Program-made: the position numbers and the translations under genes
NCBI GenBank assembly: GCA_043809315.1
Contig: JAZDDX010000043.1
Span: 1-34,605 of the forward strand
DNA: 34,605 nucleotides
Reading direction: 5' to 3'
Origin: Pseudomonadota bacterium
GTDB taxonomy: Bacteria; Bdellovibrionota_G; JALEGL01; DATDPG01
The notes under the pieces: model-generated
The model's database searches: none
Seen by the model: the letters and a program-made list of their open reading frames with translations, nothing else
What the model was told of the DNA's origin: nothing
Part shown: positions 1 through 34,605 of the stretch, one piece after another
How the letters are laid out: each line of letters opens with the position of its first letter
Numbering within the stretch: the stretch's first letter is position 1

Positions 1-225
1 GGCGGGGCGGTTGCCTGCCACGGCCACCCCGGCATGCAAAGCCCGTGAAAGCCGCCGCAGGCGGATGGCGCGGGCTTTGCTCACTCATCCCCGTACTTTC
101 TCTTGAAAAACCTTCGAATTTCGGCCCAAACTGCACGCCAAAATATTTCTGCAGAGAATTCAACGAGTTCGAACACGCCGCCCCCGGGGGATTCGAACCG
201 GCTTGATTCAACGATCTAAAACGCC

Positions 226-684
226 CTATCTCCGTCGCCAACCCGCCCACGCAGGGAATCCGTTTGAATCCCGAAGTGTTAGGACGTCGGTTCCCTTTTT
301 GATCTCCGAGGCTATGAGCACGTTCTTTCCTTCGATTGCGACGCGTGACCCCGTGACCTCGACTACATCTTTCAGTTCGATTTTCATGTCCTGACGCTCG
401 ATATACCAATCGGGACCCAGGTGGACGACCACCGTTCCGGTATCAGTCTTGATTATCAGATGAATCCCTTTGTGCATTCCACGTAGCGGTGTTATCCGAT
501 CCACCGACACGACTTCTCCCCTGATCGTATCGATGGTCTTGGGATCATACATCCGGCTATAGGGACTTCCGGGACCCCAGCCTCCGCTCCCTTGCCATCC
601 GGTCCCCCTCCCGGCGAACGTATTCGAGGCAAAGAGAAACATCGTTGCTGTAAGCAACACGAGTATTTTTCCCGAGTGTTCCAT
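226..684 (-). CDS. secreted/periplasmic small protein, OB-fold (BOF/YgiW-like) candidate
   Basis: 152-aa ORF. ATG at 684 with GGAGA 7 nt upstream. N-terminal signal peptide (ILVLLTATMFLFASNTFA). Body pattern VVSVDRI...HLIIKTDTGTVVVHL...KDVVEVTGSRV resembles bacterial OB-fold periplasmic proteins; family assignment is inference. Confidence 0.55.
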   Translation of the reverse strand: MEHSGKILVLLTATMFLFASNTFAGRGTGWQGSGGWGPGSPYSRMYDPKTIDTIRGEVVSVDRITPLRGMHKGIHLIIKTDTGTVVVHLGPDWYIERQDMKIELKDVVEVTGSRVAIEGKNVLIASEIKKGTDVLTLRDSNGFPAWAGWRRR

Positions 685-802
685 TAAAATTCTCCGATCT
701 TGGCCGCATCCTACTATGGGCTCGGCTTAACAACACAACTTCCGACTCGCGCAAATATGAAAGTCGGTGGAATTCCAGTAAGTTAGAAAACAGGGAAAGG
801 AA

Positions 803-2401
803 ATGCAGGGATCACACGTCTACCTGGGAGGAATGGGCTGGTGGACGATCATATTTCTGGTTTTGTTTGGTCTGAATTCCACGATTGTCGTCGCCCAAGA
901 ACAGAATGTACTTCAAGCGAACGACGATGCTCAGATGGCCCTTCAGGCGTTCACGCAGAAGGATTATCCCCTGGCAGTCCATTTGTACGAAAGACTCGTC
1001 GAGCGCGATCCGTCCAGAGGTCTTTTTTGGTTCAATCTGGGGAACAGCCGTTTCATGGCGGGCGATTATGCGGGAGCGGAAATCTCATATCGGAAGGTCG
1101 TTGCTCTCAACGGCCCTCTGTCGGTTCCCGCGCGGATTTATCTGACGAAGGCCCTGCGGAAACAGGAGAAGTTACATTCGGCTCGCGAGGTTCTCGAAGC
1201 CTTATCGACACAATCGTTGTCGGAGCCGCTTCGCAGAGAAACCGATGCCGAGCGAGATACGTTGAGAGAGTCGTTCGACGAGCGGGCGATCGCGGTGTAT
1301 CGCCAAGGGGATTTTGCGGAGGTCTTTCCCTTACTCGATGCCTCGCGCGCTCTTGGGTCGGGCATCGATGCGACCACGTTGCGTGGCCTTGCCCTCTTGA
1401 ATCTGGGACGCCCGTCCGAGGCCAGAGAGGTTTTTCAGAGTATCCTGGCCACCGAGGCCCGCACCGACACCGACCGAGCGCTTCAACAGGAGGCCCGGAG
1501 TTTTATCGCCGACATTGAGGATGGAAAATGGCCGAAGGAGATCCCGTTCTGGCTCTTCTCGGAACTGGCGGCCGGGTACAACACCAATGTGTTCGGGGAC
1601 GCGGAAGCGGATGGGCCGGTCAGCCGAACGGTGGCGACCTTTTTCAGCGGCTTCGGCTACCAGCATCCCCTGAATTCTCACTCCTGGGTTCAGGTGGCGT
1701 ACGACGTCGCATGGAACGAAGTGTGGGACGAGTCTTCCGCACGCTTCGTGGACAACGCGCTCTCTTTGCTTGGAATCTGGGACAACCGAATCTGGCGACT
1801 GCAGATGCAGACCGGCGTCGTCTACGATTTGGTCGACACCGGTTCGTTTCTTTGGGGTCCGGGAGGCGCCTTTATGGCGGACCGGTATTTCGGTTCAGGA
1901 AGGTTCGGCCTCCGATATGCCTATCGGCGGAACCTCGCGGGCTCTTCGTTGTATGACTACCTGAGCGGGGACACGCACTCGGGGAACATCCACTGGAAGT
2001 ACACCGGTTCCGTCACCTCCTTCGGTGTGCTCTTCTCCGCCGCCCGCGACGCCACGGGTGACCTGGTTCTCAGCACTGGAACCTTGCCGCTTGCTAACAC
2101 CTCCTTCGGCCCCGGATTCGATTTCCACTGGCGATTTGTTCCGAGATGGAAGATCGAAGGGTACTCCAGCTATCTGTTTTTGAATTACTCGAACGTCTCC
2201 CAGCCGACCGGGCGGGCGCGGGACGATCGGCGGTGGACCGGAACGGTTCGTCTCTCTTTTTCTCTGACCCCCTCCCTCGATCTTTTTGTGTCCGGCTCCG
2301 GGACGCTCAATCATTCCACGCTGACCGCCGCCGACCTCAAGGACAAGAACTATCGGCAGCTCATCGCTTTGGGAGGCCTGTCCTGGAACATCCTTCCATG
2401 A
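803..2401 (+). CDS. TPR-repeat protein with C-terminal beta-barrel-like (outer-membrane-type) domain
   Basis: 532-aa ORF. ATG with AGGGAAAGGAA Shine-Dalgarno. N-terminal signal/TM segment. TPR-like helical repeats in residues ~40-230. C-terminal half is aromatic/Gly-rich with alternating pattern (YRRNLAGSSLYDY..., FDFHWRF..., NYRQLIALGGLSWNILP). Stop overlaps the sigma-factor start (ATGA). Confidence 0.7.
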   Translation: MQGSHVYLGGMGWWTIIFLVLFGLNSTIVVAQEQNVLQANDDAQMALQAFTQKDYPLAVHLYERLVERDPSRGLFWFNLGNSRFMAGDYAGAEISYRKVVALNGPLSVPARIYLTKALRKQEKLHSAREVLEALSTQSLSEPLRRETDAERDTLRESFDERAIAVYRQGDFAEVFPLLDASRALGSGIDATTLRGLALLNLGRPSEAREVFQSILATEARTDTDRALQQEARSFIADIEDGKWPKEIPFWLFSELAAGYNTNVFGDAEADGPVSRTVATFFSGFGYQHPLNSHSWVQVAYDVAWNEVWDESSARFVDNALSLLGIWDNRIWRLQMQTGVVYDLVDTGSFLWGPGGAFMADRYFGSGRFGLRYAYRRNLAGSSLYDYLSGDTHSGNIHWKYTGSVTSFGVLFSAARDATGDLVLSTGTLPLANTSFGPGFDFHWRFVPRWKIEGYSSYLFLNYSNVSQPTGRARDDRRWTGTVRLSFSLTPSLDLFVSGSGTLNHSTLTAADLKDKNYRQLIALGGLSWNILP

Positions 2402-2937
2402 AGATCGACTCCTCGGAGACTCCTCTGGAACCGTTGGTTGAGCGAGCCCGGAAAGGGGACGAATCGGCGCTCTCGGAGCTCGTCGATCGCTACCAGGGAC
2501 GTCTGTACCGCTTTTGTTTCTACCTTTCCGGAAATCCGACCGTCGCGGAGGATCTCTGCCAGGACACGTTCGTCCGGGTCTTCACGAGTCTGGGGAAACT
2601 GAAGGATCCAGCGAAATTTCACTCCTGGCTGTTTCAGATCTCCAAGAACCTCTTTTGGGACCGACTCCGGTCCTCCGGCAAAACCGAAACACTTCTGGAA
2701 GAACCTTCCGCGGCCTCGGATTCTCCGGAGGTTCATCTCCAGATCACGCGGACGCTGGCGCGGATGGATCCGCAGGACCGTCTGGTCTTGCTCCTCGTGG
2801 ATCTTCAGGGACATTCGTACCGGGAAGCCGCCGAGATCCTCGAAATCTCCGTGGAGGCCGTAACCTCTCGGATTTACAGGGCCCGGCAGCTGTTTGTGGA
2901 GGCGTACGACCGGGATGAAAGGAAAGACGATCTCTGA
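2398..2937 (+). CDS. ECF-type RNA polymerase sigma-70 factor
   Basis: 179 aa from ATG 2398, same frame as track ORF 2146..2937. Region 2 (LVDRYQGRLYRFCFYLSGNPTVAEDLCQDTFVRVF) and region 4 (DRLVLLLVDLQGHSYREAAEILEISVEAVTSRIYRARQLF) motifs. ATGA overlap with the upstream gene implies translational coupling. Confidence 0.88.
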   Translation: MKIDSSETPLEPLVERARKGDESALSELVDRYQGRLYRFCFYLSGNPTVAEDLCQDTFVRVFTSLGKLKDPAKFHSWLFQISKNLFWDRLRSSGKTETLLEEPSAASDSPEVHLQITRTLARMDPQDRLVLLLVDLQGHSYREAAEILEISVEAVTSRIYRARQLFVEAYDRDERKDDL

Positions 2938-2963
2938 CCGTCTACCCAAAGGAAGAAAAGCAG

Positions 2964-3497
2964 ATGGATCAACCCTCAGACAAGATGGAACAACGAGTAA
3001 AAGGACTCTTCCGGCAGGCGGAGCAGGTTCCTCTGGAACCGTCCCCCTTCTTGAAAACGCGAGTTCTGGCTCATGTGCGTGAAGCCCGAGCCAAGACGGT
3101 CGGTTTCCGCTGGAAGATGTGGGCATTGGCCAGTTCGACGGCCAGCCTTCTTTTGCTCTCGGTTCTTTTCTGGCCCGCGCGGTCGTCTTTGACGGCCCTG
3201 GTGGATCAACGGGTCCTCGTGCGGGTGGAGGTGGAGGCTCTCGAAGGCAGCAACGTCGCGTACGCGACCGTGGAACTGCCGGACGGGGTTTCCTTCGTTT
3301 CAACGAAATATCCGGAAATCCAAAAGGCACATGAGGTGCGCTTGGCCTGGATGCCGGAGTTCGAGAACCGTGGATTGCCGGTCGTCGTTCGAGCGACCTC
3401 GGTGGGAAAAAAAACCATCCGCATATTTCTTTTCGACCGTAACGATACGGTTCTGAAGGCCAAGGAAGTAACCATCACGTTCCGGGGAGCGGCGTAG
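2964..3497 (+). CDS. putative membrane anti-sigma factor (single TM)
   Basis: 177-aa ORF 27 nt downstream of the ECF sigma gene with an AAGGAAG Shine-Dalgarno. One TM helix (WALASSTASLLLLSVLFW) and a periplasmic C-terminal domain. No zinc-finger motif seen; the role is inferred from position. Confidence 0.55.
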   Translation: MDQPSDKMEQRVKGLFRQAEQVPLEPSPFLKTRVLAHVREARAKTVGFRWKMWALASSTASLLLLSVLFWPARSSLTALVDQRVLVRVEVEALEGSNVAYATVELPDGVSFVSTKYPEIQKAHEVRLAWMPEFENRGLPVVVRATSVGKKTIRIFLFDRNDTVLKAKEVTITFRGAA

Positions 3498-3527
3498 CCG
3501 ATTCCGGAACAGAAAGGGAAGAACGTC

Positions 3528-4064
3528 ATGAAAAAACGAAATCTATGGAGCGGGATCGCGGTAAGCGCTCTCTTGTTGGCTCCGGTCGCCTCTTGGGCGG
3601 CGTCCGACGATCAAGTCGTCCAGGCTACCACCGAGGACGTCAAGGCGTTTGAAAACGCCGTCATGGAGAAGAACCAGGCTCGGGATCAAGTGCGCGAACG
3701 GGATCGGCTCCAAGAGCATCAGGCGACTGGATCGGCGGTGCAGGAGAAAGCCCGCATCCGGACCGAAAAGGCCGCGCGTACGAAGACAGGCCTGGGTGAG
3801 GTGGTGTCGGAGGAAGCGAAGAAGCTGAAGAATGCGGATCCGGCGACCCGGAACAAGTTCGGCGAGCAGGTTCGCGAGCGGGCCCGTCAACGGGAAGAGA
3901 CGCAGGAGCAAGCCCAGACCCGGCAACGGCAGGGGTGGGATGCCGTGCGTGACACGACCGTTCAGAGCGGCCAGCGGAACGGTGTGGACGCAGGCGCGGG
4001 CAGCGGAAGCGCGACGTCCGGCTCAGGAAGCGGGCAACAGAACGGCACTCAGCAGCACAAATAG
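3528..4064 (+). CDS. secreted low-complexity charged (Q/E/R-rich) protein
   Basis: 178 aa. AAGGGAAG Shine-Dalgarno. Signal peptide MKKRNLWSGIAVSALLLAPVASWA|AS. Highly charged coiled-coil-like body and a GSGS-rich C terminus. Last gene of the ECF cluster, followed by a terminator. Confidence 0.6.
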   Translation: MKKRNLWSGIAVSALLLAPVASWAASDDQVVQATTEDVKAFENAVMEKNQARDQVRERDRLQEHQATGSAVQEKARIRTEKAARTKTGLGEVVSEEAKKLKNADPATRNKFGEQVRERARQREETQEQAQTRQRQGWDAVRDTTVQSGQRNGVDAGAGSGSATSGSGSGQQNGTQQHK

Positions 4065-4093
4065 GCGAACATCGCGAGAGACACCAGTCTCAG

Positions 4094-4137
4094 CCCCCGG
4101 GTTTCGAGGAATCCCCTCGGAACCCGGGGTGTGTTTT
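4094..4137 (+). terminator. Rho-independent terminator (15-bp GC stem, AATC loop, TGTGTTTT tail)
   Basis: CCCCCGGGTTTCGAGG-AATC-CCCTCGGAACCCGGGG-TGTGTTTT, read directly. Near-perfect inverted repeat with one G.U wobble, 30 nt after the stop at 4064. Confidence 0.65.
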
Positions 4138-4164
4138 GAAAGGACCGTTTTCGAAGGAGTCTCT

Positions 4165-4208
4165 GGTCACATAGGGTACTACTGGCTGCACGCGGGGGAC
4201 GGCAAAAC
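4165..4208 (+). repeat. intergenic repeat copy 1 (GGTCACATAGGGTACTACTGGCTGCACGCGGGGGACGGCAAAAC)
   Basis: First of 8 same-orientation copies. Lies between the terminator and the 3' end of the minus-strand lipoprotein gene. Most similar to copy 2 (shared CTGGCTGC and GACGGC variants; upstream AAGGACC). Confidence 0.9.
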
Positions 4209-4290
4209 TTTAGTCGTCAGTCGGCCGGCTGCGCGGTGCCAAAAAGCCGAAACTCCGGTTCGGCCCGCCAGCGAACGAAAGGAACGACCG

Positions 4291-4683
4291 TCAATCGGGC
4301 CACGAGACCGTCAGATCAGCCGAGCTACCTGATTGCTTCATCCCGCAGGCCTGTATGGTCTCCTCGAGAGTCTTTGCGGTGGACACACAGATCACGAGCG
4401 TTCGCTTCTGTTTCGCGCAGACTTCAAAGTTCCGTGGATCCGCGCCTTCCAGGCCCGTCGACTCATCGATCCTCTTGAGCTGTGCGTCCATGTCCTTTTG
4501 AGCGTCAGCGGCGGCAGGCGACTCCAGATTGATGTTCTTCTTCATTTGCTTGACGACGTACTTGCCCAGAAGCTTGCTCAGATTGCCCACCGCCTGTTGG
4601 CATTCTTCCGGGCTTGCTTTCTTCGCGCAGGCTAGGATCGTGCAGAGCCCGAAAACCGCTAGGATTACGAATCTCGTACGCAC
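4291..4683 (-). CDS. Cys-rich lipoprotein, unknown function
   Basis: Track ORF is 4291..4740. I prefer the GTG at 4683 (AGGT 7 nt upstream), which gives an 18-aa signal ending in the lipobox ILAC|AKK. The track start would give a 37-aa signal. The mature part has 4 further Cys. Confidence 0.55.
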   Translation of the reverse strand: MRTRFVILAVFGLCTILACAKKASPEECQQAVGNLSKLLGKYVVKQMKKNINLESPAAADAQKDMDAQLKRIDESTGLEGADPRNFEVCAKQKRTLVICVSTAKTLEETIQACGMKQSGSSADLTVSWPD

Positions 4684-4936
4684 GGCAGCTACCTTATCAC
4701 GGGTCTGTTTCGCCGCGAACGGCGACGTATACCTAGGCACCTTGGAATTTCAGCGTTCCCGATACTAAGATGGGCCGGGAATGCCGCGAGTTTCCGCATC
4801 GACCTTTCCCGAATGACGTTCCGCGAGTTCCATCGGCACAGCGAGGTTCTGGCCTCTGCCCTCTGGGCGTTCGACATCGTGAAGATCGGGCATCGGCGGG
4901 AAGTTTGCGAAGAGTAGGGCCTTTTTCAAGGACCAT

Positions 4937-4980
4937 GGTCACGTAGGGCACTGCTGGCTGCGCAGAAGGGACGGCGTTGC
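4937..4980 (+). repeat. intergenic repeat copy 2 (diverged: GGTCACGTAGGGCACTGCTGGCTGCGCAGAAGGGACGGCGTTGC)
   Basis: Aligns to copy 1 over its whole length. The 5' end forms a perfect 10-nt palindrome GACCATGGTC (4932-4941). Lies in the divergent region between the lipoprotein gene and the FGE-domain gene. Confidence 0.8.
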
Positions 4981-5054
4981 CAATGTTCTGGAGCCATCCC
5001 ACTCTTATTCCGATACGATGAGAATGAAGTCGGTCCTTCACGATTGGAGGGAAG

Positions 5055-6095
5055 GTGAGAGTCTCTCGGACTTTAGCAACGATTCAGACTCTTCTGGTGA
5101 TCGGTTTTCTTTGCGGCTGCTCGAGCAGCAGCGCTCCTATCGTTGCTGATCCCACCCCAACACCACCTCCGACCCCGACGGCGGGCGCAACGGCTACCCC
5201 GACGCCGACCGCAACTCCGACGTCGACCGTAACCCCAACCCCAACCCCGACGCCCACCATTCCGTCCTGCGTCGGAGGGTTGATGTGCAATTCCGCCAGT
5301 TGTTGTTCGTCTCACGAGATCCCGGCTGGGAGTTACACGATGGGGGCCCCCAACGCCGACGGAAGCTATGCTGCCGACACCAAGCCGCAGCATACGGCCA
5401 CCATCGCCAGGTTCGTTCTTGATGACTTTGAAGTGACCGTGGGACGGTTCCGTACGTTTGTCGCAGTCTATACCGGTGCGGCCCCCGCGACGGATTCCGG
5501 AGCCAATCCGGAAATCGTCGGGTCCGGATGGAGTGCCGGGTGGAACGCTTCGCTCCCAGCTGGCGCGGCGAATCTGATAACGGCATTGAAGTGCAGCGGC
5601 TACACCTGGACCGATACTGTCGGGGCCAACGAGAACCGCCCGATCAATTGCGTGACTTGGTACGAAGCCTTCGCGTTCTGCATTTGGGACCAGGGACGTC
5701 TGCCCACGGAAGCGGAGTGGGAGTACGGCGCGAAGGGTGGGGCGGAAGATCGGCTCTATCCGTGGGGATCCCCGATCGATGCATCTTATGCCTGCTACTC
5801 CGGGTGCTCTCTAGGAGATGTCGGATCGTATCCGGCCGGCATCGGGAAATGGAACCAGCTCGACCTGGCCGGGAACCTCGCGGAGTGGACCTTGGATTAC
5901 TATGCCGCCGACTGGTACTCGGGTGCCGGAGATCCGTGCTCGAATTGCGCCAACCTCTCCGGGGTGAACCGTTTGGTACGAGGCGGTTCGTCGTTGACCA
6001 ATACCGATGGTCTGCGTAATCCGACCAGGGCCAACTTGTCGCCGAGTTCCCGGACCTCAACGACTGGATTCCGGTGCGCCCGAGCCGCGCCGTAA
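5055..6095 (+). CDS. FGE-sulfatase (SUMF1/EgtB/PvdO-type) domain lipoprotein with Pro/Thr-rich linker
   Basis: GTG start with GGAGGG Shine-Dalgarno. Lipobox VIGFLCGC. Linker PTPTPPPTPTAGATATPTPTATPTSTVTPTPTPTPT. FGE-domain motifs NCVTWYEAFAFCIW, RLPTEAEWEYGAKGG, RGGS...R. Confidence 0.8.
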   Translation: MRVSRTLATIQTLLVIGFLCGCSSSSAPIVADPTPTPPPTPTAGATATPTPTATPTSTVTPTPTPTPTIPSCVGGLMCNSASCCSSHEIPAGSYTMGAPNADGSYAADTKPQHTATIARFVLDDFEVTVGRFRTFVAVYTGAAPATDSGANPEIVGSGWSAGWNASLPAGAANLITALKCSGYTWTDTVGANENRPINCVTWYEAFAFCIWDQGRLPTEAEWEYGAKGGAEDRLYPWGSPIDASYACYSGCSLGDVGSYPAGIGKWNQLDLAGNLAEWTLDYYAADWYSGAGDPCSNCANLSGVNRLVRGGSSLTNTDGLRNPTRANLSPSSRTSTTGFRCARAAP

Positions 6096-6114
6096 GTCAG
6101 AACGCCATGTTCGT

Positions 6115-6158
6115 GGCCATATAGGGTACTCCTGGCTACACGCGGGGGACGCCAAATC
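6115..6158 (+). repeat. intergenic repeat copy 3 (..GGCCATATAGGGTACTCCTGGCTACACGCGGGGGACGCCAAATC)
   Basis: 20 nt after the FGE stop. Its last base is the first base of the reverse-complement TAG stop (cta 6158-6160) of the minus-strand gene 6158..6709. Confidence 0.9.
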
Positions 6159-6709
6159 TAGTCCTTGAGACTTCGCAAGAACTCCAAATCCTGCATATCA
6201 GCGGGATTCTTTCTGTCTCTTACCGCGATTTCCTTCATGGTGATCAGGTCTTTCTTGTCAGCGATGAGGAACGGGTGAGACTTGATGGTCTTTCTTCGGG
6301 CTCGCTGAGCGACGCCTCTTGCCGGGATCGGAAAGTCGAATAGAAGATCGACCCTCAGATCGAGATCGCGGTTGAAAAAGTGCGCGCTCTTCGGTGGATC
6401 CATGTTGAGCTTTGCATAGGCCACATTCGCATTATCCACCGTACGCACGATGTTGCCGCGCTCGTCCAGCTTCGAGACGAGCTCAAGTCCGTGCTTGTAG
6501 AAGACCTTCATCAACTCCTTATTCTTCCGAGCGTCCGCCTCGATCAGGAAATCAAAGTCCTTTGTTACGCGGTTCGATTCAAGCAGTGCCAGAGCCATGC
6601 CACCGACAAGGGTAGGGGAGTAGCCCAGCTTCATCACATCCTCGATGAGCTCCCCGACCGATTCGGCGAGGCTTTTCCGTCGCAATATCTTCTTGGGCCT
6701 AGTTTTCAT
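6158..6709 (-). CDS. nucleotidyltransferase-fold protein (MNT/AbiEii-like), possible toxin-antitoxin or defence-type component
   Basis: 183 aa. Minimal nucleotidyltransferase motif VGGMALALLESNRVTKDFDFLIE (hG[GS]x9-13 [DE]h[DE]h). Visibly lower GC than its neighbours. 9-nt gap from the upstream small ORF, suggesting an operon. Confidence 0.65.
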   Translation of the reverse strand: MKTRPKKILRRKSLAESVGELIEDVMKLGYSPTLVGGMALALLESNRVTKDFDFLIEADARKNKELMKVFYKHGLELVSKLDERGNIVRTVDNANVAYAKLNMDPPKSAHFFNRDLDLRVDLLFDFPIPARGVAQRARRKTIKSHPFLIADKKDLITMKEIAVRDRKNPADMQDLEFLRSLKD

Positions 6710-6718
6710 CGGAGCCCG

Positions 6719-6919
6719 TCACGACTCGGCACCACGGAGTTCTCGAATGGCGTCCAAGTGTTCGAAGTTGCTCTGGATCCGTTTCGCGAGTCGTAGAGAT
6801 TCCATCCGAGCTTTGACTCCAAGTCTGGCGATTTCCTGACGACGATCACTCGGCAGCCGTTTCGCCCTTGTGAGCCCGCCCTTTCTACCCATAATTTTGG
6901 CCATTTCCGACACGGTCAT
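6719..6919 (-). CDS. small basic protein (66 aa), putative DNA-binding or antitoxin-like partner of the nucleotidyltransferase
   Basis: ORF MTVSEMAKIMGRKGGLTRAKRLPSDRRQEIARLGVKARMESLRLAKRIQSNFEHLDAIRELRGAES. Start uncertain (ATGs at 6919, 6904 and 6892, none with a good Shine-Dalgarno). Function is inferred from the pairing only. Confidence 0.4.
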   Translation of the reverse strand: MTVSEMAKIMGRKGGLTRAKRLPSDRRQEIARLGVKARMESLRLAKRIQSNFEHLDAIRELRGAES

Positions 6920-6952
6920 AATCTCAATGTTAACTTATCGCTAAGTAAAATA

Positions 6953-6971
6953 CAAGGTCGGCGGCGTTGCC
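6953..6971 (+). repeat. degenerate fragment of the repeat 3' end (CAAGGTCGGCGGCGTTGCC, compare copy 2 GAAGGGACGGCGTTGCC)
   Basis: Lies 18 nt upstream of copy 4. It resembles the variant 3' end of copy 2, suggesting a decayed tandem copy. Confidence 0.4.
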
Positions 6972-6988
6972 TGGGGATCGAGACTTAG

Positions 6989-7031
6989 GGTCACATAGGG
7001 TACTACTGGCTACAAGCGGGGGACGCCAAAC
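6989..7031 (+). repeat. intergenic repeat copy 4 (GGTCACATAGGGTACTACTGGCTACAAGCGGGGGACGCCAAAC)
   Basis: Ends 1 nt before the reverse-complement TGA stop (tca 7032-7034) of the methyltransferase gene. Followed by GTTAGCC at 7040-7046. Confidence 0.9.
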
Positions 7032-7895
7032 TCACGTTAGCCGAAGAAGAGTCCTTCCCAATCCCCACTCTGCTCTCGCATTTGGAAGACGTGCCCATTC
7101 CAGGAGCTCGAACAAAACCTGTTTGAGGTCGCATGGCAGCTTAAAGAGGCGGGCCCCGACCACGTGCCCTAAAAATGCATGTCGAACGTACATCTCAACC
7201 TCGGCGGGGGTGGTGAAAAGGGTTCTCAGGTGTTCGATTTTCACCACCGAAAAGCCGTGATTCGACGCCGAGTCAACGAGCCTCTCTTCGACCTTCCTCT
7301 GATTGCCCTGCCCCTGTTTGGAACCAAGAGATTCCCGAAGGCGATTCATTACCGGTGCGGGAGGATCCTCGCGCCAGTATTCGTCCAATGCGTCCAGGAC
7401 GTGCAGAACTCCTCCTCGCTCTAGCACCCGCCTTGCGGTCTCGAGAAAACGATCGTGATCATCGAGATGCTGCAGAAGCGCACGAGCGATCGCGTAACTG
7501 AACGGGCCCCCCGAAAAATCGTAGACATCTTGCTGATGGAGGGCGCAATTAGAAAATGACCCCAACCTCTCGGCAGCGGCAACGAGTAACTCGGGGCTCC
7601 GGTCCACGCCGGCGTAAGTCTTTTCCGGGAAAACTGAACAAAGACGCTCGATCAAATGTCCGGGGCCGCACCCAAAATCGACCACCGTTTTCGCGCTCTT
7701 CCAGTCCGCGTCCCGTGACAGGAACTTCTGCAGCTCTTTCCATGTTCCGGCCATCTGAATTTCAAGAACGACTTCGTAGATCTCCTCCGTTCTTGCGTGT
7801 TTCAGAACGTCGAGATGGCGGGCAGGACTTTCGGAGAAATCGGCCAGGCGAACGGTTGCGTTGAAGCCGTACTGGCGGGCAATCGGGTTATCCAT
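7032..7895 (-). CDS. class I SAM-dependent methyltransferase
   Basis: Motif I VVDFGCGPGHL and post-I acidic D (AGVDRS). Track ORF extends to 8144, but that 83-aa R/S-rich N-extension overlaps the esterase gene and contains a repeat fragment. ATG at 7895 (MDNPIARQYGF...) gives a typical 288-aa enzyme. Confidence 0.7.
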   Translation of the reverse strand: MDNPIARQYGFNATVRLADFSESPARHLDVLKHARTEEIYEVVLEIQMAGTWKELQKFLSRDADWKSAKTVVDFGCGPGHLIERLCSVFPEKTYAGVDRSPELLVAAAERLGSFSNCALHQQDVYDFSGGPFSYAIARALLQHLDDHDRFLETARRVLERGGVLHVLDALDEYWREDPPAPVMNRLRESLGSKQGQGNQRKVEERLVDSASNHGFSVVKIEHLRTLFTTPAEVEMYVRHAFLGHVVGARLFKLPCDLKQVLFELLEWARLPNARAEWGLGRTLLRLT

Positions 7896-8006
7896 CCACC
7901 AAGACGCTATGCCAGATCTCGAAAGACGGCGAGAAATAGAACGTGGACCACTAGCGTTTTGGATGGGACCAGATCTACCACGTACACGGATAGACGACGA
8001 ATCCCG

Positions 8007-8021
8007 TCGGGGACGCCAAAC
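8007..8021 (+). repeat. truncated repeat copy (CGGGGACGCCAAAC, the 3' ~15 nt only)
   Basis: In the 212-bp spacer between the esterase and methyltransferase genes. Matches the 3' end of the core. The 5' part is decayed (CTACCACGTACACGG versus GCTACACGCGGGGG). Confidence 0.5.
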
Positions 8022-8107
8022 TTTGATTTCCGTGGGGGAATCGCGATGAGAGACGCACGCGTCAACGAGGGTTGCCGCCCCAAAAATAGGGTTTCGATCA
8101 CGACGAG

Positions 8108-8869
8108 TTAGGCTGCTTCGACCGCCGCCAGCACTTCTTTCCACGGCTCGCTGTGCGGATCGATCAATTCAAAGTGGCCACACTTCAAGACTTCCACCAG
8201 TTGAACGTCCTCGCCCCTTATCTTCTTAGATTCGACGTATCTTCGGCTAAAGTCGTTGGGAACTACATCGTCCTCGGTGCCGTGGACGAGCCATTGCTTT
8301 GCCTGTGCGATTGGAAGTGTCATCGGGTCGGCTTTCACATAGCGTTCCGGCACTTGATCGGGCTTCCCGCCCATGAATTCGGCTGTGGCATCCTTGGAGA
8401 GATGTAAGTCGAAGGCAGCCCGCAGATCCACCACTCCGGCGAGCGAGATTACGCGCTTCACGGAAGGCTCATGTGCCGCGAGGCACAGTGCCAGATGTCC
8501 TCCTGCGGAGAACCCCATGACGACCACTTTGCGAAGATCGAAGTGATATTGGTTTGCCACTTGGCCGATGTGTCGATAAGCGGCGGCAATGTCTTCAAAT
8601 GTTCCTGGCCATCCACCACCTGGATCTCCCACGCGCCGATATTCGACGTTCCAGGTGGCAAAGCCTTTTTCTGTGATTGAAGCGCAAAGGTGCTCGGCTT
8701 CAGCGAGGTCGTATTTGTTGCGCCAGAAGCCGCCATGGATGTTCATCATCACGGGAAAAGGTCCCTTCCCTCCGGGAAGACGAAGATCGGCGAAGTGCTG
8801 CGGCGCGGTCCCATAGAACACACGCGCGGTTGCCGGTGGCGGGGCAAGCCTGACGGTGTCCTGTGTCAC
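8108..8869 (-). CDS. alpha/beta-hydrolase esterase/lipase family protein
   Basis: Oxyanion-hole motif NIHGGFW and nucleophile elbow GFSAGGHLA, with C-terminal HGTEDDVVP and GHFEL (catalytic Asp/His). 253 aa; GTG start at 8869 is uncertain. Confidence 0.8.
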   Translation of the reverse strand: MTQDTVRLAPPPATARVFYGTAPQHFADLRLPGGKGPFPVMMNIHGGFWRNKYDLAEAEHLCASITEKGFATWNVEYRRVGDPGGGWPGTFEDIAAAYRHIGQVANQYHFDLRKVVVMGFSAGGHLALCLAAHEPSVKRVISLAGVVDLRAAFDLHLSKDATAEFMGGKPDQVPERYVKADPMTLPIAQAKQWLVHGTEDDVVPNDFSRRYVESKKIRGEDVQLVEVLKCGHFELIDPHSEPWKEVLAAVEAA

Positions 8870-8981
8870 AACGGCGCGATTAGATCACGGATTGTGAGTG
8901 TCGGCCACGTCTGCGCCGCCAACGACCGGTCGCATGAATCTTCACTTGACACGAAAGACGCTCGTGGAATGAAGTTGGACG

Positions 8982-9653
8982 ATGACGAACTCACGGCACT
9001 TTTCCGAAGAAGAAGTCCACGCGCTTGCCCGGGATGCGTACGAAAGGGGCGTCTGCGAGTTCCCGGTGATGCCGGGTCGGTCGGCCCTCTTGGTCATCGA
9101 CATGCAGGAGGAATTCGTGAAGCCCAATTGGACGCCCTACTGGGTGCCCGCCGCCACCCGGATTGTCCCGCGGATCGCGCGACTCCTGGAATCCTGCCGC
9201 AACCTGGGCGTTCCCGTGATCTTCACGGCGTTTGGTTCGACCCACCGGTTTCTGGATCGGCCCCTCACCGGGTCCCTGATGCCGAACCGGTACGCGCGCA
9301 TTCCGCACGACTCCTCCTGGTTCCGCGAGGGAAAGATCGTGGCGTCGCTTGAGCCGCGATCGGAAGAAATCACGATTTTGAAGCCGTCGTACGGTGCCTT
9401 CTATGACACCCCGCTGGAGACCGTCCTGAAGAATCTTGGTCGGGACACGGTGATCATCAGCGGCACGCTGACGAACTTCTGTTGTGGTATGACCGCTCGG
9501 CAGGCCTATGAGCGAGGCTTCCACGTGGTTTTCGGAGCCGACGTGACGGCCTCCGACGATGCCGAGATGCACGAGAACGAACTGAAGAACCTGCGCAAGG
9601 GTTTCGCGAGGGTGATGACAGCGGAGGAAATCCTTGTGGCGCTGGGGGCCTGA
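8982..9653 (+). CDS. isochorismatase-family (cysteine) hydrolase
   Basis: ATG start. SALLVIDMQEEFV motif with catalytic Asp context, and C-terminal TNFCCGMTARQAYERGFHVV with catalytic Cys. 223 aa. Confidence 0.85.
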   Translation: MTNSRHFSEEEVHALARDAYERGVCEFPVMPGRSALLVIDMQEEFVKPNWTPYWVPAATRIVPRIARLLESCRNLGVPVIFTAFGSTHRFLDRPLTGSLMPNRYARIPHDSSWFREGKIVASLEPRSEEITILKPSYGAFYDTPLETVLKNLGRDTVIISGTLTNFCCGMTARQAYERGFHVVFGADVTASDDAEMHENELKNLRKGFARVMTAEEILVALGA

Positions 9654-9723
9654 CCGCTGCCCACAGTCGACGCACTTTCGCCTCCGTCCCATAGACCGGA
9701 TTTCGCCCTCAAACGGAACATAT

Positions 9724-9766
9724 GGTCACGCAGGGTACTACTGGCTACACGCAGGGGACGCCAAAC
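9724..9766 (+). repeat. intergenic repeat copy 5 (GGTCACGCAGGGTACTACTGGCTACACGCAGGGGACGCCAAAC)
   Basis: 70 nt after the isochorismatase stop and about 40 nt before the true N-terminal coding region of manA. 5' near-palindrome GAACATATGGTC. Confidence 0.9.
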
Positions 9767-9950
9767 TGGATGGGTGGGACGTTGTTTTGGCCCGTGATCA
9801 GCGTAAGAGTACTGGATCGACCCCATTCAAACACCTCTGTATCCACTGCGATTTGAACCGATTTATGAATATCGGCTCTGGGGTGGACGGCGTTTAGCCG
9901 AAATACTCAACGCCTCGCTACCGAGTGACGGCCCGATCGGTGAAGCGTGG

Positions 9951-10817
9951 GTGCTCAGCGACCGCGATGACCATTCAAGTCGCGTAGCCAATGGACCGCT
10001 CAAAGGAAGGATGATCGGCCAACTGCTTCAACAGTTTCCGGAGCAAATGCTGGGAAAGTCAGCCCAACGATTTCGTCGATTTCCCCTGTTGCTGAAGTTC
10101 CTGGATGCACGTGAAATGCTTTCAGTCCAGGTGCATCCAACGGATGCCGATACGAACCTGCTGCCCGCGAACGAGACTGGAAAGACGGAAGCATGGGTTG
10201 TGATGGAAGCGGGCGCGGAAAGTCGCATCTATGCGGGCTTGAATCCAGGGACTACTACGGACGGACTTCGGCAGGCACTGGAAAACGGGGCGATTGCGGA
10301 TCATCTGGCCAGCTTTACGCCAAGACCGGGCGACGGCATTTTCATTAGAGCCGGGACCGTTCACTCGTTGGGCGACGTTGTGGTGTTTGAGGTACAGGAA
10401 AACAGCGATGTCACGTTTCGCCTATACGACTGGGACCGTGTCGACGGCAAAACGGGCCGGCCTCGCGCTCTGCAAGTCGATCAGGCGATGGCCTGCATTG
10501 ATTTTGCCCAAGGTGCGGTTGTCCCTGTGGTGCCGGTGGTGGAAGAAACAAAGCCGGCGCTTCGAGAGCGGCTCGTCTTATGTGAGAATTTTGGCTTGTG
10601 GCGACTCCGTGGAGAATCACCATTCAAGGTCGGTGCAGAGGGAGTTCTGCGTATGTTGGTGTGCATCGTCGGCGACGGTGAGGTGGAATACAAGGGCTCC
10701 CAATATGCCGTCGGAACCGGCGACGTGCTGCTCCTGCCGGCGGTGGTCGGAGCGTGTGGTTTTCAGCCGCGCGGGGCCGTGACCTTGTTGGAAGTTTCGC
10801 TACCGTTGGAACGATAG
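9951..10817 (+). CDS. manA: mannose-6-phosphate isomerase, class I (N-terminus uncertain; homology extends upstream to about 9807-9816)
   Basis: The same frame upstream of the GTG at 9951 encodes PIQTPLYPLRFEPIYEYRLWGGRRLAEILNASLPSDGPIGEAWVLSD, the conserved type-I PMI N-terminal segment. There is a TAA at 9804-9806 and no ATG/GTG/TTG before 9951. Downstream motifs LSVQVHP..D and ENFGLWRL support the PMI call. Confidence 0.75.
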   Translation: MLSDRDDHSSRVANGPLKGRMIGQLLQQFPEQMLGKSAQRFRRFPLLLKFLDAREMLSVQVHPTDADTNLLPANETGKTEAWVVMEAGAESRIYAGLNPGTTTDGLRQALENGAIADHLASFTPRPGDGIFIRAGTVHSLGDVVVFEVQENSDVTFRLYDWDRVDGKTGRPRALQVDQAMACIDFAQGAVVPVVPVVEETKPALRERLVLCENFGLWRLRGESPFKVGAEGVLRMLVCIVGDGEVEYKGSQYAVGTGDVLLLPAVVGACGFQPRGAVTLLEVSLPLER

Positions 10818-10859
10818 GGGGCTTTGCTCCTAGCATCTCGGCCCCCAAGGGCGTAGAAG

Positions 10860-13139
10860 ATGCGTGTGACGGAAGCTCCGAGCACCTCAGGGATCAAGCG
10901 GATCGCAGTGATCGGCGACTATCTTCCGCGTCAATGCGGGATCGCGACGTTCACCACGGATCTCTGCGAAGCCCTTTCCACGCAGTTCCCCCAGACTCAG
11001 GTGTTCGCCGCCCCCGTGAACGATACGGACGACGGGTACGACTATCCTTCCCGGGTGCGTTTTGAGATCGAGCAGGACGATCTTTCTTCGTATCGGCGAG
11101 CCGCGGATTTTCTGAACATCAACAACGTCGACATCGTTTCTGTCCAACATGAATACGGGATCTACGGGGGGAAGGCGGGAAGCCACATTCTGGCGCTCCT
11201 AAGCGAGCTCCGGATGCCGGTGGTCACGACGCTTCACACGATTCTAGAGAATCCGGATCCGAACCAGAAGAAAGTGATGGAAGAACTGACGAAGCTCTCG
11301 GATCGGCTGGTGGTGATGAGCCAGCGTGCCGTGAAGTTTCTCGAAGAGATCTACCTTGTCCCATCGAACCGGATTCAGATGATCCACCACGGGACGCCCG
11401 ATGTCTCGTTCGTGGATCCCAATTTTCACAAGGACCGCTTCGGCGTGGAGGGGAAGTCCGTTCTTCTCACATTCGGGTTACTCTCGCCCAGCAAGGGAAT
11501 TGAATACGTGATCGAGGCGCTTCCGGCGATTCTGGCCCGGTTTCCCAACCTGGTCTTCATCGTGGTAGGGGCGACGCATCCGAACGTTCTCAAGCAGGAC
11601 GGGGAACTTTATCGTCTCAAACTGGAGCGGCTGGCTGCGGACCTGGGAGTGAGTCAGAACGTCGTTTTCCACAATCGCTTCGTGGATCTCGAGGAACTGG
11701 TGGAGTTCATCGGGGCTGCGGATCTCTACGTGACGCCGTATTTGAACCGCGAGCAGATCTGTTCGGGAACGCTCGCCTATACGGTATCGGCCGGGAAGCC
11801 GGTGATTTCCACGCCGTATTGGTATGCCGAGGAACTTCTTGCCGAGGGCCGGGGCGTCTTGGTTCCCTTTCGGGACTCGAAAGCCATTGCAGGTCGCGCG
11901 ATTGAACTTCTTGAGACGGAAGCCGACCGACATGCCATTCGCAAGAGAGCGTATCTCTTCGGTCGTGAGATGATCTGGCCGAAGGTGGCTTCCGCATACA
12001 TGCAGACCTTTGAAGAAGTACGCGACCACCGGTTGCGGCGGCCGAAGCCCTTTACGGTCCGAACGCTGGATCAGCGGCCCGCCGAATTGCCTCCGTTGTC
12101 TCTGAAGCATCTATATCGACTCACCGATGAAACCGGCCTTTTTCAGCATGCGATTCACACCATCCCCAACTATCGGGAGGGATATACGACCGACGACAAC
12201 ACCCGGGGCTTGATTCTTACTGTGCTTCTCGAGGATCTCGGGGAAGAAGAAGAAGTCCTGGAAACGGAAGACCTTCCGGCTCGGTATATGGCCTTCGTGA
12301 TGTACGCGTACAATTCCGAAATCGGCCGCTTTCGGAACTTTCTCGGATTCGACCGGCACTGGTCGGAAGACAAGGGTTCGGACGACAGCCATGGGCGCGC
12401 GCTCTGGGCCTTAGGGAGCATGTCGGGCCGGTCGCGGGATGTCGAACGGGCCGCTTTGGCAGGACAACTGTTCAACACGGCTCTGAAGGCGATGAAAGAT
12501 TGCACGAGCCCGCGCTCGTGGGCCTTCACGCTTCTCGGGCTGCACGATTATCTCAAACGGTACGCGGGGGACCGCGAAGCCCGTCAGATGCAGGAGATGC
12601 TCGCCGGACGTCTGATGGAGATGTTTACACGCAACGCGTCCGAGGAGTGGCGGTGGTTTGAGGACGTTCTCACGTACTCGAATGCCACGCTCGCTCAGGC
12701 GCTCTTTGTCTCGGGTTCCGCTTTGGGAAAACCCGAATACATCGAAACGGGGCTGCGGGCGCTTACGTGGCTGGGCTCCATCCAGGGGGCCAACGACAGC
12801 CACTTCATTCCGATCGGGTCCACGGGATTCTACCGCCGGGGAGGCGAGCGGGCGCGCTTCGATCAACAGCCGATCGAAGCGCAGACCATGATCTCCGCGT
12901 ACCTGGATGCCTATCGCATCACGGGGGACAAGAAATGGCAGAAAGACGCGCAGCGAACGTTTGAATGGTTTCTGGGCCGCAACGACTTGCGACTTCCGCT
13001 TTATGATCCTGCCACCGGCGGCTGTCGGGACGGGCTTCATTCCGATCGTGTGAACCAAAACCAGGGGGCCGAGTCGACGTTGGCGTTCCTGATGGCGCTC
13101 TTAGAACTCAAGTTGGCCGACCAAGTGCTGCAAATCTAG
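10860..13139 (+). CDS. bifunctional-looking glycosyltransferase family 4 (N-terminal) + (alpha/alpha)6 six-hairpin glycosidase-like domain (C-terminal)
   Basis: N-terminus KRIAVIGDYLPRQCGIATFTTDL plus GT4 core (FGLLSPSKGIEY, E...GLVLLEA-like YVTPYL..SGTLAYTVSAGKPVISTPY). C-terminal ~350 aa (WAFTLLGLHDYL, WRWFEDVLTYSNATLAQAL, ESTLAFLMALLEL) reads as a glycoside-hydrolase six-hairpin barrel (GH63/GDE_C-like). The domain families are my inference. Confidence 0.75.
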   Translation: MRVTEAPSTSGIKRIAVIGDYLPRQCGIATFTTDLCEALSTQFPQTQVFAAPVNDTDDGYDYPSRVRFEIEQDDLSSYRRAADFLNINNVDIVSVQHEYGIYGGKAGSHILALLSELRMPVVTTLHTILENPDPNQKKVMEELTKLSDRLVVMSQRAVKFLEEIYLVPSNRIQMIHHGTPDVSFVDPNFHKDRFGVEGKSVLLTFGLLSPSKGIEYVIEALPAILARFPNLVFIVVGATHPNVLKQDGELYRLKLERLAADLGVSQNVVFHNRFVDLEELVEFIGAADLYVTPYLNREQICSGTLAYTVSAGKPVISTPYWYAEELLAEGRGVLVPFRDSKAIAGRAIELLETEADRHAIRKRAYLFGREMIWPKVASAYMQTFEEVRDHRLRRPKPFTVRTLDQRPAELPPLSLKHLYRLTDETGLFQHAIHTIPNYREGYTTDDNTRGLILTVLLEDLGEEEEVLETEDLPARYMAFVMYAYNSEIGRFRNFLGFDRHWSEDKGSDDSHGRALWALGSMSGRSRDVERAALAGQLFNTALKAMKDCTSPRSWAFTLLGLHDYLKRYAGDREARQMQEMLAGRLMEMFTRNASEEWRWFEDVLTYSNATLAQALFVSGSALGKPEYIETGLRALTWLGSIQGANDSHFIPIGSTGFYRRGGERARFDQQPIEAQTMISAYLDAYRITGDKKWQKDAQRTFEWFLGRNDLRLPLYDPATGGCRDGLHSDRVNQNQGAESTLAFLMALLELKLADQVLQI

Positions 13140-13160
13140 AACCGGAACGGGAGAAACTGC

Positions 13161-14132
13161 ATGAGCCAGGGGCAAAAGGAATACGACGCTCTTTTCGTTC
13201 GGAGTGAAAAGAATCCCATTCTCTCGGCCGCCGATTGGCCGTACGCCGTCAACAGCGTCTTCAACGCCGGGGCGACGCGCTTACTGGACGGAACCACGCT
13301 CCTTTTGTGCCGCGTGGAGGATCGCACTGGGCACTCGCATCTCTGTGCCGCGCGTTCGAAGAACGGTGTCGACGGTTGGCAAGTTGATTCTCAACCGACG
13401 ATGAAACCCGATATGGAAGGTCATCCCGAGGAGATCTGGGGAATTGAAGACCCCCGAATCACGTACCTTCCGGAATTAAAGAAATATGCGGTCGTGTACA
13501 CGTCGTTTTCGCGAGGCGGTCCGGGAGTCTCGATCGCCTTGACCGAGGACTTTCATCTGTTCGAACGTCTGGGGGTCGTGATGCCTCCCGAAGACAAGGA
13601 CGCGGCACTTCTTCCCCATCGGATGGATGGGCGCTGGGTTTTGATTCATCGCCCCTCCACGCCTCTGGGGTCGCATATCTGGAGCTCGTACTCGCCCGAT
13701 CTCCGGCATTGGGGGGACCACAAGCTTGTCCTTCAAGCCCGCCGGGGAGCCTGGTGGGATGCCAACAAGATCGGACTCAACACGCCGTTGATCGAGACTC
13801 CTCGGGGTTGGCTGATGATTTATCACGGCGTTCGAAACACCGCCGCTGGGGGCGTCTATCGCCTGGGGCTTGCACTCCTCGATCCGAAATGTATCGAACA
13901 TTGTCTTCTGCGAGGGGAAACGTGGATCTTCGGCCCTGAAGCGAATTATGAACGGGAAGGGGACGTGGGGAACGTTGTCTTCCCATGTGGGCTCACCATC
14001 GCCCCGGACGGGGACACGATTCATCTCTATTATGGAGCGGCGGATACGTGCATCGCCTTGGCTCACGCGAGCGTTCGAAAGTTGTTGGGTTGGCTGGAAC
14101 GAAACGGCCGTCCGGAGCGTTTTCCGTTGTAA
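13161..14132 (+). CDS. GH130-family beta-mannoside phosphorylase/glycosidase
   Basis: Motifs NPIL..ADWPYAVNSVFNAGA, EDPRITYL, YAVVYTSFS, GWLMIYHGV, and C-terminal HLYYGAADTCIALA, typical of GH130 (5-bladed beta-propeller). 22 nt after the GT gene, so operonic. Confidence 0.85.
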   Translation: MSQGQKEYDALFVRSEKNPILSAADWPYAVNSVFNAGATRLLDGTTLLLCRVEDRTGHSHLCAARSKNGVDGWQVDSQPTMKPDMEGHPEEIWGIEDPRITYLPELKKYAVVYTSFSRGGPGVSIALTEDFHLFERLGVVMPPEDKDAALLPHRMDGRWVLIHRPSTPLGSHIWSSYSPDLRHWGDHKLVLQARRGAWWDANKIGLNTPLIETPRGWLMIYHGVRNTAAGGVYRLGLALLDPKCIEHCLLRGETWIFGPEANYEREGDVGNVVFPCGLTIAPDGDTIHLYYGAADTCIALAHASVRKLLGWLERNGRPERFPL

Positions 14133-14176
14133 GCCCGGCATAGGGTACTCCCGGCTACACGCGGGGGGCGCCAAAT
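14133..14176 (+). repeat. intergenic repeat copy 6 (GCCCGGCATAGGGTACTCCCGGCTACACGCGGGGGGCGCCAAAT)
   Basis: Starts directly after the GH130 TAA stop. Lacks the GGTCAC 5' end; core conserved. Confidence 0.9.
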
Positions 14177-14212
14177 GCAGTTGGCAGTCTCGGCAACCCT
14201 TCCCGGGGGCAC

Positions 14213-15211
14213 TTGACACGCAGCAGCGCTTCCCAATACGCTTTGTTTCGCATGGGTTGGGGACGAAAGAGCCTTTTCGCGATCGCCGTTACGATCACTC
14301 TTCCCACGCAAGCTCCATCCATCCCGTCCCCGCCGAGCGACAGCCTCACGGCGATGTTGGCGCGCACATCGCCGAATTTCTACGGGCCGAACTGTTTCAA
14401 CACCGTGCTGCTGGCTACAGGAGTCCTTCCCTTCGATGACGTGCGCTACGTCGATTCGGACGAATTCGAGTTTCTGTTGCGCCTTGATTTCGACCTGGTT
14501 AAAGGCGAGCCGCGGCGGGGGGACGTCGTCCTCTACAGCGCGTCGGACAAGCGGAATCATGCGGCGGTCTACCTCGGGGAGGGGCGCGTCTTCCACAAGA
14601 AGGATTGGTACTCCGCGTATGTCTATCGCGAGGTTGGAATCGACGAGGTCTTCTCCTACGAACCGGGGGACGACCATCCTCGAAGGCCTGAAGATCCGAT
14701 CCCGACTTGGAGTCGTGAGGAGATCGTAGACCGTGAGTTCTACCGACCGAAAGGTTCCCTTTTTTCTTACGTGGTCCCTTTCGAGCTGCGCCCCGCGGAG
14801 CAAGTTCTTTCGTACGTGCACGCGGCCGTGCTCGAGTACGGTCCGCGCTGGAAAGTGGGGGATATTCTGGGGATCGTGACGGAAGATCTGATGAGCTCGA
14901 TCTGGTCGCGAATGTCCGAGGTGCCAGCGCTCGCCGTCCTTGCCAAGAGCCTGCACAATCAGGTGTATAAGAGCATCGTCGCCGAGCATTTCGCCTCCAT
15001 CTTTGCCGATCGGGAGCGGATCGAACGCAAGATCTATTTCAAGGACAACGAGTTCCTTCGCACGCTGATCCAGCTCGTGAGCCAGATGGAGGGGGTTGAC
15101 GCGGACCTCGATGGCGTCATCGCATGCCTGGAGGCGGACCGAACTAAGCGACGCCTGAGCCTTCCGGAGGCGGTGCGTGAGGCAGCCGGCGTTCCGGGGA
15201 CATACCACTGA
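14213..15211 (+). CDS. secreted hypothetical protein; N-terminal papain-like (NlpC/P60-type Cys..His..His) hydrolase candidate + helical C-terminal domain
   Basis: 332-aa ORF (TTG at 14213; possible ATG at about 14352). Signal-like N-terminus. Candidate catalytic arrangement NCFNTV ... GDVVLYS..HAAVYLGEGRVFH. Function is inference only. Confidence 0.5.
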   Translation: MTRSSASQYALFRMGWGRKSLFAIAVTITLPTQAPSIPSPPSDSLTAMLARTSPNFYGPNCFNTVLLATGVLPFDDVRYVDSDEFEFLLRLDFDLVKGEPRRGDVVLYSASDKRNHAAVYLGEGRVFHKKDWYSAYVYREVGIDEVFSYEPGDDHPRRPEDPIPTWSREEIVDREFYRPKGSLFSYVVPFELRPAEQVLSYVHAAVLEYGPRWKVGDILGIVTEDLMSSIWSRMSEVPALAVLAKSLHNQVYKSIVAEHFASIFADRERIERKIYFKDNEFLRTLIQLVSQMEGVDADLDGVIACLEADRTKRRLSLPEAVREAAGVPGTYH

Positions 15212-15227
15212 AGCCAAATTAACCGAT

Positions 15228-15280
15228 GGTCACGTAGAGTGCCGTTGGCCGCGCGCGGGGGGCGTCATCGGAACGTCGGG
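15228..15280 (+). repeat. intergenic repeat copy 7, long subfamily (GGTCACGTAGAGTGCCGTTGGCCGCGCGCGGGGGGCGTCATCGGAACGTCGGG)
   Basis: 17 nt after the stop at 15211. 51/53 identical to copy 8. Contains the perfect palindrome CCGCGCGCGG. Confidence 0.9.
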
Positions 15281-15325
15281 TCCTTTTGCCGTCGCGCTTC
15301 GTTCCCATTTGCTCGCGCGTAATTG

Positions 15326-15353
15326 TTTCACGGACCCTGACTCCTGATATGGT
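15326..15353 (+). promoter_or_regulatory. candidate sigma70-like promoter for the SPFH operon (TTTCAC-16-TATGGT)
   Basis: Seen in the AT-richer spacer 30 nt upstream of the AAGGAG Shine-Dalgarno of the gene at 15384. Purely a sequence-pattern call. Confidence 0.25.
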
Positions 15354-15383
15354 AGGTTTTCATCGCAAGATAAGGAGCCCCCA

Positions 15384-16208
15384 ATGAACCAGATCGAAAG
15401 CGCTGTTCACAACTTAGTTCCGAAATTTATTCCCGTAGCCGTCGTGATTTTTTTGTTAATCGTCATGGCCGCGGCGGGAACCTTCATCATCCCGCCAGGT
15501 CATCGAGGTGTTCTTGTCACGATGGGAAAGGTTTCAGCAGCGTTTGCCCCTGAGGGTTTTGGGTTTAAGACTCCTTTTATTACGACGATTGTTCCGATAT
15601 CGATTCGACAACAGACGAAACCCGCGCAAGCGGATTGCTACTCCTCCGATCTTCAACAAATCAGCGTGGAGCTGAGAGTTCTTTATCGGATTCCCGAGAG
15701 CATGATTGTAAGAATCTTTCAGGATTACTCGGGTGATCCGTTCGACAGCCTGATTGCACCAAGAGTTAGTGAGGCTCTTAAAGAAGTCGCCGCACTACAG
15801 AGCGCCGAGCAGATTGTGAAAAAACGCGAGGAGATCAAAGCGAAAGCGCTCGCAGCCGCTCGTGTAAAAGTGGGGAACCTCCTCGTCATCGAGGATATCG
15901 TTATACAAAACGTTTCGTTATCAAAAGAGCTCGAAGCGGCCATTGAGGCTAAGATGGTTCAGGAGCAAGAAGCCGCAAAGGCCAAGTTTGTGCAACAAAA
16001 GGCGGAAATCGAGGCCAATACAGCCGTCATCAAAGCGAAGGGGGAAGCCGAGGCGATTCGAGTTCGCGGGAAGGCTTTGCAGGACAACCCGGGTCTCGTC
16101 CAACTTCAAATTGTTGAAAAATGGAACGGGATCTCGCCCCTTGTGGTGGGAGGCGGTAGCGGAGGCGCGAATATTCTTCTTCCGATTGGGGATCCCCGGG
16201 GGCGCTAA
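15384..16208 (+). CDS. SPFH/band-7 (prohibitin/HflKC-like) membrane protein
   Basis: ATG with AAGGAG Shine-Dalgarno. N-terminal TM helix (FIPVAVVIFLLIVMAAAG), SPFH core (IIPPGHRGVLVTMGKV...), and C-terminal coiled-coil region (EAAIEAKMVQEQEAAKAKFVQQKAEIEANTAVIKAKGEAEA). Confidence 0.85.
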   Translation: MNQIESAVHNLVPKFIPVAVVIFLLIVMAAAGTFIIPPGHRGVLVTMGKVSAAFAPEGFGFKTPFITTIVPISIRQQTKPAQADCYSSDLQQISVELRVLYRIPESMIVRIFQDYSGDPFDSLIAPRVSEALKEVAALQSAEQIVKKREEIKAKALAAARVKVGNLLVIEDIVIQNVSLSKELEAAIEAKMVQEQEAAKAKFVQQKAEIEANTAVIKAKGEAEAIRVRGKALQDNPGLVQLQIVEKWNGISPLVVGGGSGGANILLPIGDPRGR

Positions 16209-16405
16209 TGAGACAGCCTCTTCGCGGTATTCTTCAAACTGTATTTCTCATTTTCTTTGCGTTGCTCCTCATCCGTTTTTTCCCTTTTGTGGTCCGAATT
16301 GGAGAAGCTGCCGCGTTGGGGTTGCGCGAATTTTGGTGGGGCATTCTGATCTTGGCGATGGCTTTGTGGTTTCTGTGGGTCTTTCGTAAACGAAAGATCA
16401 CGTAA
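16208..16405 (+). CDS. small two-TM membrane protein (65 aa), translationally coupled partner of the SPFH gene
   Basis: TAATG stop/start overlap. Two hydrophobic helices (ILQTVFLIFFALLLIRFFPFVV; WWGILILAMALWFLWVF) and a basic tail RKRKIT. Confidence 0.55.
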   Translation: MRQPLRGILQTVFLIFFALLLIRFFPFVVRIGEAAALGLREFWWGILILAMALWFLWVFRKRKIT

Positions 16406-16414
16406 TCGCTACGT

Positions 16415-16467
16415 GGTCCTGTAGAGTGCCGTTGGCCGCGCGCGGGGGGCGTCATCGGAACGTCGGG
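16415..16467 (+). repeat. intergenic repeat copy 8, long subfamily (GGTCCTGTAGAGTGCCGTTGGCCGCGCGCGGGGGGCGTCATCGGAACGTCGGG)
   Basis: 10 nt after the stop at 16405. Last copy in the window; nothing similar in 16.5-34.6 kb. Confidence 0.9.
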
Positions 16468-16662
16468 ATTTCAACGTTGCAGAATGAGCCGAAGTACAAA
16501 TTCATCTGGCTCTTGGAACAAGGGAACCTCGCTTTCGAAAAGAACGACTTCAAATCCCCGCGCATCTTTTTCCGGGCGGCGTCCGCGGTCGGTGAAAACT
16601 ACTATCCTCTCCGTAGGAGCGTGTACGACCTGAAAGGCAGGGGTTAGGGAATTAGGCGCTGC

Positions 16663-17505
16663 CTACGGAAGACAGGTAACCCCGTTGCCGATGTTCACCT
16701 CGTGCCCGTTGTCATTCGAAGATTGATTCTGGACGACGGTTCCTGCCGGCGCGGAGATGCAATGGCCGTTCCCCAATAAGCTGTAATTGAGCCCCCAACT
16801 GGGGACCAAACGAATATCAAGCTTATTGCTCCCTCCGGTGCCCGATTGAAGGTCGGCGATCTCGGCGGAACTCGTATTCTGGAACAGCTCGGCGTTCGAT
16901 CCGCCCGACAACTCATTGCAGATCCCGACGGCCATCTGCGCGTTTGTGAACCGCAGGGTGTTGGAGTTCCCCTTGTGGTAGATGACGATCCGCTCGAGAT
17001 CCGGCGCCAGACTCATATCGAACGTGGCATCGACACCGTTGGAGCTTACGCTCACGATGTAGTTCTGGATGCCGCTGAGAGAGGGTTGAAACGAGCCGGA
17101 AGGTGCGTTGGTGACCGCGGTGGTCCCGATCCCGTAGTTGATACAGGACCCGTTCACGCGCACGATCGGAGGTGTAGGAGTCGCCGTCGGCAAGGGGGTC
17201 GGCGTCGGGTCGCCCGGTTTTGCCGTGGCGGTCGGTTCCACCGTGGGAGCTGGTGTAGCGGTTGGGAGGGCGATCGGGGTGAATTGGGCGATCGGAGTTC
17301 CTTCTGGGTTGGTAATGGATGGAGGTCCGTTTCCGGTATCGGGGGCGACCGCGCAGGGGTGGTCCGGGTCGCCGCAACCGGGGAGTGTCGGGAGGACGTC
17401 GCCGAGTCCGACAAACGTGAACGGAGTCGACGACGAACAGGCGATCACGATTGAGAGAACGGTGACAAAGGTGAAGCCAAAAAGAGTCAAATATTTGCGA
17501 GTCAT
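16663..17505 (-). CDS. lipoprotein with Pro/Thr-rich linker, unknown function
   Basis: Start ATG at 17505 with GGGAGGAAACT Shine-Dalgarno (track start 17565 is unlikely). Lipobox SIVIAC|SSS. Linker PTATPAPTVEPTATAKPGDPTPTPLPTATPTPP followed by a Gly/Ser/Asn-rich beta-type domain. Confidence 0.65.
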   Translation of the reverse strand: MTRKYLTLFGFTFVTVLSIVIACSSSTPFTFVGLGDVLPTLPGCGDPDHPCAVAPDTGNGPPSITNPEGTPIAQFTPIALPTATPAPTVEPTATAKPGDPTPTPLPTATPTPPIVRVNGSCINYGIGTTAVTNAPSGSFQPSLSGIQNYIVSVSSNGVDATFDMSLAPDLERIVIYHKGNSNTLRFTNAQMAVGICNELSGGSNAELFQNTSSAEIADLQSGTGGSNKLDIRLVPSWGLNYSLLGNGHCISAPAGTVVQNQSSNDNGHEVNIGNGVTCLP

Positions 17506-17837
17506 AGTTTCCTCCCGAGGGCCCGAAAAGCTTGGCCCGTCCTTAGACTGCACGAAACACGCCAATCATTATAGGGCGCAACAAACTAGTTATGCTAGGT
17601 ATTTTGATGCAACCGAAACGGCGGGTCTGCGTGAACTATGCATTCATTTCAATCCAGTGCATTTTTTTCAACCTACGAGTACCACTTTCCAATCCTTTTC
17701 AGCTCCGCCTCTTTGAAATCGACGGGCGTCATCACGCGCAGGTTCAAATGAAAAATAAAGGGGTGCTCCCATGGAACCTTTTTTATGGATTCTCGTTTGA
17801 AGGTGGGTAAAGGGAGGGGATCAAAAAGGGGGAAGAT

Positions 17838-18485
17838 ATGTTGTTCGATTTTTCACATTATAAGACCGACAAAGGTCCCAAGGGGCACTCCTACCAGCGC
17901 TCGTACGACTCGGCTCTGAACGAGAAGCGCATTGCCGCCAAGAACGTTCTGGAGATCGGGTCCCGTCGGGGGTCGATCCGCTTGTGGCTCGATTATTTTC
18001 CAAACTCCACGCTCTACGCGTGGGATCTCAAACACCCCTGGTTTTGGCACGATCGGCTCCGTTATATGAAAGTGAATCAGTCCTCCGAGGAGCAGGTTCT
18101 TCGCGCGTTGAAGCTCATGGGTTGCACCTTGGACGTCGTCATCGACGACGGACCCCATACGCCGAGAGAGCAAACGATGTGCTTCGAGGTCATGTTCCCC
18201 TATCTCTCCCCCAACGGTGTCTACATCGTGGAAGACCTTCATTGCACGGACGCGAACAACGAACCGCAGAAGAGTTATCTCAAGTTCATGGGTGGCGCGG
18301 ATTTCAGCTTTCGGCAGATCCTCTCGAGGCTCCAGTCTGGGAATGTCGAGCCGACGATGTTTTTGCGGAATCCGAAAGGCCTACTCGAACAGGTTCAGTC
18401 GATCCATGTCGATACCGGCGATGCGATCCGATTCAAGAAATACCAACGAACCCCCTCGGAGATCGCCTTTGTCGTAAAGAAATAG
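17838..18485 (+). CDS. putative SAM-dependent methyltransferase, CmcI/TylF-like (Methyltransf_24-type)
   Basis: ATG with GGGGGAAG Shine-Dalgarno. N-terminus YKTDKGPKGHSYQRSYDSAL, then LEIGSRRGSIRLW (G-x-G-like) and VVIDDGPH. Lower GC than the surroundings. Family call is from motif memory. Confidence 0.55.
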   Translation: MLFDFSHYKTDKGPKGHSYQRSYDSALNEKRIAAKNVLEIGSRRGSIRLWLDYFPNSTLYAWDLKHPWFWHDRLRYMKVNQSSEEQVLRALKLMGCTLDVVIDDGPHTPREQTMCFEVMFPYLSPNGVYIVEDLHCTDANNEPQKSYLKFMGGADFSFRQILSRLQSGNVEPTMFLRNPKGLLEQVQSIHVDTGDAIRFKKYQRTPSEIAFVVKK

Positions 18486-18538
18486 GATCCTGGATTACGG
18501 GCCGGGTTTTCTCTTCTGCGGAAAGTGGAACCCTTTTG

Positions 18539-19564
18539 CTATTCGTACGTCAGGTAAATCGACGAGTTGGTGAAGTCGGATGCCACCAAGGGGGCGTCGG
18601 TCCGCGTAAACCGTTCGGTCGCAAGCGCATCGACCCGGTCCTTGTAAGGGGCGCAAGCCTCCTCCACCGAGTCGGTCCCCTCCTGGTCCATTCCGCTCAA
18701 GGTGGTTTCGTCGGCTGTCGCATCAATGCAAAAATACTTCCCATCTACCGACGTGATACCCCCGCTCCCCGTCCAGACCCGGAAGAGGAAATGGTTGCCC
18801 TCACCCTTCGAGATTCCTTTCCCGACGATGCTGGTCCAAGTCCCCTCCGCGTTGGTCCCGGTCACCACCGATTTCAGTTCGAAGGAATGGTCAGCCGAGT
18901 TACCGGAGATGAAGCTGCGGACCGAGAAGCCGTCTCCGGCTTCACCCCCCATCACGCTTCCGGCGGGGTAGGTAACCAGGTTCACCATGTGCATCAGGAT
19001 GTCGTTCGTACCGGTGTCGATGTGTCCTTGCAAAGTACCGAAGGAAACCTGTTCCTCCGGGGTCGGCGCCCACATGAAACCGGTCAGGGCGTACTTGATT
19101 CCACCTTCCTCCCGGATCGCGCAGCCTTTTGCGTAATTCGGCTCCTCGTCCTTGAAGTTGGCGGCGCAGTCGTACGTCTCGGTCAAACCGAAATCAAACG
19201 GGGAGGGGACGGTTTTTTCCGGTATCGTGGTGCATTGGCTGGCGGCGCGTGCGTACGCGTTTCCGGCCTCGAACATCACCTTGTACATGTTGGTCATGTC
19301 GATCTTCCCCTCGTCACGAGGGTATTCGTAGTCCTGCATCAGATTGTAGGCCGCGTAGAGGGGGGATCCGGAACCGAATAGGGTGGCATTTCGAAAGGGC
19401 GGAGCCAGTTTGCCGCTCGTCGTCGCCGGCGCGAACGAGGGGGCGGTTTGTTTGGCGGCGTCGAGAAAGAGAGTTTCCGAACCCCCTCCTGTCGAACCCC
19501 CGCCGCAACTCAAAAGACCGAAAATGATGAAAACAACCGAACCGATGGAAAATCCTCTATGCAT
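18539..19564 (-). CDS. lipoprotein of unknown function (paralogue of 23613-24598)
   Basis: Preferred ATG at 19564 (AGGGGGG Shine-Dalgarno), giving the signal MHRGFSIGSVVFIIFGLLSC|GGGS. C-terminal conserved block GNHFLFRVWTG...VDGKYFCIDA...CAPYKDRVDALA shared with the downstream paralogue. Confidence 0.65.
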   Translation of the reverse strand: MHRGFSIGSVVFIIFGLLSCGGGSTGGGSETLFLDAAKQTAPSFAPATTSGKLAPPFRNATLFGSGSPLYAAYNLMQDYEYPRDEGKIDMTNMYKVMFEAGNAYARAASQCTTIPEKTVPSPFDFGLTETYDCAANFKDEEPNYAKGCAIREEGGIKYALTGFMWAPTPEEQVSFGTLQGHIDTGTNDILMHMVNLVTYPAGSVMGGEAGDGFSVRSFISGNSADHSFELKSVVTGTNAEGTWTSIVGKGISKGEGNHFLFRVWTGSGGITSVDGKYFCIDATADETTLSGMDQEGTDSVEEACAPYKDRVDALATERFTRTDAPLVASDFTNSSIYLTYE

Positions 19565-19990
19565 GAGATGCCCCCCTATTTTCCCAATCATAATCTCGGG
19601 ATCCGGAAAGGTCACGTTTGTCAAAGGCCCCCGTTTTCTTGAGTATCGCCGTGACGGCGGGGGTGACGAACTTCTTCTCTGCGATCACTCCCCAGGGTTC
19701 CAGTGCCAACGTTCTGTTCACCGGGAACGGCTATCTCCAGAGCCGGGAGGTCTATGGGTACGGGGGGATGGTGACGCTGATTTGTACGCTGATCTTCCTC
19801 ACGATCGGATCGGCCTGGATCTGGCTTCTGGGAGCCTGACCCCTGCCCGATGACCGGCGCGTCAAGATGTCCCCTTTGACGTGCGTGGAACGCTATGTTA
19901 CAGCGGACTTCTCACTAATTGAGTGTCGTCCTGAGTTCAAGCATGGTGCTATGTCCTCTTCAGCGGCGCCCGCCTTTTTAAGAGGGTTTT

Positions 19991-20329
19991 ATGGGTAAGA
20001 AATTATATGTCGGTAACTTAGCTTTTTCTGTCAACGATTCCAGCTTACAGGCCATGTTTGCTCCGTTTGGTGCTGTAGCTTCCGCGAAGGTCATCATGGA
20101 TCGCGATTCCGGCCAGAGCAAAGGGTTCGGCTTCGTCGAGATGTCGAGCGATCAGGAAGCGACAGACGCGATGAACAAGCTCAATGGCACGTCCGTCGAA
20201 GGGCGAGCCCTAACAGTGAACGAAGCCCGTCCGCAAGAGCCGCGCACTGGCGGCGGTGGCCGTGGTGGCCGCGGTGGTTTCGGCGGCGGCGGTGGTGGCG
20301 GCGGTGGTGGCGGCAGGGGCCGTTACTAG
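19991..20329 (+). CDS. RRM-type RNA-binding protein with Gly/Arg-rich tail
   Basis: RNP2 KLYVGNL and RNP1 KGFGFVEM motifs. C-terminal RTGGGGRGGRGGFGGGGGGGGGGGRGRY encoded by a ggc/ggt simple-sequence repeat. Confidence 0.9.
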   Translation: MGKKLYVGNLAFSVNDSSLQAMFAPFGAVASAKVIMDRDSGQSKGFGFVEMSSDQEATDAMNKLNGTSVEGRALTVNEARPQEPRTGGGGRGGRGGFGGGGGGGGGGGRGRY

Positions 20330-20338
20330 GCCGTTCCG

Positions 20339-21763
20339 TTGAAGCCCGAGACCGAGCCAAAGATCATTCAAGGCGGAATGGGGGCTGGAGTCTCCTCGTG
20401 GAGGCTTGCCAGCGCCGTTTCACGAACTGGTCAGCTTGGAGTGGTCTCAGGTACGGGACTTGATTGCGTGTTCGTCCGACGTCTCCAGATGGGGGACGTC
20501 GGAGAACATCTCCGTCGCGCCGTGAAGGCGTTTCCGGTCCCGGAAATCGCAGAAAGGATCTACCGAAAATATTTTCGCCCGTCGGGGAAAGCCCCCTTGG
20601 AGTCGTTCAAGCGACTTCCGATGCTTTCCGCATTTTCCTCGCTCGAGGCGAAACAGCTTCTGGTGCTCTCCAATTTTGTGGAGATTTTCCTCGCGAAGGA
20701 GGGGCACAAAGGGGCGGTGGGGATCAACTACCTGGAGAAGATTCAGATGGCGACCCTTGCAAGTCTCTATGGGGCGATGCTGGCCGGTGCCGGCGTGGTT
20801 CTGATGGGGGCGGGGATCCCGCGGGAGATCCCGGGGGCGATCGCCAAGCTGGCACGGCATGAGACGGCGGACTTGCGTCTTGCGGTCGCCGGATCGATGC
20901 CGGGGGACGATTATCGCACGTCATTTTCTCCGCTTGAGGTACTGGGGAACGGTCTCCTGACCATCGACCCGCCGAGGTTCTTCGCCATTATCTCATCTTC
21001 CGCGTTGGCTCTGACGCTTGCGAAGAAAGCGACCGGGGTCGTGGACGGTTTTGTGATCGAAGGGCCGACCGCCGGTGGGCACAATGCGCCCCCGCGAGGG
21101 GAGGTCCATCGTAACGAGCGGGGCGAACCGGTCTACGGCGCCAAGGACGAAGTCGACCTTGCAAGAATTCAATCGCTCGGCCTTCCCTACTGGCTTGCAG
21201 GCTCCTACGGAAGCCCGGAAGGGTTGCGGGTCGCCTTGGAACTTGGTGCGGAGGGGATCCAGGTCGGGACGCCGTTCGCGCTTTGTCGCGAGTCGAGTCT
21301 CTCGGAACCCTTGAAAGCCGAGCTCTTGCGGGAGGCGATGAACGGGGGGGTGGACGTCTTTACCGACGCGGAGGCTTCGCCGACCGGCTTCCCGTTCAAG
21401 GTTGCGAGACTCCCCGGCACGATGTCGCAGGGGGCGGTCTACGCGGAACGGCATCGGGTGTGTGACATGGGGTACCTCCGGACGCCGTACCGAAAAGAGA
21501 ACGGAAATCTGGGGTATCGTTGCCCCGCTGAGCCGGAGAGCGCATTCGTGGCCAAAGGTGGGAAGCTCGAAGAGACCGTGGGACGGAAATGCCTTTGTAA
21601 CTCCCTGCTAGCCAACATCGATCTCGGCCAGGTCCAGAAAGACGGAGCGTTCGAACTTCCGCTGGTCACGATCGGGGACAATGTGAACCAGATCAAGCGG
21701 TTCGTTTCCAACGGCAACGTGTCGTACACCGCAGCAGACGTCATCCGCACGATTCTCGGCTGA
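20339..21763 (+). CDS. NMO (nitronate monooxygenase/FabK-like) family FMN-dependent oxidoreductase
   Basis: N-terminal PKIIQGGMGAGVS...LASAVSRTGQLGVVSG signature of the NMO/2-nitropropane dioxygenase TIM-barrel family. 474 aa. TTG start 10 nt after the rbp stop; the start is uncertain. Confidence 0.65.
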   Translation: MKPETEPKIIQGGMGAGVSSWRLASAVSRTGQLGVVSGTGLDCVFVRRLQMGDVGEHLRRAVKAFPVPEIAERIYRKYFRPSGKAPLESFKRLPMLSAFSSLEAKQLLVLSNFVEIFLAKEGHKGAVGINYLEKIQMATLASLYGAMLAGAGVVLMGAGIPREIPGAIAKLARHETADLRLAVAGSMPGDDYRTSFSPLEVLGNGLLTIDPPRFFAIISSSALALTLAKKATGVVDGFVIEGPTAGGHNAPPRGEVHRNERGEPVYGAKDEVDLARIQSLGLPYWLAGSYGSPEGLRVALELGAEGIQVGTPFALCRESSLSEPLKAELLREAMNGGVDVFTDAEASPTGFPFKVARLPGTMSQGAVYAERHRVCDMGYLRTPYRKENGNLGYRCPAEPESAFVAKGGKLEETVGRKCLCNSLLANIDLGQVQKDGAFELPLVTIGDNVNQIKRFVSNGNVSYTAADVIRTILG

Positions 21764-21842
21764 ACCCCGCAAGAGCGATCCCTACGCATCAACAAGAGGG
21801 GGGTGGATTGCGTATTGCGTCAAAATTCCATATGAAGAGCAC

Positions 21843-23567
21843 ATGAACGGAAGGGGATGGCTCGGGTCGGGAATCCTTCTTGCGGCGCTCACGGTCTCCG
21901 CACACGCCGATTTCGGATCGGGCGTTCTCTTGGCGTCGTATGCGACGCTTCCCCCTCCTTGGCAATGCCTGGAAGCGAATTCGGAACAACGAATGCCGTT
22001 CTTCGTCGGCGCTAAACCGGCCGAGTTCATCCTGGACGGTGTTTCAACCGAAAACCCGGTCTTGCCGAGGCGGATGAAGGAACTTGGCGAGCGTCAGGCC
22101 GCTGAAGTCGCGAAGACAATTCCGCACGCTTTGCCGATCGAATTCGAGGCTTGGCCTGCCGAGGACGATCTCGGGCGATGGACCTGGGCTTTCGCCCGTT
22201 GGCGCCCCGATCCGAACTCCTCCTGGAAATGGTTAGAAGGGGAACGTCCGGGGAATGTCGAAGAGTCGGACGAGGAAACCGCCATTCCGCCGATCCTTCC
22301 CGTTACGTACCGGCCGGCAGACTATAATGACCGGTCCGCGATCTTCGACGACTTTCTGAATTATTCCGACCTCTATCAGAAACCTGTCTTCGGCGAGTGT
22401 GTCTGGACCGACGCGGGGGGATCCCAGATCTATTCTGCATGGAACGCCCCGGAGAGGGCTCGAAAGTGGATCGGCGGTGTTTCCGTGATGCAGCAGGTCT
22501 GCCGCGTGATCCGCCAACCGTCCCGATTCAACGAGCGACCGATCACGTTTGTCTTGGGTCTCAGTGATTCGGGGTTGGAGTGGCCGGAGGAGATCCGGTG
22601 GATCGAGGAGAGAAAGTCGGAAACGGAGTCCCTGGCAGACGTGCTCAGGATTCGGGTTTGGCCCAAGGACCTTCAGGCGACCTACGAGAAGATGGTTCGA
22701 ACTTTGGCTCGTGGAGATTCTCCCCGTTTTGTTCGAAAGAACAGCGCACAGGAGAAGAATCAACTACTGGATGTCATCGGGTTTTTGGAGGGGAAGTACC
22801 GAGAGATGGGGATTCCCACGGAACGGCAGTCGTTCGTCTGGAGGAATATTCCCCAGGCGAACTTGATCGCCATGATCCAAGGAACCGAAACGGATCGTTT
22901 TCAGAATCGGCCGGTCCTGTTAGCCGATCATATCGACACCGCGTTCGCGGAAAAGGTCTTCGAAAAAAAGAAACACAAACGGGTGTCTGCCCCGGGGGCG
23001 GACGACAACGCATCGGCGACCGCCGCGCTTTTGTCGGCTGCGGCGGTACTTCGGGATCAGAGGCCGCGCCACGATATCTGGCTGGTTCACCTGACCGGGG
23101 AGGAGTTCCCTGCGGATGACCTGGGGGCAAGGGAGTTCGCCCTGAAGCTCTTACTGGATCGGACGAAGATCGGGGGGCTGATTGTGCTGGATATGATCGG
23201 ATACAACGCCGATTCCAAAGACCGCCCGATGTTCCAGATCAATGCCGGCGAGTCGCCCGCATCGGTCGATATCGCACGGAGGACCCTGGGAGCCGCTGTT
23301 GAGGTCGCGCCGAAGATGACGCCGTTATTCCGCCTGCGTTTCGATCCGAAGAGTTATCTCTACAACACCGACGGGATCGTCTTTTCCGATCTCGGATTCC
23401 CGACGCTTCTCTTAAACGAGCACATCAACTACTGGGAGAACCTCGATCGGCCGCACTATCACCAGACGACCGATCTCCCTCGAACTCTTGATTTTGACTA
23501 CGCAATCTCGATCACCAAAGTTGCGATCGAGACGGTCGCCCGGTTGGCCGAGACACCTGTGGACTAG
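21843..23567 (+). CDS. secreted M28-family zinc peptidase (aminopeptidase-like)
   Basis: Signal peptide GSGILLAALTVSAHA. M28 metal-binding motifs HIDT (LLADHIDTAF), GADDNASATAALL, and LTGEEF (Glu-Glu). Confidence 0.8.
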   Translation: MNGRGWLGSGILLAALTVSAHADFGSGVLLASYATLPPPWQCLEANSEQRMPFFVGAKPAEFILDGVSTENPVLPRRMKELGERQAAEVAKTIPHALPIEFEAWPAEDDLGRWTWAFARWRPDPNSSWKWLEGERPGNVEESDEETAIPPILPVTYRPADYNDRSAIFDDFLNYSDLYQKPVFGECVWTDAGGSQIYSAWNAPERARKWIGGVSVMQQVCRVIRQPSRFNERPITFVLGLSDSGLEWPEEIRWIEERKSETESLADVLRIRVWPKDLQATYEKMVRTLARGDSPRFVRKNSAQEKNQLLDVIGFLEGKYREMGIPTERQSFVWRNIPQANLIAMIQGTETDRFQNRPVLLADHIDTAFAEKVFEKKKHKRVSAPGADDNASATAALLSAAAVLRDQRPRHDIWLVHLTGEEFPADDLGAREFALKLLLDRTKIGGLIVLDMIGYNADSKDRPMFQINAGESPASVDIARRTLGAAVEVAPKMTPLFRLRFDPKSYLYNTDGIVFSDLGFPTLLLNEHINYWENLDRPHYHQTTDLPRTLDFDYAISITKVAIETVARLAETPVD

Positions 23568-23612
23568 TAGGCAGCGAAGTAACGGAGTACGCTCCGAGCC
23601 CTGGGAGGAATC

Positions 23613-24598
23613 ATGAAACGAAGATCAATGGTTGTATCTTTTGGCGTCGGCACTTTGATGCTTACTCTGGTGAGCTGCGGGAGCGGCGACAGCAACGGAG
23701 GTAACAACAACGGCCCCGGATTCAACACCTCCCTTCAACAGACCTTGCCGGTGTTTCAATTGGCGTCGTCGATCACCGCGCTCCAGAGGGAATGGACGCC
23801 CGTATGGGGGAATACGCTCGATGAACTCAAAGTCATCCTTGTCGAGGAGACATCCGGTACCAATTTCGGAACGAACAACATCTACCATCAGATGAACGAC
23901 ATGGATGGAGGGACGAGCCAGGTGACCGGAGAGACGTGCGACGGCACGACGATCACCGGAATTCAGTCCGTCCCGTTCTTTACGACGGCCACGAATCCGG
24001 TCGGGTTCTATTCGGATGGAGCGATGATCACGGACTTCACCTGAAAAGAGATTGTTCCGAGTGCGGACCCAATGCCGGGGCGGCGGGCAAGAAGGTCGGT
24101 AACGTGGTATACGGCCTGTATACGACCTCCGGTAACAACGCCGGAAGCTCGTCTGTGTACCAAGGAATGCTGAACGGGGATACGGGGGAGATCGCTCTCC
24201 GGATGACGGGGTACTGGACTGCAGACGCCGGATCGTTCTACATCATGCGGTCCGACATCAAGGGGAACAAGAATACGCACGAGTTCACGATCCTCCTCAC
24301 CAAGGACAACACGTTGGATAACTACTCTCACTTGGAGTTTGTCGGAACCGGAGTCTCGCAGGGGACGGGGAACTATTTCCTGTTCAAAGCCTGGAATGGC
24401 ACTCACAAGCAAGCGGTCGACGGCACGTTGCCCGCGGTGGGATATTATTGCTTTGATGCCGGAGCGATGACGGCAACCGATGTCACGACAACCGTCGCGA
24501 CGTCGAATTGTGCCGCTTATCAGGCTACCGTGGATGCGCTGTCCCCGCTCGGCATCGCGAACATTCCGCAAGCCGACTTCGACATGGCGATCCAATAA
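23613..24598 (+). pseudogene. frameshifted lipoprotein, paralogue of 18539-19564 (two ORFs 23613-24044 and ~24000-24598 in different frames)
   Basis: Lipobox TLVSC|GSG. Frame 0 ends ...GAMITDFT* at 24044. Frame +2 continues DHGLHLKRDCSEC... through the conserved GNYFLFKAWNG...VGYYCFDAGA...CAAYQATVDALSPLG block. The shift lies near the A4 run CTGAAAAGAG at about 24040. Could be a real frameshift or an assembly indel. Confidence 0.5.
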
Positions 24599-24605
24599 TG
24601 GGGTT

Positions 24606-25760
24606 CTAGAATCCCCGGGCTCTCGCGCGGGGAGGGCGGAAGGTTCTCACTCGTCCCTTCGGAAGGGGAGGGGCCGACTTCGGGTCGAGATGCCGGGAGA
24701 GGGCGATCCACTGATCCCGATCGTCCGGAGTCAACAGACAGAGCGATGAACCCTGTGCACCTGCGCGCGCCGTGCGGCCGATCCGGTGAATGTAATCCTC
24801 CGGGACCTGCGGCAGGTCGTAATTGATGACATGCGCGATGTGCGGGATGTCGAGGCCGCGCGAAGCGATATCGGTCGCGACGAGGATCCGGAATCGCTCC
24901 TTGCGGAACCCGTCCATCACCGCCGTCCGTTGTCCCTGCGTCCGGTTCCCATGGATCCGATCGGCTTTGAACCCCGAATCGGAGAGAAGGCGCGCAACCC
25001 GGTCGGTCCGGCGTTTCGTCCGCGCGAAGATCAGGACGGAGCCTTTCCGCTCCGCCAACTCCTTCAGGAGGACGTTGTTCTTTTCGAGAGCGGTGGTGTT
25101 CACGAACGACTGCTGGACCTCGTCCACCGGCCGTGAGATCGCCCCTACCGAAATCTTTTTCGGATGGTTTAGATGCTGTGCCGCCAGGCGCTCGATCGAA
25201 GCCGGGAAGGTCGCCGAGAACAGAAGGGTCTGTCTCTTCGGCGGAACGTGCCGAAAGATCCTCTTGAGCTGAGGCTCGAACCCGATGTCGAGCATCCGGT
25301 CCGCCTCGTCCAACACGAGGATCTTCAGATTCGTGAACGAAATCGTCCGCTGTTCGAGGTGATCGAGAAGGCGTCCGGGGGTGGCGATGACGATCCGCGG
25401 CCTTTTCGTGAGAGCCAGGCGTTGAAGATGCATCGAAGCACCGCCGATCACGACGCAGGAGCGGATCGCCGGAAGATTCCGCGTGAGCTGTGTCAGCACA
25501 TCGTGAATCTGGGCGGCGAGCTCCCGGGTGGGTACGAGAATCAATGCCGTCGCGGCGGGATCTTTCGAGAGAATCGTCACGATCGGGATGCCGAACGCGG
25601 CGGTTTTTCCCGTGCCGGTCTGGGCGATTCCGACCAGATCGGTCCCTTCCAAGATCGCCGGAATCGCTTCCGACTGGATCGGGGTGGGGGTGGAATACTG
25701 CATTCCGCGCAACGCCGACAAAACCGGCGGCGGAAGATGAAACAGGTCAAACGTAGACAA
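24606..25760 (-). CDS. DEAD-box ATP-dependent RNA helicase
   Basis: Q motif (F..L.L..PVLSAL...YSTPTPIQ), motif I AQTGTGKT, Ia PTRELA, II VLDEADRMLD, III SAT, VI HRIGRTARAG. 384 aa. Confidence 0.92.
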   Translation of the reverse strand: MSTFDLFHLPPPVLSALRGMQYSTPTPIQSEAIPAILEGTDLVGIAQTGTGKTAAFGIPIVTILSKDPAATALILVPTRELAAQIHDVLTQLTRNLPAIRSCVVIGGASMHLQRLALTKRPRIVIATPGRLLDHLEQRTISFTNLKILVLDEADRMLDIGFEPQLKRIFRHVPPKRQTLLFSATFPASIERLAAQHLNHPKKISVGAISRPVDEVQQSFVNTTALEKNNVLLKELAERKGSVLIFARTKRRTDRVARLLSDSGFKADRIHGNRTQGQRTAVMDGFRKERFRILVATDIASRGLDIPHIAHVINYDLPQVPEDYIHRIGRTARAGAQGSSLCLLTPDDRDQWIALSRHLDPKSAPPLPKGRVRTFRPPRARARGF

Positions 25761-25917
25761 AGCAAACCTCCTTAGAAGGCTGTCAAGACGCCTTTAAAGA
25801 GGACAAAAGCACTATGCTTGGGACTCAAGGGCGTTGAAAACTGCTGACAGGAAGGGCTTGTAGCATGGTTCGGTTTGACAAGTCAAACGGTCTCATTTTT
25901 GGGATACTTCCCGAATT

Positions 25918-26586
25918 ATGCCGACCCCATACGTGACGGTAGATTCCCTTCCTTCGAAAACCCGATCGTGGTTGGACCGAGTTGCTCCGTTCAACCGCGG
26001 AACGTTGAAGTTGAATGGGGGGCAAACGGCCCTCCTCGTGGTCGACATGCAGACCTTTTTCCTCGATCCCAAGTCGCCGACCTATACCTGTGGCGGGATG
26101 GCGATCTTGCCGAACGTGAAGAAACTCATCACCGCGTTCCGGGAGGCGAAACGCCCGGTGATCTACACCCGGCATGTTCACCACCCGGATCGTCTCGATG
26201 TCGGAATCATGGGGTGGTGGTGGGATGGAATGTGTGTGGAAGGCAGCCCGGAGAGCGAAATCGATCCCGGCCTTGCGCCTCTTCCGAACGAGAAAGTGGT
26301 TCTCAAGCACCGGTACTCCTCGTTCTTCGATACCGATCTAGGAACCGTTCTGCGCTGCCTCAAGATCGAAGATCTCGTGATCTCCGGGATCATGACCAAC
26401 ATGTGCTGCGAGTCGACCGCCCGGGATGCGTACTCCCGGGACTATCGTGTGTTTTTCCCGGCAGACGGAACGGGCACGATCAACGAAGAGATGCACCTGG
26501 CGAGCCTGTTGAATCTGGCATTTGGTTTCGCTTCGATCACGACAGTGGATCGATTGATCGGAGAACTGCTCGCGGAACCTGCGTGA
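25918..26586 (+). CDS. isochorismatase-family hydrolase (second paralogue)
   Basis: TALLVVDMQTFFLDP and C-terminal TNMCCESTARDAYSRDYRVFF. Same architecture as 8982-9653. Confidence 0.8.
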   Translation: MPTPYVTVDSLPSKTRSWLDRVAPFNRGTLKLNGGQTALLVVDMQTFFLDPKSPTYTCGGMAILPNVKKLITAFREAKRPVIYTRHVHHPDRLDVGIMGWWWDGMCVEGSPESEIDPGLAPLPNEKVVLKHRYSSFFDTDLGTVLRCLKIEDLVISGIMTNMCCESTARDAYSRDYRVFFPADGTGTINEEMHLASLLNLAFGFASITTVDRLIGELLAEPA

Positions 26587-26628
26587 CAGCCGCCCACGGA
26601 TAGGCTATACGCCTCGCCCCTTACCGTT

Positions 26629-28506
26629 ATGTTGAATCTGCGGAACATCTGCATCATCGCCCACGTCGACCACGGGAAGACGACGCTGGTCGATTTCCTG
26701 CTCCGGCAGGCGGGGACGTTTAAGCAACACCAGGCGCTCGAGGAGCGGGTCATGGACTCGATGGACCTCGAGCGGGAGCGCGGGATCACGATTCTGGCGA
26801 AGAACACCTCCGTCCACGTCGGGGAGACGAAGATCAACATCGTCGATACGCCAGGGCACGCCGATTTCGGCGGCGAGGTGGAGCGGATCATGCGGATGGT
26901 CGACGGATCGATCCTCCTGGTCGACGGCGCGGAGGGCCCCCTCCCTCAGACACGGTTCGTTCTCCAGAAAGCGCTCGGGCACGGCCTCAAGGTGATCCTC
27001 GTGATCAACAAGGTCGACCGGCCGGAGTGCACGCCGGCGCGGCTTCAGGATGTCGTGAACCAAGTGTTCGACCTTTTCATCGATCTCGGGGCCTCGGAGA
27101 CCCAGGCGGAGTTCCCGATCGTCTTTTCCTGTAGTCGTCAGGGGTGGTGCACGACACAACAGGAAGACGTTCCTCACCTCCTCTCGGGAGAGAAAGTTGG
27201 ATCTCTCAAACCTCTTTTCGACCTGATTCTGGCGCAAATTCCGCCCCCGAGAGTTGAGACATCGGGTGATTTCCTGATGCTTGTTTCGAACCTCTCGTAT
27301 TCCGACTATGTCGGCCGTCTGGCGGTCGGTCGGGCGATCACCGGATCGCTGCGCAAGAACGATCGTCTGATCCGGCATGGAATTGATGCCGATGGGGATC
27401 CGATCCGGGAGCGTTTCGCGGTCACCCACCTGTACACGTTCGAAGGGCTCAAACAGATGGAGGTCGAGGAGTTGGCCCCCGGCGATATCGGACTGATCTC
27501 GGGAATCGAGAAGTTCGAAATCGGGGACACGCTGGCGAGCAACGAGGCCACCCATCCGCTCCCCCGGATCTCAATCGAGAAACCGACCCTCGGGATGGTC
27601 TTTTCCGTCAACACCTCCCCACTTTCAGGGCAGGAAGGGGAAGCGATTCAATCCCGAAAACTCCGGGAACGGCTCCTCCGTGAAGTTCGGCAAAACGTCG
27701 CGCTCCGGTTCGAGGAGCTCGAAGTTCCGGATCAGTTCCGGATTCTCGGACGAGGGGAGCTTCAGATGGCGATCCTCTGCGAGCAGATGAGGCGCGAAGG
27801 GTTCGAGTTCATGATCGGGAAGCCGATCGTTCTCATGAAGCATAATAAAGACGGGCAGACCCTGGAGCCGGTCGAGAACGCGGTGCTCGACCTTCCCGAG
27901 GAAAATGCCGGGGACGTGACGAGAATGTTCCAGGAGAGGAGAGGGATCCTGACGAAATACGAGACCCACCACGCCCTGCGAAGCGGGGCGGGGCCGCACC
28001 GGATTCGCCTGGAGTTCACCATCCCGACGCGCGGCCTTTTGGGGATGCGCTCGCGGTATATGAACGTCACTCGCGGCGAGGGGCTGATCAGCTCCGAGTT
28101 CCTCGGGTACGAGCCTCATTTGGGGGAGATCCCCCATCGAATCAGCGGGGCGCTGGTCGCCGACCGTACGGGGGAGACGGTCGAATACGGTCTGCTCGGC
28201 TTGGAAGACCGCGGGATGCTCTTCCTTCCCCCCGGGGTCCCGGTCTACGAGGGGATGATCGTCGGGGAGCACGCCAAAGAGAACGATCTCAACGTCAACG
28301 TCTGCCGGACGAAGAAACTCACGAACGTTCGCGCGGCGCACGCCGAACTTCTCGTGACGCTGGCCGGGATCCGGACGATGTCGCTCGAGCAGTCGATCGA
28401 GTGGATCGACGAGGACGAGTGGATCGAGGTCACGCCGAAGTCGATCCGTATGCGGAAACGGATCCTTCCCAAGAATTTGCGCAGCGTAAAACGAAACGTT
28501 TCGTAA
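26629..28506 (+). CDS. typA: translational GTPase TypA/BipA
   Basis: N-terminus LRNICIIAHVDHGKTTLVD (G1), DTPGHADFGGEV (G3), NKVDR (G4). 625 aa with EF-G-like domains and the characteristic BipA C-terminus. Confidence 0.93.
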   Translation: MLNLRNICIIAHVDHGKTTLVDFLLRQAGTFKQHQALEERVMDSMDLERERGITILAKNTSVHVGETKINIVDTPGHADFGGEVERIMRMVDGSILLVDGAEGPLPQTRFVLQKALGHGLKVILVINKVDRPECTPARLQDVVNQVFDLFIDLGASETQAEFPIVFSCSRQGWCTTQQEDVPHLLSGEKVGSLKPLFDLILAQIPPPRVETSGDFLMLVSNLSYSDYVGRLAVGRAITGSLRKNDRLIRHGIDADGDPIRERFAVTHLYTFEGLKQMEVEELAPGDIGLISGIEKFEIGDTLASNEATHPLPRISIEKPTLGMVFSVNTSPLSGQEGEAIQSRKLRERLLREVRQNVALRFEELEVPDQFRILGRGELQMAILCEQMRREGFEFMIGKPIVLMKHNKDGQTLEPVENAVLDLPEENAGDVTRMFQERRGILTKYETHHALRSGAGPHRIRLEFTIPTRGLLGMRSRYMNVTRGEGLISSEFLGYEPHLGEIPHRISGALVADRTGETVEYGLLGLEDRGMLFLPPGVPVYEGMIVGEHAKENDLNVNVCRTKKLTNVRAAHAELLVTLAGIRTMSLEQSIEWIDEDEWIEVTPKSIRMRKRILPKNLRSVKRNVS

Positions 28507-28523
28507 GGCGGTTCGTTCAACGA

Positions 28524-28697
28524 TTACCGCAGAACGAGCGGCAGCACCGTCAAAACCACTCCGATCCCGATCATCCACGCAAGGTTCGAAACAAAATACG
28601 GGAAAACCATCAGGATCAATCCCACGACCAGTTGAGTGGGTCTTCCCTGTTTCTTCCCGTAGATGAAGAACCCCAGGCCGACGGCGCCGAACAGCAT
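28524..28697 (-). CDS. small two-TM membrane protein
   Basis: Track ORF is 28524..28787. That start overlaps the upstream gene by 55 nt, so I prefer the ATG at 28697 (MLFGAVGLGFFIYGKKQGRPTQLVVGLILMVFPYFVSNLAWMIGIGVVLTVLPLVLR). Confidence 0.4.
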   Translation of the reverse strand: MLFGAVGLGFFIYGKKQGRPTQLVVGLILMVFPYFVSNLAWMIGIGVVLTVLPLVLR

Positions 28698-28732
28698 CGA
28701 GAGAAAGAATGCGGAAGGGGTGGGCACGGCAT

Positions 28733-30772
28733 TTACTCCGAGTGAGGAGCGCAGAGATCGAGCACTTCTTCCGGCCGGTCGAACCATGTAAGAGCGCGTT
28801 CAATCGACGGGGAGGAGCGTCCCCCTTCCGCGTTCGGGACTCTCGCGAGCCCTTGCATCCGTTCCGCTTCCGTCTGGCGATCGAGCCATTTGAGCGGCCA
28901 GATGATCGCCGCGACCAGAGCGGTGAGCGGTGTAGAGAACCGGACCAAGGCATGTTCAAGTCTTGTCCCCGATCCACCGTAGATCGGAATTCGACCCGCC
29001 AGGCTCGACATGGAACTCCGGATCAGGAACCGCCCCAGCCACGGCCGGCGGTGGTAGAACTGGAACGGAAACGCGAGCGTTCCGAAGATCGGGATCGGAC
29101 TGATCGCAAACGCCACCGCGTACGAAGTTTTCCGGTCCTGTCGGCGCAGCCAGCGGTAGGTCACTACGATCACACGGAACACCGACGTGTTGACGATCAA
29201 GATGTATCCGAGAGGGTTCCAAGGATTGGTGGCGAGCAACCCCACTCCTACTACCTTGATCCCGCTGGTGACCGGTTCGAAGAATTTCAGTGCGAGGTGG
29301 GTTCCAAATCCCCGGGCATATTCCGGTGCCTCTCCCCCTCGGATCTCGCGAATCAACGTTTCTCGCCCAGAATCATCGAGGCGGCCCAGTCCCTTCCACT
29401 TAGCGGTCGCATGTTCCACGAATGAATAAGCCAGATGCTCCTGGATTCGCTCCGAGAAGAGAGCGAGGATTGCGAGCTTGAGCGCCGCTCCGAGCTCGCT
29501 CCAGTCCGACAGATAGCGATGGAAACGAGCCGGGAGAATCCCCGCGACGAAATCGTTCAACAGGAACGGAAAGAGCGACCGCAGGCCGTTCTTCAAGCGA
29601 TCGATCCCAGATGCGGGGATCCGACGCTCCCGAAGAAACAGTTCGGTCCGTCGCAGTTGATAGGCCCGGAGTTCGGCGTCGAGAACGCCGAGATGAAGTA
29701 GTGTGTGGAGGAATCTCGCGCGGAACGGGCGATTTCCGATCAATCGATGGAACAACTTCCCGAAACGAGTCGGGATCATCCCGGAAACAAAGAGGGGGTG
29801 GAGGAACAGGAATCGCGACTCACGGAAATGCTCGGACGCATCATCGTCCAACCGTCCTTCTTCCCTCCACCGCTCGGCGAAAGCGGAGCGGACCGTGTCG
29901 CGAAGGTCCCGGTCGGTCAATAGCCGGAAACGATGCCGACCCGGGGCCAGCTCGGTTTGTTTCCACCGATGCGTGTGATGAATTAACTGTTTGGTGGATG
30001 CCTCAAAGGCGGTGATCCCGTCCGGTCCCAGAGTCTTTCGAAGGTCTTCGCGATGAAGGTCGAGATAATTGAGCAGCTTCTTCTCGTCGAGATCGTCGAA
30101 CATCGGGAACGGCGCTCCAGAAAGGGACATCCAGAGATAGCGCGGAGCCAGAACCGCAGGGATCCCCGACTCGAGATCGATGCAGACGAACTCCCCCTCC
30201 GGTGTCCGAAGCAGGTTGGCCGTCGAGACGATCGCGGCCGTTGCGACCTGCCATCCGCTTCCGATCAAACCGGATCGGAGGAGGCACTGTTCCATCCTCC
30301 TCATTTGGTGAAGCAACCCGCTCATCTCCCCGGGCTCACTCCCTTTCTCCGGCCCCTCTTCCGGTTTCGGGGGGGCGACGGAGCGGCCCTGAATCCACTC
30401 GGTCCCCAGGACCCAGTGGCCCCCGGAACATTGGCGGACATAGAGAGCTTCCGCGACCCTGCATTTCTCTTCGGCTTGAAGAAGGGCCCCGGCTACGCGT
30501 CGGCGGTGCAAGCAGGCGAGTGCCGCATCGCGGTTGGTTCCATATGGGAATGGAGCTCCGAAAAAAGCTTTGTAGATCCCGCGGGTCAGACCGGCCGGCA
30601 CGAAATGTTTCTCCACGACCTTCCGGACTCCTTCAGGGGTCTCGAGATCGACCAAAACGGCGTTGGCGGCGCGCCCGCGACCCAACACGCGGAGTCGCCG
30701 GACCGCAGCCGAGATGGGGCGCCCCGACCCGTCGTCGAGAACGGTTTTTTCGAAAGAATCAGCCCCGGACAT
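28733..30772 (-). CDS. membrane protein with N-terminal protein-kinase-like (phosphotransferase-fold) cytoplasmic domain, unknown function
   Basis: 679 aa. The N-terminal ~250 aa have kinase-like landmarks (VVEKHF, HQMRRMEQCLLRSGLIGSGWQV, FVCIDLESG); this is my inference. C-terminal third has 3-4 TM helices (VVGVGLLATNPWNPLGYILIV, AVAFAISPIPIFGTLAFPF, LTALVAAIIWPL). Confidence 0.55.
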   Translation of the reverse strand: MSGADSFEKTVLDDGSGRPISAAVRRLRVLGRGRAANAVLVDLETPEGVRKVVEKHFVPAGLTRGIYKAFFGAPFPYGTNRDAALACLHRRRVAGALLQAEEKCRVAEALYVRQCSGGHWVLGTEWIQGRSVAPPKPEEGPEKGSEPGEMSGLLHQMRRMEQCLLRSGLIGSGWQVATAAIVSTANLLRTPEGEFVCIDLESGIPAVLAPRYLWMSLSGAPFPMFDDLDEKKLLNYLDLHREDLRKTLGPDGITAFEASTKQLIHHTHRWKQTELAPGRHRFRLLTDRDLRDTVRSAFAERWREEGRLDDDASEHFRESRFLFLHPLFVSGMIPTRFGKLFHRLIGNRPFRARFLHTLLHLGVLDAELRAYQLRRTELFLRERRIPASGIDRLKNGLRSLFPFLLNDFVAGILPARFHRYLSDWSELGAALKLAILALFSERIQEHLAYSFVEHATAKWKGLGRLDDSGRETLIREIRGGEAPEYARGFGTHLALKFFEPVTSGIKVVGVGLLATNPWNPLGYILIVNTSVFRVIVVTYRWLRRQDRKTSYAVAFAISPIPIFGTLAFPFQFYHRRPWLGRFLIRSSMSSLAGRIPIYGGSGTRLEHALVRFSTPLTALVAAIIWPLKWLDRQTEAERMQGLARVPNAEGGRSSPSIERALTWFDRPEEVLDLCAPHSE

Positions 30773-30826
30773 GCCGCGATCTTACTCGAAACCGACGAAT
30801 AATGTACCCTTACGCAGGGAATCCAT

Positions 30827-32212
30827 ATGCCGGTATCGATATCCGTCAATCCAAAGATCGCCGAGATGGAGTACGCCGTGCGGGGTCCGATCCCGATCCG
30901 TGCCGCCGAGATGGCCCGACAAGGGAAGAAAACGGTGTTGTGCAACATCGGGAACCCCCAGGCGTTCGGGCAAACCCCGATTTCGTACTATCGCGAGGCT
31001 TTGTCCCTTCTGGAGTCACCGGAGCGGATCGCGCGCGAGCGGAAACTCGGGGTGGTCTCGGAAACCATTCTGGAAATTTGCGAAGGGATGCTGGCACAGC
31101 TTCCCTCCGGGGTAGGGGCATACACAGAAAGCCAGGGGCCTCTTTTTATCCGGAAAGCGGTTGCGAAGTTCATCGATCAGCGGGATGGAGTCTCTCGCTC
31201 CGGAGGGGTCGCGGCCGACCCGGAGAAGATTTTTCTGACGAACGGGGCGAGCGAAGCCGCCCGAAACCTCATCGACCTCCTCATCTCCGGTCCCAGGGAC
31301 GGGATCATGATCCCGATCCCGCAATACCCGCTCTATTCCGCGAGCATCAAGAGAGCGGGGGGGGTGCAGGTCAACTATTACCTCGACGAGGAGAGCGGCT
31401 GGACGTTGAACAAACCGATCCTCGAAAAGGCGTTCGCGCAAGCGAAACGAAAAGGGATTCGGGTGAAAGCGATCGTCGTCATCAACCCCGGGAATCCGAC
31501 CGGGGCGATTCTTCCCGCATCGGCTATGACCGAGGTCGTGGAGTTCGCCCAAGAGCGCGGTCTTGCGATCCTGGCGGACGAGGTCTACCAGGAGAATCTT
31601 TACGGGGCGGAGTTCGTTTCGTTCGCCAAGCTCGTGGGGACGCGGGAGGTCCCTCTCTTCAGCCTCCACAGCACGTCGAAAGGGTTCTGCGGGGAGTGCG
31701 GACGAAGGGGGGGATATGTCGAGATCCGGAATCCTCCTCGGGTCAAGAATTCGAAGCTTTCGTTTCCGGAGCTGCTGTTCAAGCAAGCCTCGGTCAGTCT
31801 ATGCTCGAACACGATCGGCCAGGCGTTGACCTATCTGATGGTGACGCCGCCGCCGAAAGGAAGTTCCACAGCCAAACAGTTCGCGGAGGAACGGGGACGG
31901 GTTCTCTCCTCATTATATGAGAAGGCGGAGATGATCCGCGGGGCGTTCCGGAAGATGAACGGGGTGGAGTGTTTCGGGCGGACCGGGGCGCTCTATCTCT
32001 TCCCTCGATTGGATCGCCTTCCCCGGGGGACCAACGACTTCGATTACTGCATGAACCTTCTGGAAAGCACGGGACTTTGCACGGTGAACGGCGCCGGGTT
32101 CGGCCAACGCCCCGGCACGAACCACCTGCGGGTCGCCTTCCTGCCCCCCCGGGAGATGCTCGAGGAGGTTCTCCCCGCCTGGGTGAAGTTCCATAACGCA
32201 TATGTGAAGTAA
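30827..32212 (+). CDS. alanine aminotransferase (aminotransferase class I/II, ALT-type)
   Basis: N-terminus MEYAVRGPIPIRAAEM...LCNIGNPQAFGQ, and PLP-Lys region HSTSKGFCGECGRRGGYVEI, typical of glutamate-pyruvate aminotransferases. 461 aa. Confidence 0.85.
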   Translation: MPVSISVNPKIAEMEYAVRGPIPIRAAEMARQGKKTVLCNIGNPQAFGQTPISYYREALSLLESPERIARERKLGVVSETILEICEGMLAQLPSGVGAYTESQGPLFIRKAVAKFIDQRDGVSRSGGVAADPEKIFLTNGASEAARNLIDLLISGPRDGIMIPIPQYPLYSASIKRAGGVQVNYYLDEESGWTLNKPILEKAFAQAKRKGIRVKAIVVINPGNPTGAILPASAMTEVVEFAQERGLAILADEVYQENLYGAEFVSFAKLVGTREVPLFSLHSTSKGFCGECGRRGGYVEIRNPPRVKNSKLSFPELLFKQASVSLCSNTIGQALTYLMVTPPPKGSSTAKQFAEERGRVLSSLYEKAEMIRGAFRKMNGVECFGRTGALYLFPRLDRLPRGTNDFDYCMNLLESTGLCTVNGAGFGQRPGTNHLRVAFLPPREMLEEVLPAWVKFHNAYVK

Positions 32213-32254
32213 ACCTCTGGCGCGGCACGGGGTCTGTGTGTAGGATTCCCCCCC

Positions 32255-33523
32255 TTGAAACTTCTCCTCATCGCACCTGCCCGGCTTGGAGCCTCGGCAC
32301 GGAAGGGAAGAAACGTCCATCAACTGAACCTGGCGCTTCTGGCCGGCCTCGCCACGCCGTATTTCGACGACATCAAGATCGTGGAGGAGGACTTCGTCGA
32401 TCTCGACCTCGAGGAGAGCGCCGACCTCGTCGGGATCACGATGCTGACCTGCCAGGCGAAGCGCGGCTACGAGCTGGGGGATCATTTCCGGAAACGGGGG
32501 ATCCCGACGATCTGCGGCGGAAGCCACGCCTCGTTCCTGCCGGACGAATGTCTGGAGCATTTCGATTCCGTCGTCGTCCATGAGGCGGAAAACATCTGGC
32601 CGGAAATGATGGCCGATTTCCAAAACGGGGGTCTCAAAAAGATCTATCACTCGGATCACCCGGCCGACTTAAATGTGCTTCCGATGCCGCGGAAGGATCT
32701 CTTTAGCGGCCGGAGGTCGACGTTGAGCGCCCAGGTTCTTCAGACCGGTCGGGGATGTCCGTACGGCTGTCACTTCTGCACGGTGACGACGATCTACGGC
32801 AAGACGCTCCGGACACGCCCGGTGGCACACGTGGTCGAGGAGATCCGGAAGTACCCCTCGAAAATCTTTTTCTTCGTCGACGACAACATCTTTTTCTCCC
32901 GTAAGTACGCCTACGAACTGTTCGAGGCGATCATCCCTTTGAAGATCAAGTGGGGGAGCCAGGGCTCTCTGGACCGGATCTGCGCGGACGAGAAGCTCCT
33001 GGATCTTGCCGTCCGTTCGGGGTGCATGAGCCTTTTTATCGGGATCGAATCGATCGAGCAGGAGGTCCTCAACTCGACGCACAAGGCGCACAACAAGGTG
33101 AAGGATTACGAGCAGCAGCTCGCGAAGATCCATCGGGCCGGGATCAACGTGATTGGGGCGTTCATCTTCGGGTGGGAGAACGACACCCCCGACACGTTCC
33201 GGAAGGTCCGTGATTTTTTGGGTCGGAACAAGGTCATGCTCTTGAGCAGCGGGATCCTAACCCCGTTTCCGGGAACCCAACTCTACGACCGGTTGGAGAA
33301 GGAAGGGCTGATCGAGGATCGCGACTGGAGTCACTACGACGGGGGACACCTGGTCTGGAAGCACCCGAATTTCTCGCGGGAGGAGATCGACCGGGAGAAG
33401 AATCGGCTGCACAAGGAGTTCTATTCGGCGCCGTCGATCCTGAAACGGTTCTGGACGAATCGGCAACATCCTCTCTATTACTTGGGGATGAACGCCGTCC
33501 ATTGGACGAAGAACCGGAAGTGA
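32255..33523 (+). CDS. B12-binding domain radical SAM protein, unknown substrate
   Basis: N-terminal cobalamin-binding Rossmann region (DLVGITMLTCQ...IPTICGGSHASF) and radical-SAM cluster motif CPYGCHFC. TTG start without Shine-Dalgarno, so the start is uncertain. Confidence 0.8.
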   Translation: MKLLLIAPARLGASARKGRNVHQLNLALLAGLATPYFDDIKIVEEDFVDLDLEESADLVGITMLTCQAKRGYELGDHFRKRGIPTICGGSHASFLPDECLEHFDSVVVHEAENIWPEMMADFQNGGLKKIYHSDHPADLNVLPMPRKDLFSGRRSTLSAQVLQTGRGCPYGCHFCTVTTIYGKTLRTRPVAHVVEEIRKYPSKIFFFVDDNIFFSRKYAYELFEAIIPLKIKWGSQGSLDRICADEKLLDLAVRSGCMSLFIGIESIEQEVLNSTHKAHNKVKDYEQQLAKIHRAGINVIGAFIFGWENDTPDTFRKVRDFLGRNKVMLLSSGILTPFPGTQLYDRLEKEGLIEDRDWSHYDGGHLVWKHPNFSREEIDREKNRLHKEFYSAPSILKRFWTNRQHPLYYLGMNAVHWTKNRK

Positions 33524-33530
33524 TGTTTTC

Positions 33531-34109
33531 ATGAGTTGGGTCGGACTCCTGGTTTTGGCGCTGGCTCTGGCGATGGACGCGTTCGCGGTCGCCGTGGCGG
33601 CCGGGTTGTCCCTCTCCCGTGTGACCGGGAAGCACGTTTTCCGTCTGGCGTTCCACTTCGGACTCTTCCAGGCCCTGATGCTGTTCGCCGGATGGGCAGC
33701 CGGGACGGCGATCCGCAGCCACATCATGTCGATCGATCACTGGGTGGCGTTCGGGCTTCTCGGTTTCGTCGGCGGGAAGATGATCTTCGAAGCGGTACGT
33801 GGGGGTGAGGAAGATCGGCCGAAACAGGATCCGACGACCGGATGGAATCTCATTCTTTTATCGGTGGCGACCAGCATCGACGCTCTTGCGGTGGGACTTT
33901 CGCTCGCGATGATCGGAGCCCCGATCGCGATCCCGGCACTCGTCATCGGGGTCGTCGCGGCGGTACTCACGATGATCGGGATGCTGATCGGGCGGAGCGT
34001 GGGCCGGGCCTGGGGGCGACGGGTCGAGATTCTGGGAGGAGTGATCCTTCTCGCGATCGGGATCAAGATCCTGCTCGATCACATCTTAACTACGGTCGAA
34101 GTGCGGTAG
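33531..34109 (+). CDS. mntP: manganese efflux pump MntP (DUF204 tandem)
   Basis: N-terminus LALAMDAFAVAVAAGLSL and repeated half LLSVATSIDALAVGLSLAM, the hallmark duplicated motif of MntP. 192 aa. Confidence 0.85.
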   Translation: MSWVGLLVLALALAMDAFAVAVAAGLSLSRVTGKHVFRLAFHFGLFQALMLFAGWAAGTAIRSHIMSIDHWVAFGLLGFVGGKMIFEAVRGGEEDRPKQDPTTGWNLILLSVATSIDALAVGLSLAMIGAPIAIPALVIGVVAAVLTMIGMLIGRSVGRAWGRRVEILGGVILLAIGIKILLDHILTTVEVR

Positions 34110-34421
34110 GTCGTCGGGAATCGGGATCGATAGTTCGACGAAGCCGGCGAAGCGACCTTTTTTGTACCAAGGGATCTGATGGATGATCTTTTTCTGTCCG
34201 TTCTTCCGAATCGTGTAGTGGTTCGATTGTCGCGTGCGAAACAGTTCGAGGGTTTTCTCTTTCGCCGGTCCCTCGTGGCAATCGAAAACATTCTGCCCGA
34301 TGAGTGCCGTGCCTCCGTCGTTTGCGAACGTCTCGACCGATCGGTCGTTCATCCTGGAAATCGTTCCGTCTTCTTCCGCCACCGTGATGGCGGAGGGAAG
34401 CTCTTTCACCCAGTCGTCCAT
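34086..34421 (-). CDS. small cytoplasmic protein, PAS-like fold candidate
   Basis: 111-aa ORF convergent with mntP and overlapping its 3' end by 24 nt. Alternating beta/alpha pattern (GTISRMNDRSVETFANDGGTALIGQNVFDCH). Weak call. Confidence 0.35.
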   Translation of the reverse strand: MDDWVKELPSAITVAEEDGTISRMNDRSVETFANDGGTALIGQNVFDCHEGPAKEKTLELFRTRQSNHYTIRKNGQKKIIHQIPWYKKGRFAGFVELSIPIPDDLPHFDRS

Positions 34422-34605
34422 GGCCCCGCCAACTACCAGAAAACAGACTTCCGGTAGTGGATTATCTTGAAGTTCAAGGCGTCTTGAACTAGGTGAACCG
34501 GATGAACCCGAGTCCGGCGGCTCAGTCGTTTATCGCGGATGTGGAGGGGTCCCTTCGGGGGATATTGTCCGGAGAAGGATTGTTGCCCGAAGCGGCCCAT
34601 CATTC

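Follow-up and report, generated by a model that had tools for sequence, protein, structure and literature searches.

The window analysed here, the whole 34,605 nt of contig JAZDDX010000043.1 (GCA_043809315.1) from an uncultured bacterium, holds a 12-kb region in which copies of one repeat, all in one orientation, alternate with small groups of genes. The question is what kind of site this repeat, referred to below as R, represents, and how the gene groups came to lie between its copies. An earlier note on the sequence had compared the region with an integron cassette array. The copies look instead like traces that successive insertions left at a tRNA-type docking site.

Copies of the repeat and the modules between them

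A covariance model of R, trained on the 8 window copies together with 7 from a related genome (15 in all) and run with filters off, places eight copies between 4161 and 16458, all on the + strand. Their scores of 48-69 bits (E 1e-15 to 2e-10) are partly circular because the same copies trained the model. Independent support comes from a repeat search that does not use the model and recovered 8/8 copies, and from the core given in the earlier note, which at ≤3 mismatches finds five copies in the window and none in 100 shuffles. Hence the eight same-strand copies first listed from the letters alone are all placed, and the flanks are free of further ones as had been claimed; the best remaining match in the rest of the window reaches 10.6 bits (E 1.2) with the covariance model, which also finds R absent from 18 kb of core genes of the same contig. 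A weak candidate at 17872 from the repeat search falls within coding sequence and goes unrecognised by the covariance model; it was rejected.

The first copy, R1 (4161-4208, 69 bits), begins 96 nt past the stop of a gene for a 178-aa secreted protein (3528-4064) and is located downstream of that gene's terminator (4095-4129); its conserved tail, AAAACTTTAGTCGTCAGTCGGCC, extends to about 4226 in the tail alignment. Module 1 is a small lipoprotein-like ORF without a Pfam match (4291-4740), which lies on the minus strand, opposite to the R copies. R2 (4933-4980, 48.5 bits) has a diverged 3' half in the alignment and is flanked by divergent genes, being one of two copies without a co-oriented gene before it. 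Module 2 encodes a lipoprotein with an FGE-sulfatase domain (5055-6095, + strand; PF03781, E 5e-38). R3 (6111-6158, 66 bits) starts 15 nt past the stop of this gene and runs at its 3' end into the stop codon of the AbiEii-like gene of module 3 (6158-6919, minus strand). This module is a reversed toxin-antitoxin-like pair with a GC content of 0.53, made up of the AbiEii-like nucleotidyltransferase (6158-6709; PF08843, E 4.5e-4, 20.7 bits, under the 22.5-bit cut-off) and a 66-aa partner (6719-6919).

Likewise, the 3' end of R4 (6985-7032, 66 bits) overlaps the stop codon of the minus-strand SAM-dependent methyltransferase of module 4 (7032-7895; Pfam Methyltransf_12/25/11). By translation, the start of this gene is likely the Met at about 7895, and a longer ORF to 8144 crosses a tRNA fragment. 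Module 5 (8108-9653) pairs a BD-FAE/alpha-beta hydrolase (8108-8869, minus strand) with an isochorismatase (8982-9653, + strand; both by Pfam), and R5 (9720-9767, 66.5 bits) follows 66 nt past the isochorismatase stop. Module 6 (9951-14132, + strand) holds a PMI-like cupin (9951-10817), a GT4 glycosyltransferase (10860-13139) and a GH130 gene (13161-14132), all assigned by Pfam, and R6 (14130-14177) overlaps the GH130 stop codon. Module 7 is an NlpC/P60-like protein (14213-15211, + strand). Module 8 (15384-16405, + strand) consists of an SPFH/Band-7 gene (15384-16208; PF01145) and a 65-aa ORF (16208-16405), 5 nt past whose stop lies the last copy, R8 (16411-16458). R7 (15224-15271) and R8, which like R6 are placed by the covariance model, form a diverged subtype, B. 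They are identical over 47 nt (GTAGAG...GTCGGG, 15233-15279 in R7) and differ at their 5' edges only. Module 8, which these near-identical copies enclose, is a compositional outlier, with GC 0.507 and GC3 0.53-0.54 vs about 0.58 and 0.70-0.80.

The modules measure 0.7-4.4 kb with one to three genes, and toxin-antitoxin pairs adjoin R in three places. The gene calls of the earlier note agree with Pfam. Its remark on heterogeneous GC is real in kind and modest in size (modules 0.507 to 0.609, overall 0.582), and its description of the copies as intergenic is essentially right, apart from those at 14130, 6111 and 6985 with their overlapped stop codons. In neither the 34.6-kb window nor ~51 kb on three contigs of the relative was an integrase, Xer-like, serine-recombinase or HUH gene found, and an integration module is found in 0 of at least 12 units seen.

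Homology to the 3' end of tRNA-Glu(UUC)

In the alignments the R unit is about 64-70 nt long, with a conserved 5' flank of ~12 nt and a conserved tail of 15-20 nt; the ~45 nt first proposed captured real copies and fell short of their length. The left part, TGGTCAC-R-TAG plus the left arm of a hairpin, is conserved and family-specific, and has no similarity to the rest of tRNA-Glu. The right part, (C)GGGGACGCCA followed by AACTTTAGTYGTCAG, matches the acceptor 3' strand, discriminator base, CCA end and trailer of the tRNA-Glu(UUC) gene of a related metagenome-assembled genome (MAG). The string GGGGACGCCAAAC is identical in the 3' part of R and in the relative's tRNA-Glu, similarity continues for ~15 nt beyond the CCA, and about 1e-4 shared 13-mers would be expected by chance. 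This identity of the 3' half of R indicates the biology of att sites in tRNA genes rather than that of attC sites.

A ninth site in the window points the same way. The supposed degenerate copy beside the methyltransferase gene (7996-8035, + strand) is a genuine 3' fragment of tRNA-Glu(UUC), spanning the T-loop (CGAATC) to the CCA end plus some 15 nt of trailer. It matches the 3' end of the relative's tRNA-Glu at 94% and is co-oriented with the R copies. No tRNA-Glu gene was found on the window contig, and therefore the window array is not visibly anchored.

The related MAG, JAZDIZ01, carries eight R copies and one decayed copy. The family is found nowhere else: scans of the other ~185,000 species genomes gave no true match, and the metagenome, viral, plasmid and phage collections gave none either. 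These pattern scans describe R as lineage-restricted and not high-copy; the whole related MAG gives three exact matches to a pattern that catches 3/8 of the copies known there. The sample behind all inference is two MAGs. At locus L012 of the relative the array begins directly at the tRNA-Glu gene (identified by ARAGORN), in the order tRNA-Lys, tRNA-Glu, His-phosphatase, R, PF02611 (CDP-diacylglycerol diphosphatase-like), R, RHH/ParE, R, then about 330 nt and a partial tRNA 3'-end copy, with all elements co-oriented.

The junction can be read from a duplicated segment in the relative. Two R copies, in L004 and L012, precede the same sequence of at least 205 nt, and mismatches between the pair number 4 in the 29 nt of R upstream of the core and 1 in the 205 nt that start with it (Fisher p = 9e-4), which puts the recombination junction where the tRNA-like core begins. 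Units of gene plus R are also reused between the genomes. For example, the glycosyltransferase and GH130 genes with the following R are common to both (83% nucleotide identity to L008 9964-13267), and R6 and the relative's copy after GH130 have a T-to-C change ('CCCGGC') present in no other copy; judged from sequence, the two copies are orthologous. Downstream of them, the NMO gene is reached after 6.2 kb in the window vs about 100 nt in the relative. Similarly, a 65%-identical NlpC/P60 homologue in the relative is also followed by R, on a different contig and in opposite orientation, which brings the gene-plus-R units common to both genomes to two, each in differing contexts. Between the genomes, R copies reach 98% identity and orthologous genes 78-83%, which suggests either constraint or recent spread. 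Both genomes are extensively rearranged also where R is absent, so breakpoints at R are weaker evidence than first appears.

Proposed insertion at tRNA-derived sites and its rivals

The explanation that we favour, at roughly an even chance, is that integrase-less modules were inserted in tandem at att-like sites derived from tRNA-Glu by an unseen recombinase. The 12-kb region would then have been pieced together from small modules, each with one to three genes, inserted successively at R-type sites, with the tRNA-like core as the place of strand exchange; after insertion the left part of R would therefore belong to the upstream module, and the core, the tail and what lies beyond to the next one. 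The tRNA-Glu gene itself could provide the initial site of an array. The recombinase would act in trans, encoded in neither the window nor the related loci. The anatomy of R, its homology to the tRNA, the place of the junction, the doubled site around the foreign SPFH module and the reuse of gene-plus-R units are seen directly; we infer from them an enzyme-driven, site-specific exchange, as opposed to RecA acting on homologies of 45-70 nt, and the modules may pass through a circular intermediate. The position of R close behind a co-oriented gene in 14/16 copies, its restricted distribution, its high identity between the genomes and the precedent of the ssrA islands described below also count in favour of this explanation. 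The module boundaries of the earlier note fit this well: gene content does change at R, as seen in the gene-plus-R units in different contexts, the foreign SPFH module, the toxin-antitoxin pairs and the junction inside the repeat. Its integron reading does not, and it had missed the tRNA-Glu(UUC) end.

Some observations run against an att reading. Homologous recombination between repeats would yield an identical junction pattern. The modules, at 0.7-4.4 kb, are far below the described tRNA-associated islands; in a Klebsiella survey, the smallest integrase-bearing island measured 3.5 kb. Ordinary metabolic genes (prpC, GT-GH130, NMO) stand beside some R copies, the window array lacks a visible tRNA anchor, and no recombinase gene was found in the window or at the loci of the relative.

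The main rival, a form of the REP reading that the earlier note had offered, takes R for a GTAG-tagged REP-type element, a small hairpin repeat of ~50-70 nt that spreads as a unit, through RAYT/HUH or in an older burst, and persists just downstream of genes, probably as an RNA/DNA hairpin; the modules would be ordinary genes and the rearrangements at R by-products of homologous recombination. We consider this possible but rather unlikely. An unpaired [G/A]TAG stands directly 5' of an imperfect, bulged stem of 12-13 bp with G-T pairs, and R stays close behind the ORF that precedes it, with a variable gap to the next one and with 1/16 copies of both genomes between divergent genes, all properties described for GTAG REPs (PMC3733652). 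Families dominated by single units, and one clustered at few loci, are known among these (PMC3733652). Core-type genes beside some copies, and one copy on the opposite strand that tracks gene orientation, would also suit a REP. The conserved unit of 64-70 nt, however, reaches well past the hairpin on both sides where REPs measure 20-40 bp, and a REP does not predict homology to tRNA-Glu and its trailer, or an array that starts at a tRNA gene. A foreign low-GC module exactly between two identical copies and 18 kb of core genes without copies on the same contig also speak against it, as do a copy number that looks low (the three exact matches noted above, from a pattern matching 3/8 known copies), the absence of inverted dimers or BIME-like clusters among the copies seen, and of a RAYT at the loci examined, which are below whole-genome scale.

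An alternative that we find improbable, akin to the 3'-end RNA element of the earlier note, is that R works mainly at the RNA level, as a 3'-UTR hairpin that imitates the acceptor end of tRNA-Glu (stem plus GCCA) and signals processing, stability or tagging of the upstream mRNA, its spread being secondary. The position of R agrees with this. In 14/16 copies of both genomes it comes -3 to 124 nt past the stop of a gene on its own strand (binomial p = 0.002), but 2/16 follow reversed genes. In two copies of the relative a strong intrinsic terminator comes directly 3' of R, which places R in the 3' UTR, whereas R1 lies beyond the terminator of its upstream gene. The 30-nt imperfect hairpin shows modest covariation, with two independent compensatory changes from G-C to A-U and with U-G pairs of the consensus stem on the + strand only. 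Against these, R folds no better than shuffles and has no Rfam match, the most diverged copy has 3/10 pairs broken, and subtype B no longer has the CCA (GUCA) but still pairs across that position. The junction pattern and the duplicated sites would be left unexplained.

Finally, an integron cassette array minus its integrase (CALIN) with R as an attC family is scarcely credible. The sites do share one orientation and close units that mostly hold a single gene, the cargo includes toxin-antitoxin pairs and lipoproteins, and a spacing mostly below 4 kb on one strand agrees with the CALIN definition. But the window has no intI by Pfam (as the earlier note had seen), R is homologous to the end of a tRNA gene, and the motif and fold checks contradict attC identity, with no RYYYAAC...GTTRRRY pair (R''/R' core motifs) at attC spacing on either strand of 3.5-17.5 kb, a palindrome of 30 nt only in a non-palindromic unit of 64-70 nt, and no stable ssDNA fold (z-scores about 0 to +1.3 for most copies, no better than shuffles).

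Comparison with known systems

Among islands in tRNA and tmRNA genes, the integrase-less CIMEs, which are cis-mobilizable and gained by accretion, are one parallel to the R arrays. IMEX such as the tandem CTX/TLC arrays lack their own recombinase and are integrated in tandem at dif by host Xer, and CTX phage uses a folded hairpin as a mimic of its target on the chromosome. R is not known to resemble dif, with its 11-6-11 architecture, in sequence, and R arrays differ from dif-site elements in having a tRNA gene as anchor.

With GTAG REPs (PMC3733652, PMC2817692) R shares the unpaired (G/A)TAG beside a bulged, G+C-rich stem with G-T pairs, and an extragenic position near upstream stop codons that avoids divergent intergenic regions. 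It differs in its apparent low copy number, clustered distribution, lack of inverted dimers, a unit about twice REP length and half tRNA-derived, and no RAYT observed below whole-genome scale. Integron arrays and CALINs (PMC4889954) are similar in their small, mostly single-gene units that end in a family-specific site at the ORF 3' end, in uniform orientation, toxin-antitoxin cassettes, lineage-specific homogeneous sites and the lack of an adjacent integrase. R, in contrast to attC, has no R/L-box architecture or core motifs and a hairpin of 30 nt vs 57-141 nt; it is homologous to the end of a tRNA gene, and some units are multi-gene and carry genes on both strands.

Islands in tRNA and tmRNA genes differ from R arrays in size (roughly 3.5 to >100 kb vs 0.7-4.4 kb and one to three genes), and none of the at least 12 R units seen carries an integration module. 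The R identity block starts in the acceptor 3' strand and reaches the trailer, the element-side part pairs as a hairpin with the tRNA-derived part, and the arrays also occur away from a visible tRNA-Glu gene, once inverted. In Dehalococcoides, tandem ssrA-specific islands have at their borders a 20-bp repeat that copies the ssrA 3' end and adjoins a conserved 15-bp element-side motif, and about half of these islands lack an integration module (PMC3146451). Like these, R arrays have direct repeats that copy the 3' end of a tRNA-type gene in one orientation downstream, a conserved element-side motif next to the repeat, a junction at the edge of the tRNA-identical block, many units without their own recombinase, and a cargo of accessory genes (PMC3146451).

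Copies and structure of the repeat in the window

The tRNA-Glu-related repeat under study (R) is present in eight copies on the + strand, at 4161-4208, 4933-4980, 6111-6158, 6985-7032, 9720-9767, 14130-14177, 15224-15271 and 16411-16458. A covariance model (R1), built from 15 aligned copies and run with filters off, returned exactly these eight in the 34.6-kb window at 48-69 bits, scores that are partly circular because the same copies were in the training set. The best remaining score was 10.6 bits, and no further copy was found elsewhere in the 34.6 kb. A repeat search of the window recovered all eight places, and the core proposed in the earlier note, allowing up to three mismatches, had five + strand matches in the window and none in 100 shuffles. 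The eight same-strand copies described in that note are borne out by these three approaches, and so are the repeat-free flanks, with no copy by the covariance model in the 4 kb on the left or in the 18 kb on the right. A further 'copy' at 17872 in the repeat search is coding sequence and fails the R1 model. All eight copies lie within 12.3 kb, with none inverted and no dimers; the diverged copies at 15224 and 16411 (subtype B) are identical over 47 nt.

The modules of one to three genes between the copies carry what the same note had assigned to them, which includes an FGE-domain lipoprotein, an AbiEii-like nucleotidyltransferase with its small partner, a methyltransferase, a BD-FAE esterase, an isochorismatase, a PMI-like protein, a GT4 glycosyltransferase, a GH130 protein, an NlpC/P60-like protein, and an SPFH protein with a 65-aa ORF. 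The supposed 'degenerate copy' by the methyltransferase has to be reassigned, as it is a genuine 3' fragment of tRNA-Glu (7996-8035).

From the alignment of the copies, the unit is ~64-70 nt including a tail (48 nt at minimum), with the consensus yTA-TGGTCAC-R-TAG / GGGTACTnCTGGC-TACAC-GCGGGGGACGCC / AAACTTTAGTYGTCAG. RNAalifold places a 30-nt imperfect hairpin in its middle part. In a MAFFT alignment the pairing of this hairpin amounts to 93% and both partners have changed in three pairs, a result reached by 1 of 500 shuffles and by none of the slid controls, every one of which was worse. When the sixteenth and most diverged copy is included in a model-fitted alignment, pairing is 92.5% with two compensatory pairs, and the covariation score is matched by 6 of 500 shuffles. 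The compensatory events are two and independent, each from G-C to A-U, one in subtype B and the other in a copy of the related MAG GCA_043804515.1 (JAZDIZ) that departs from the consensus core at those two positions only. The U-G pairs of the consensus hairpin exist on the + strand only. Overall, the support for a conserved hairpin is suggestive and not strong. An alternative stem, TGGTCA/TGGCTA (alignment A2, columns 23-28 with 42-47), is 86% paired and no better than shuffles, and the 30-nt hairpin is preferred for this reason. Folding of ten 76-nt copies as single-stranded DNA gave energies that were not better than those of shuffles (z from -2.4 to +1.3, mostly positive). Rfam 15 at gathering thresholds and ARAGORN gave no match in the window, and Rfam at E<=10 over 1-20 kb gave one chance-level lncRNA match only.

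The link to tRNA-Glu and the occurrence of the repeat in a related genome

A degenerate 29-nt pattern that fits seven of the eight window copies was scanned against one genome per species in ~185,000 species. True matches were confined to a single MAG, JAZDIZ01 (GCA_043804515.1), with three on two contigs. Five other genome or metagenome matches (L001, L002, L005-L007) are due to chance in DNA of 68-74% GC, and viral contigs, plasmids and phages yielded no match. With the R1 model, JAZDIZ01 has eight copies and one decayed copy: one in its stretch L003, four strong and one diverged plus the decayed one on contig 38 (stretches L004, L012 and L015), and two on contig 84 (stretch L008). Since the pattern fits only three of the eight known JAZDIZ copies, its counts are about threefold too low; even so, the near-identical copies of R do not run into the hundreds. 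The R1 model found no copy in L009, L010, L011, L013 and L014, which are stretches of other relatives with GT-GH130 or NlpC/P60 homologues, and the GH130 and NlpC/P60 proteins of the window used as queries did not find a second contig. All inference on R comes from two MAGs. Between them, the repeat is up to 98% identical and orthologous genes are 78-83% identical, which implies that it is either constrained or recently spread.

The relation to tRNA is seen on JAZDIZ contig 38, where ARAGORN finds tRNA-Lys(UUU) and tRNA-Glu(UUC). The 3' end of the tRNA-Glu gene reads ...CTCGTCGGGGACGCCA and is followed by AACTTTGGTTTCCAG, and the right hairpin arm and tail of R read GCGGGGGACGCCA-AACTTTAGTYGTCAG. 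The block GGGGACGCCAAAC is identical in the two, and the similarity goes on ~15 nt into the trailer. In R, (C)GGGGACGCCA represents the 3' strand of the acceptor, the discriminator and the CCA of tRNA-Glu(UUC), with the trailer also present; the chance expectation of such shared 13-mers is ~1e-4. R is not an internally deleted tRNA-Glu, as its 5' 32 nt are unlike the rest of the tRNA (local alignment p ~0.8-0.9 against shuffles).

The array on contig 38 begins at the tRNA gene, and all its elements have the same orientation. In L012 coordinates, tRNA-Glu (9833-9910) is followed by a histidine phosphatase gene and R (10806), a CDP-diacylglycerol diphosphatase-like gene (PF02611) and R (11785), an RHH/ParE toxin-antitoxin pair and R (12453), ~330 nt of non-coding DNA, and a partial tRNA 3' end with trailer (~12830). 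One inverted copy lies upstream of both tRNAs. The ~330-nt non-coding segment (L012 12501-12830) recurs at >99% identity after a different R copy (L012 17666-17855; the two correspond to L004 5166-5355 and 1-190); it opens with a strong intrinsic terminator (GCCGCCCACTCCGGTGGGCGGTTTCGTTTTG), and its second copy is cut off by the end of the contig. The segment could be a small RNA gene or a non-coding 'cassette'.

An intact tRNA gene was not found on the window contig. The fragment at 7996-8035 (+) is a partial tRNA-Glu(UUC) gene that extends from the T-loop (CGAATC) to CCA with ~15 nt of trailer, and it lies between the methyltransferase and esterase genes in the orientation of the R copies. 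From its sequence, it looks like a classical att scar of T-loop-targeting integration, distinct from the R family. Its presence brings the array to nine sites and provides a historical link to the tRNA-Glu locus.

Adjoining genes and rearrangements at the repeat

Fourteen of 16 copies lie -3 to 124 nt (median ~30) past the stop of a same-strand gene (binomial p 0.002), a count that includes the opposite-strand JAZDIZ copy, which follows an opposite-strand gene. The exceptions are the copies at 4933 and 6985, each after a reversed gene, and a position between divergent genes is seen for one copy only. R has a toxin-antitoxin pair next to it three times (window 6158-6919, L003 2701-3251, L012 11956-12437). 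Some copies adjoin ordinary metabolic genes, for example prpC and NMO. Just left of the first copy, 2146-3497 holds an ECF-type sigma factor gene (2146-2937) and then a 177-aa ORF without a family match, possibly an anti-sigma factor. Of the type I phosphomannose isomerase catalytic domain, the PMI-like ORF (9951-10817) matches no more than profile positions 50-112, with a weak cupin domain in addition, and it is missing at the orthologous position in JAZDIZ; it may be a truncated or divergent gene. Likewise, the gene at 19991-20329, directly upstream of the NMO gene, is missing from the equivalent JAZDIZ locus. Its product looks from its translation like an RNA-binding protein, with a Gly/Arg-rich tail arising from imperfect 9-nt tandem repeats (20249-20316).

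Two JAZDIZ copies, one after ParE and the other after a DUF6448 gene, share the same downstream sequence for at least 205 nt. Before the tRNA-like core, they differ at 4 of the 29 nt of R, and from the core on at 1 of 205 nt (Fisher p 9e-4). This contrast indicates that the left part of the repeat travels with the upstream gene, and the core and downstream sequence travel separately. The junction is located within or at the edge of the tRNA-identical block, both from the mismatches of this pair and from the subtype-B copies, which differ at their 5' edges. These two copies differ in the first 8 nt only and exactly enclose the SPFH module (15272-16410), whose GC of 0.507 and GC3 of 0.53-0.54 compare with 0.58 and 0.70-0.80. 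An insertion through a site that is thereby duplicated leaves such a pattern. The SPFH/Band-7 gene and the overlapping 65-aa ORF (GC 0.507, GC3 0.53) are below every other gene on the contig, a composition that suggests a recent foreign origin.

Units of a gene plus R are common to the window and JAZDIZ, and their contexts differ. For example, the nucleotide identity of GT-GH130 is 83%, with homology that ends at R in both; the copies after GH130 are orthologous, as they share a T-to-C change seen in no other copy. Beyond GH130 and R, the NMO gene is ~100 nt away in JAZDIZ, against 6.2 kb in the window with NlpC/P60, the SPFH module, a lipoprotein, a methyltransferase-like gene, a 361-aa protein and the putative RNA-binding protein in between. 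Similarly, R follows the NlpC/P60-like gene (65% amino acid identity) in both genomes, and the JAZDIZ gene is on another contig in the opposite orientation, followed by a decayed subtype-B-like copy first and then by a second R. The two genomes are also rearranged at many places without R, so that breakpoints at R are less telling than they appear at first sight. Moreover, the junction pattern would be no different if exchange between the repeats of 45-70 nt was mediated by RecA and not by a site-specific enzyme. Neither the window nor ~51 kb of JAZDIZ contigs yielded a recombinase of any kind.

The GT4-GH130 pair occurs at 80-89% amino acid identity in five assemblies (window 10860-14132, L008 10001-13266, L009 4851-8014, L010 2301-5041, L011 712-3980). 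Its left neighbours are all different, namely a PMI-like gene, citrate synthase, RNase H with IS fragments, a beta-helix protein and a DEAD helicase, and the right neighbour, visible in three assemblies, is different each time. Within the lineage, even without R, the pair is unusually mobile or prone to rearrangement. In L009, from a more distant relative, a 99-nt direct repeat of 90% identity (1655-1752 and 3767-3865) lies among fragments of DDE transposase and IS66 on the upstream side of the GT gene and is unrelated to the R family.

Competing readings and comparison with known systems

An att-like site derived from tRNA-Glu, which would explain cassette-like modules bounded by a recombination site, is given an even chance of being correct. 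The broader proposal of the earlier note, namely cassette-like modules bounded by a recombination site, is to this extent supported in part, and its integron component is rejected.

The main rival, considered unlikely, is that R is a GTAG-type REP element. GTAG-tagged REPs are defined by a terminal GTAG-like unpaired tetranucleotide next to a 6-13-bp stem-loop and are located near the stops of upstream ORFs (PMC3733652). Typical REPs are numerous throughout a genome, frequently in clusters or as inverted dimers, and have an associated RAYT gene with REPs on its flanks. R resembles them in its unpaired (G/A)TAG adjoining a bulged stem with G-T pairs and in its closeness to the stops of upstream ORFs: (G/A/C)TAG, or GCAG in two copies, stands directly 5' of the hairpin in 16 of 16 copies, and the stem has 10 pairs with bulges (92-93% paired). 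However, the unit is twice the size of a REP (48 nt at minimum and ~64-70 with the tail, against 20-40 bp), it is apparently low-copy and clustered, inverted dimers are absent, and half of it is tRNA-derived. No RAYT (Y1 transposase) gene was seen in the 34.6-kb window or ~51 kb of JAZDIZ. If the REP reading is true, a REP-like family has recruited a hairpin arm from a tRNA 3' end, which bears on the origins of repeats and is of modest interest.

A more specific proposal, which we regard as quite improbable, is a non-integron gene-cassette system. Here, a dedicated trans-acting enzyme (a tyrosine or serine recombinase, or an HUH enzyme) would recognise the hairpin formed by a cassette-borne arm and the copy of the tRNA-Glu acceptor 3' strand, an acceptor-stem mimic. 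The tRNA-Glu gene would be the primary, attI-like docking site, and units of one to three genes, each tagged at the 3' end, would be captured and shuffled.

An RNA-level role of R may coexist with the att-like or the REP reading. R as a promoter or terminator is rejected: it has no T-run, the only strong terminator of the region precedes the first copy, and promoter-like sites are rarer than in shuffles. A minus-strand promoter role was discarded, as it would imply antisense transcription from 14 of 16 copies.

The integron/CALIN reading of the earlier note fails on core motifs, fold and intI alike. By the attC and CALIN definitions (PMC4889954), RYYYAAC and GTTRRRY stand at the two ends of a 57-141-nt site. 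Rfam is without an attC family. A pair of RYYYAAC (R'') and GTTRRRY (R') at 47-157 nt apart is absent from both strands of 3.5-17.5 kb; the 3' end of R is GCCAAAC/T without a matching partner, and there is no foldable palindrome of attC size. Pfam scans of all substantial window ORFs did not find intI, PF00589 or another recombinase. The arrangement is alike, but attC is an imperfect palindrome with R and L boxes and extrahelical bases that folds as single-stranded DNA, whereas R conserves only a 30-nt internal hairpin.

For the att-like reading, the closest described situation is that of tandem islands at tRNA and tmRNA genes. In Dehalococcoides, the islands that follow ssrA have at their boundaries a 20-bp copy of its 3' end with an adjoining conserved 15-bp element-side motif, and about half are without an integration module (PMC3146451). 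In general, tRNA-associated islands duplicate 15-221 bp of the tRNA 3' part, and their crossovers are in the anticodon loop, the T-loop or the asymmetric 3' end of the tRNA (bioRxiv 10.1101/2020.11.02.365908). R is likewise a direct repeat that copies a tRNA 3' part, and the JAZDIZ array starts at an intact tRNA-Glu, whereas the window is without a tRNA gene. The scale is different, with R modules of 0.7-4.4 kb and an integrase in none of at least 12; no integrase was found in the modules or flanks examined. R also differs in the hairpin that its element-side arm forms with the tRNA-derived arm. If the att-like reading is true, the short, well-delimited site and its mapped junction would allow a candidate recombinase to be tested directly. 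Arrays of very small modules without an integrase would then arise in this lineage at a site that stems from the end of a tRNA gene, an organisation intermediate between classical tRNA-associated islands and integron cassette arrays, and bacteria would have a second way to package single genes for site-specific capture.

Follow-up and report, generated by a model that had tools for sequence, protein, structure and literature searches.

How did eight copies of one short repeat come to lie between the genes of a single 12-kb stretch, all pointing the same way? The window, meaning the whole stretch of DNA that was analysed (34,605 nucleotides), had been described in the original prediction as containing an array in which neighbouring copies are the most similar, owing either to local duplication or gene conversion or to modules that each brought a flanking site of their own. 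Scanning the whole 34.6-kb window with a profile of the copies gives exactly eight matches, all on the plus strand with E-values from 1e-15 to 1e-10 (match starts 4159, 4931, 6109, 6983, 9718, 14128, 15222 and 16409), and the next best match anywhere in the window has an E-value of 0.8. The copies are confined to 4164–16467, with none elsewhere in the contig, and all eight are intergenic and share one orientation regardless of the direction of the neighbouring genes.

A full copy of the repeat is about 45–65 bp long and consists of three parts: a conserved, non-tRNA arm of 30–33 nt (TGGTCACATAGGGTACTNCTGGCTRCACGC); a core (GGGGACGCCA) with the same sequence as the final 10 nt at the 3′ end of a tRNA-Glu(UUC) gene on a second contig; and a downstream part (AAACTTYRGTTKYCAG), present in many of the copies, that matches the sequence 3′ of that gene. 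Of 13 full copies, 8 have a core identical to the tRNA end and three more agree with it at 9 of 10 nt. The copy nearest to the consensus (98%) is c1 (4164–4226, plus strand like all the others; arm 4164–4193, core GGGGGACGGCA at 4194–4204, downstream part AAACTTTAGTCGTCAGTCGGCC at 4205–4226), whose downstream part resembles the flank after the tRNA-Glu gene in the second contig. The most degenerate of the standard-type copies is c2 (4936–4976; core AAGGGACGGCG), at 70% to the consensus. It is followed by c3 (6114–6176; core GGGGGACGCCA at 6144–6154), c4 (6988–7028; core 7018–7028), which shares 95% identity with the second-genome copy m3, c5 (9723–9763; core AGGGGACGCCA at 9753–9763) and c6 (14133–14195; core GGGGGGCGCCA at 14163–14173), while c7 (15227–15280; core GGGGGGCGTCA at 15257–15267) and the last site, c8 (16414–16467), are of a variant form. 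Sites lie close to genes: c6, c7 and c3 begin 0, 15 and 18 nt past the stop codon of the gene upstream (the arm of c6 on the very next base after that of a GH130 gene), and c3 and c4 are 3 nt ahead of the ends of minus-strand genes.

A search of 185,579 species genomes found a sole other array, on the MAG contig JAZDIZ010000038.1. There a tRNA-Lys and an intact tRNA-Glu(UUC) gene (L003 9833–9910; called by ARAGORN, Rfam tRNA 36.4 bits) stand at one end, directly followed by four copies co-oriented with the tRNA-Glu gene. The modules of this second array (His_Phos; CDH; RHH+ParE; a NorB/hemerythrin/cupin/TetR/DUF6448 group) are unrelated in content to those of the window, except for one NlpC/P60-like block (14196–15257, plus strand; 73% nucleotide identity over 1097 nt). 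The block contains the NlpC/P60-like gene (14213–15211; 65% amino acid identity) and the arm of c7, starting past the downstream part of c6 and stopping where the core of c7 begins. It spans one site's end to the next core, so an arm moves together with the module that precedes it. In the second contig the homologous gene is followed by a c7-like copy that lacks the G-run and core. Across the two genomes the standard sites are 87% identical, compared to 73% (nucleotide) and 65% (amino acid) for the shared gene, a difference in sequence that suggests selection on the sites or recent spread. Homologues of the gene occur without sites in two other genomes, and given these the shared "cassette" may be an inherited chromosomal gene beside an old site.

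Modules 1–7 are each bounded by sites and have no recombinase or transfer genes. Module 1 (4227–4935) holds one ORF (4291–4740, minus strand, 149 aa) with no family match, and module 2 (4977–6113, plus) an FGE-sulfatase-domain protein (5055–6095, plus; Pfam PF03781, E 5e-38). Module 3 (6158–6987, minus) encodes an AbiEii-like nucleotidyltransferase toxin (6158–6709, minus; a weak match to Pfam PF08843, E 4.5e-4) and a 66-aa ORF (6719–6919, minus), possibly a toxin–antitoxin pair in which the small ORF would be the antitoxin; toxin–antitoxin-like modules are present in both arrays. Module 4a (7032–7895, minus) is a SAM-dependent methyltransferase (Pfam methyltransferase matches) whose start is likely the Met at 7895 rather than 8144, and module 4b (8108–9653) combines an alpha/beta hydrolase (esterase; 8108–8869, minus) with an isochorismatase-family protein (8982–9653, plus), both by Pfam. 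Pfam also identifies the contents of module 5 (9951–14132, plus), namely a cupin/PMI-like protein (9951–10817), a GT4 glycosyltransferase (10860–13139) and a GH130 phosphorylase (13161–14132), and of module 7 (15384–16208, plus), an SPFH/Band 7 protein. The modules with deviant GC are at 0.516 and 0.534; the lower value, that of module 7, is the lowest in the window, and the right flank is at 0.588. Past c8 come a small ORF and a lipoprotein gene (16663–17565, minus). No plausible ORF of the 34.6-kb window matches an integrase or recombinase family, no recombinase was found in 21 kb of JAZDIZ010000038.1 (about 55 kb covered in total), and the search of the window, L003 and L007 for a tyrosine recombinase likewise gave nothing; the recombinase discussed below is therefore hypothetical.

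We consider it probable, at roughly 70%, that the repeats are att sites of a site-specific recombination system that targets the 3′ end of tRNA-Glu, and that the region is an additive, tRNA-linked island of small modules. Small modules, with one to a few genes and a site of their own, would have been inserted one after another, and such serial insertion would leave a run of same-direction sites between unrelated genes, i.e. a cassette-like additive island. The part of the original prediction that had modules acquired with their own flanking site is supported by the tRNA-Glu 3′ end within the sites, the second array at a tRNA-Glu gene with different genes, the shared block that runs from site to site, and the sharp borders of c7 and c8. 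A tyrosine-type integrase encoded elsewhere could act in trans on the integrase-less modules; we give this integron-like version, with its hypothetical enzyme, not quite an even chance. Possible, if doubtful, is the more specific proposal that the region is a cassette-capture system, integron-like in its working and differently built. It would consist of compact, integrase-less, mostly single-gene cassettes, each with a non-palindromic double-strand site of about 65 bp (30-nt arm, tRNA-Glu 3′ end and downstream part), and their insertion and excision would fall to a recombinase encoded elsewhere in the genome, with a tRNA-Glu gene, or any copy of the site already in place, as the point of insertion. 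If true, this would give arrays of N+1 sites for N cassettes, as the window shows.

The array begins 35 nt past a strong terminator hairpin (4095–4129, plus; 15-bp stem in the terminator scan) that closes a conserved operon encoding an ECF sigma factor (within 2146–2937), an anti-sigma-like protein (2964–3497), both with matches to their families, and a secreted 178-aa protein (3528–4064). The same gene order occurs in a JGI contig, and relatives carry the operon without a site; in one of them (L006) the operon is followed by a terminator and no site. The leftmost copy, c1, has a full arm and yet abuts this chromosomal operon, an arrangement that tells against the att reading. The same holds for the mid-array position of the window's only trace of a tRNA, a trace whose presence in itself favours that reading. 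No intact tRNA was found in the 34.6 kb, only a decayed 3′ part of tRNA-Glu with its flank at 7985–8031 (plus; CACGGATAGACGACGAATCCCGTCGGGGACGCCAAACTTTGATTTCC), identified by alignment to the tRNA-Glu of L003. The last 35 nt or so of this fragment are nearly identical to the L003 region, and a weaker likeness extends over 7922–8095; it is no functional tRNA, and neither ARAGORN nor Rfam reports one there. A simple attB × attP scheme predicts neither the full arm of c1 nor the tRNA trace in mid-array. Further points against att sites are the lack of a recombinase gene in the sequence covered and the site-free homologues of the NlpC/P60-like gene. In the second contig, moreover, the tRNAs have two more copies on their other flank, and these run in the opposite direction. 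Dyad symmetry of the sort expected for recombinase core binding sites is not significant in the repeat, and none with a 4–9-nt spacer exceeds chance. The arrays known are two only.

Of the alternatives the one that survives best, though we think it unlikely, is that the modules are remnants of larger integrative elements (island, ICE/IME or prophage) that entered at tRNA-Glu with their own integrase and later lost their integrase and mobility genes by deletion, as in CIMEs. Such accretion and decay is a known and common mechanism at tRNA genes (PMC5704250; 10.1101/2020.12.28.424599), the tRNA-end core and the anchoring at tRNA-Glu fit it equally well, and several sites (c2, c6, c7/c8 and the c7-like copy in L003) are degenerate. 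However, no integrase fragment could be recognised in any of the approximately 11 modules in the two genomes. The modules are also compact: the distance between stop codon and site is 0–18 nt, non-coding debris is scarce, and in most sites the arm is complete and well conserved.

Local duplication or gene conversion, by which a resident repeat was copied and neighbours keep each other similar, is improbable, and is already largely refuted for c1–c6. The identities were taken over the 44-nt core, and exact-permutation Mantel tests against array position give p 0.03–0.09 for all eight copies, in favour of the claim that similarity follows position. The effect vanishes when c7 and c8 are removed (rho −0.06, p 0.44), and extending the analysis to the second array shows no correlation there either (p 0.5). 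Similarity of neighbours holds for c7 and c8, which are 95% identical, but fails for c1 and c2, which agree at 73%, whereas c3, c4 and c5 each match c1 at 86–89%; c2 stands apart from every other copy, and the copy nearest to c6 is c3. When five copies of the second genome are included, the copy most similar to c1, c4 and c5 (and, in a tie, to c3) belongs to the other genome, and only c7 and c8 remain clear mutual nearest neighbours. The standard copies are 86.7% and 85.2% identical within the genomes and 87.4% between them; identity is no higher within than between genomes, and therefore the arrays are not homogenised. For c1 and c2, the shared strings CTGGCTGC and GACGGC are present as described, and two rare bases in common could speak for copying, but the grouping rests on these bases and not on overall similarity. 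The upstream AAGGACC also said to be shared is out of register and best put down to chance: in c1 some 24 nt separate it from TGGTCAC, whereas in c2 it stands 1 nt ahead of ATGGTCAC. The strings attributed to c3–c6 (CTGGCTAC...GACGCCAAA) are found in c3–c5, while c6 has only an approximate version (CCGGCTAC...GGCGCCAAA).

As a general process, then, duplication or conversion is not supported, with c7 and c8 a possible exception. These two adjacent copies form the distinct, near-identical pair that had been described, with 52 of 54 positions matching (15227–15280 and 16414–16467) rather than 51 of 53. Their identity ends sharply on both sides, unlike a segmental duplication, and the flanks are unrelated, as would be expected had the Band 7 module entered a site of that type that was already there. 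With serial insertion at att sites, then, the likeness of c7 and c8 could reflect the entry of that module into a resident variant-type site.

Similarly improbable is an element with no role in recombination, be it a small RNA, a tRNA-end-like RNA processing signal, a protein-binding site or a REP/MITE-like repeat. The high conservation across two genomes would suit such an element, two of the second-genome copies are followed by an identical terminator hairpin, and there is a weak consensus hairpin (Alifold about −5.2 kcal/mol, where column shuffles give −0.9 ± 1.2; a single compensatory change occurs, in c7/c8, along with one disrupting event). However, Rfam gives no match at the repeats, either at gathering or at E<=10, their orientation is independent of gene direction, no predicted promoter or terminator in the window coincides with a site, the repeats have neither terminal inverted repeats nor a palindrome, and the link to the tRNA-Glu gene that heads the second array would be left unexplained. 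A described structured RNA family was rejected on the Rfam result and the fold of about −5 kcal/mol with its single compensatory event, and a dispersed repeat of the REP, BIME or MITE type on the lack of hairpin or dyad symmetry and the grouping of all eight copies, in one orientation, in one 12-kb cluster. Finally, that the repeats are attC sites of an integrase-less integron cluster (CALIN) is very improbable: same-direction sites between mostly single-gene modules, toxin–antitoxin modules and the lack of an integrase nearby are as expected, but there is no imperfect palindrome (DNA folding z −0.4 to +1.2, no copy much better than shuffled sequence), and neither R''/L''-L'/R' arm symmetry nor GTTRRRY ends; covariation in the consensus fold is unconvincing, and a core that is a tRNA 3′ end is no feature of attC.

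Among known systems, additive flexible genomic islands at tRNA genes, for instance fGI-2 of a 'Ca.' organism, a concept that comes from Alteromonas (PMC3698932), resemble the region in that the 3′ end of a tRNA recurs as direct repeats through variable, mostly accessory genes, with sequential insertion at one site and modules that are sometimes very small. In the arrays described here, by contrast, the tRNA contributes only about 10 nt of the repeat, alongside a likewise conserved non-tRNA arm of 30–33 nt, the target is tRNA-Glu, reduced in the window to an internal fragment, and the system is known from two unrelated arrays and not from strain variation. A similar comparison can be made with CIMEs, cis-mobilizable elements that keep attL and attR, have lost the integrase and are known to accrete in tandem (PMC5704250). 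In both, newcomers entering existing att sites would build tandem arrays, and modules 1–7 of the window are likewise site-bounded and free of integration or transfer genes. A typical CIME, however, is a decayed ICE or IME that measures several kb and is present once or twice, whereas here 7–8 modules stand in a row, five of these are single-gene and 0.8–1.2 kb long without mobility-gene debris, and no ICE or IME remnants are visible.

The tycheposons of Prochlorococcus integrate at tRNA genes and stack with partial tRNAs between them, carrying niche-related cargo (10.1101/2020.12.28.424599). The region would share with them the tRNA-gene integration, the adjacent stacking with partial tRNAs between, and the niche-related cargo. 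What defines a tycheposon is a tyrosine (or large serine) recombinase of its own, frequently accompanied by a replication module; no module here has either, and tRNA-Glu is absent from the seven reported tycheposon target genes (10.1101/2020.12.28.424599).

Xer/dif-type modules (pdif, IMEX) were rejected, with no spacer-type dyad symmetry above chance and all sites in direct orientation, judged against the dif consensus. Sites of this type are 28 bp long, and their inverted arms for XerC and XerD flank a 6-nt spacer; in pdif modules they alternate in orientation. An attC site is an imperfect palindrome (R''-L''...L'-R') with a GTTRRRY core that folds single-stranded, and a CALIN by definition lacks IntI and attI. 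Unlike integrons and CALINs, the region has no hairpin-forming attC and no IntI, no conserved GTTRRRY was found in the repeats, and the core is the 3′ end of a tRNA. It resembles integron arrays and CALINs in its co-oriented sites, its compact and mostly single-gene cassettes with the site on the 3′ side, its toxin–antitoxin cassettes, and sites that are more conserved than their cargo.

The repeat family itself is real: exactly eight copies (c1–c8, numbered from left to right) came out of both the repeat search and the profile search; they are copies of a motif of ~45 nt, TGGTCACATAGGGTACTNCTGGCTRCACGCGGGGGACGCCAAA, which start at 4159, 4931, 6109, 6983, 9718, 14128, 15222 and 16409, all on the + strand and with profile E-values from 1e-15 to 1e-10. 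When both strands of the 34.6 kb are considered there is no ninth copy, the best other score of the profile search being E 0.8. Every copy is intergenic, and copy orientation is independent of the direction of the neighbouring genes.

We searched one genome per species (185,579 species) with a degenerate pattern spanning all eight copies and obtained one real locus, on contig JAZDIZ010000038.1 of another metagenome-assembled genome, and one match in Streptomyces (locus L001), which was considered as a further array and, with E of only 5e-4, is taken as chance. Two degenerate patterns gave 0 matches each in JGI metagenomes, a degenerate pattern gave 0 in viral contigs, and BLAST of the 63-nt consensus found no match in plasmids and phages; the known arrays are two, both in genomes labelled 'Pseudomonadota bacterium'. 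The second contig encodes tRNA-Lys and tRNA-Glu(UUC) (ARAGORN; 36.4 bits with the Rfam tRNA model), and four co-oriented full copies lie directly after tRNA-Glu, the terminus of which reads ...CTCGTCGGGGACGCCA, then AACTTTGGTTTCCAG. The core of the repeat, GGGGACGCCA, is the last 10 nt of tRNA-Glu in 8 of the 13 full copies and matches at 9/10 positions in three more. The sequence past the core resembles the downstream flank of the tRNA in c1, c6, three of the five full copies of the second genome (m0, m1 and m2, from the set m0–m4) and two partial copies. The full site therefore consists of a 30–33-nt non-tRNA arm, the tRNA-Glu 3′ end and ~16–22 nt of downstream sequence. The window holds no intact tRNA gene; at 7985–8031 lies a decayed tRNA-Glu fragment that, in its last ~35 nt and its flank, hardly differs from the intact gene of the other genome. 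Indels have eroded its 5′ two-thirds, and a weaker similarity around it spans 7922–8095. It divides the 2.7 kb from c4 to c5 into a pair of modules, as we term the gene blocks between sites. That the repeats are att-type sites derived from tRNA-Glu is well supported. The fragment also falls within the ORF-finder N-terminus of a methyltransferase ORF (7032–8144), the true start of which is probably 7895. On the second contig, at about 13215–13240 of the part termed L007, an isolated AAACTTTAGTTTGGTTTCC is similar to the tRNA-Glu flank and to the part of the site that follows the core. It has neither arm nor core beside it and may be the remnant of an old site.

The modules of the window carry ordinary accessory genes, encoding an unknown 149-aa protein, an FGE-sulfatase-domain protein, an AbiEii-like toxin with a 66-aa upstream ORF (6158–6919, − strand), the SAM methyltransferase, an esterase with an isochorismatase (8982–9653), a sugar set (PMI-like, GT4 and GH130), an NlpC/P60-like protein and an SPFH/Band 7 protein. 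Two modules are low in GC (0.516 and 0.534), and exact-protein look-ups of four window proteins returned no record. A second isochorismatase-family gene lies in the core region (25918–26586); since the two are just 34% identical, they are distant paralogues with no recent duplication. The sites abut the genes closely: the first base of c6 directly follows a stop codon, the distance from stop to site is 15 nt for c7 and 18 nt for c3, and 3 nt separate the cores of c3 and c4 from the minus-strand gene ends to their right. On the left, the array is bordered by a strong terminator (4095–4129) ending an operon for an ECF sigma factor, an anti-sigma factor and a secreted protein of 178 aa; one relative shares this operon and terminator and has no site, and in relatives the operon is followed by different genes. 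On the right the array gives way to a lipoprotein gene and, further on, to core genes, among them those for BipA and a DEAD-box helicase. A GGC-rich tandem repeat at 20248–20323 (periods 9, 12 and 30) codes for the glycine-rich tail of a predicted RNA-binding protein with an RRM domain (19991–20329).

A similar array is found on the second contig, with modules encoding a histidine phosphatase, a CDH-like protein, an RHH_5 and ParE toxin–antitoxin pair (L003, another part of this contig, 11956–12437, + strand) and, in a 5-kb module, TetR, NorB, hemerythrin, cupin and DUF6448 proteins. Sites aside, the sole block common to both loci is window 14196–15257 against L003 7801–6706 (73% over 1097 nt), which holds the NlpC/P60-like gene (65% amino-acid identity); the sites are better conserved than this only shared coding sequence. 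The left edge of this block lies just past the downstream part of c6 and its right edge coincides with the start of the c7 core, so the arm is part of the module that precedes it. Cassette-like acquisition, one of the explanations offered in the original prediction, gains support from this block, which runs past c6 to the c7 core, and from the fact that the arrays separate otherwise unrelated modules. On the second contig the NlpC/P60-like gene lies on the far side of the two tRNAs and is followed, on the − strand, by a c7-like copy without the G-run and core (L003 6694–6742) and, ~70 nt beyond, by the full copy m0 (L003 6569–6621), both oriented opposite to the four copies after tRNA-Glu. A candidate decayed site upstream of this gene fell short of significance (p 0.09). 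Four related genomes carry homologues of the NlpC-like gene, two of them (loci L004 and L005) with no site nearby, so the window gene is probably inherited and not mobile. Other repeats were seen at these loci. The same stretch of at least 234 nt, 98% identical and including a terminator-like hairpin, GCCGCCCACTCCGGTGGGCGG with a T-run, follows m3 and m4 (L003 12457–12690 and 17622–17855); the contig ends inside the second copy, and the repeat may be longer than seen or may be the cause of the assembly break. A AATCGGGGGACAC-containing repeat, distinct from the motif studied here, is found at about L003 7900–7960 (− strand), with AAAATCGGGGGACACCTTACCAATTA twice in tandem, and at L004 3676–7221, with REP-like palindromes GGGGACAC...GTGTCCCC between small unknown ORFs.

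On the simplest reading, the island would have been assembled by site-specific recombination at the tRNA-Glu 3′ end, each arriving module bringing one site and the junctions persisting as co-oriented copies. Within this reading, we give a probability of about 0.4 to the version in which a recombinase encoded elsewhere would mobilise the small modules. The logic of such assembly has been described for stacked elements with partial tRNAs between them (10.1101/2020.12.28.424599), to additive islands in which tRNA-end repeats recur (PMC10872708, PMC3698932) and to integrase-less CIMEs (PMC5704250). No integrase or other recombinase family was found in any plausible ORF of the 34.6-kb window or of 21 kb of the second contig (L003 and L007). 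The array might instead be what remains after the decay of larger, self-sufficient integrative elements. We consider this version less likely: the modules are small and free of mobility-gene debris, and the sites are complete, conserved and tightly placed, for which reasons a recombinase encoded elsewhere is favoured. Some observations sit badly with assembly at the tRNA end, namely that c1, with its full consensus arm, adjoins conserved chromosomal DNA, that the sole tRNA trace of the window is internal to the array, and that two copies beyond the tRNAs of the other contig have the opposite orientation. The window is better accounted for by a scheme with one kind of site, and N+1 sites per N modules, than by attB x attP.

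The other proposal, local duplication or gene conversion, made on the grounds that neighbouring copies are the most alike, is not supported, except possibly for c7 and c8. The strings quoted for this are present in the copies, and c3–c5 do share one form, which c6 only approximates; similarity by position is nonetheless limited to c7 and c8 (95% over the 44-nt core). Identity and position correlate among the eight copies with p 0.03–0.09 (exact Mantel tests), and the correlation vanishes without c7 and c8 (rho −0.06, p 0.44). The pairing of c1 with c2 was based on two shared bases; they are just 73% identical over the 44-nt core, where c2 is an outlier to all copies, c1, c3, c4 and c5 are mutually 84–89% identical, and the copy nearest to c6 is c3. 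AAGGACC does occur upstream of both c1 and c2, at positions that are not in register, and looks coincidental. In a neighbour-joining tree the standard copies of both genomes interleave (c4 with m3 95%, c1 with m3 93%, c5 with m4 91%), and on average they are 86.7% identical inside the window, 85.2% inside the second genome and 87.4% across the two, which argues that the arrays are not homogenised by conversion. The near-identity of c7 and c8 stops abruptly on either side, where the flanks are unrelated, and nowhere in the window is GC lower than in the Band 7 module that they enclose; this fits an insertion of the module into a resident variant-type site beside the NlpC-like gene.

Readings of the repeat as attC, REP/MITE elements, riboswitches, small RNAs or promoter motifs are disfavoured by the lack of a fold (single-strand DNA folds of all eight copies no better than shuffles, z −0.4 to +1.2), of a recombinase-core dyad (best 6/9, reached by 396 of 500 shuffles), of Rfam matches (nothing at gathering thresholds in the whole window, nor at the repeats at E<=10 over 4100–7100), of any overlap with predicted promoters or terminators, and of dependence on gene direction. 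The consensus of 8 or 13 copies folds into a weak 9-pair stem of about −5 kcal/mol, with one compensatory and one disrupting event, and the 7/11 dyad with 7-nt spacer in GGACGCCAAAC-TTTAGTT-GTCAGTCGGCC is not significant.

If the modules do move as units of one gene by a trans-acting recombinase, integron-like gene capture would have a second, independent route, using ordinary double-strand tRNA-end att sites and not folded attC sites; this would also help to explain how poorly sampled environmental bacteria build 'additive' genomic islets that lack mobility genes. If ordinary integrative elements have instead stacked up and decayed here, the array is a routine tRNA-linked island of value mainly for annotation, with the 45–65-nt motif as a marker of module boundaries and 4164–16467 as accessory DNA. 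The system is of a known kind, a tRNA-linked additive island or tandem att array, with integron-like features. For instance, attC travels with the integron cassette upstream of it, as the arm here goes with its upstream module. Toxin–antitoxin-like modules occur in each of the arrays (AbiEii-like with the 66-aa ORF in the window, RHH_5 with ParE in the other), a parallel to the stabilising toxin–antitoxin cassettes of chromosomal integrons.

Follow-up and report, generated by a model that had tools for sequence, protein, structure and literature searches.

Co-oriented repeats with a tRNA-Glu-derived core as probable attachment sites of small gene modules in a poorly known bacterial lineage

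Background

Islands built from successive elements at the end of a small-RNA gene have been described in several bacteria. In Dehalococcoides, copies of the ssrA 3' end delimit tandem islands, and a conserved motif unrelated to ssrA lies directly upstream of these copies; 15 islands had no integration module, and DsiB serine recombinases were present in 16 islands (McMurdie et al. 2011, PMC3146451). A related concept is that of CIMEs and their accretion (Pavlovic et al. 2004, reviewed in PMC5704250). The tycheposon islands of Prochlorococcus contain partial-tRNA repeats (Hackl et al., 10.1101/2020.12.28.424599).

The DNA analysed here, designated the window, is a stretch of 34,605 nucleotides (assembly GCA_043809315.1, contig JAZDDX010000043.1). 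The host lineage is poorly known; its MAGs are labelled Pseudomonadota and the nearest named relative is Bdellovibrionota. Eight copies of a repeat of ~45-55 nt, all on the plus strand, were found within 4159-16467. These repeats are probably the att sites of small, integrase-less modules that were stacked by serial site-specific recombination at a core derived from tRNA-Glu, forming a variable genomic island.

As in Dehalococcoides, successive units downstream of a small-RNA gene are bounded by co-oriented direct repeats of its 3' end, each repeat is directly preceded by a conserved motif not taken from the target gene, an integration module is missing from many units, and synteny breaks at the repeats. 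The two systems differ in that 1) the target is tRNA-Glu here and the tmRNA in Dehalococcoides, 2) the units here are 0.13-5 kb and often a single gene, whereas the Dehalococcoides islands are ~10-20 kb, 3) no recombinase was found in the ~85 kb available here, whereas Dehalococcoides has DsiB, and 4) some copies here lie at a distance from any visible tRNA gene. The modules resemble CIMEs in that attL and attR are apparently kept, integration and transfer functions are not encoded and tandem arrays would arise through a resident att site. However, CIMEs are ICEs or IMEs in decay that measure from a few kb to tens of kb, usually with one or two per locus, while the eight sites here fall within 12 kb and the cargo is the size of integron cassettes. 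Growth at tRNA genes, with partial tRNA copies between successive elements or remnants, is shared with tycheposon-seeded islands, although the att sites of tycheposons are partial tRNAs of ~40 nt and the elements have tyrosine recombinases and replication modules, whereas here just 11-14 nt are tRNA-derived, fused to a conserved 30-nt arm.

Results and discussion

The repeat is a composite of a ~30-nt arm (TGGTCAC-N13-TGGCTAC-ACG) and a core of ~11-14 nt, CGGGG(G)ACGCCA(AAC), and its conserved block is ~45 nt long. An 18-nt consensus pattern gave 6-7 matches, compared with 0.07 expected by chance. The features of the array in the window were:

4159..4213, plus strand: repeat copy 1, arm TGGTCAC...CACG and core CGGGGGACGGCAAAAC
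4931..4985, plus strand: repeat copy 2, with a degenerate core GCAGAAGGGACGGCG, between the divergent genes 4291-4740 (minus) and 5055-6095 (plus)
6109..6163, plus strand: repeat copy 3, occupying the 62-nt convergent gap from the FGE-sulfatase stop (6095) to the AbiEii-like stop (6158-6160)
6158..6919, minus strand: toxin-antitoxin module between copies 3 and 4, an AbiEii-like nucleotidyltransferase at 6158-6709 (Pfam) and a 66-aa partner at 6719-6919
6983..7037, plus strand: repeat copy 4, core ending 1 nt before the methyltransferase TGA (7032-7034)
7996..8031, plus strand: partial tRNA-Glu of 36 nt, half of the T-loop through CCA and 14 nt of tRNA flank, co-oriented with the repeats
9718..9772, plus strand: repeat copy 5, after the isochorismatase gene 8982-9653 and before the PMI-like/GT4/GH130 operon
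14128..14182, plus strand: repeat copy 6, 5'-truncated (first box lost), abutting the GH130 stop; its orthologue is L090 9847-9902
15222..15280, plus strand: repeat copy 7, of a diverged subfamily, core GGGGGGCGTCATCGGAACGTCGGG
16409..16467, plus strand: repeat copy 8, the last copy; the conserved core genome begins after it

Copies 7 and 8, which lie on both sides of an SPFH/small-protein module (15384-16405), were 96% identical over 54 nt. The closest relative was the MAG JAZDIZ01 (GCA_043804515.1; locus L096). The counterpart of copy 5 in the relative was L090 6456-6504, directly upstream of the GT4 leader, copy 4 was 98% identical to copy L096b, and the 3' flank of copy 1, CTTTAGTCGTCAGTCGGCC, was common to copy L096c and a family-2 site of the relative. 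Within arrays the copies were always co-oriented (8/8, 4/4, 3/3 and 2/2), and the modules between successive co-oriented sites, 0.13-5 kb in length, were single genes, toxin-antitoxin pairs or short operons. No copies occurred in the window's 18 kb of core genome, which include a convergent gap of 227 nt. An ORF near the array, 16663-17565, encodes a secreted Pro/Thr-rich protein. Genome, metagenome and viral scans and blastn against phages and plasmids indicated that the family is carried by only three genomes, and outside JAZDIZ01 they returned only chance matches; in a third relative (L095), the repeat was absent upstream of the NMO gene. A coding explanation of the repeat was ruled out, the substitutions between copies not being conservative, as was a sigma-54 or other promoter, whose orientation would be wrong for 6 of the 15 downstream genes.

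A sequence-only reading of this DNA had observed that the repeats hug gene ends, and the copy coordinates and stop positions bore this out. The start of six of the eight copies was 0-100 nt past a plus-strand stop, and two copies ended 1-3 nt ahead of the stop of a minus-strand gene. The relevant plus-strand stops ended at 6095, 14132, 15211 and 16405, and the spacings given for copies 3, 6, 7 and 8 (20, 1, 17 and 10 nt) were reproduced with the copy boundaries of that reading. Copy 6 owes its contact with the GH130 stop solely to the loss of ~35 nt from its 5' end, which its orthologue in the relative retains. On the other strand, the core of copy 4 ended at 7030/7031, with the methyltransferase TGA as tca at 7032-7034, and the conserved core of copy 3, ...GACGCCAAA, ended at 6156, with the AbiEii-like TAG as cta at 6158-6160. 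Both copies abut these stops, as had been claimed, but the overlap described for copy 3 depends on the chosen end of the repeat, the conserved block falling 1-2 nt short.

Gene maps of two genomes placed a co-oriented gene 3' end immediately upstream, 0-100 nt away, in 14 of the 18 scorable copies (one-sided binomial p = 0.015 against 50%, by our own arithmetic). A lack of preference for 3' ends among other copies had been set beforehand as the result that would refute the observation; the preference held at 14/18, and the test therefore does not refute it. The broader statement that copies lie at gene 3' ends failed for copies 2 and 4, which follow the 5' starts of minus-strand genes. The four copies that had no co-oriented upstream gene were 2, 4 and L026b/c, and two copies were antisense to both neighbours. 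Nor did every copy contain rTAGrG, since copy 5 reads GCAGGG and two copies of the relative read CAAGGG and GTGGGG; 15 of 19 copies had the tetranucleotide (A/G)TAG, which marks the 5' foot of a weak dyad.

Toxin-antitoxin modules adjoin copies in every array. The AbiEii-like gene is full length, its product having the family length of 183 aa and a native, conserved C-terminus. No residue is encoded across the junction with the repeat. The module was 80-82% conserved at the nucleotide level in L105 and in L106, which comes from SRR26835459; the junction from core to stop was kept in the window and L106 and was degenerate in L105. The L106 module had no repeat on the promoter side, and no repeat accompanied the distant toxin homologues L107 and L108 (69-75% identity).

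The origin of the core was indicated by the 3' part of the repeat, GGGGACGCCAAAC, a 13-nt exact match to the 3' end of tRNA-Glu(UUC) and the first flanking bases, with a score that 0 of 2000 shuffles reached. The core is composed of the acceptor 3' strand, the discriminator base, CCA and the first bases of the flank. The match lengthened to 22-26 nt in L026a/b and L096d, and three copies carried the tRNA's own flank (p <= 0.008). The 29 nt at the 5' end of the repeat had no similarity to tRNA; the arm was considered as a degenerate tRNA and rejected, its local alignment being no better than those of shuffles. The partial tRNA-Glu at 7996-8031 was 94% identical to the L096 tRNA-Glu over 34 nt (E = 2e-9) and is intergenic, between a hydrolase stop (8108) and a probable methyltransferase start (7895). 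Other partial tRNA-Glu fragments co-oriented with arrays were L096 5016-5029 and L026 6723-6736. By sequence, the cores repeat the 3' terminus of the putative target tRNA gene in direct orientation, as in tRNA-targeted integrative elements and CIME arrays. There was no intact tRNA gene on the window contig, and we therefore infer, and do not see, the anchoring of this array.

Such an anchor was visible in L096, where an intact tRNA-Glu (7946-8023, minus strand) is followed on the same strand by His_Phos, a repeat, CDH, a repeat, RHH/ParE, a repeat, a NorB module and a repeat. These four co-oriented copies each follow one gene or operon, and the array begins directly downstream of the tRNA-Glu. 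Two further copies, 11116-11148 and 11236-11290, are found beyond the tRNA from this array and point the other way, which simple accretion does not predict.

Homology between loci or genomes started or stopped at the core in four comparisons, two of the sharpest junctions being located at contig ends of the MEGAHIT assembly. L096 and L026 had >165 nt in common at 99% identity, which stopped exactly at ...GACGCCAA. The arms of L096a and L096b differ, while from GGGGGACGCC on the two were 99.6% identical for >200 nt. The third comparison was the toxin-antitoxin module with its core-to-stop junction, and in the fourth the synteny between the window and L090 broke at copies 5 and 6. A core-bounded unit of ~350 nt was present in multiple copies at 99% identity; this unit and the L096a/b duplication are located at contig ends. 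Arms appeared shuffled around one core, with two 5' arms and at least three 3' flanks in differing combinations. Homology that begins or ends at the putative att core, with what appear to be hybrid sites, is the pattern of accretion arrays. The genomes were also heavily rearranged at places that have no repeats.

In the proposed mechanism, the ~30-nt arm would be derived from the element and joined to the tRNA-Glu-derived core. A site-specific recombinase acting in trans, presumably encoded outside the available sequence, would insert circular modules by recombination at the 3' end of a tRNA-Glu gene or at an att copy already in place, and the strands would cross at or just 5' of the core (CGGGGACGCCA). 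The tRNA-Glu genes of the window's own organism would be expected to end in GGGGACGCCA. Each event would shift the older modules downstream and so produce tandem accretion; a module would therefore begin right after a core and end with arm and core behind its last co-oriented ORF. In a module whose first gene is inverted, the stop would lie 1-3 nt from the core, as at copies 3 and 4.

No tyrosine or serine recombinase was found in the window, L026, L066, L090 or L096 (~85 kb), and no ORF of the window or the related loci matched Phage_integrase or intI. An ORF at 2350-3330 (minus strand) was considered as an integron integrase and rejected, having no Pfam match and a poor coding signal. The unknown ORFs near the array, examined as hidden recombinases, had no match in PHROGs, NCBIfam or the PDB.

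It is conceivable, if unlikely, that the arrays are an integron-like cassette platform independent of IntI and attC, in which a recombinase acting in trans captures, stacks and reshuffles single-gene cassettes via a double-stranded att site whose core mimics the tRNA-Glu 3' end. Landing pads would then include every resident copy besides the tRNA gene, and the presence of arrays at several chromosomal loci would be explained. Under the preferred reading too, the arrays are like those of integrons in architecture: each compact module, mostly without a promoter, has a single recombination site behind its 3' end, the sites are co-oriented, their asymmetric split leaves most of the site with the upstream module, and toxin-antitoxin cassettes are present.

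A quite unlikely alternative is that the copies are inert scars, remnants of old att sites that have lost site-specific activity and are now substrates only for homologous recombination and deletion. The lack of a nearby recombinase, the truncation of copy 6 and the degenerate core of copy 2 are consistent with this view. So is the orthologous pair of copy 6 and L090b, in place after GH130 in both genomes, whose identity is down to 63%, so that many copies may be old relics. However, non-orthologous copies of the two genomes were up to 98% identical over 43 nt, compared with only 80-83% for orthologous genes, which argues for recent spread or selection on many copies. The identity of copies 7 and 8, which flank one module, and the multi-copy ~350-nt unit also speak against scars.

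REP sequences consist of a GTAG-type tetranucleotide followed by a stable imperfect palindrome and occur in hundreds of copies genome-wide, often as inverted pairs, with a RAYT gene flanked by REPs. The repeat might be a similar extragenic element, selfish or domesticated, that was spread on single-stranded DNA by a RAYT/HUH transposase, collecting downstream of genes and co-oriented by replication-strand bias. We regard this as improbable, although the copies are, like REPs and BIMEs, short, lineage-specific, intergenic and mostly just past stops, and most have the (A/G)TAG at the foot of the dyad. RNAalifold also predicted an imperfect helix of 10 pairs, 3 of them compensatory, that was reached by 1-3 of 500 shuffles, with a folding term of only -3.7 kcal/mol. 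Against this, the copies contained no stable hairpin or palindromic stem, the MFE z-scores of single copies being about 0 (-0.9 to +2.2, both strands, RNA and DNA). A TGGTCA/TGGCTA stem seen by eye was unsupported once copies were added. In the ~85 kb, the copies were clustered and co-oriented, never in inverted pairs, and there was no RAYT gene; genome-wide spread was likewise not seen, the core genome of the window being free of copies. Finally, the identity with the tRNA-Glu 3' end and flank, the tRNA-anchored array, the partial tRNAs and the shuffled arms are left unexplained.

It is very improbable that the repeat is an RNA-level 3' element transcribed with the upstream plus-strand gene, whether a terminator, a processing site or the 3'-UTR stabiliser that had been proposed. 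The co-oriented gene upstream of most copies, the G.U pairs of the predicted helix, which occur on the repeat strand only, and the retention of the copy after GH130 in both genomes would agree with such a function. However, there is no stable fold and no T-tract, and Rfam gave no match in the window at the gathering threshold or even at E <= 5. The terminator scan found none inside copies 1-6 or 8, the sole overlap being a weak 5-pair site (15261-15277) in copy 7, and copy 1 is downstream of a strong canonical terminator hairpin (4095-4129) that follows the gene 3528-4064. Four copies lack a co-oriented upstream gene, two copies are antisense to both neighbours, and the homology junctions exactly at the core are not accounted for.

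Integron attC sites are imperfect palindromes of 57-141 nt that fold as single strands, with R'' (RYYYAAC) at the 5' end and R' (GTTRRRY) at the 3' end, which pair with each other, and inner L'' and L' boxes; the array has the intI integrase and attI at one end. That the window holds an integron cassette array without an integrase (CALIN), its attC sites served by an IntI encoded elsewhere, is scarcely credible: the description is matched by the compact modules, by toxin-antitoxin cassettes of which some are inverted, and by sites that follow single genes in a common orientation, but the defining features are missing and refute membership of the family, as no RYYYAAC...GTTRRRY pair or R/L-box palindrome occurred in the required arrangement in the 8- and 19-copy alignments with flanks (the 3' GCCAAAC has no partner), the 45-nt conserved block is not self-complementary and forms no folded hairpin, the intergenic space at copy 3 is only 62 nt, neither intI nor attI was found in the window or related loci, and the core is the 3' end of a tRNA. 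Canonical boxes and long-range pairing of flanks were tried and rejected as inconsistent between copies. Of the earlier comparison with attC, the behaviour of a boundary element produced by site-specific recombination stands, since the repeat delimits modules, is co-oriented and marks homology breaks; the assignment to attC or integrons does not.

For the preferred reading, serial recombination at the tRNA-Glu-derived core, the position of the stops needs no further function. The modules are compact and meet at a fixed crossover point, which brings their stops up against the repeat. Targeted insertion at the ends of ORFs, as had also been suggested, is not supported: the apparent target is the core and not the stop codons, and the AbiEii-like gene is full length with its native C-terminus. 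The juxtaposition is a by-product of compact modules, a mundane explanation that involves neither stop targeting nor a 3'-UTR function.

Conclusions

The arrays are most likely a miniature form of the known building of islands by tandem accretion at a tRNA gene. If this reading is right, such accretion can work at the scale of single genes, and the arrays resemble integron cassette arrays but rely on another site and another enzyme. Having neither attC nor intI, they would escape integron-finding tools entirely. In this poorly known lineage, toxin-antitoxin and accessory genes are concentrated in the arrays, and the combination of arm and tRNA-Glu core provides a concrete sequence signature with which the recombinase and excised circles may be sought.

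Results

Eight copies of the repeat (c1 to c8, about 45-55 nt each) lay within 4159-16467 of the window (G+C 58%), all on the plus strand, and the remaining 18 kb held no copy. By chance, an 18-nt consensus pattern of the repeat would be expected 0.07 times; it was present 6-7 times. Gene calls were based on ORFs, GC3 and Pfam.

Genes and tRNA-derived features around the repeat copies
3528-4064, plus: gene upstream of c1
4291-4740, minus: gene between c1 and c2
5055-6095, plus: FGE-sulfatase, between c2 and c3
6158-6709, minus: AbiEii-like toxin, between c3 and c4
6719-6919, minus: 66-aa partner of the toxin, between toxin and c4
7032-7895, minus: methyltransferase, first gene after c4
7996-8031, co-oriented with the repeats: partial tRNA-Glu, 36 nt, half of the T-loop through CCA into the flank
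8108-8869, minus: hydrolase, between c4 and c5
8982-9653, plus: isochorismatase, last gene before c5
9951-14132, plus: PMI-like, GT4 and GH130, between c5 and c6
14213-15211, plus: NlpC/P60, between c6 and c7
15384-16405, plus: SPFH and a small protein, between c7 and c8
past c8: core genes NMO, M28 peptidase, DEAD helicase and BipA
L096 7946-8023, minus: intact tRNA-Glu(UUC)
L096 5016-5050 and L026 6723-6757: second-arm sites, arm CCGTAGCTTCCGCGTAGGCGG plus the same core
L096 5030-5050 and L026 6737-6757, minus: the second 5' arm CCGTAGCTTCCGCGTAGGCGG itself

Copies c7 and c8 formed a diverged subfamily, 96% identical over 54 nt, on either side of one module. Two isochorismatase-family paralogues were present, one in the repeat-bounded region (8982-9653) and one in the core (25918-26586); the latter was 80% identical (aa) to a gene directly 3' of two repeat copies in L026, a locus of the relative JAZDIZ01. 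Pro/Thr-rich low-complexity linkers occurred in the FGE-sulfatase-domain protein (5154-5252) and in an unannotated, secreted, lipoprotein-like product of 300 aa (16663-17565, minus) with no family match. A GGC/GGT-rich simple repeat (20249-20316, region 19991-20360) lay just 5' of the NMO gene or in its N-terminus; the deposited NMO protein (431 aa) has a later start than the 474-aa form conserved in relatives.

The sequence-only reading had placed the copies tightly against gene 3' ends and stop codons, and its coordinates were correct when checked on the sequence. The conserved block of c3 ended at 6156, beside the reverse-complement TAG of the toxin (6158-6160), and that of c4 at 7030/7031, beside the methyltransferase TGA (7032-7034), while c3, c6, c7 and c8 started 20, 1, 17 and 10 nt past plus-strand stops. 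The adjacency of c3 to its stop held, whereas the overlap claimed at 6158 depends on where the repeat end is set. Copy c6 reached the GH130 stop only because it lacks some 35 nt, the first box among them, that the orthologous copy of the relative has. A TAG was not in every copy, as c5 has GCAGGG instead. The toxin was of full length for its family, in which 183 aa is typical, and its C-terminus, ...DLEFLRSLKD, was conserved in homologues; its stop codon is therefore native, and nothing was encoded over the junction. Among the scorable copies of both genomes, a co-oriented gene 3' end lay just upstream in 14 of 18 (p = 0.015). The original observation was essentially confirmed.

Among 185,579 species genomes scanned, multiple hits were found in one only, MAG JAZDIZ01 (GCA_043804515.1), whose genes were 80-83% identical to their orthologs in the window. 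Only chance matches came from two scans of metagenomes, one of viral sequences and a blastn search of phages and plasmids, and just three genomes carried the repeat family. The loci fetched from JAZDIZ01 held 11 strong copies and one weak partial copy (L096 11116-11148). The repeat arrays were co-oriented, in JAZDIZ01 4/4, 3/3 and 2/2. In the window and in L026, L066 and L096, a toxin-antitoxin pair adjoined a copy.

The one array with a visible end was in L096, which comprises the first 13.9 kb of JAZDIZ010000038.1, and this array was anchored at tRNA-Glu. Downstream of the tRNA gene, on the same strand, were His_Phos_1-repeat, CDH-repeat, RHH/ParE-repeat, NorB module-repeat and the contig end. 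The tRNA gene ended in ...CGTCGGGGACGCCA, followed by AACTTTGGTTTCC, and the repeat in ...CACGCGGGGGACGCCAAAC; the two shared a 13-nt exact match, GGGGACGCCAAAC, which 0/2000 shuffles reached. The repeat's 5' portion (29 nt) had no similarity to tRNA-Glu. The repeat is a composite site, an arm plus a tRNA-Glu core, CGGGG(G)ACGCCA(AAC). In three copies of the relative (L026a, L026b and L096d) similarity ran on beyond the end of the tRNA gene into the sequence that flanks it 3' (p <= 0.008).

Partial tRNA fragments were also present. The fragment in the window, where a tRNA gene search found none, had 2 mismatches in its best 34 nt (E = 2e-9) and sat in true intergenic sequence, with the hydrolase gene on one side and the methyltransferase gene on the other. 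ORF 7032-8144 (minus) has probably been called too long; codons 1-83 were Arg/Ser-rich and unlike protein, and the credible start, Met84 at 7895, frees a 212-nt gap (7896-8107) containing the fragment. The window array would have its intact tRNA gene beyond the contig's left end.

Homology junctions lay at the core, around which arms were shuffled; two of the sharpest fell at the ends of MEGAHIT contigs. L096 and L026 were 99% identical over a stretch of more than 165 nt that ended exactly after ...GACGCCAA, with complete divergence beyond. Copies L096a and L096b differed at four arm positions and were unrelated further upstream, but matched at 99.6% identity over more than 200 nt from GGGGGACGCC on. 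The toxin-antitoxin module of the window was found again in two other samples (L105 and L106, 80-82% nt identity), with homology ending at the core or its remnant: L106 had the core in reverse complement (TTTTGGCGTCCCC) directly after the toxin TAG, and L105 a degenerate 14-nt remnant without the arm. Between the window and L090 of the relative, GT4-GH130 homology (83%) had one limit 10 nt past the relative's repeat, where it began, and the other at the GH130 stop/c6, where it ended; GH130, repeat and NMO are adjacent in the relative, but in the window c6 and NMO are separated by 6.2 kb of extra modules. The 3' flank CTTTAGTYGTCAGT was common to c1, L096c and a second-arm site, which shows arms recombined around one shared core. 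The second arm family was not present in the window.

A non-coding unit of about 350 nt with the tRNA-Glu core at both ends (L096 5016-5363, minus; L096 1-205; L026 6723-6909) was present in at least 2-3 places, its copies 99% identical and two of them breaking contigs. A strong terminator-like hairpin (GCCGCCCACTCCGGTGGGCGG, then T-rich sequence) stands at its start; Rfam gave no match, and the unit may represent an empty cassette or a gene for a small RNA.

Discussion

We consider it probable, with moderate confidence, that the repeats are attachment sites bounding small modules. A site-specific recombinase, of tyrosine or serine type, would act in trans on circular modules and join them either to the 3' end of tRNA-Glu or to any copy already resident; the crossover would fall at CGGGG(G)ACGCCA or just 5' of it. 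The arm plus core would remain at the module's right end, directly past its last co-oriented ORF, and the next module would start right after the core. An inverted first gene would then leave only 1-3 nt between its stop codon and the core, as at c3, c4, L026c and L106; stops would abut the repeat for this reason, the stop codons themselves having no role. The 7-nt boxes TGGTCAC and TGGCTAC and the inverted GACGCCA could, speculatively, be binding sites.

That the repeats are inert scars is unlikely. The one clearly orthologous copy pair, c6 and L090b, was only 63% identical, so some copies are decaying relics. Non-orthologous copies of the two genomes were 86-98% identical over the 43-nt core, above the orthologous genes; other copies are thus kept uniform through selection or recent spread. 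A REP-like nature is somewhat more doubtful still. RNAalifold on 19 copies gave a 10-pair helix, thrice bulged, with three compensatory pairs, reached by 1-3/500 shuffles; its folding term was only -3.7 kcal/mol, and we read the helix as weak dyad symmetry, as in protein-binding sites, rather than a stable hairpin. An RNA element is improbable: on both strands, and whether treated as RNA or DNA, single copies folded no more stably than shuffled sequences, and the repeat matched no Rfam family at gathering score or E <= 5. A terminator was rejected, hairpin plus T-run being absent; the one strong intrinsic terminator, a very strong one at 4095-4129 with a 15-pair stem and then a T-rich tail, is upstream of c1, in the space after gene 3528-4064. 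An integron array works alike, and the cassette boundary proposed earlier was right in kind, yet its assignment to attC is very improbable, as the repeat has neither paired RYYYAAC/GTTRRRY boxes nor a 57-141 nt imperfect palindrome and every defining attC/IntI test was negative.

For the attachment-site reading, the closest described case is the tandem ssrA-specific islands of Dehalococcoides, in which the 3' end of the tmRNA gene is repeated as 20-bp copies, each with a conserved non-ssrA 15-bp motif directly 5'; 15 islands have no integration module and were read by the authors as cis-mobilizable elements (PMC3146451). The CIME/accretion concept has been reviewed (PMC5704250), and in Prochlorococcus islands partial tRNAs separate stacked tycheposons (10.1101/2020.12.28.424599). 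In contrast to these cases, the target here is tRNA-Glu, eight sites fall in 12 kb with units from 0.13 kb, often of one gene, copies occur at several loci where no tRNA gene is in view, and no recombinase was found among the window ORFs or in about 85 kb of sequence (window plus related loci). Simple accretion leaves unexplained the reverse-facing copies at L096 11116-11148 (partial, like c7) and 11236-11290 (full), which lie on the plus strand, opposite to the tRNA-anchored array, 3 kb past the tRNA-Lys/tRNA-Glu pair on its far side.

In a third relative (L095, Logan SRR22387811) BipA, NMO and the DEAD helicase are directly adjacent, unlike the window order (20339-28506: NMO ... DEAD, isochorismatase, BipA), and the lineage's core genome is rearranged even at places without the repeat. 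The second arm on the same core suggests at least two element families with one target in common.
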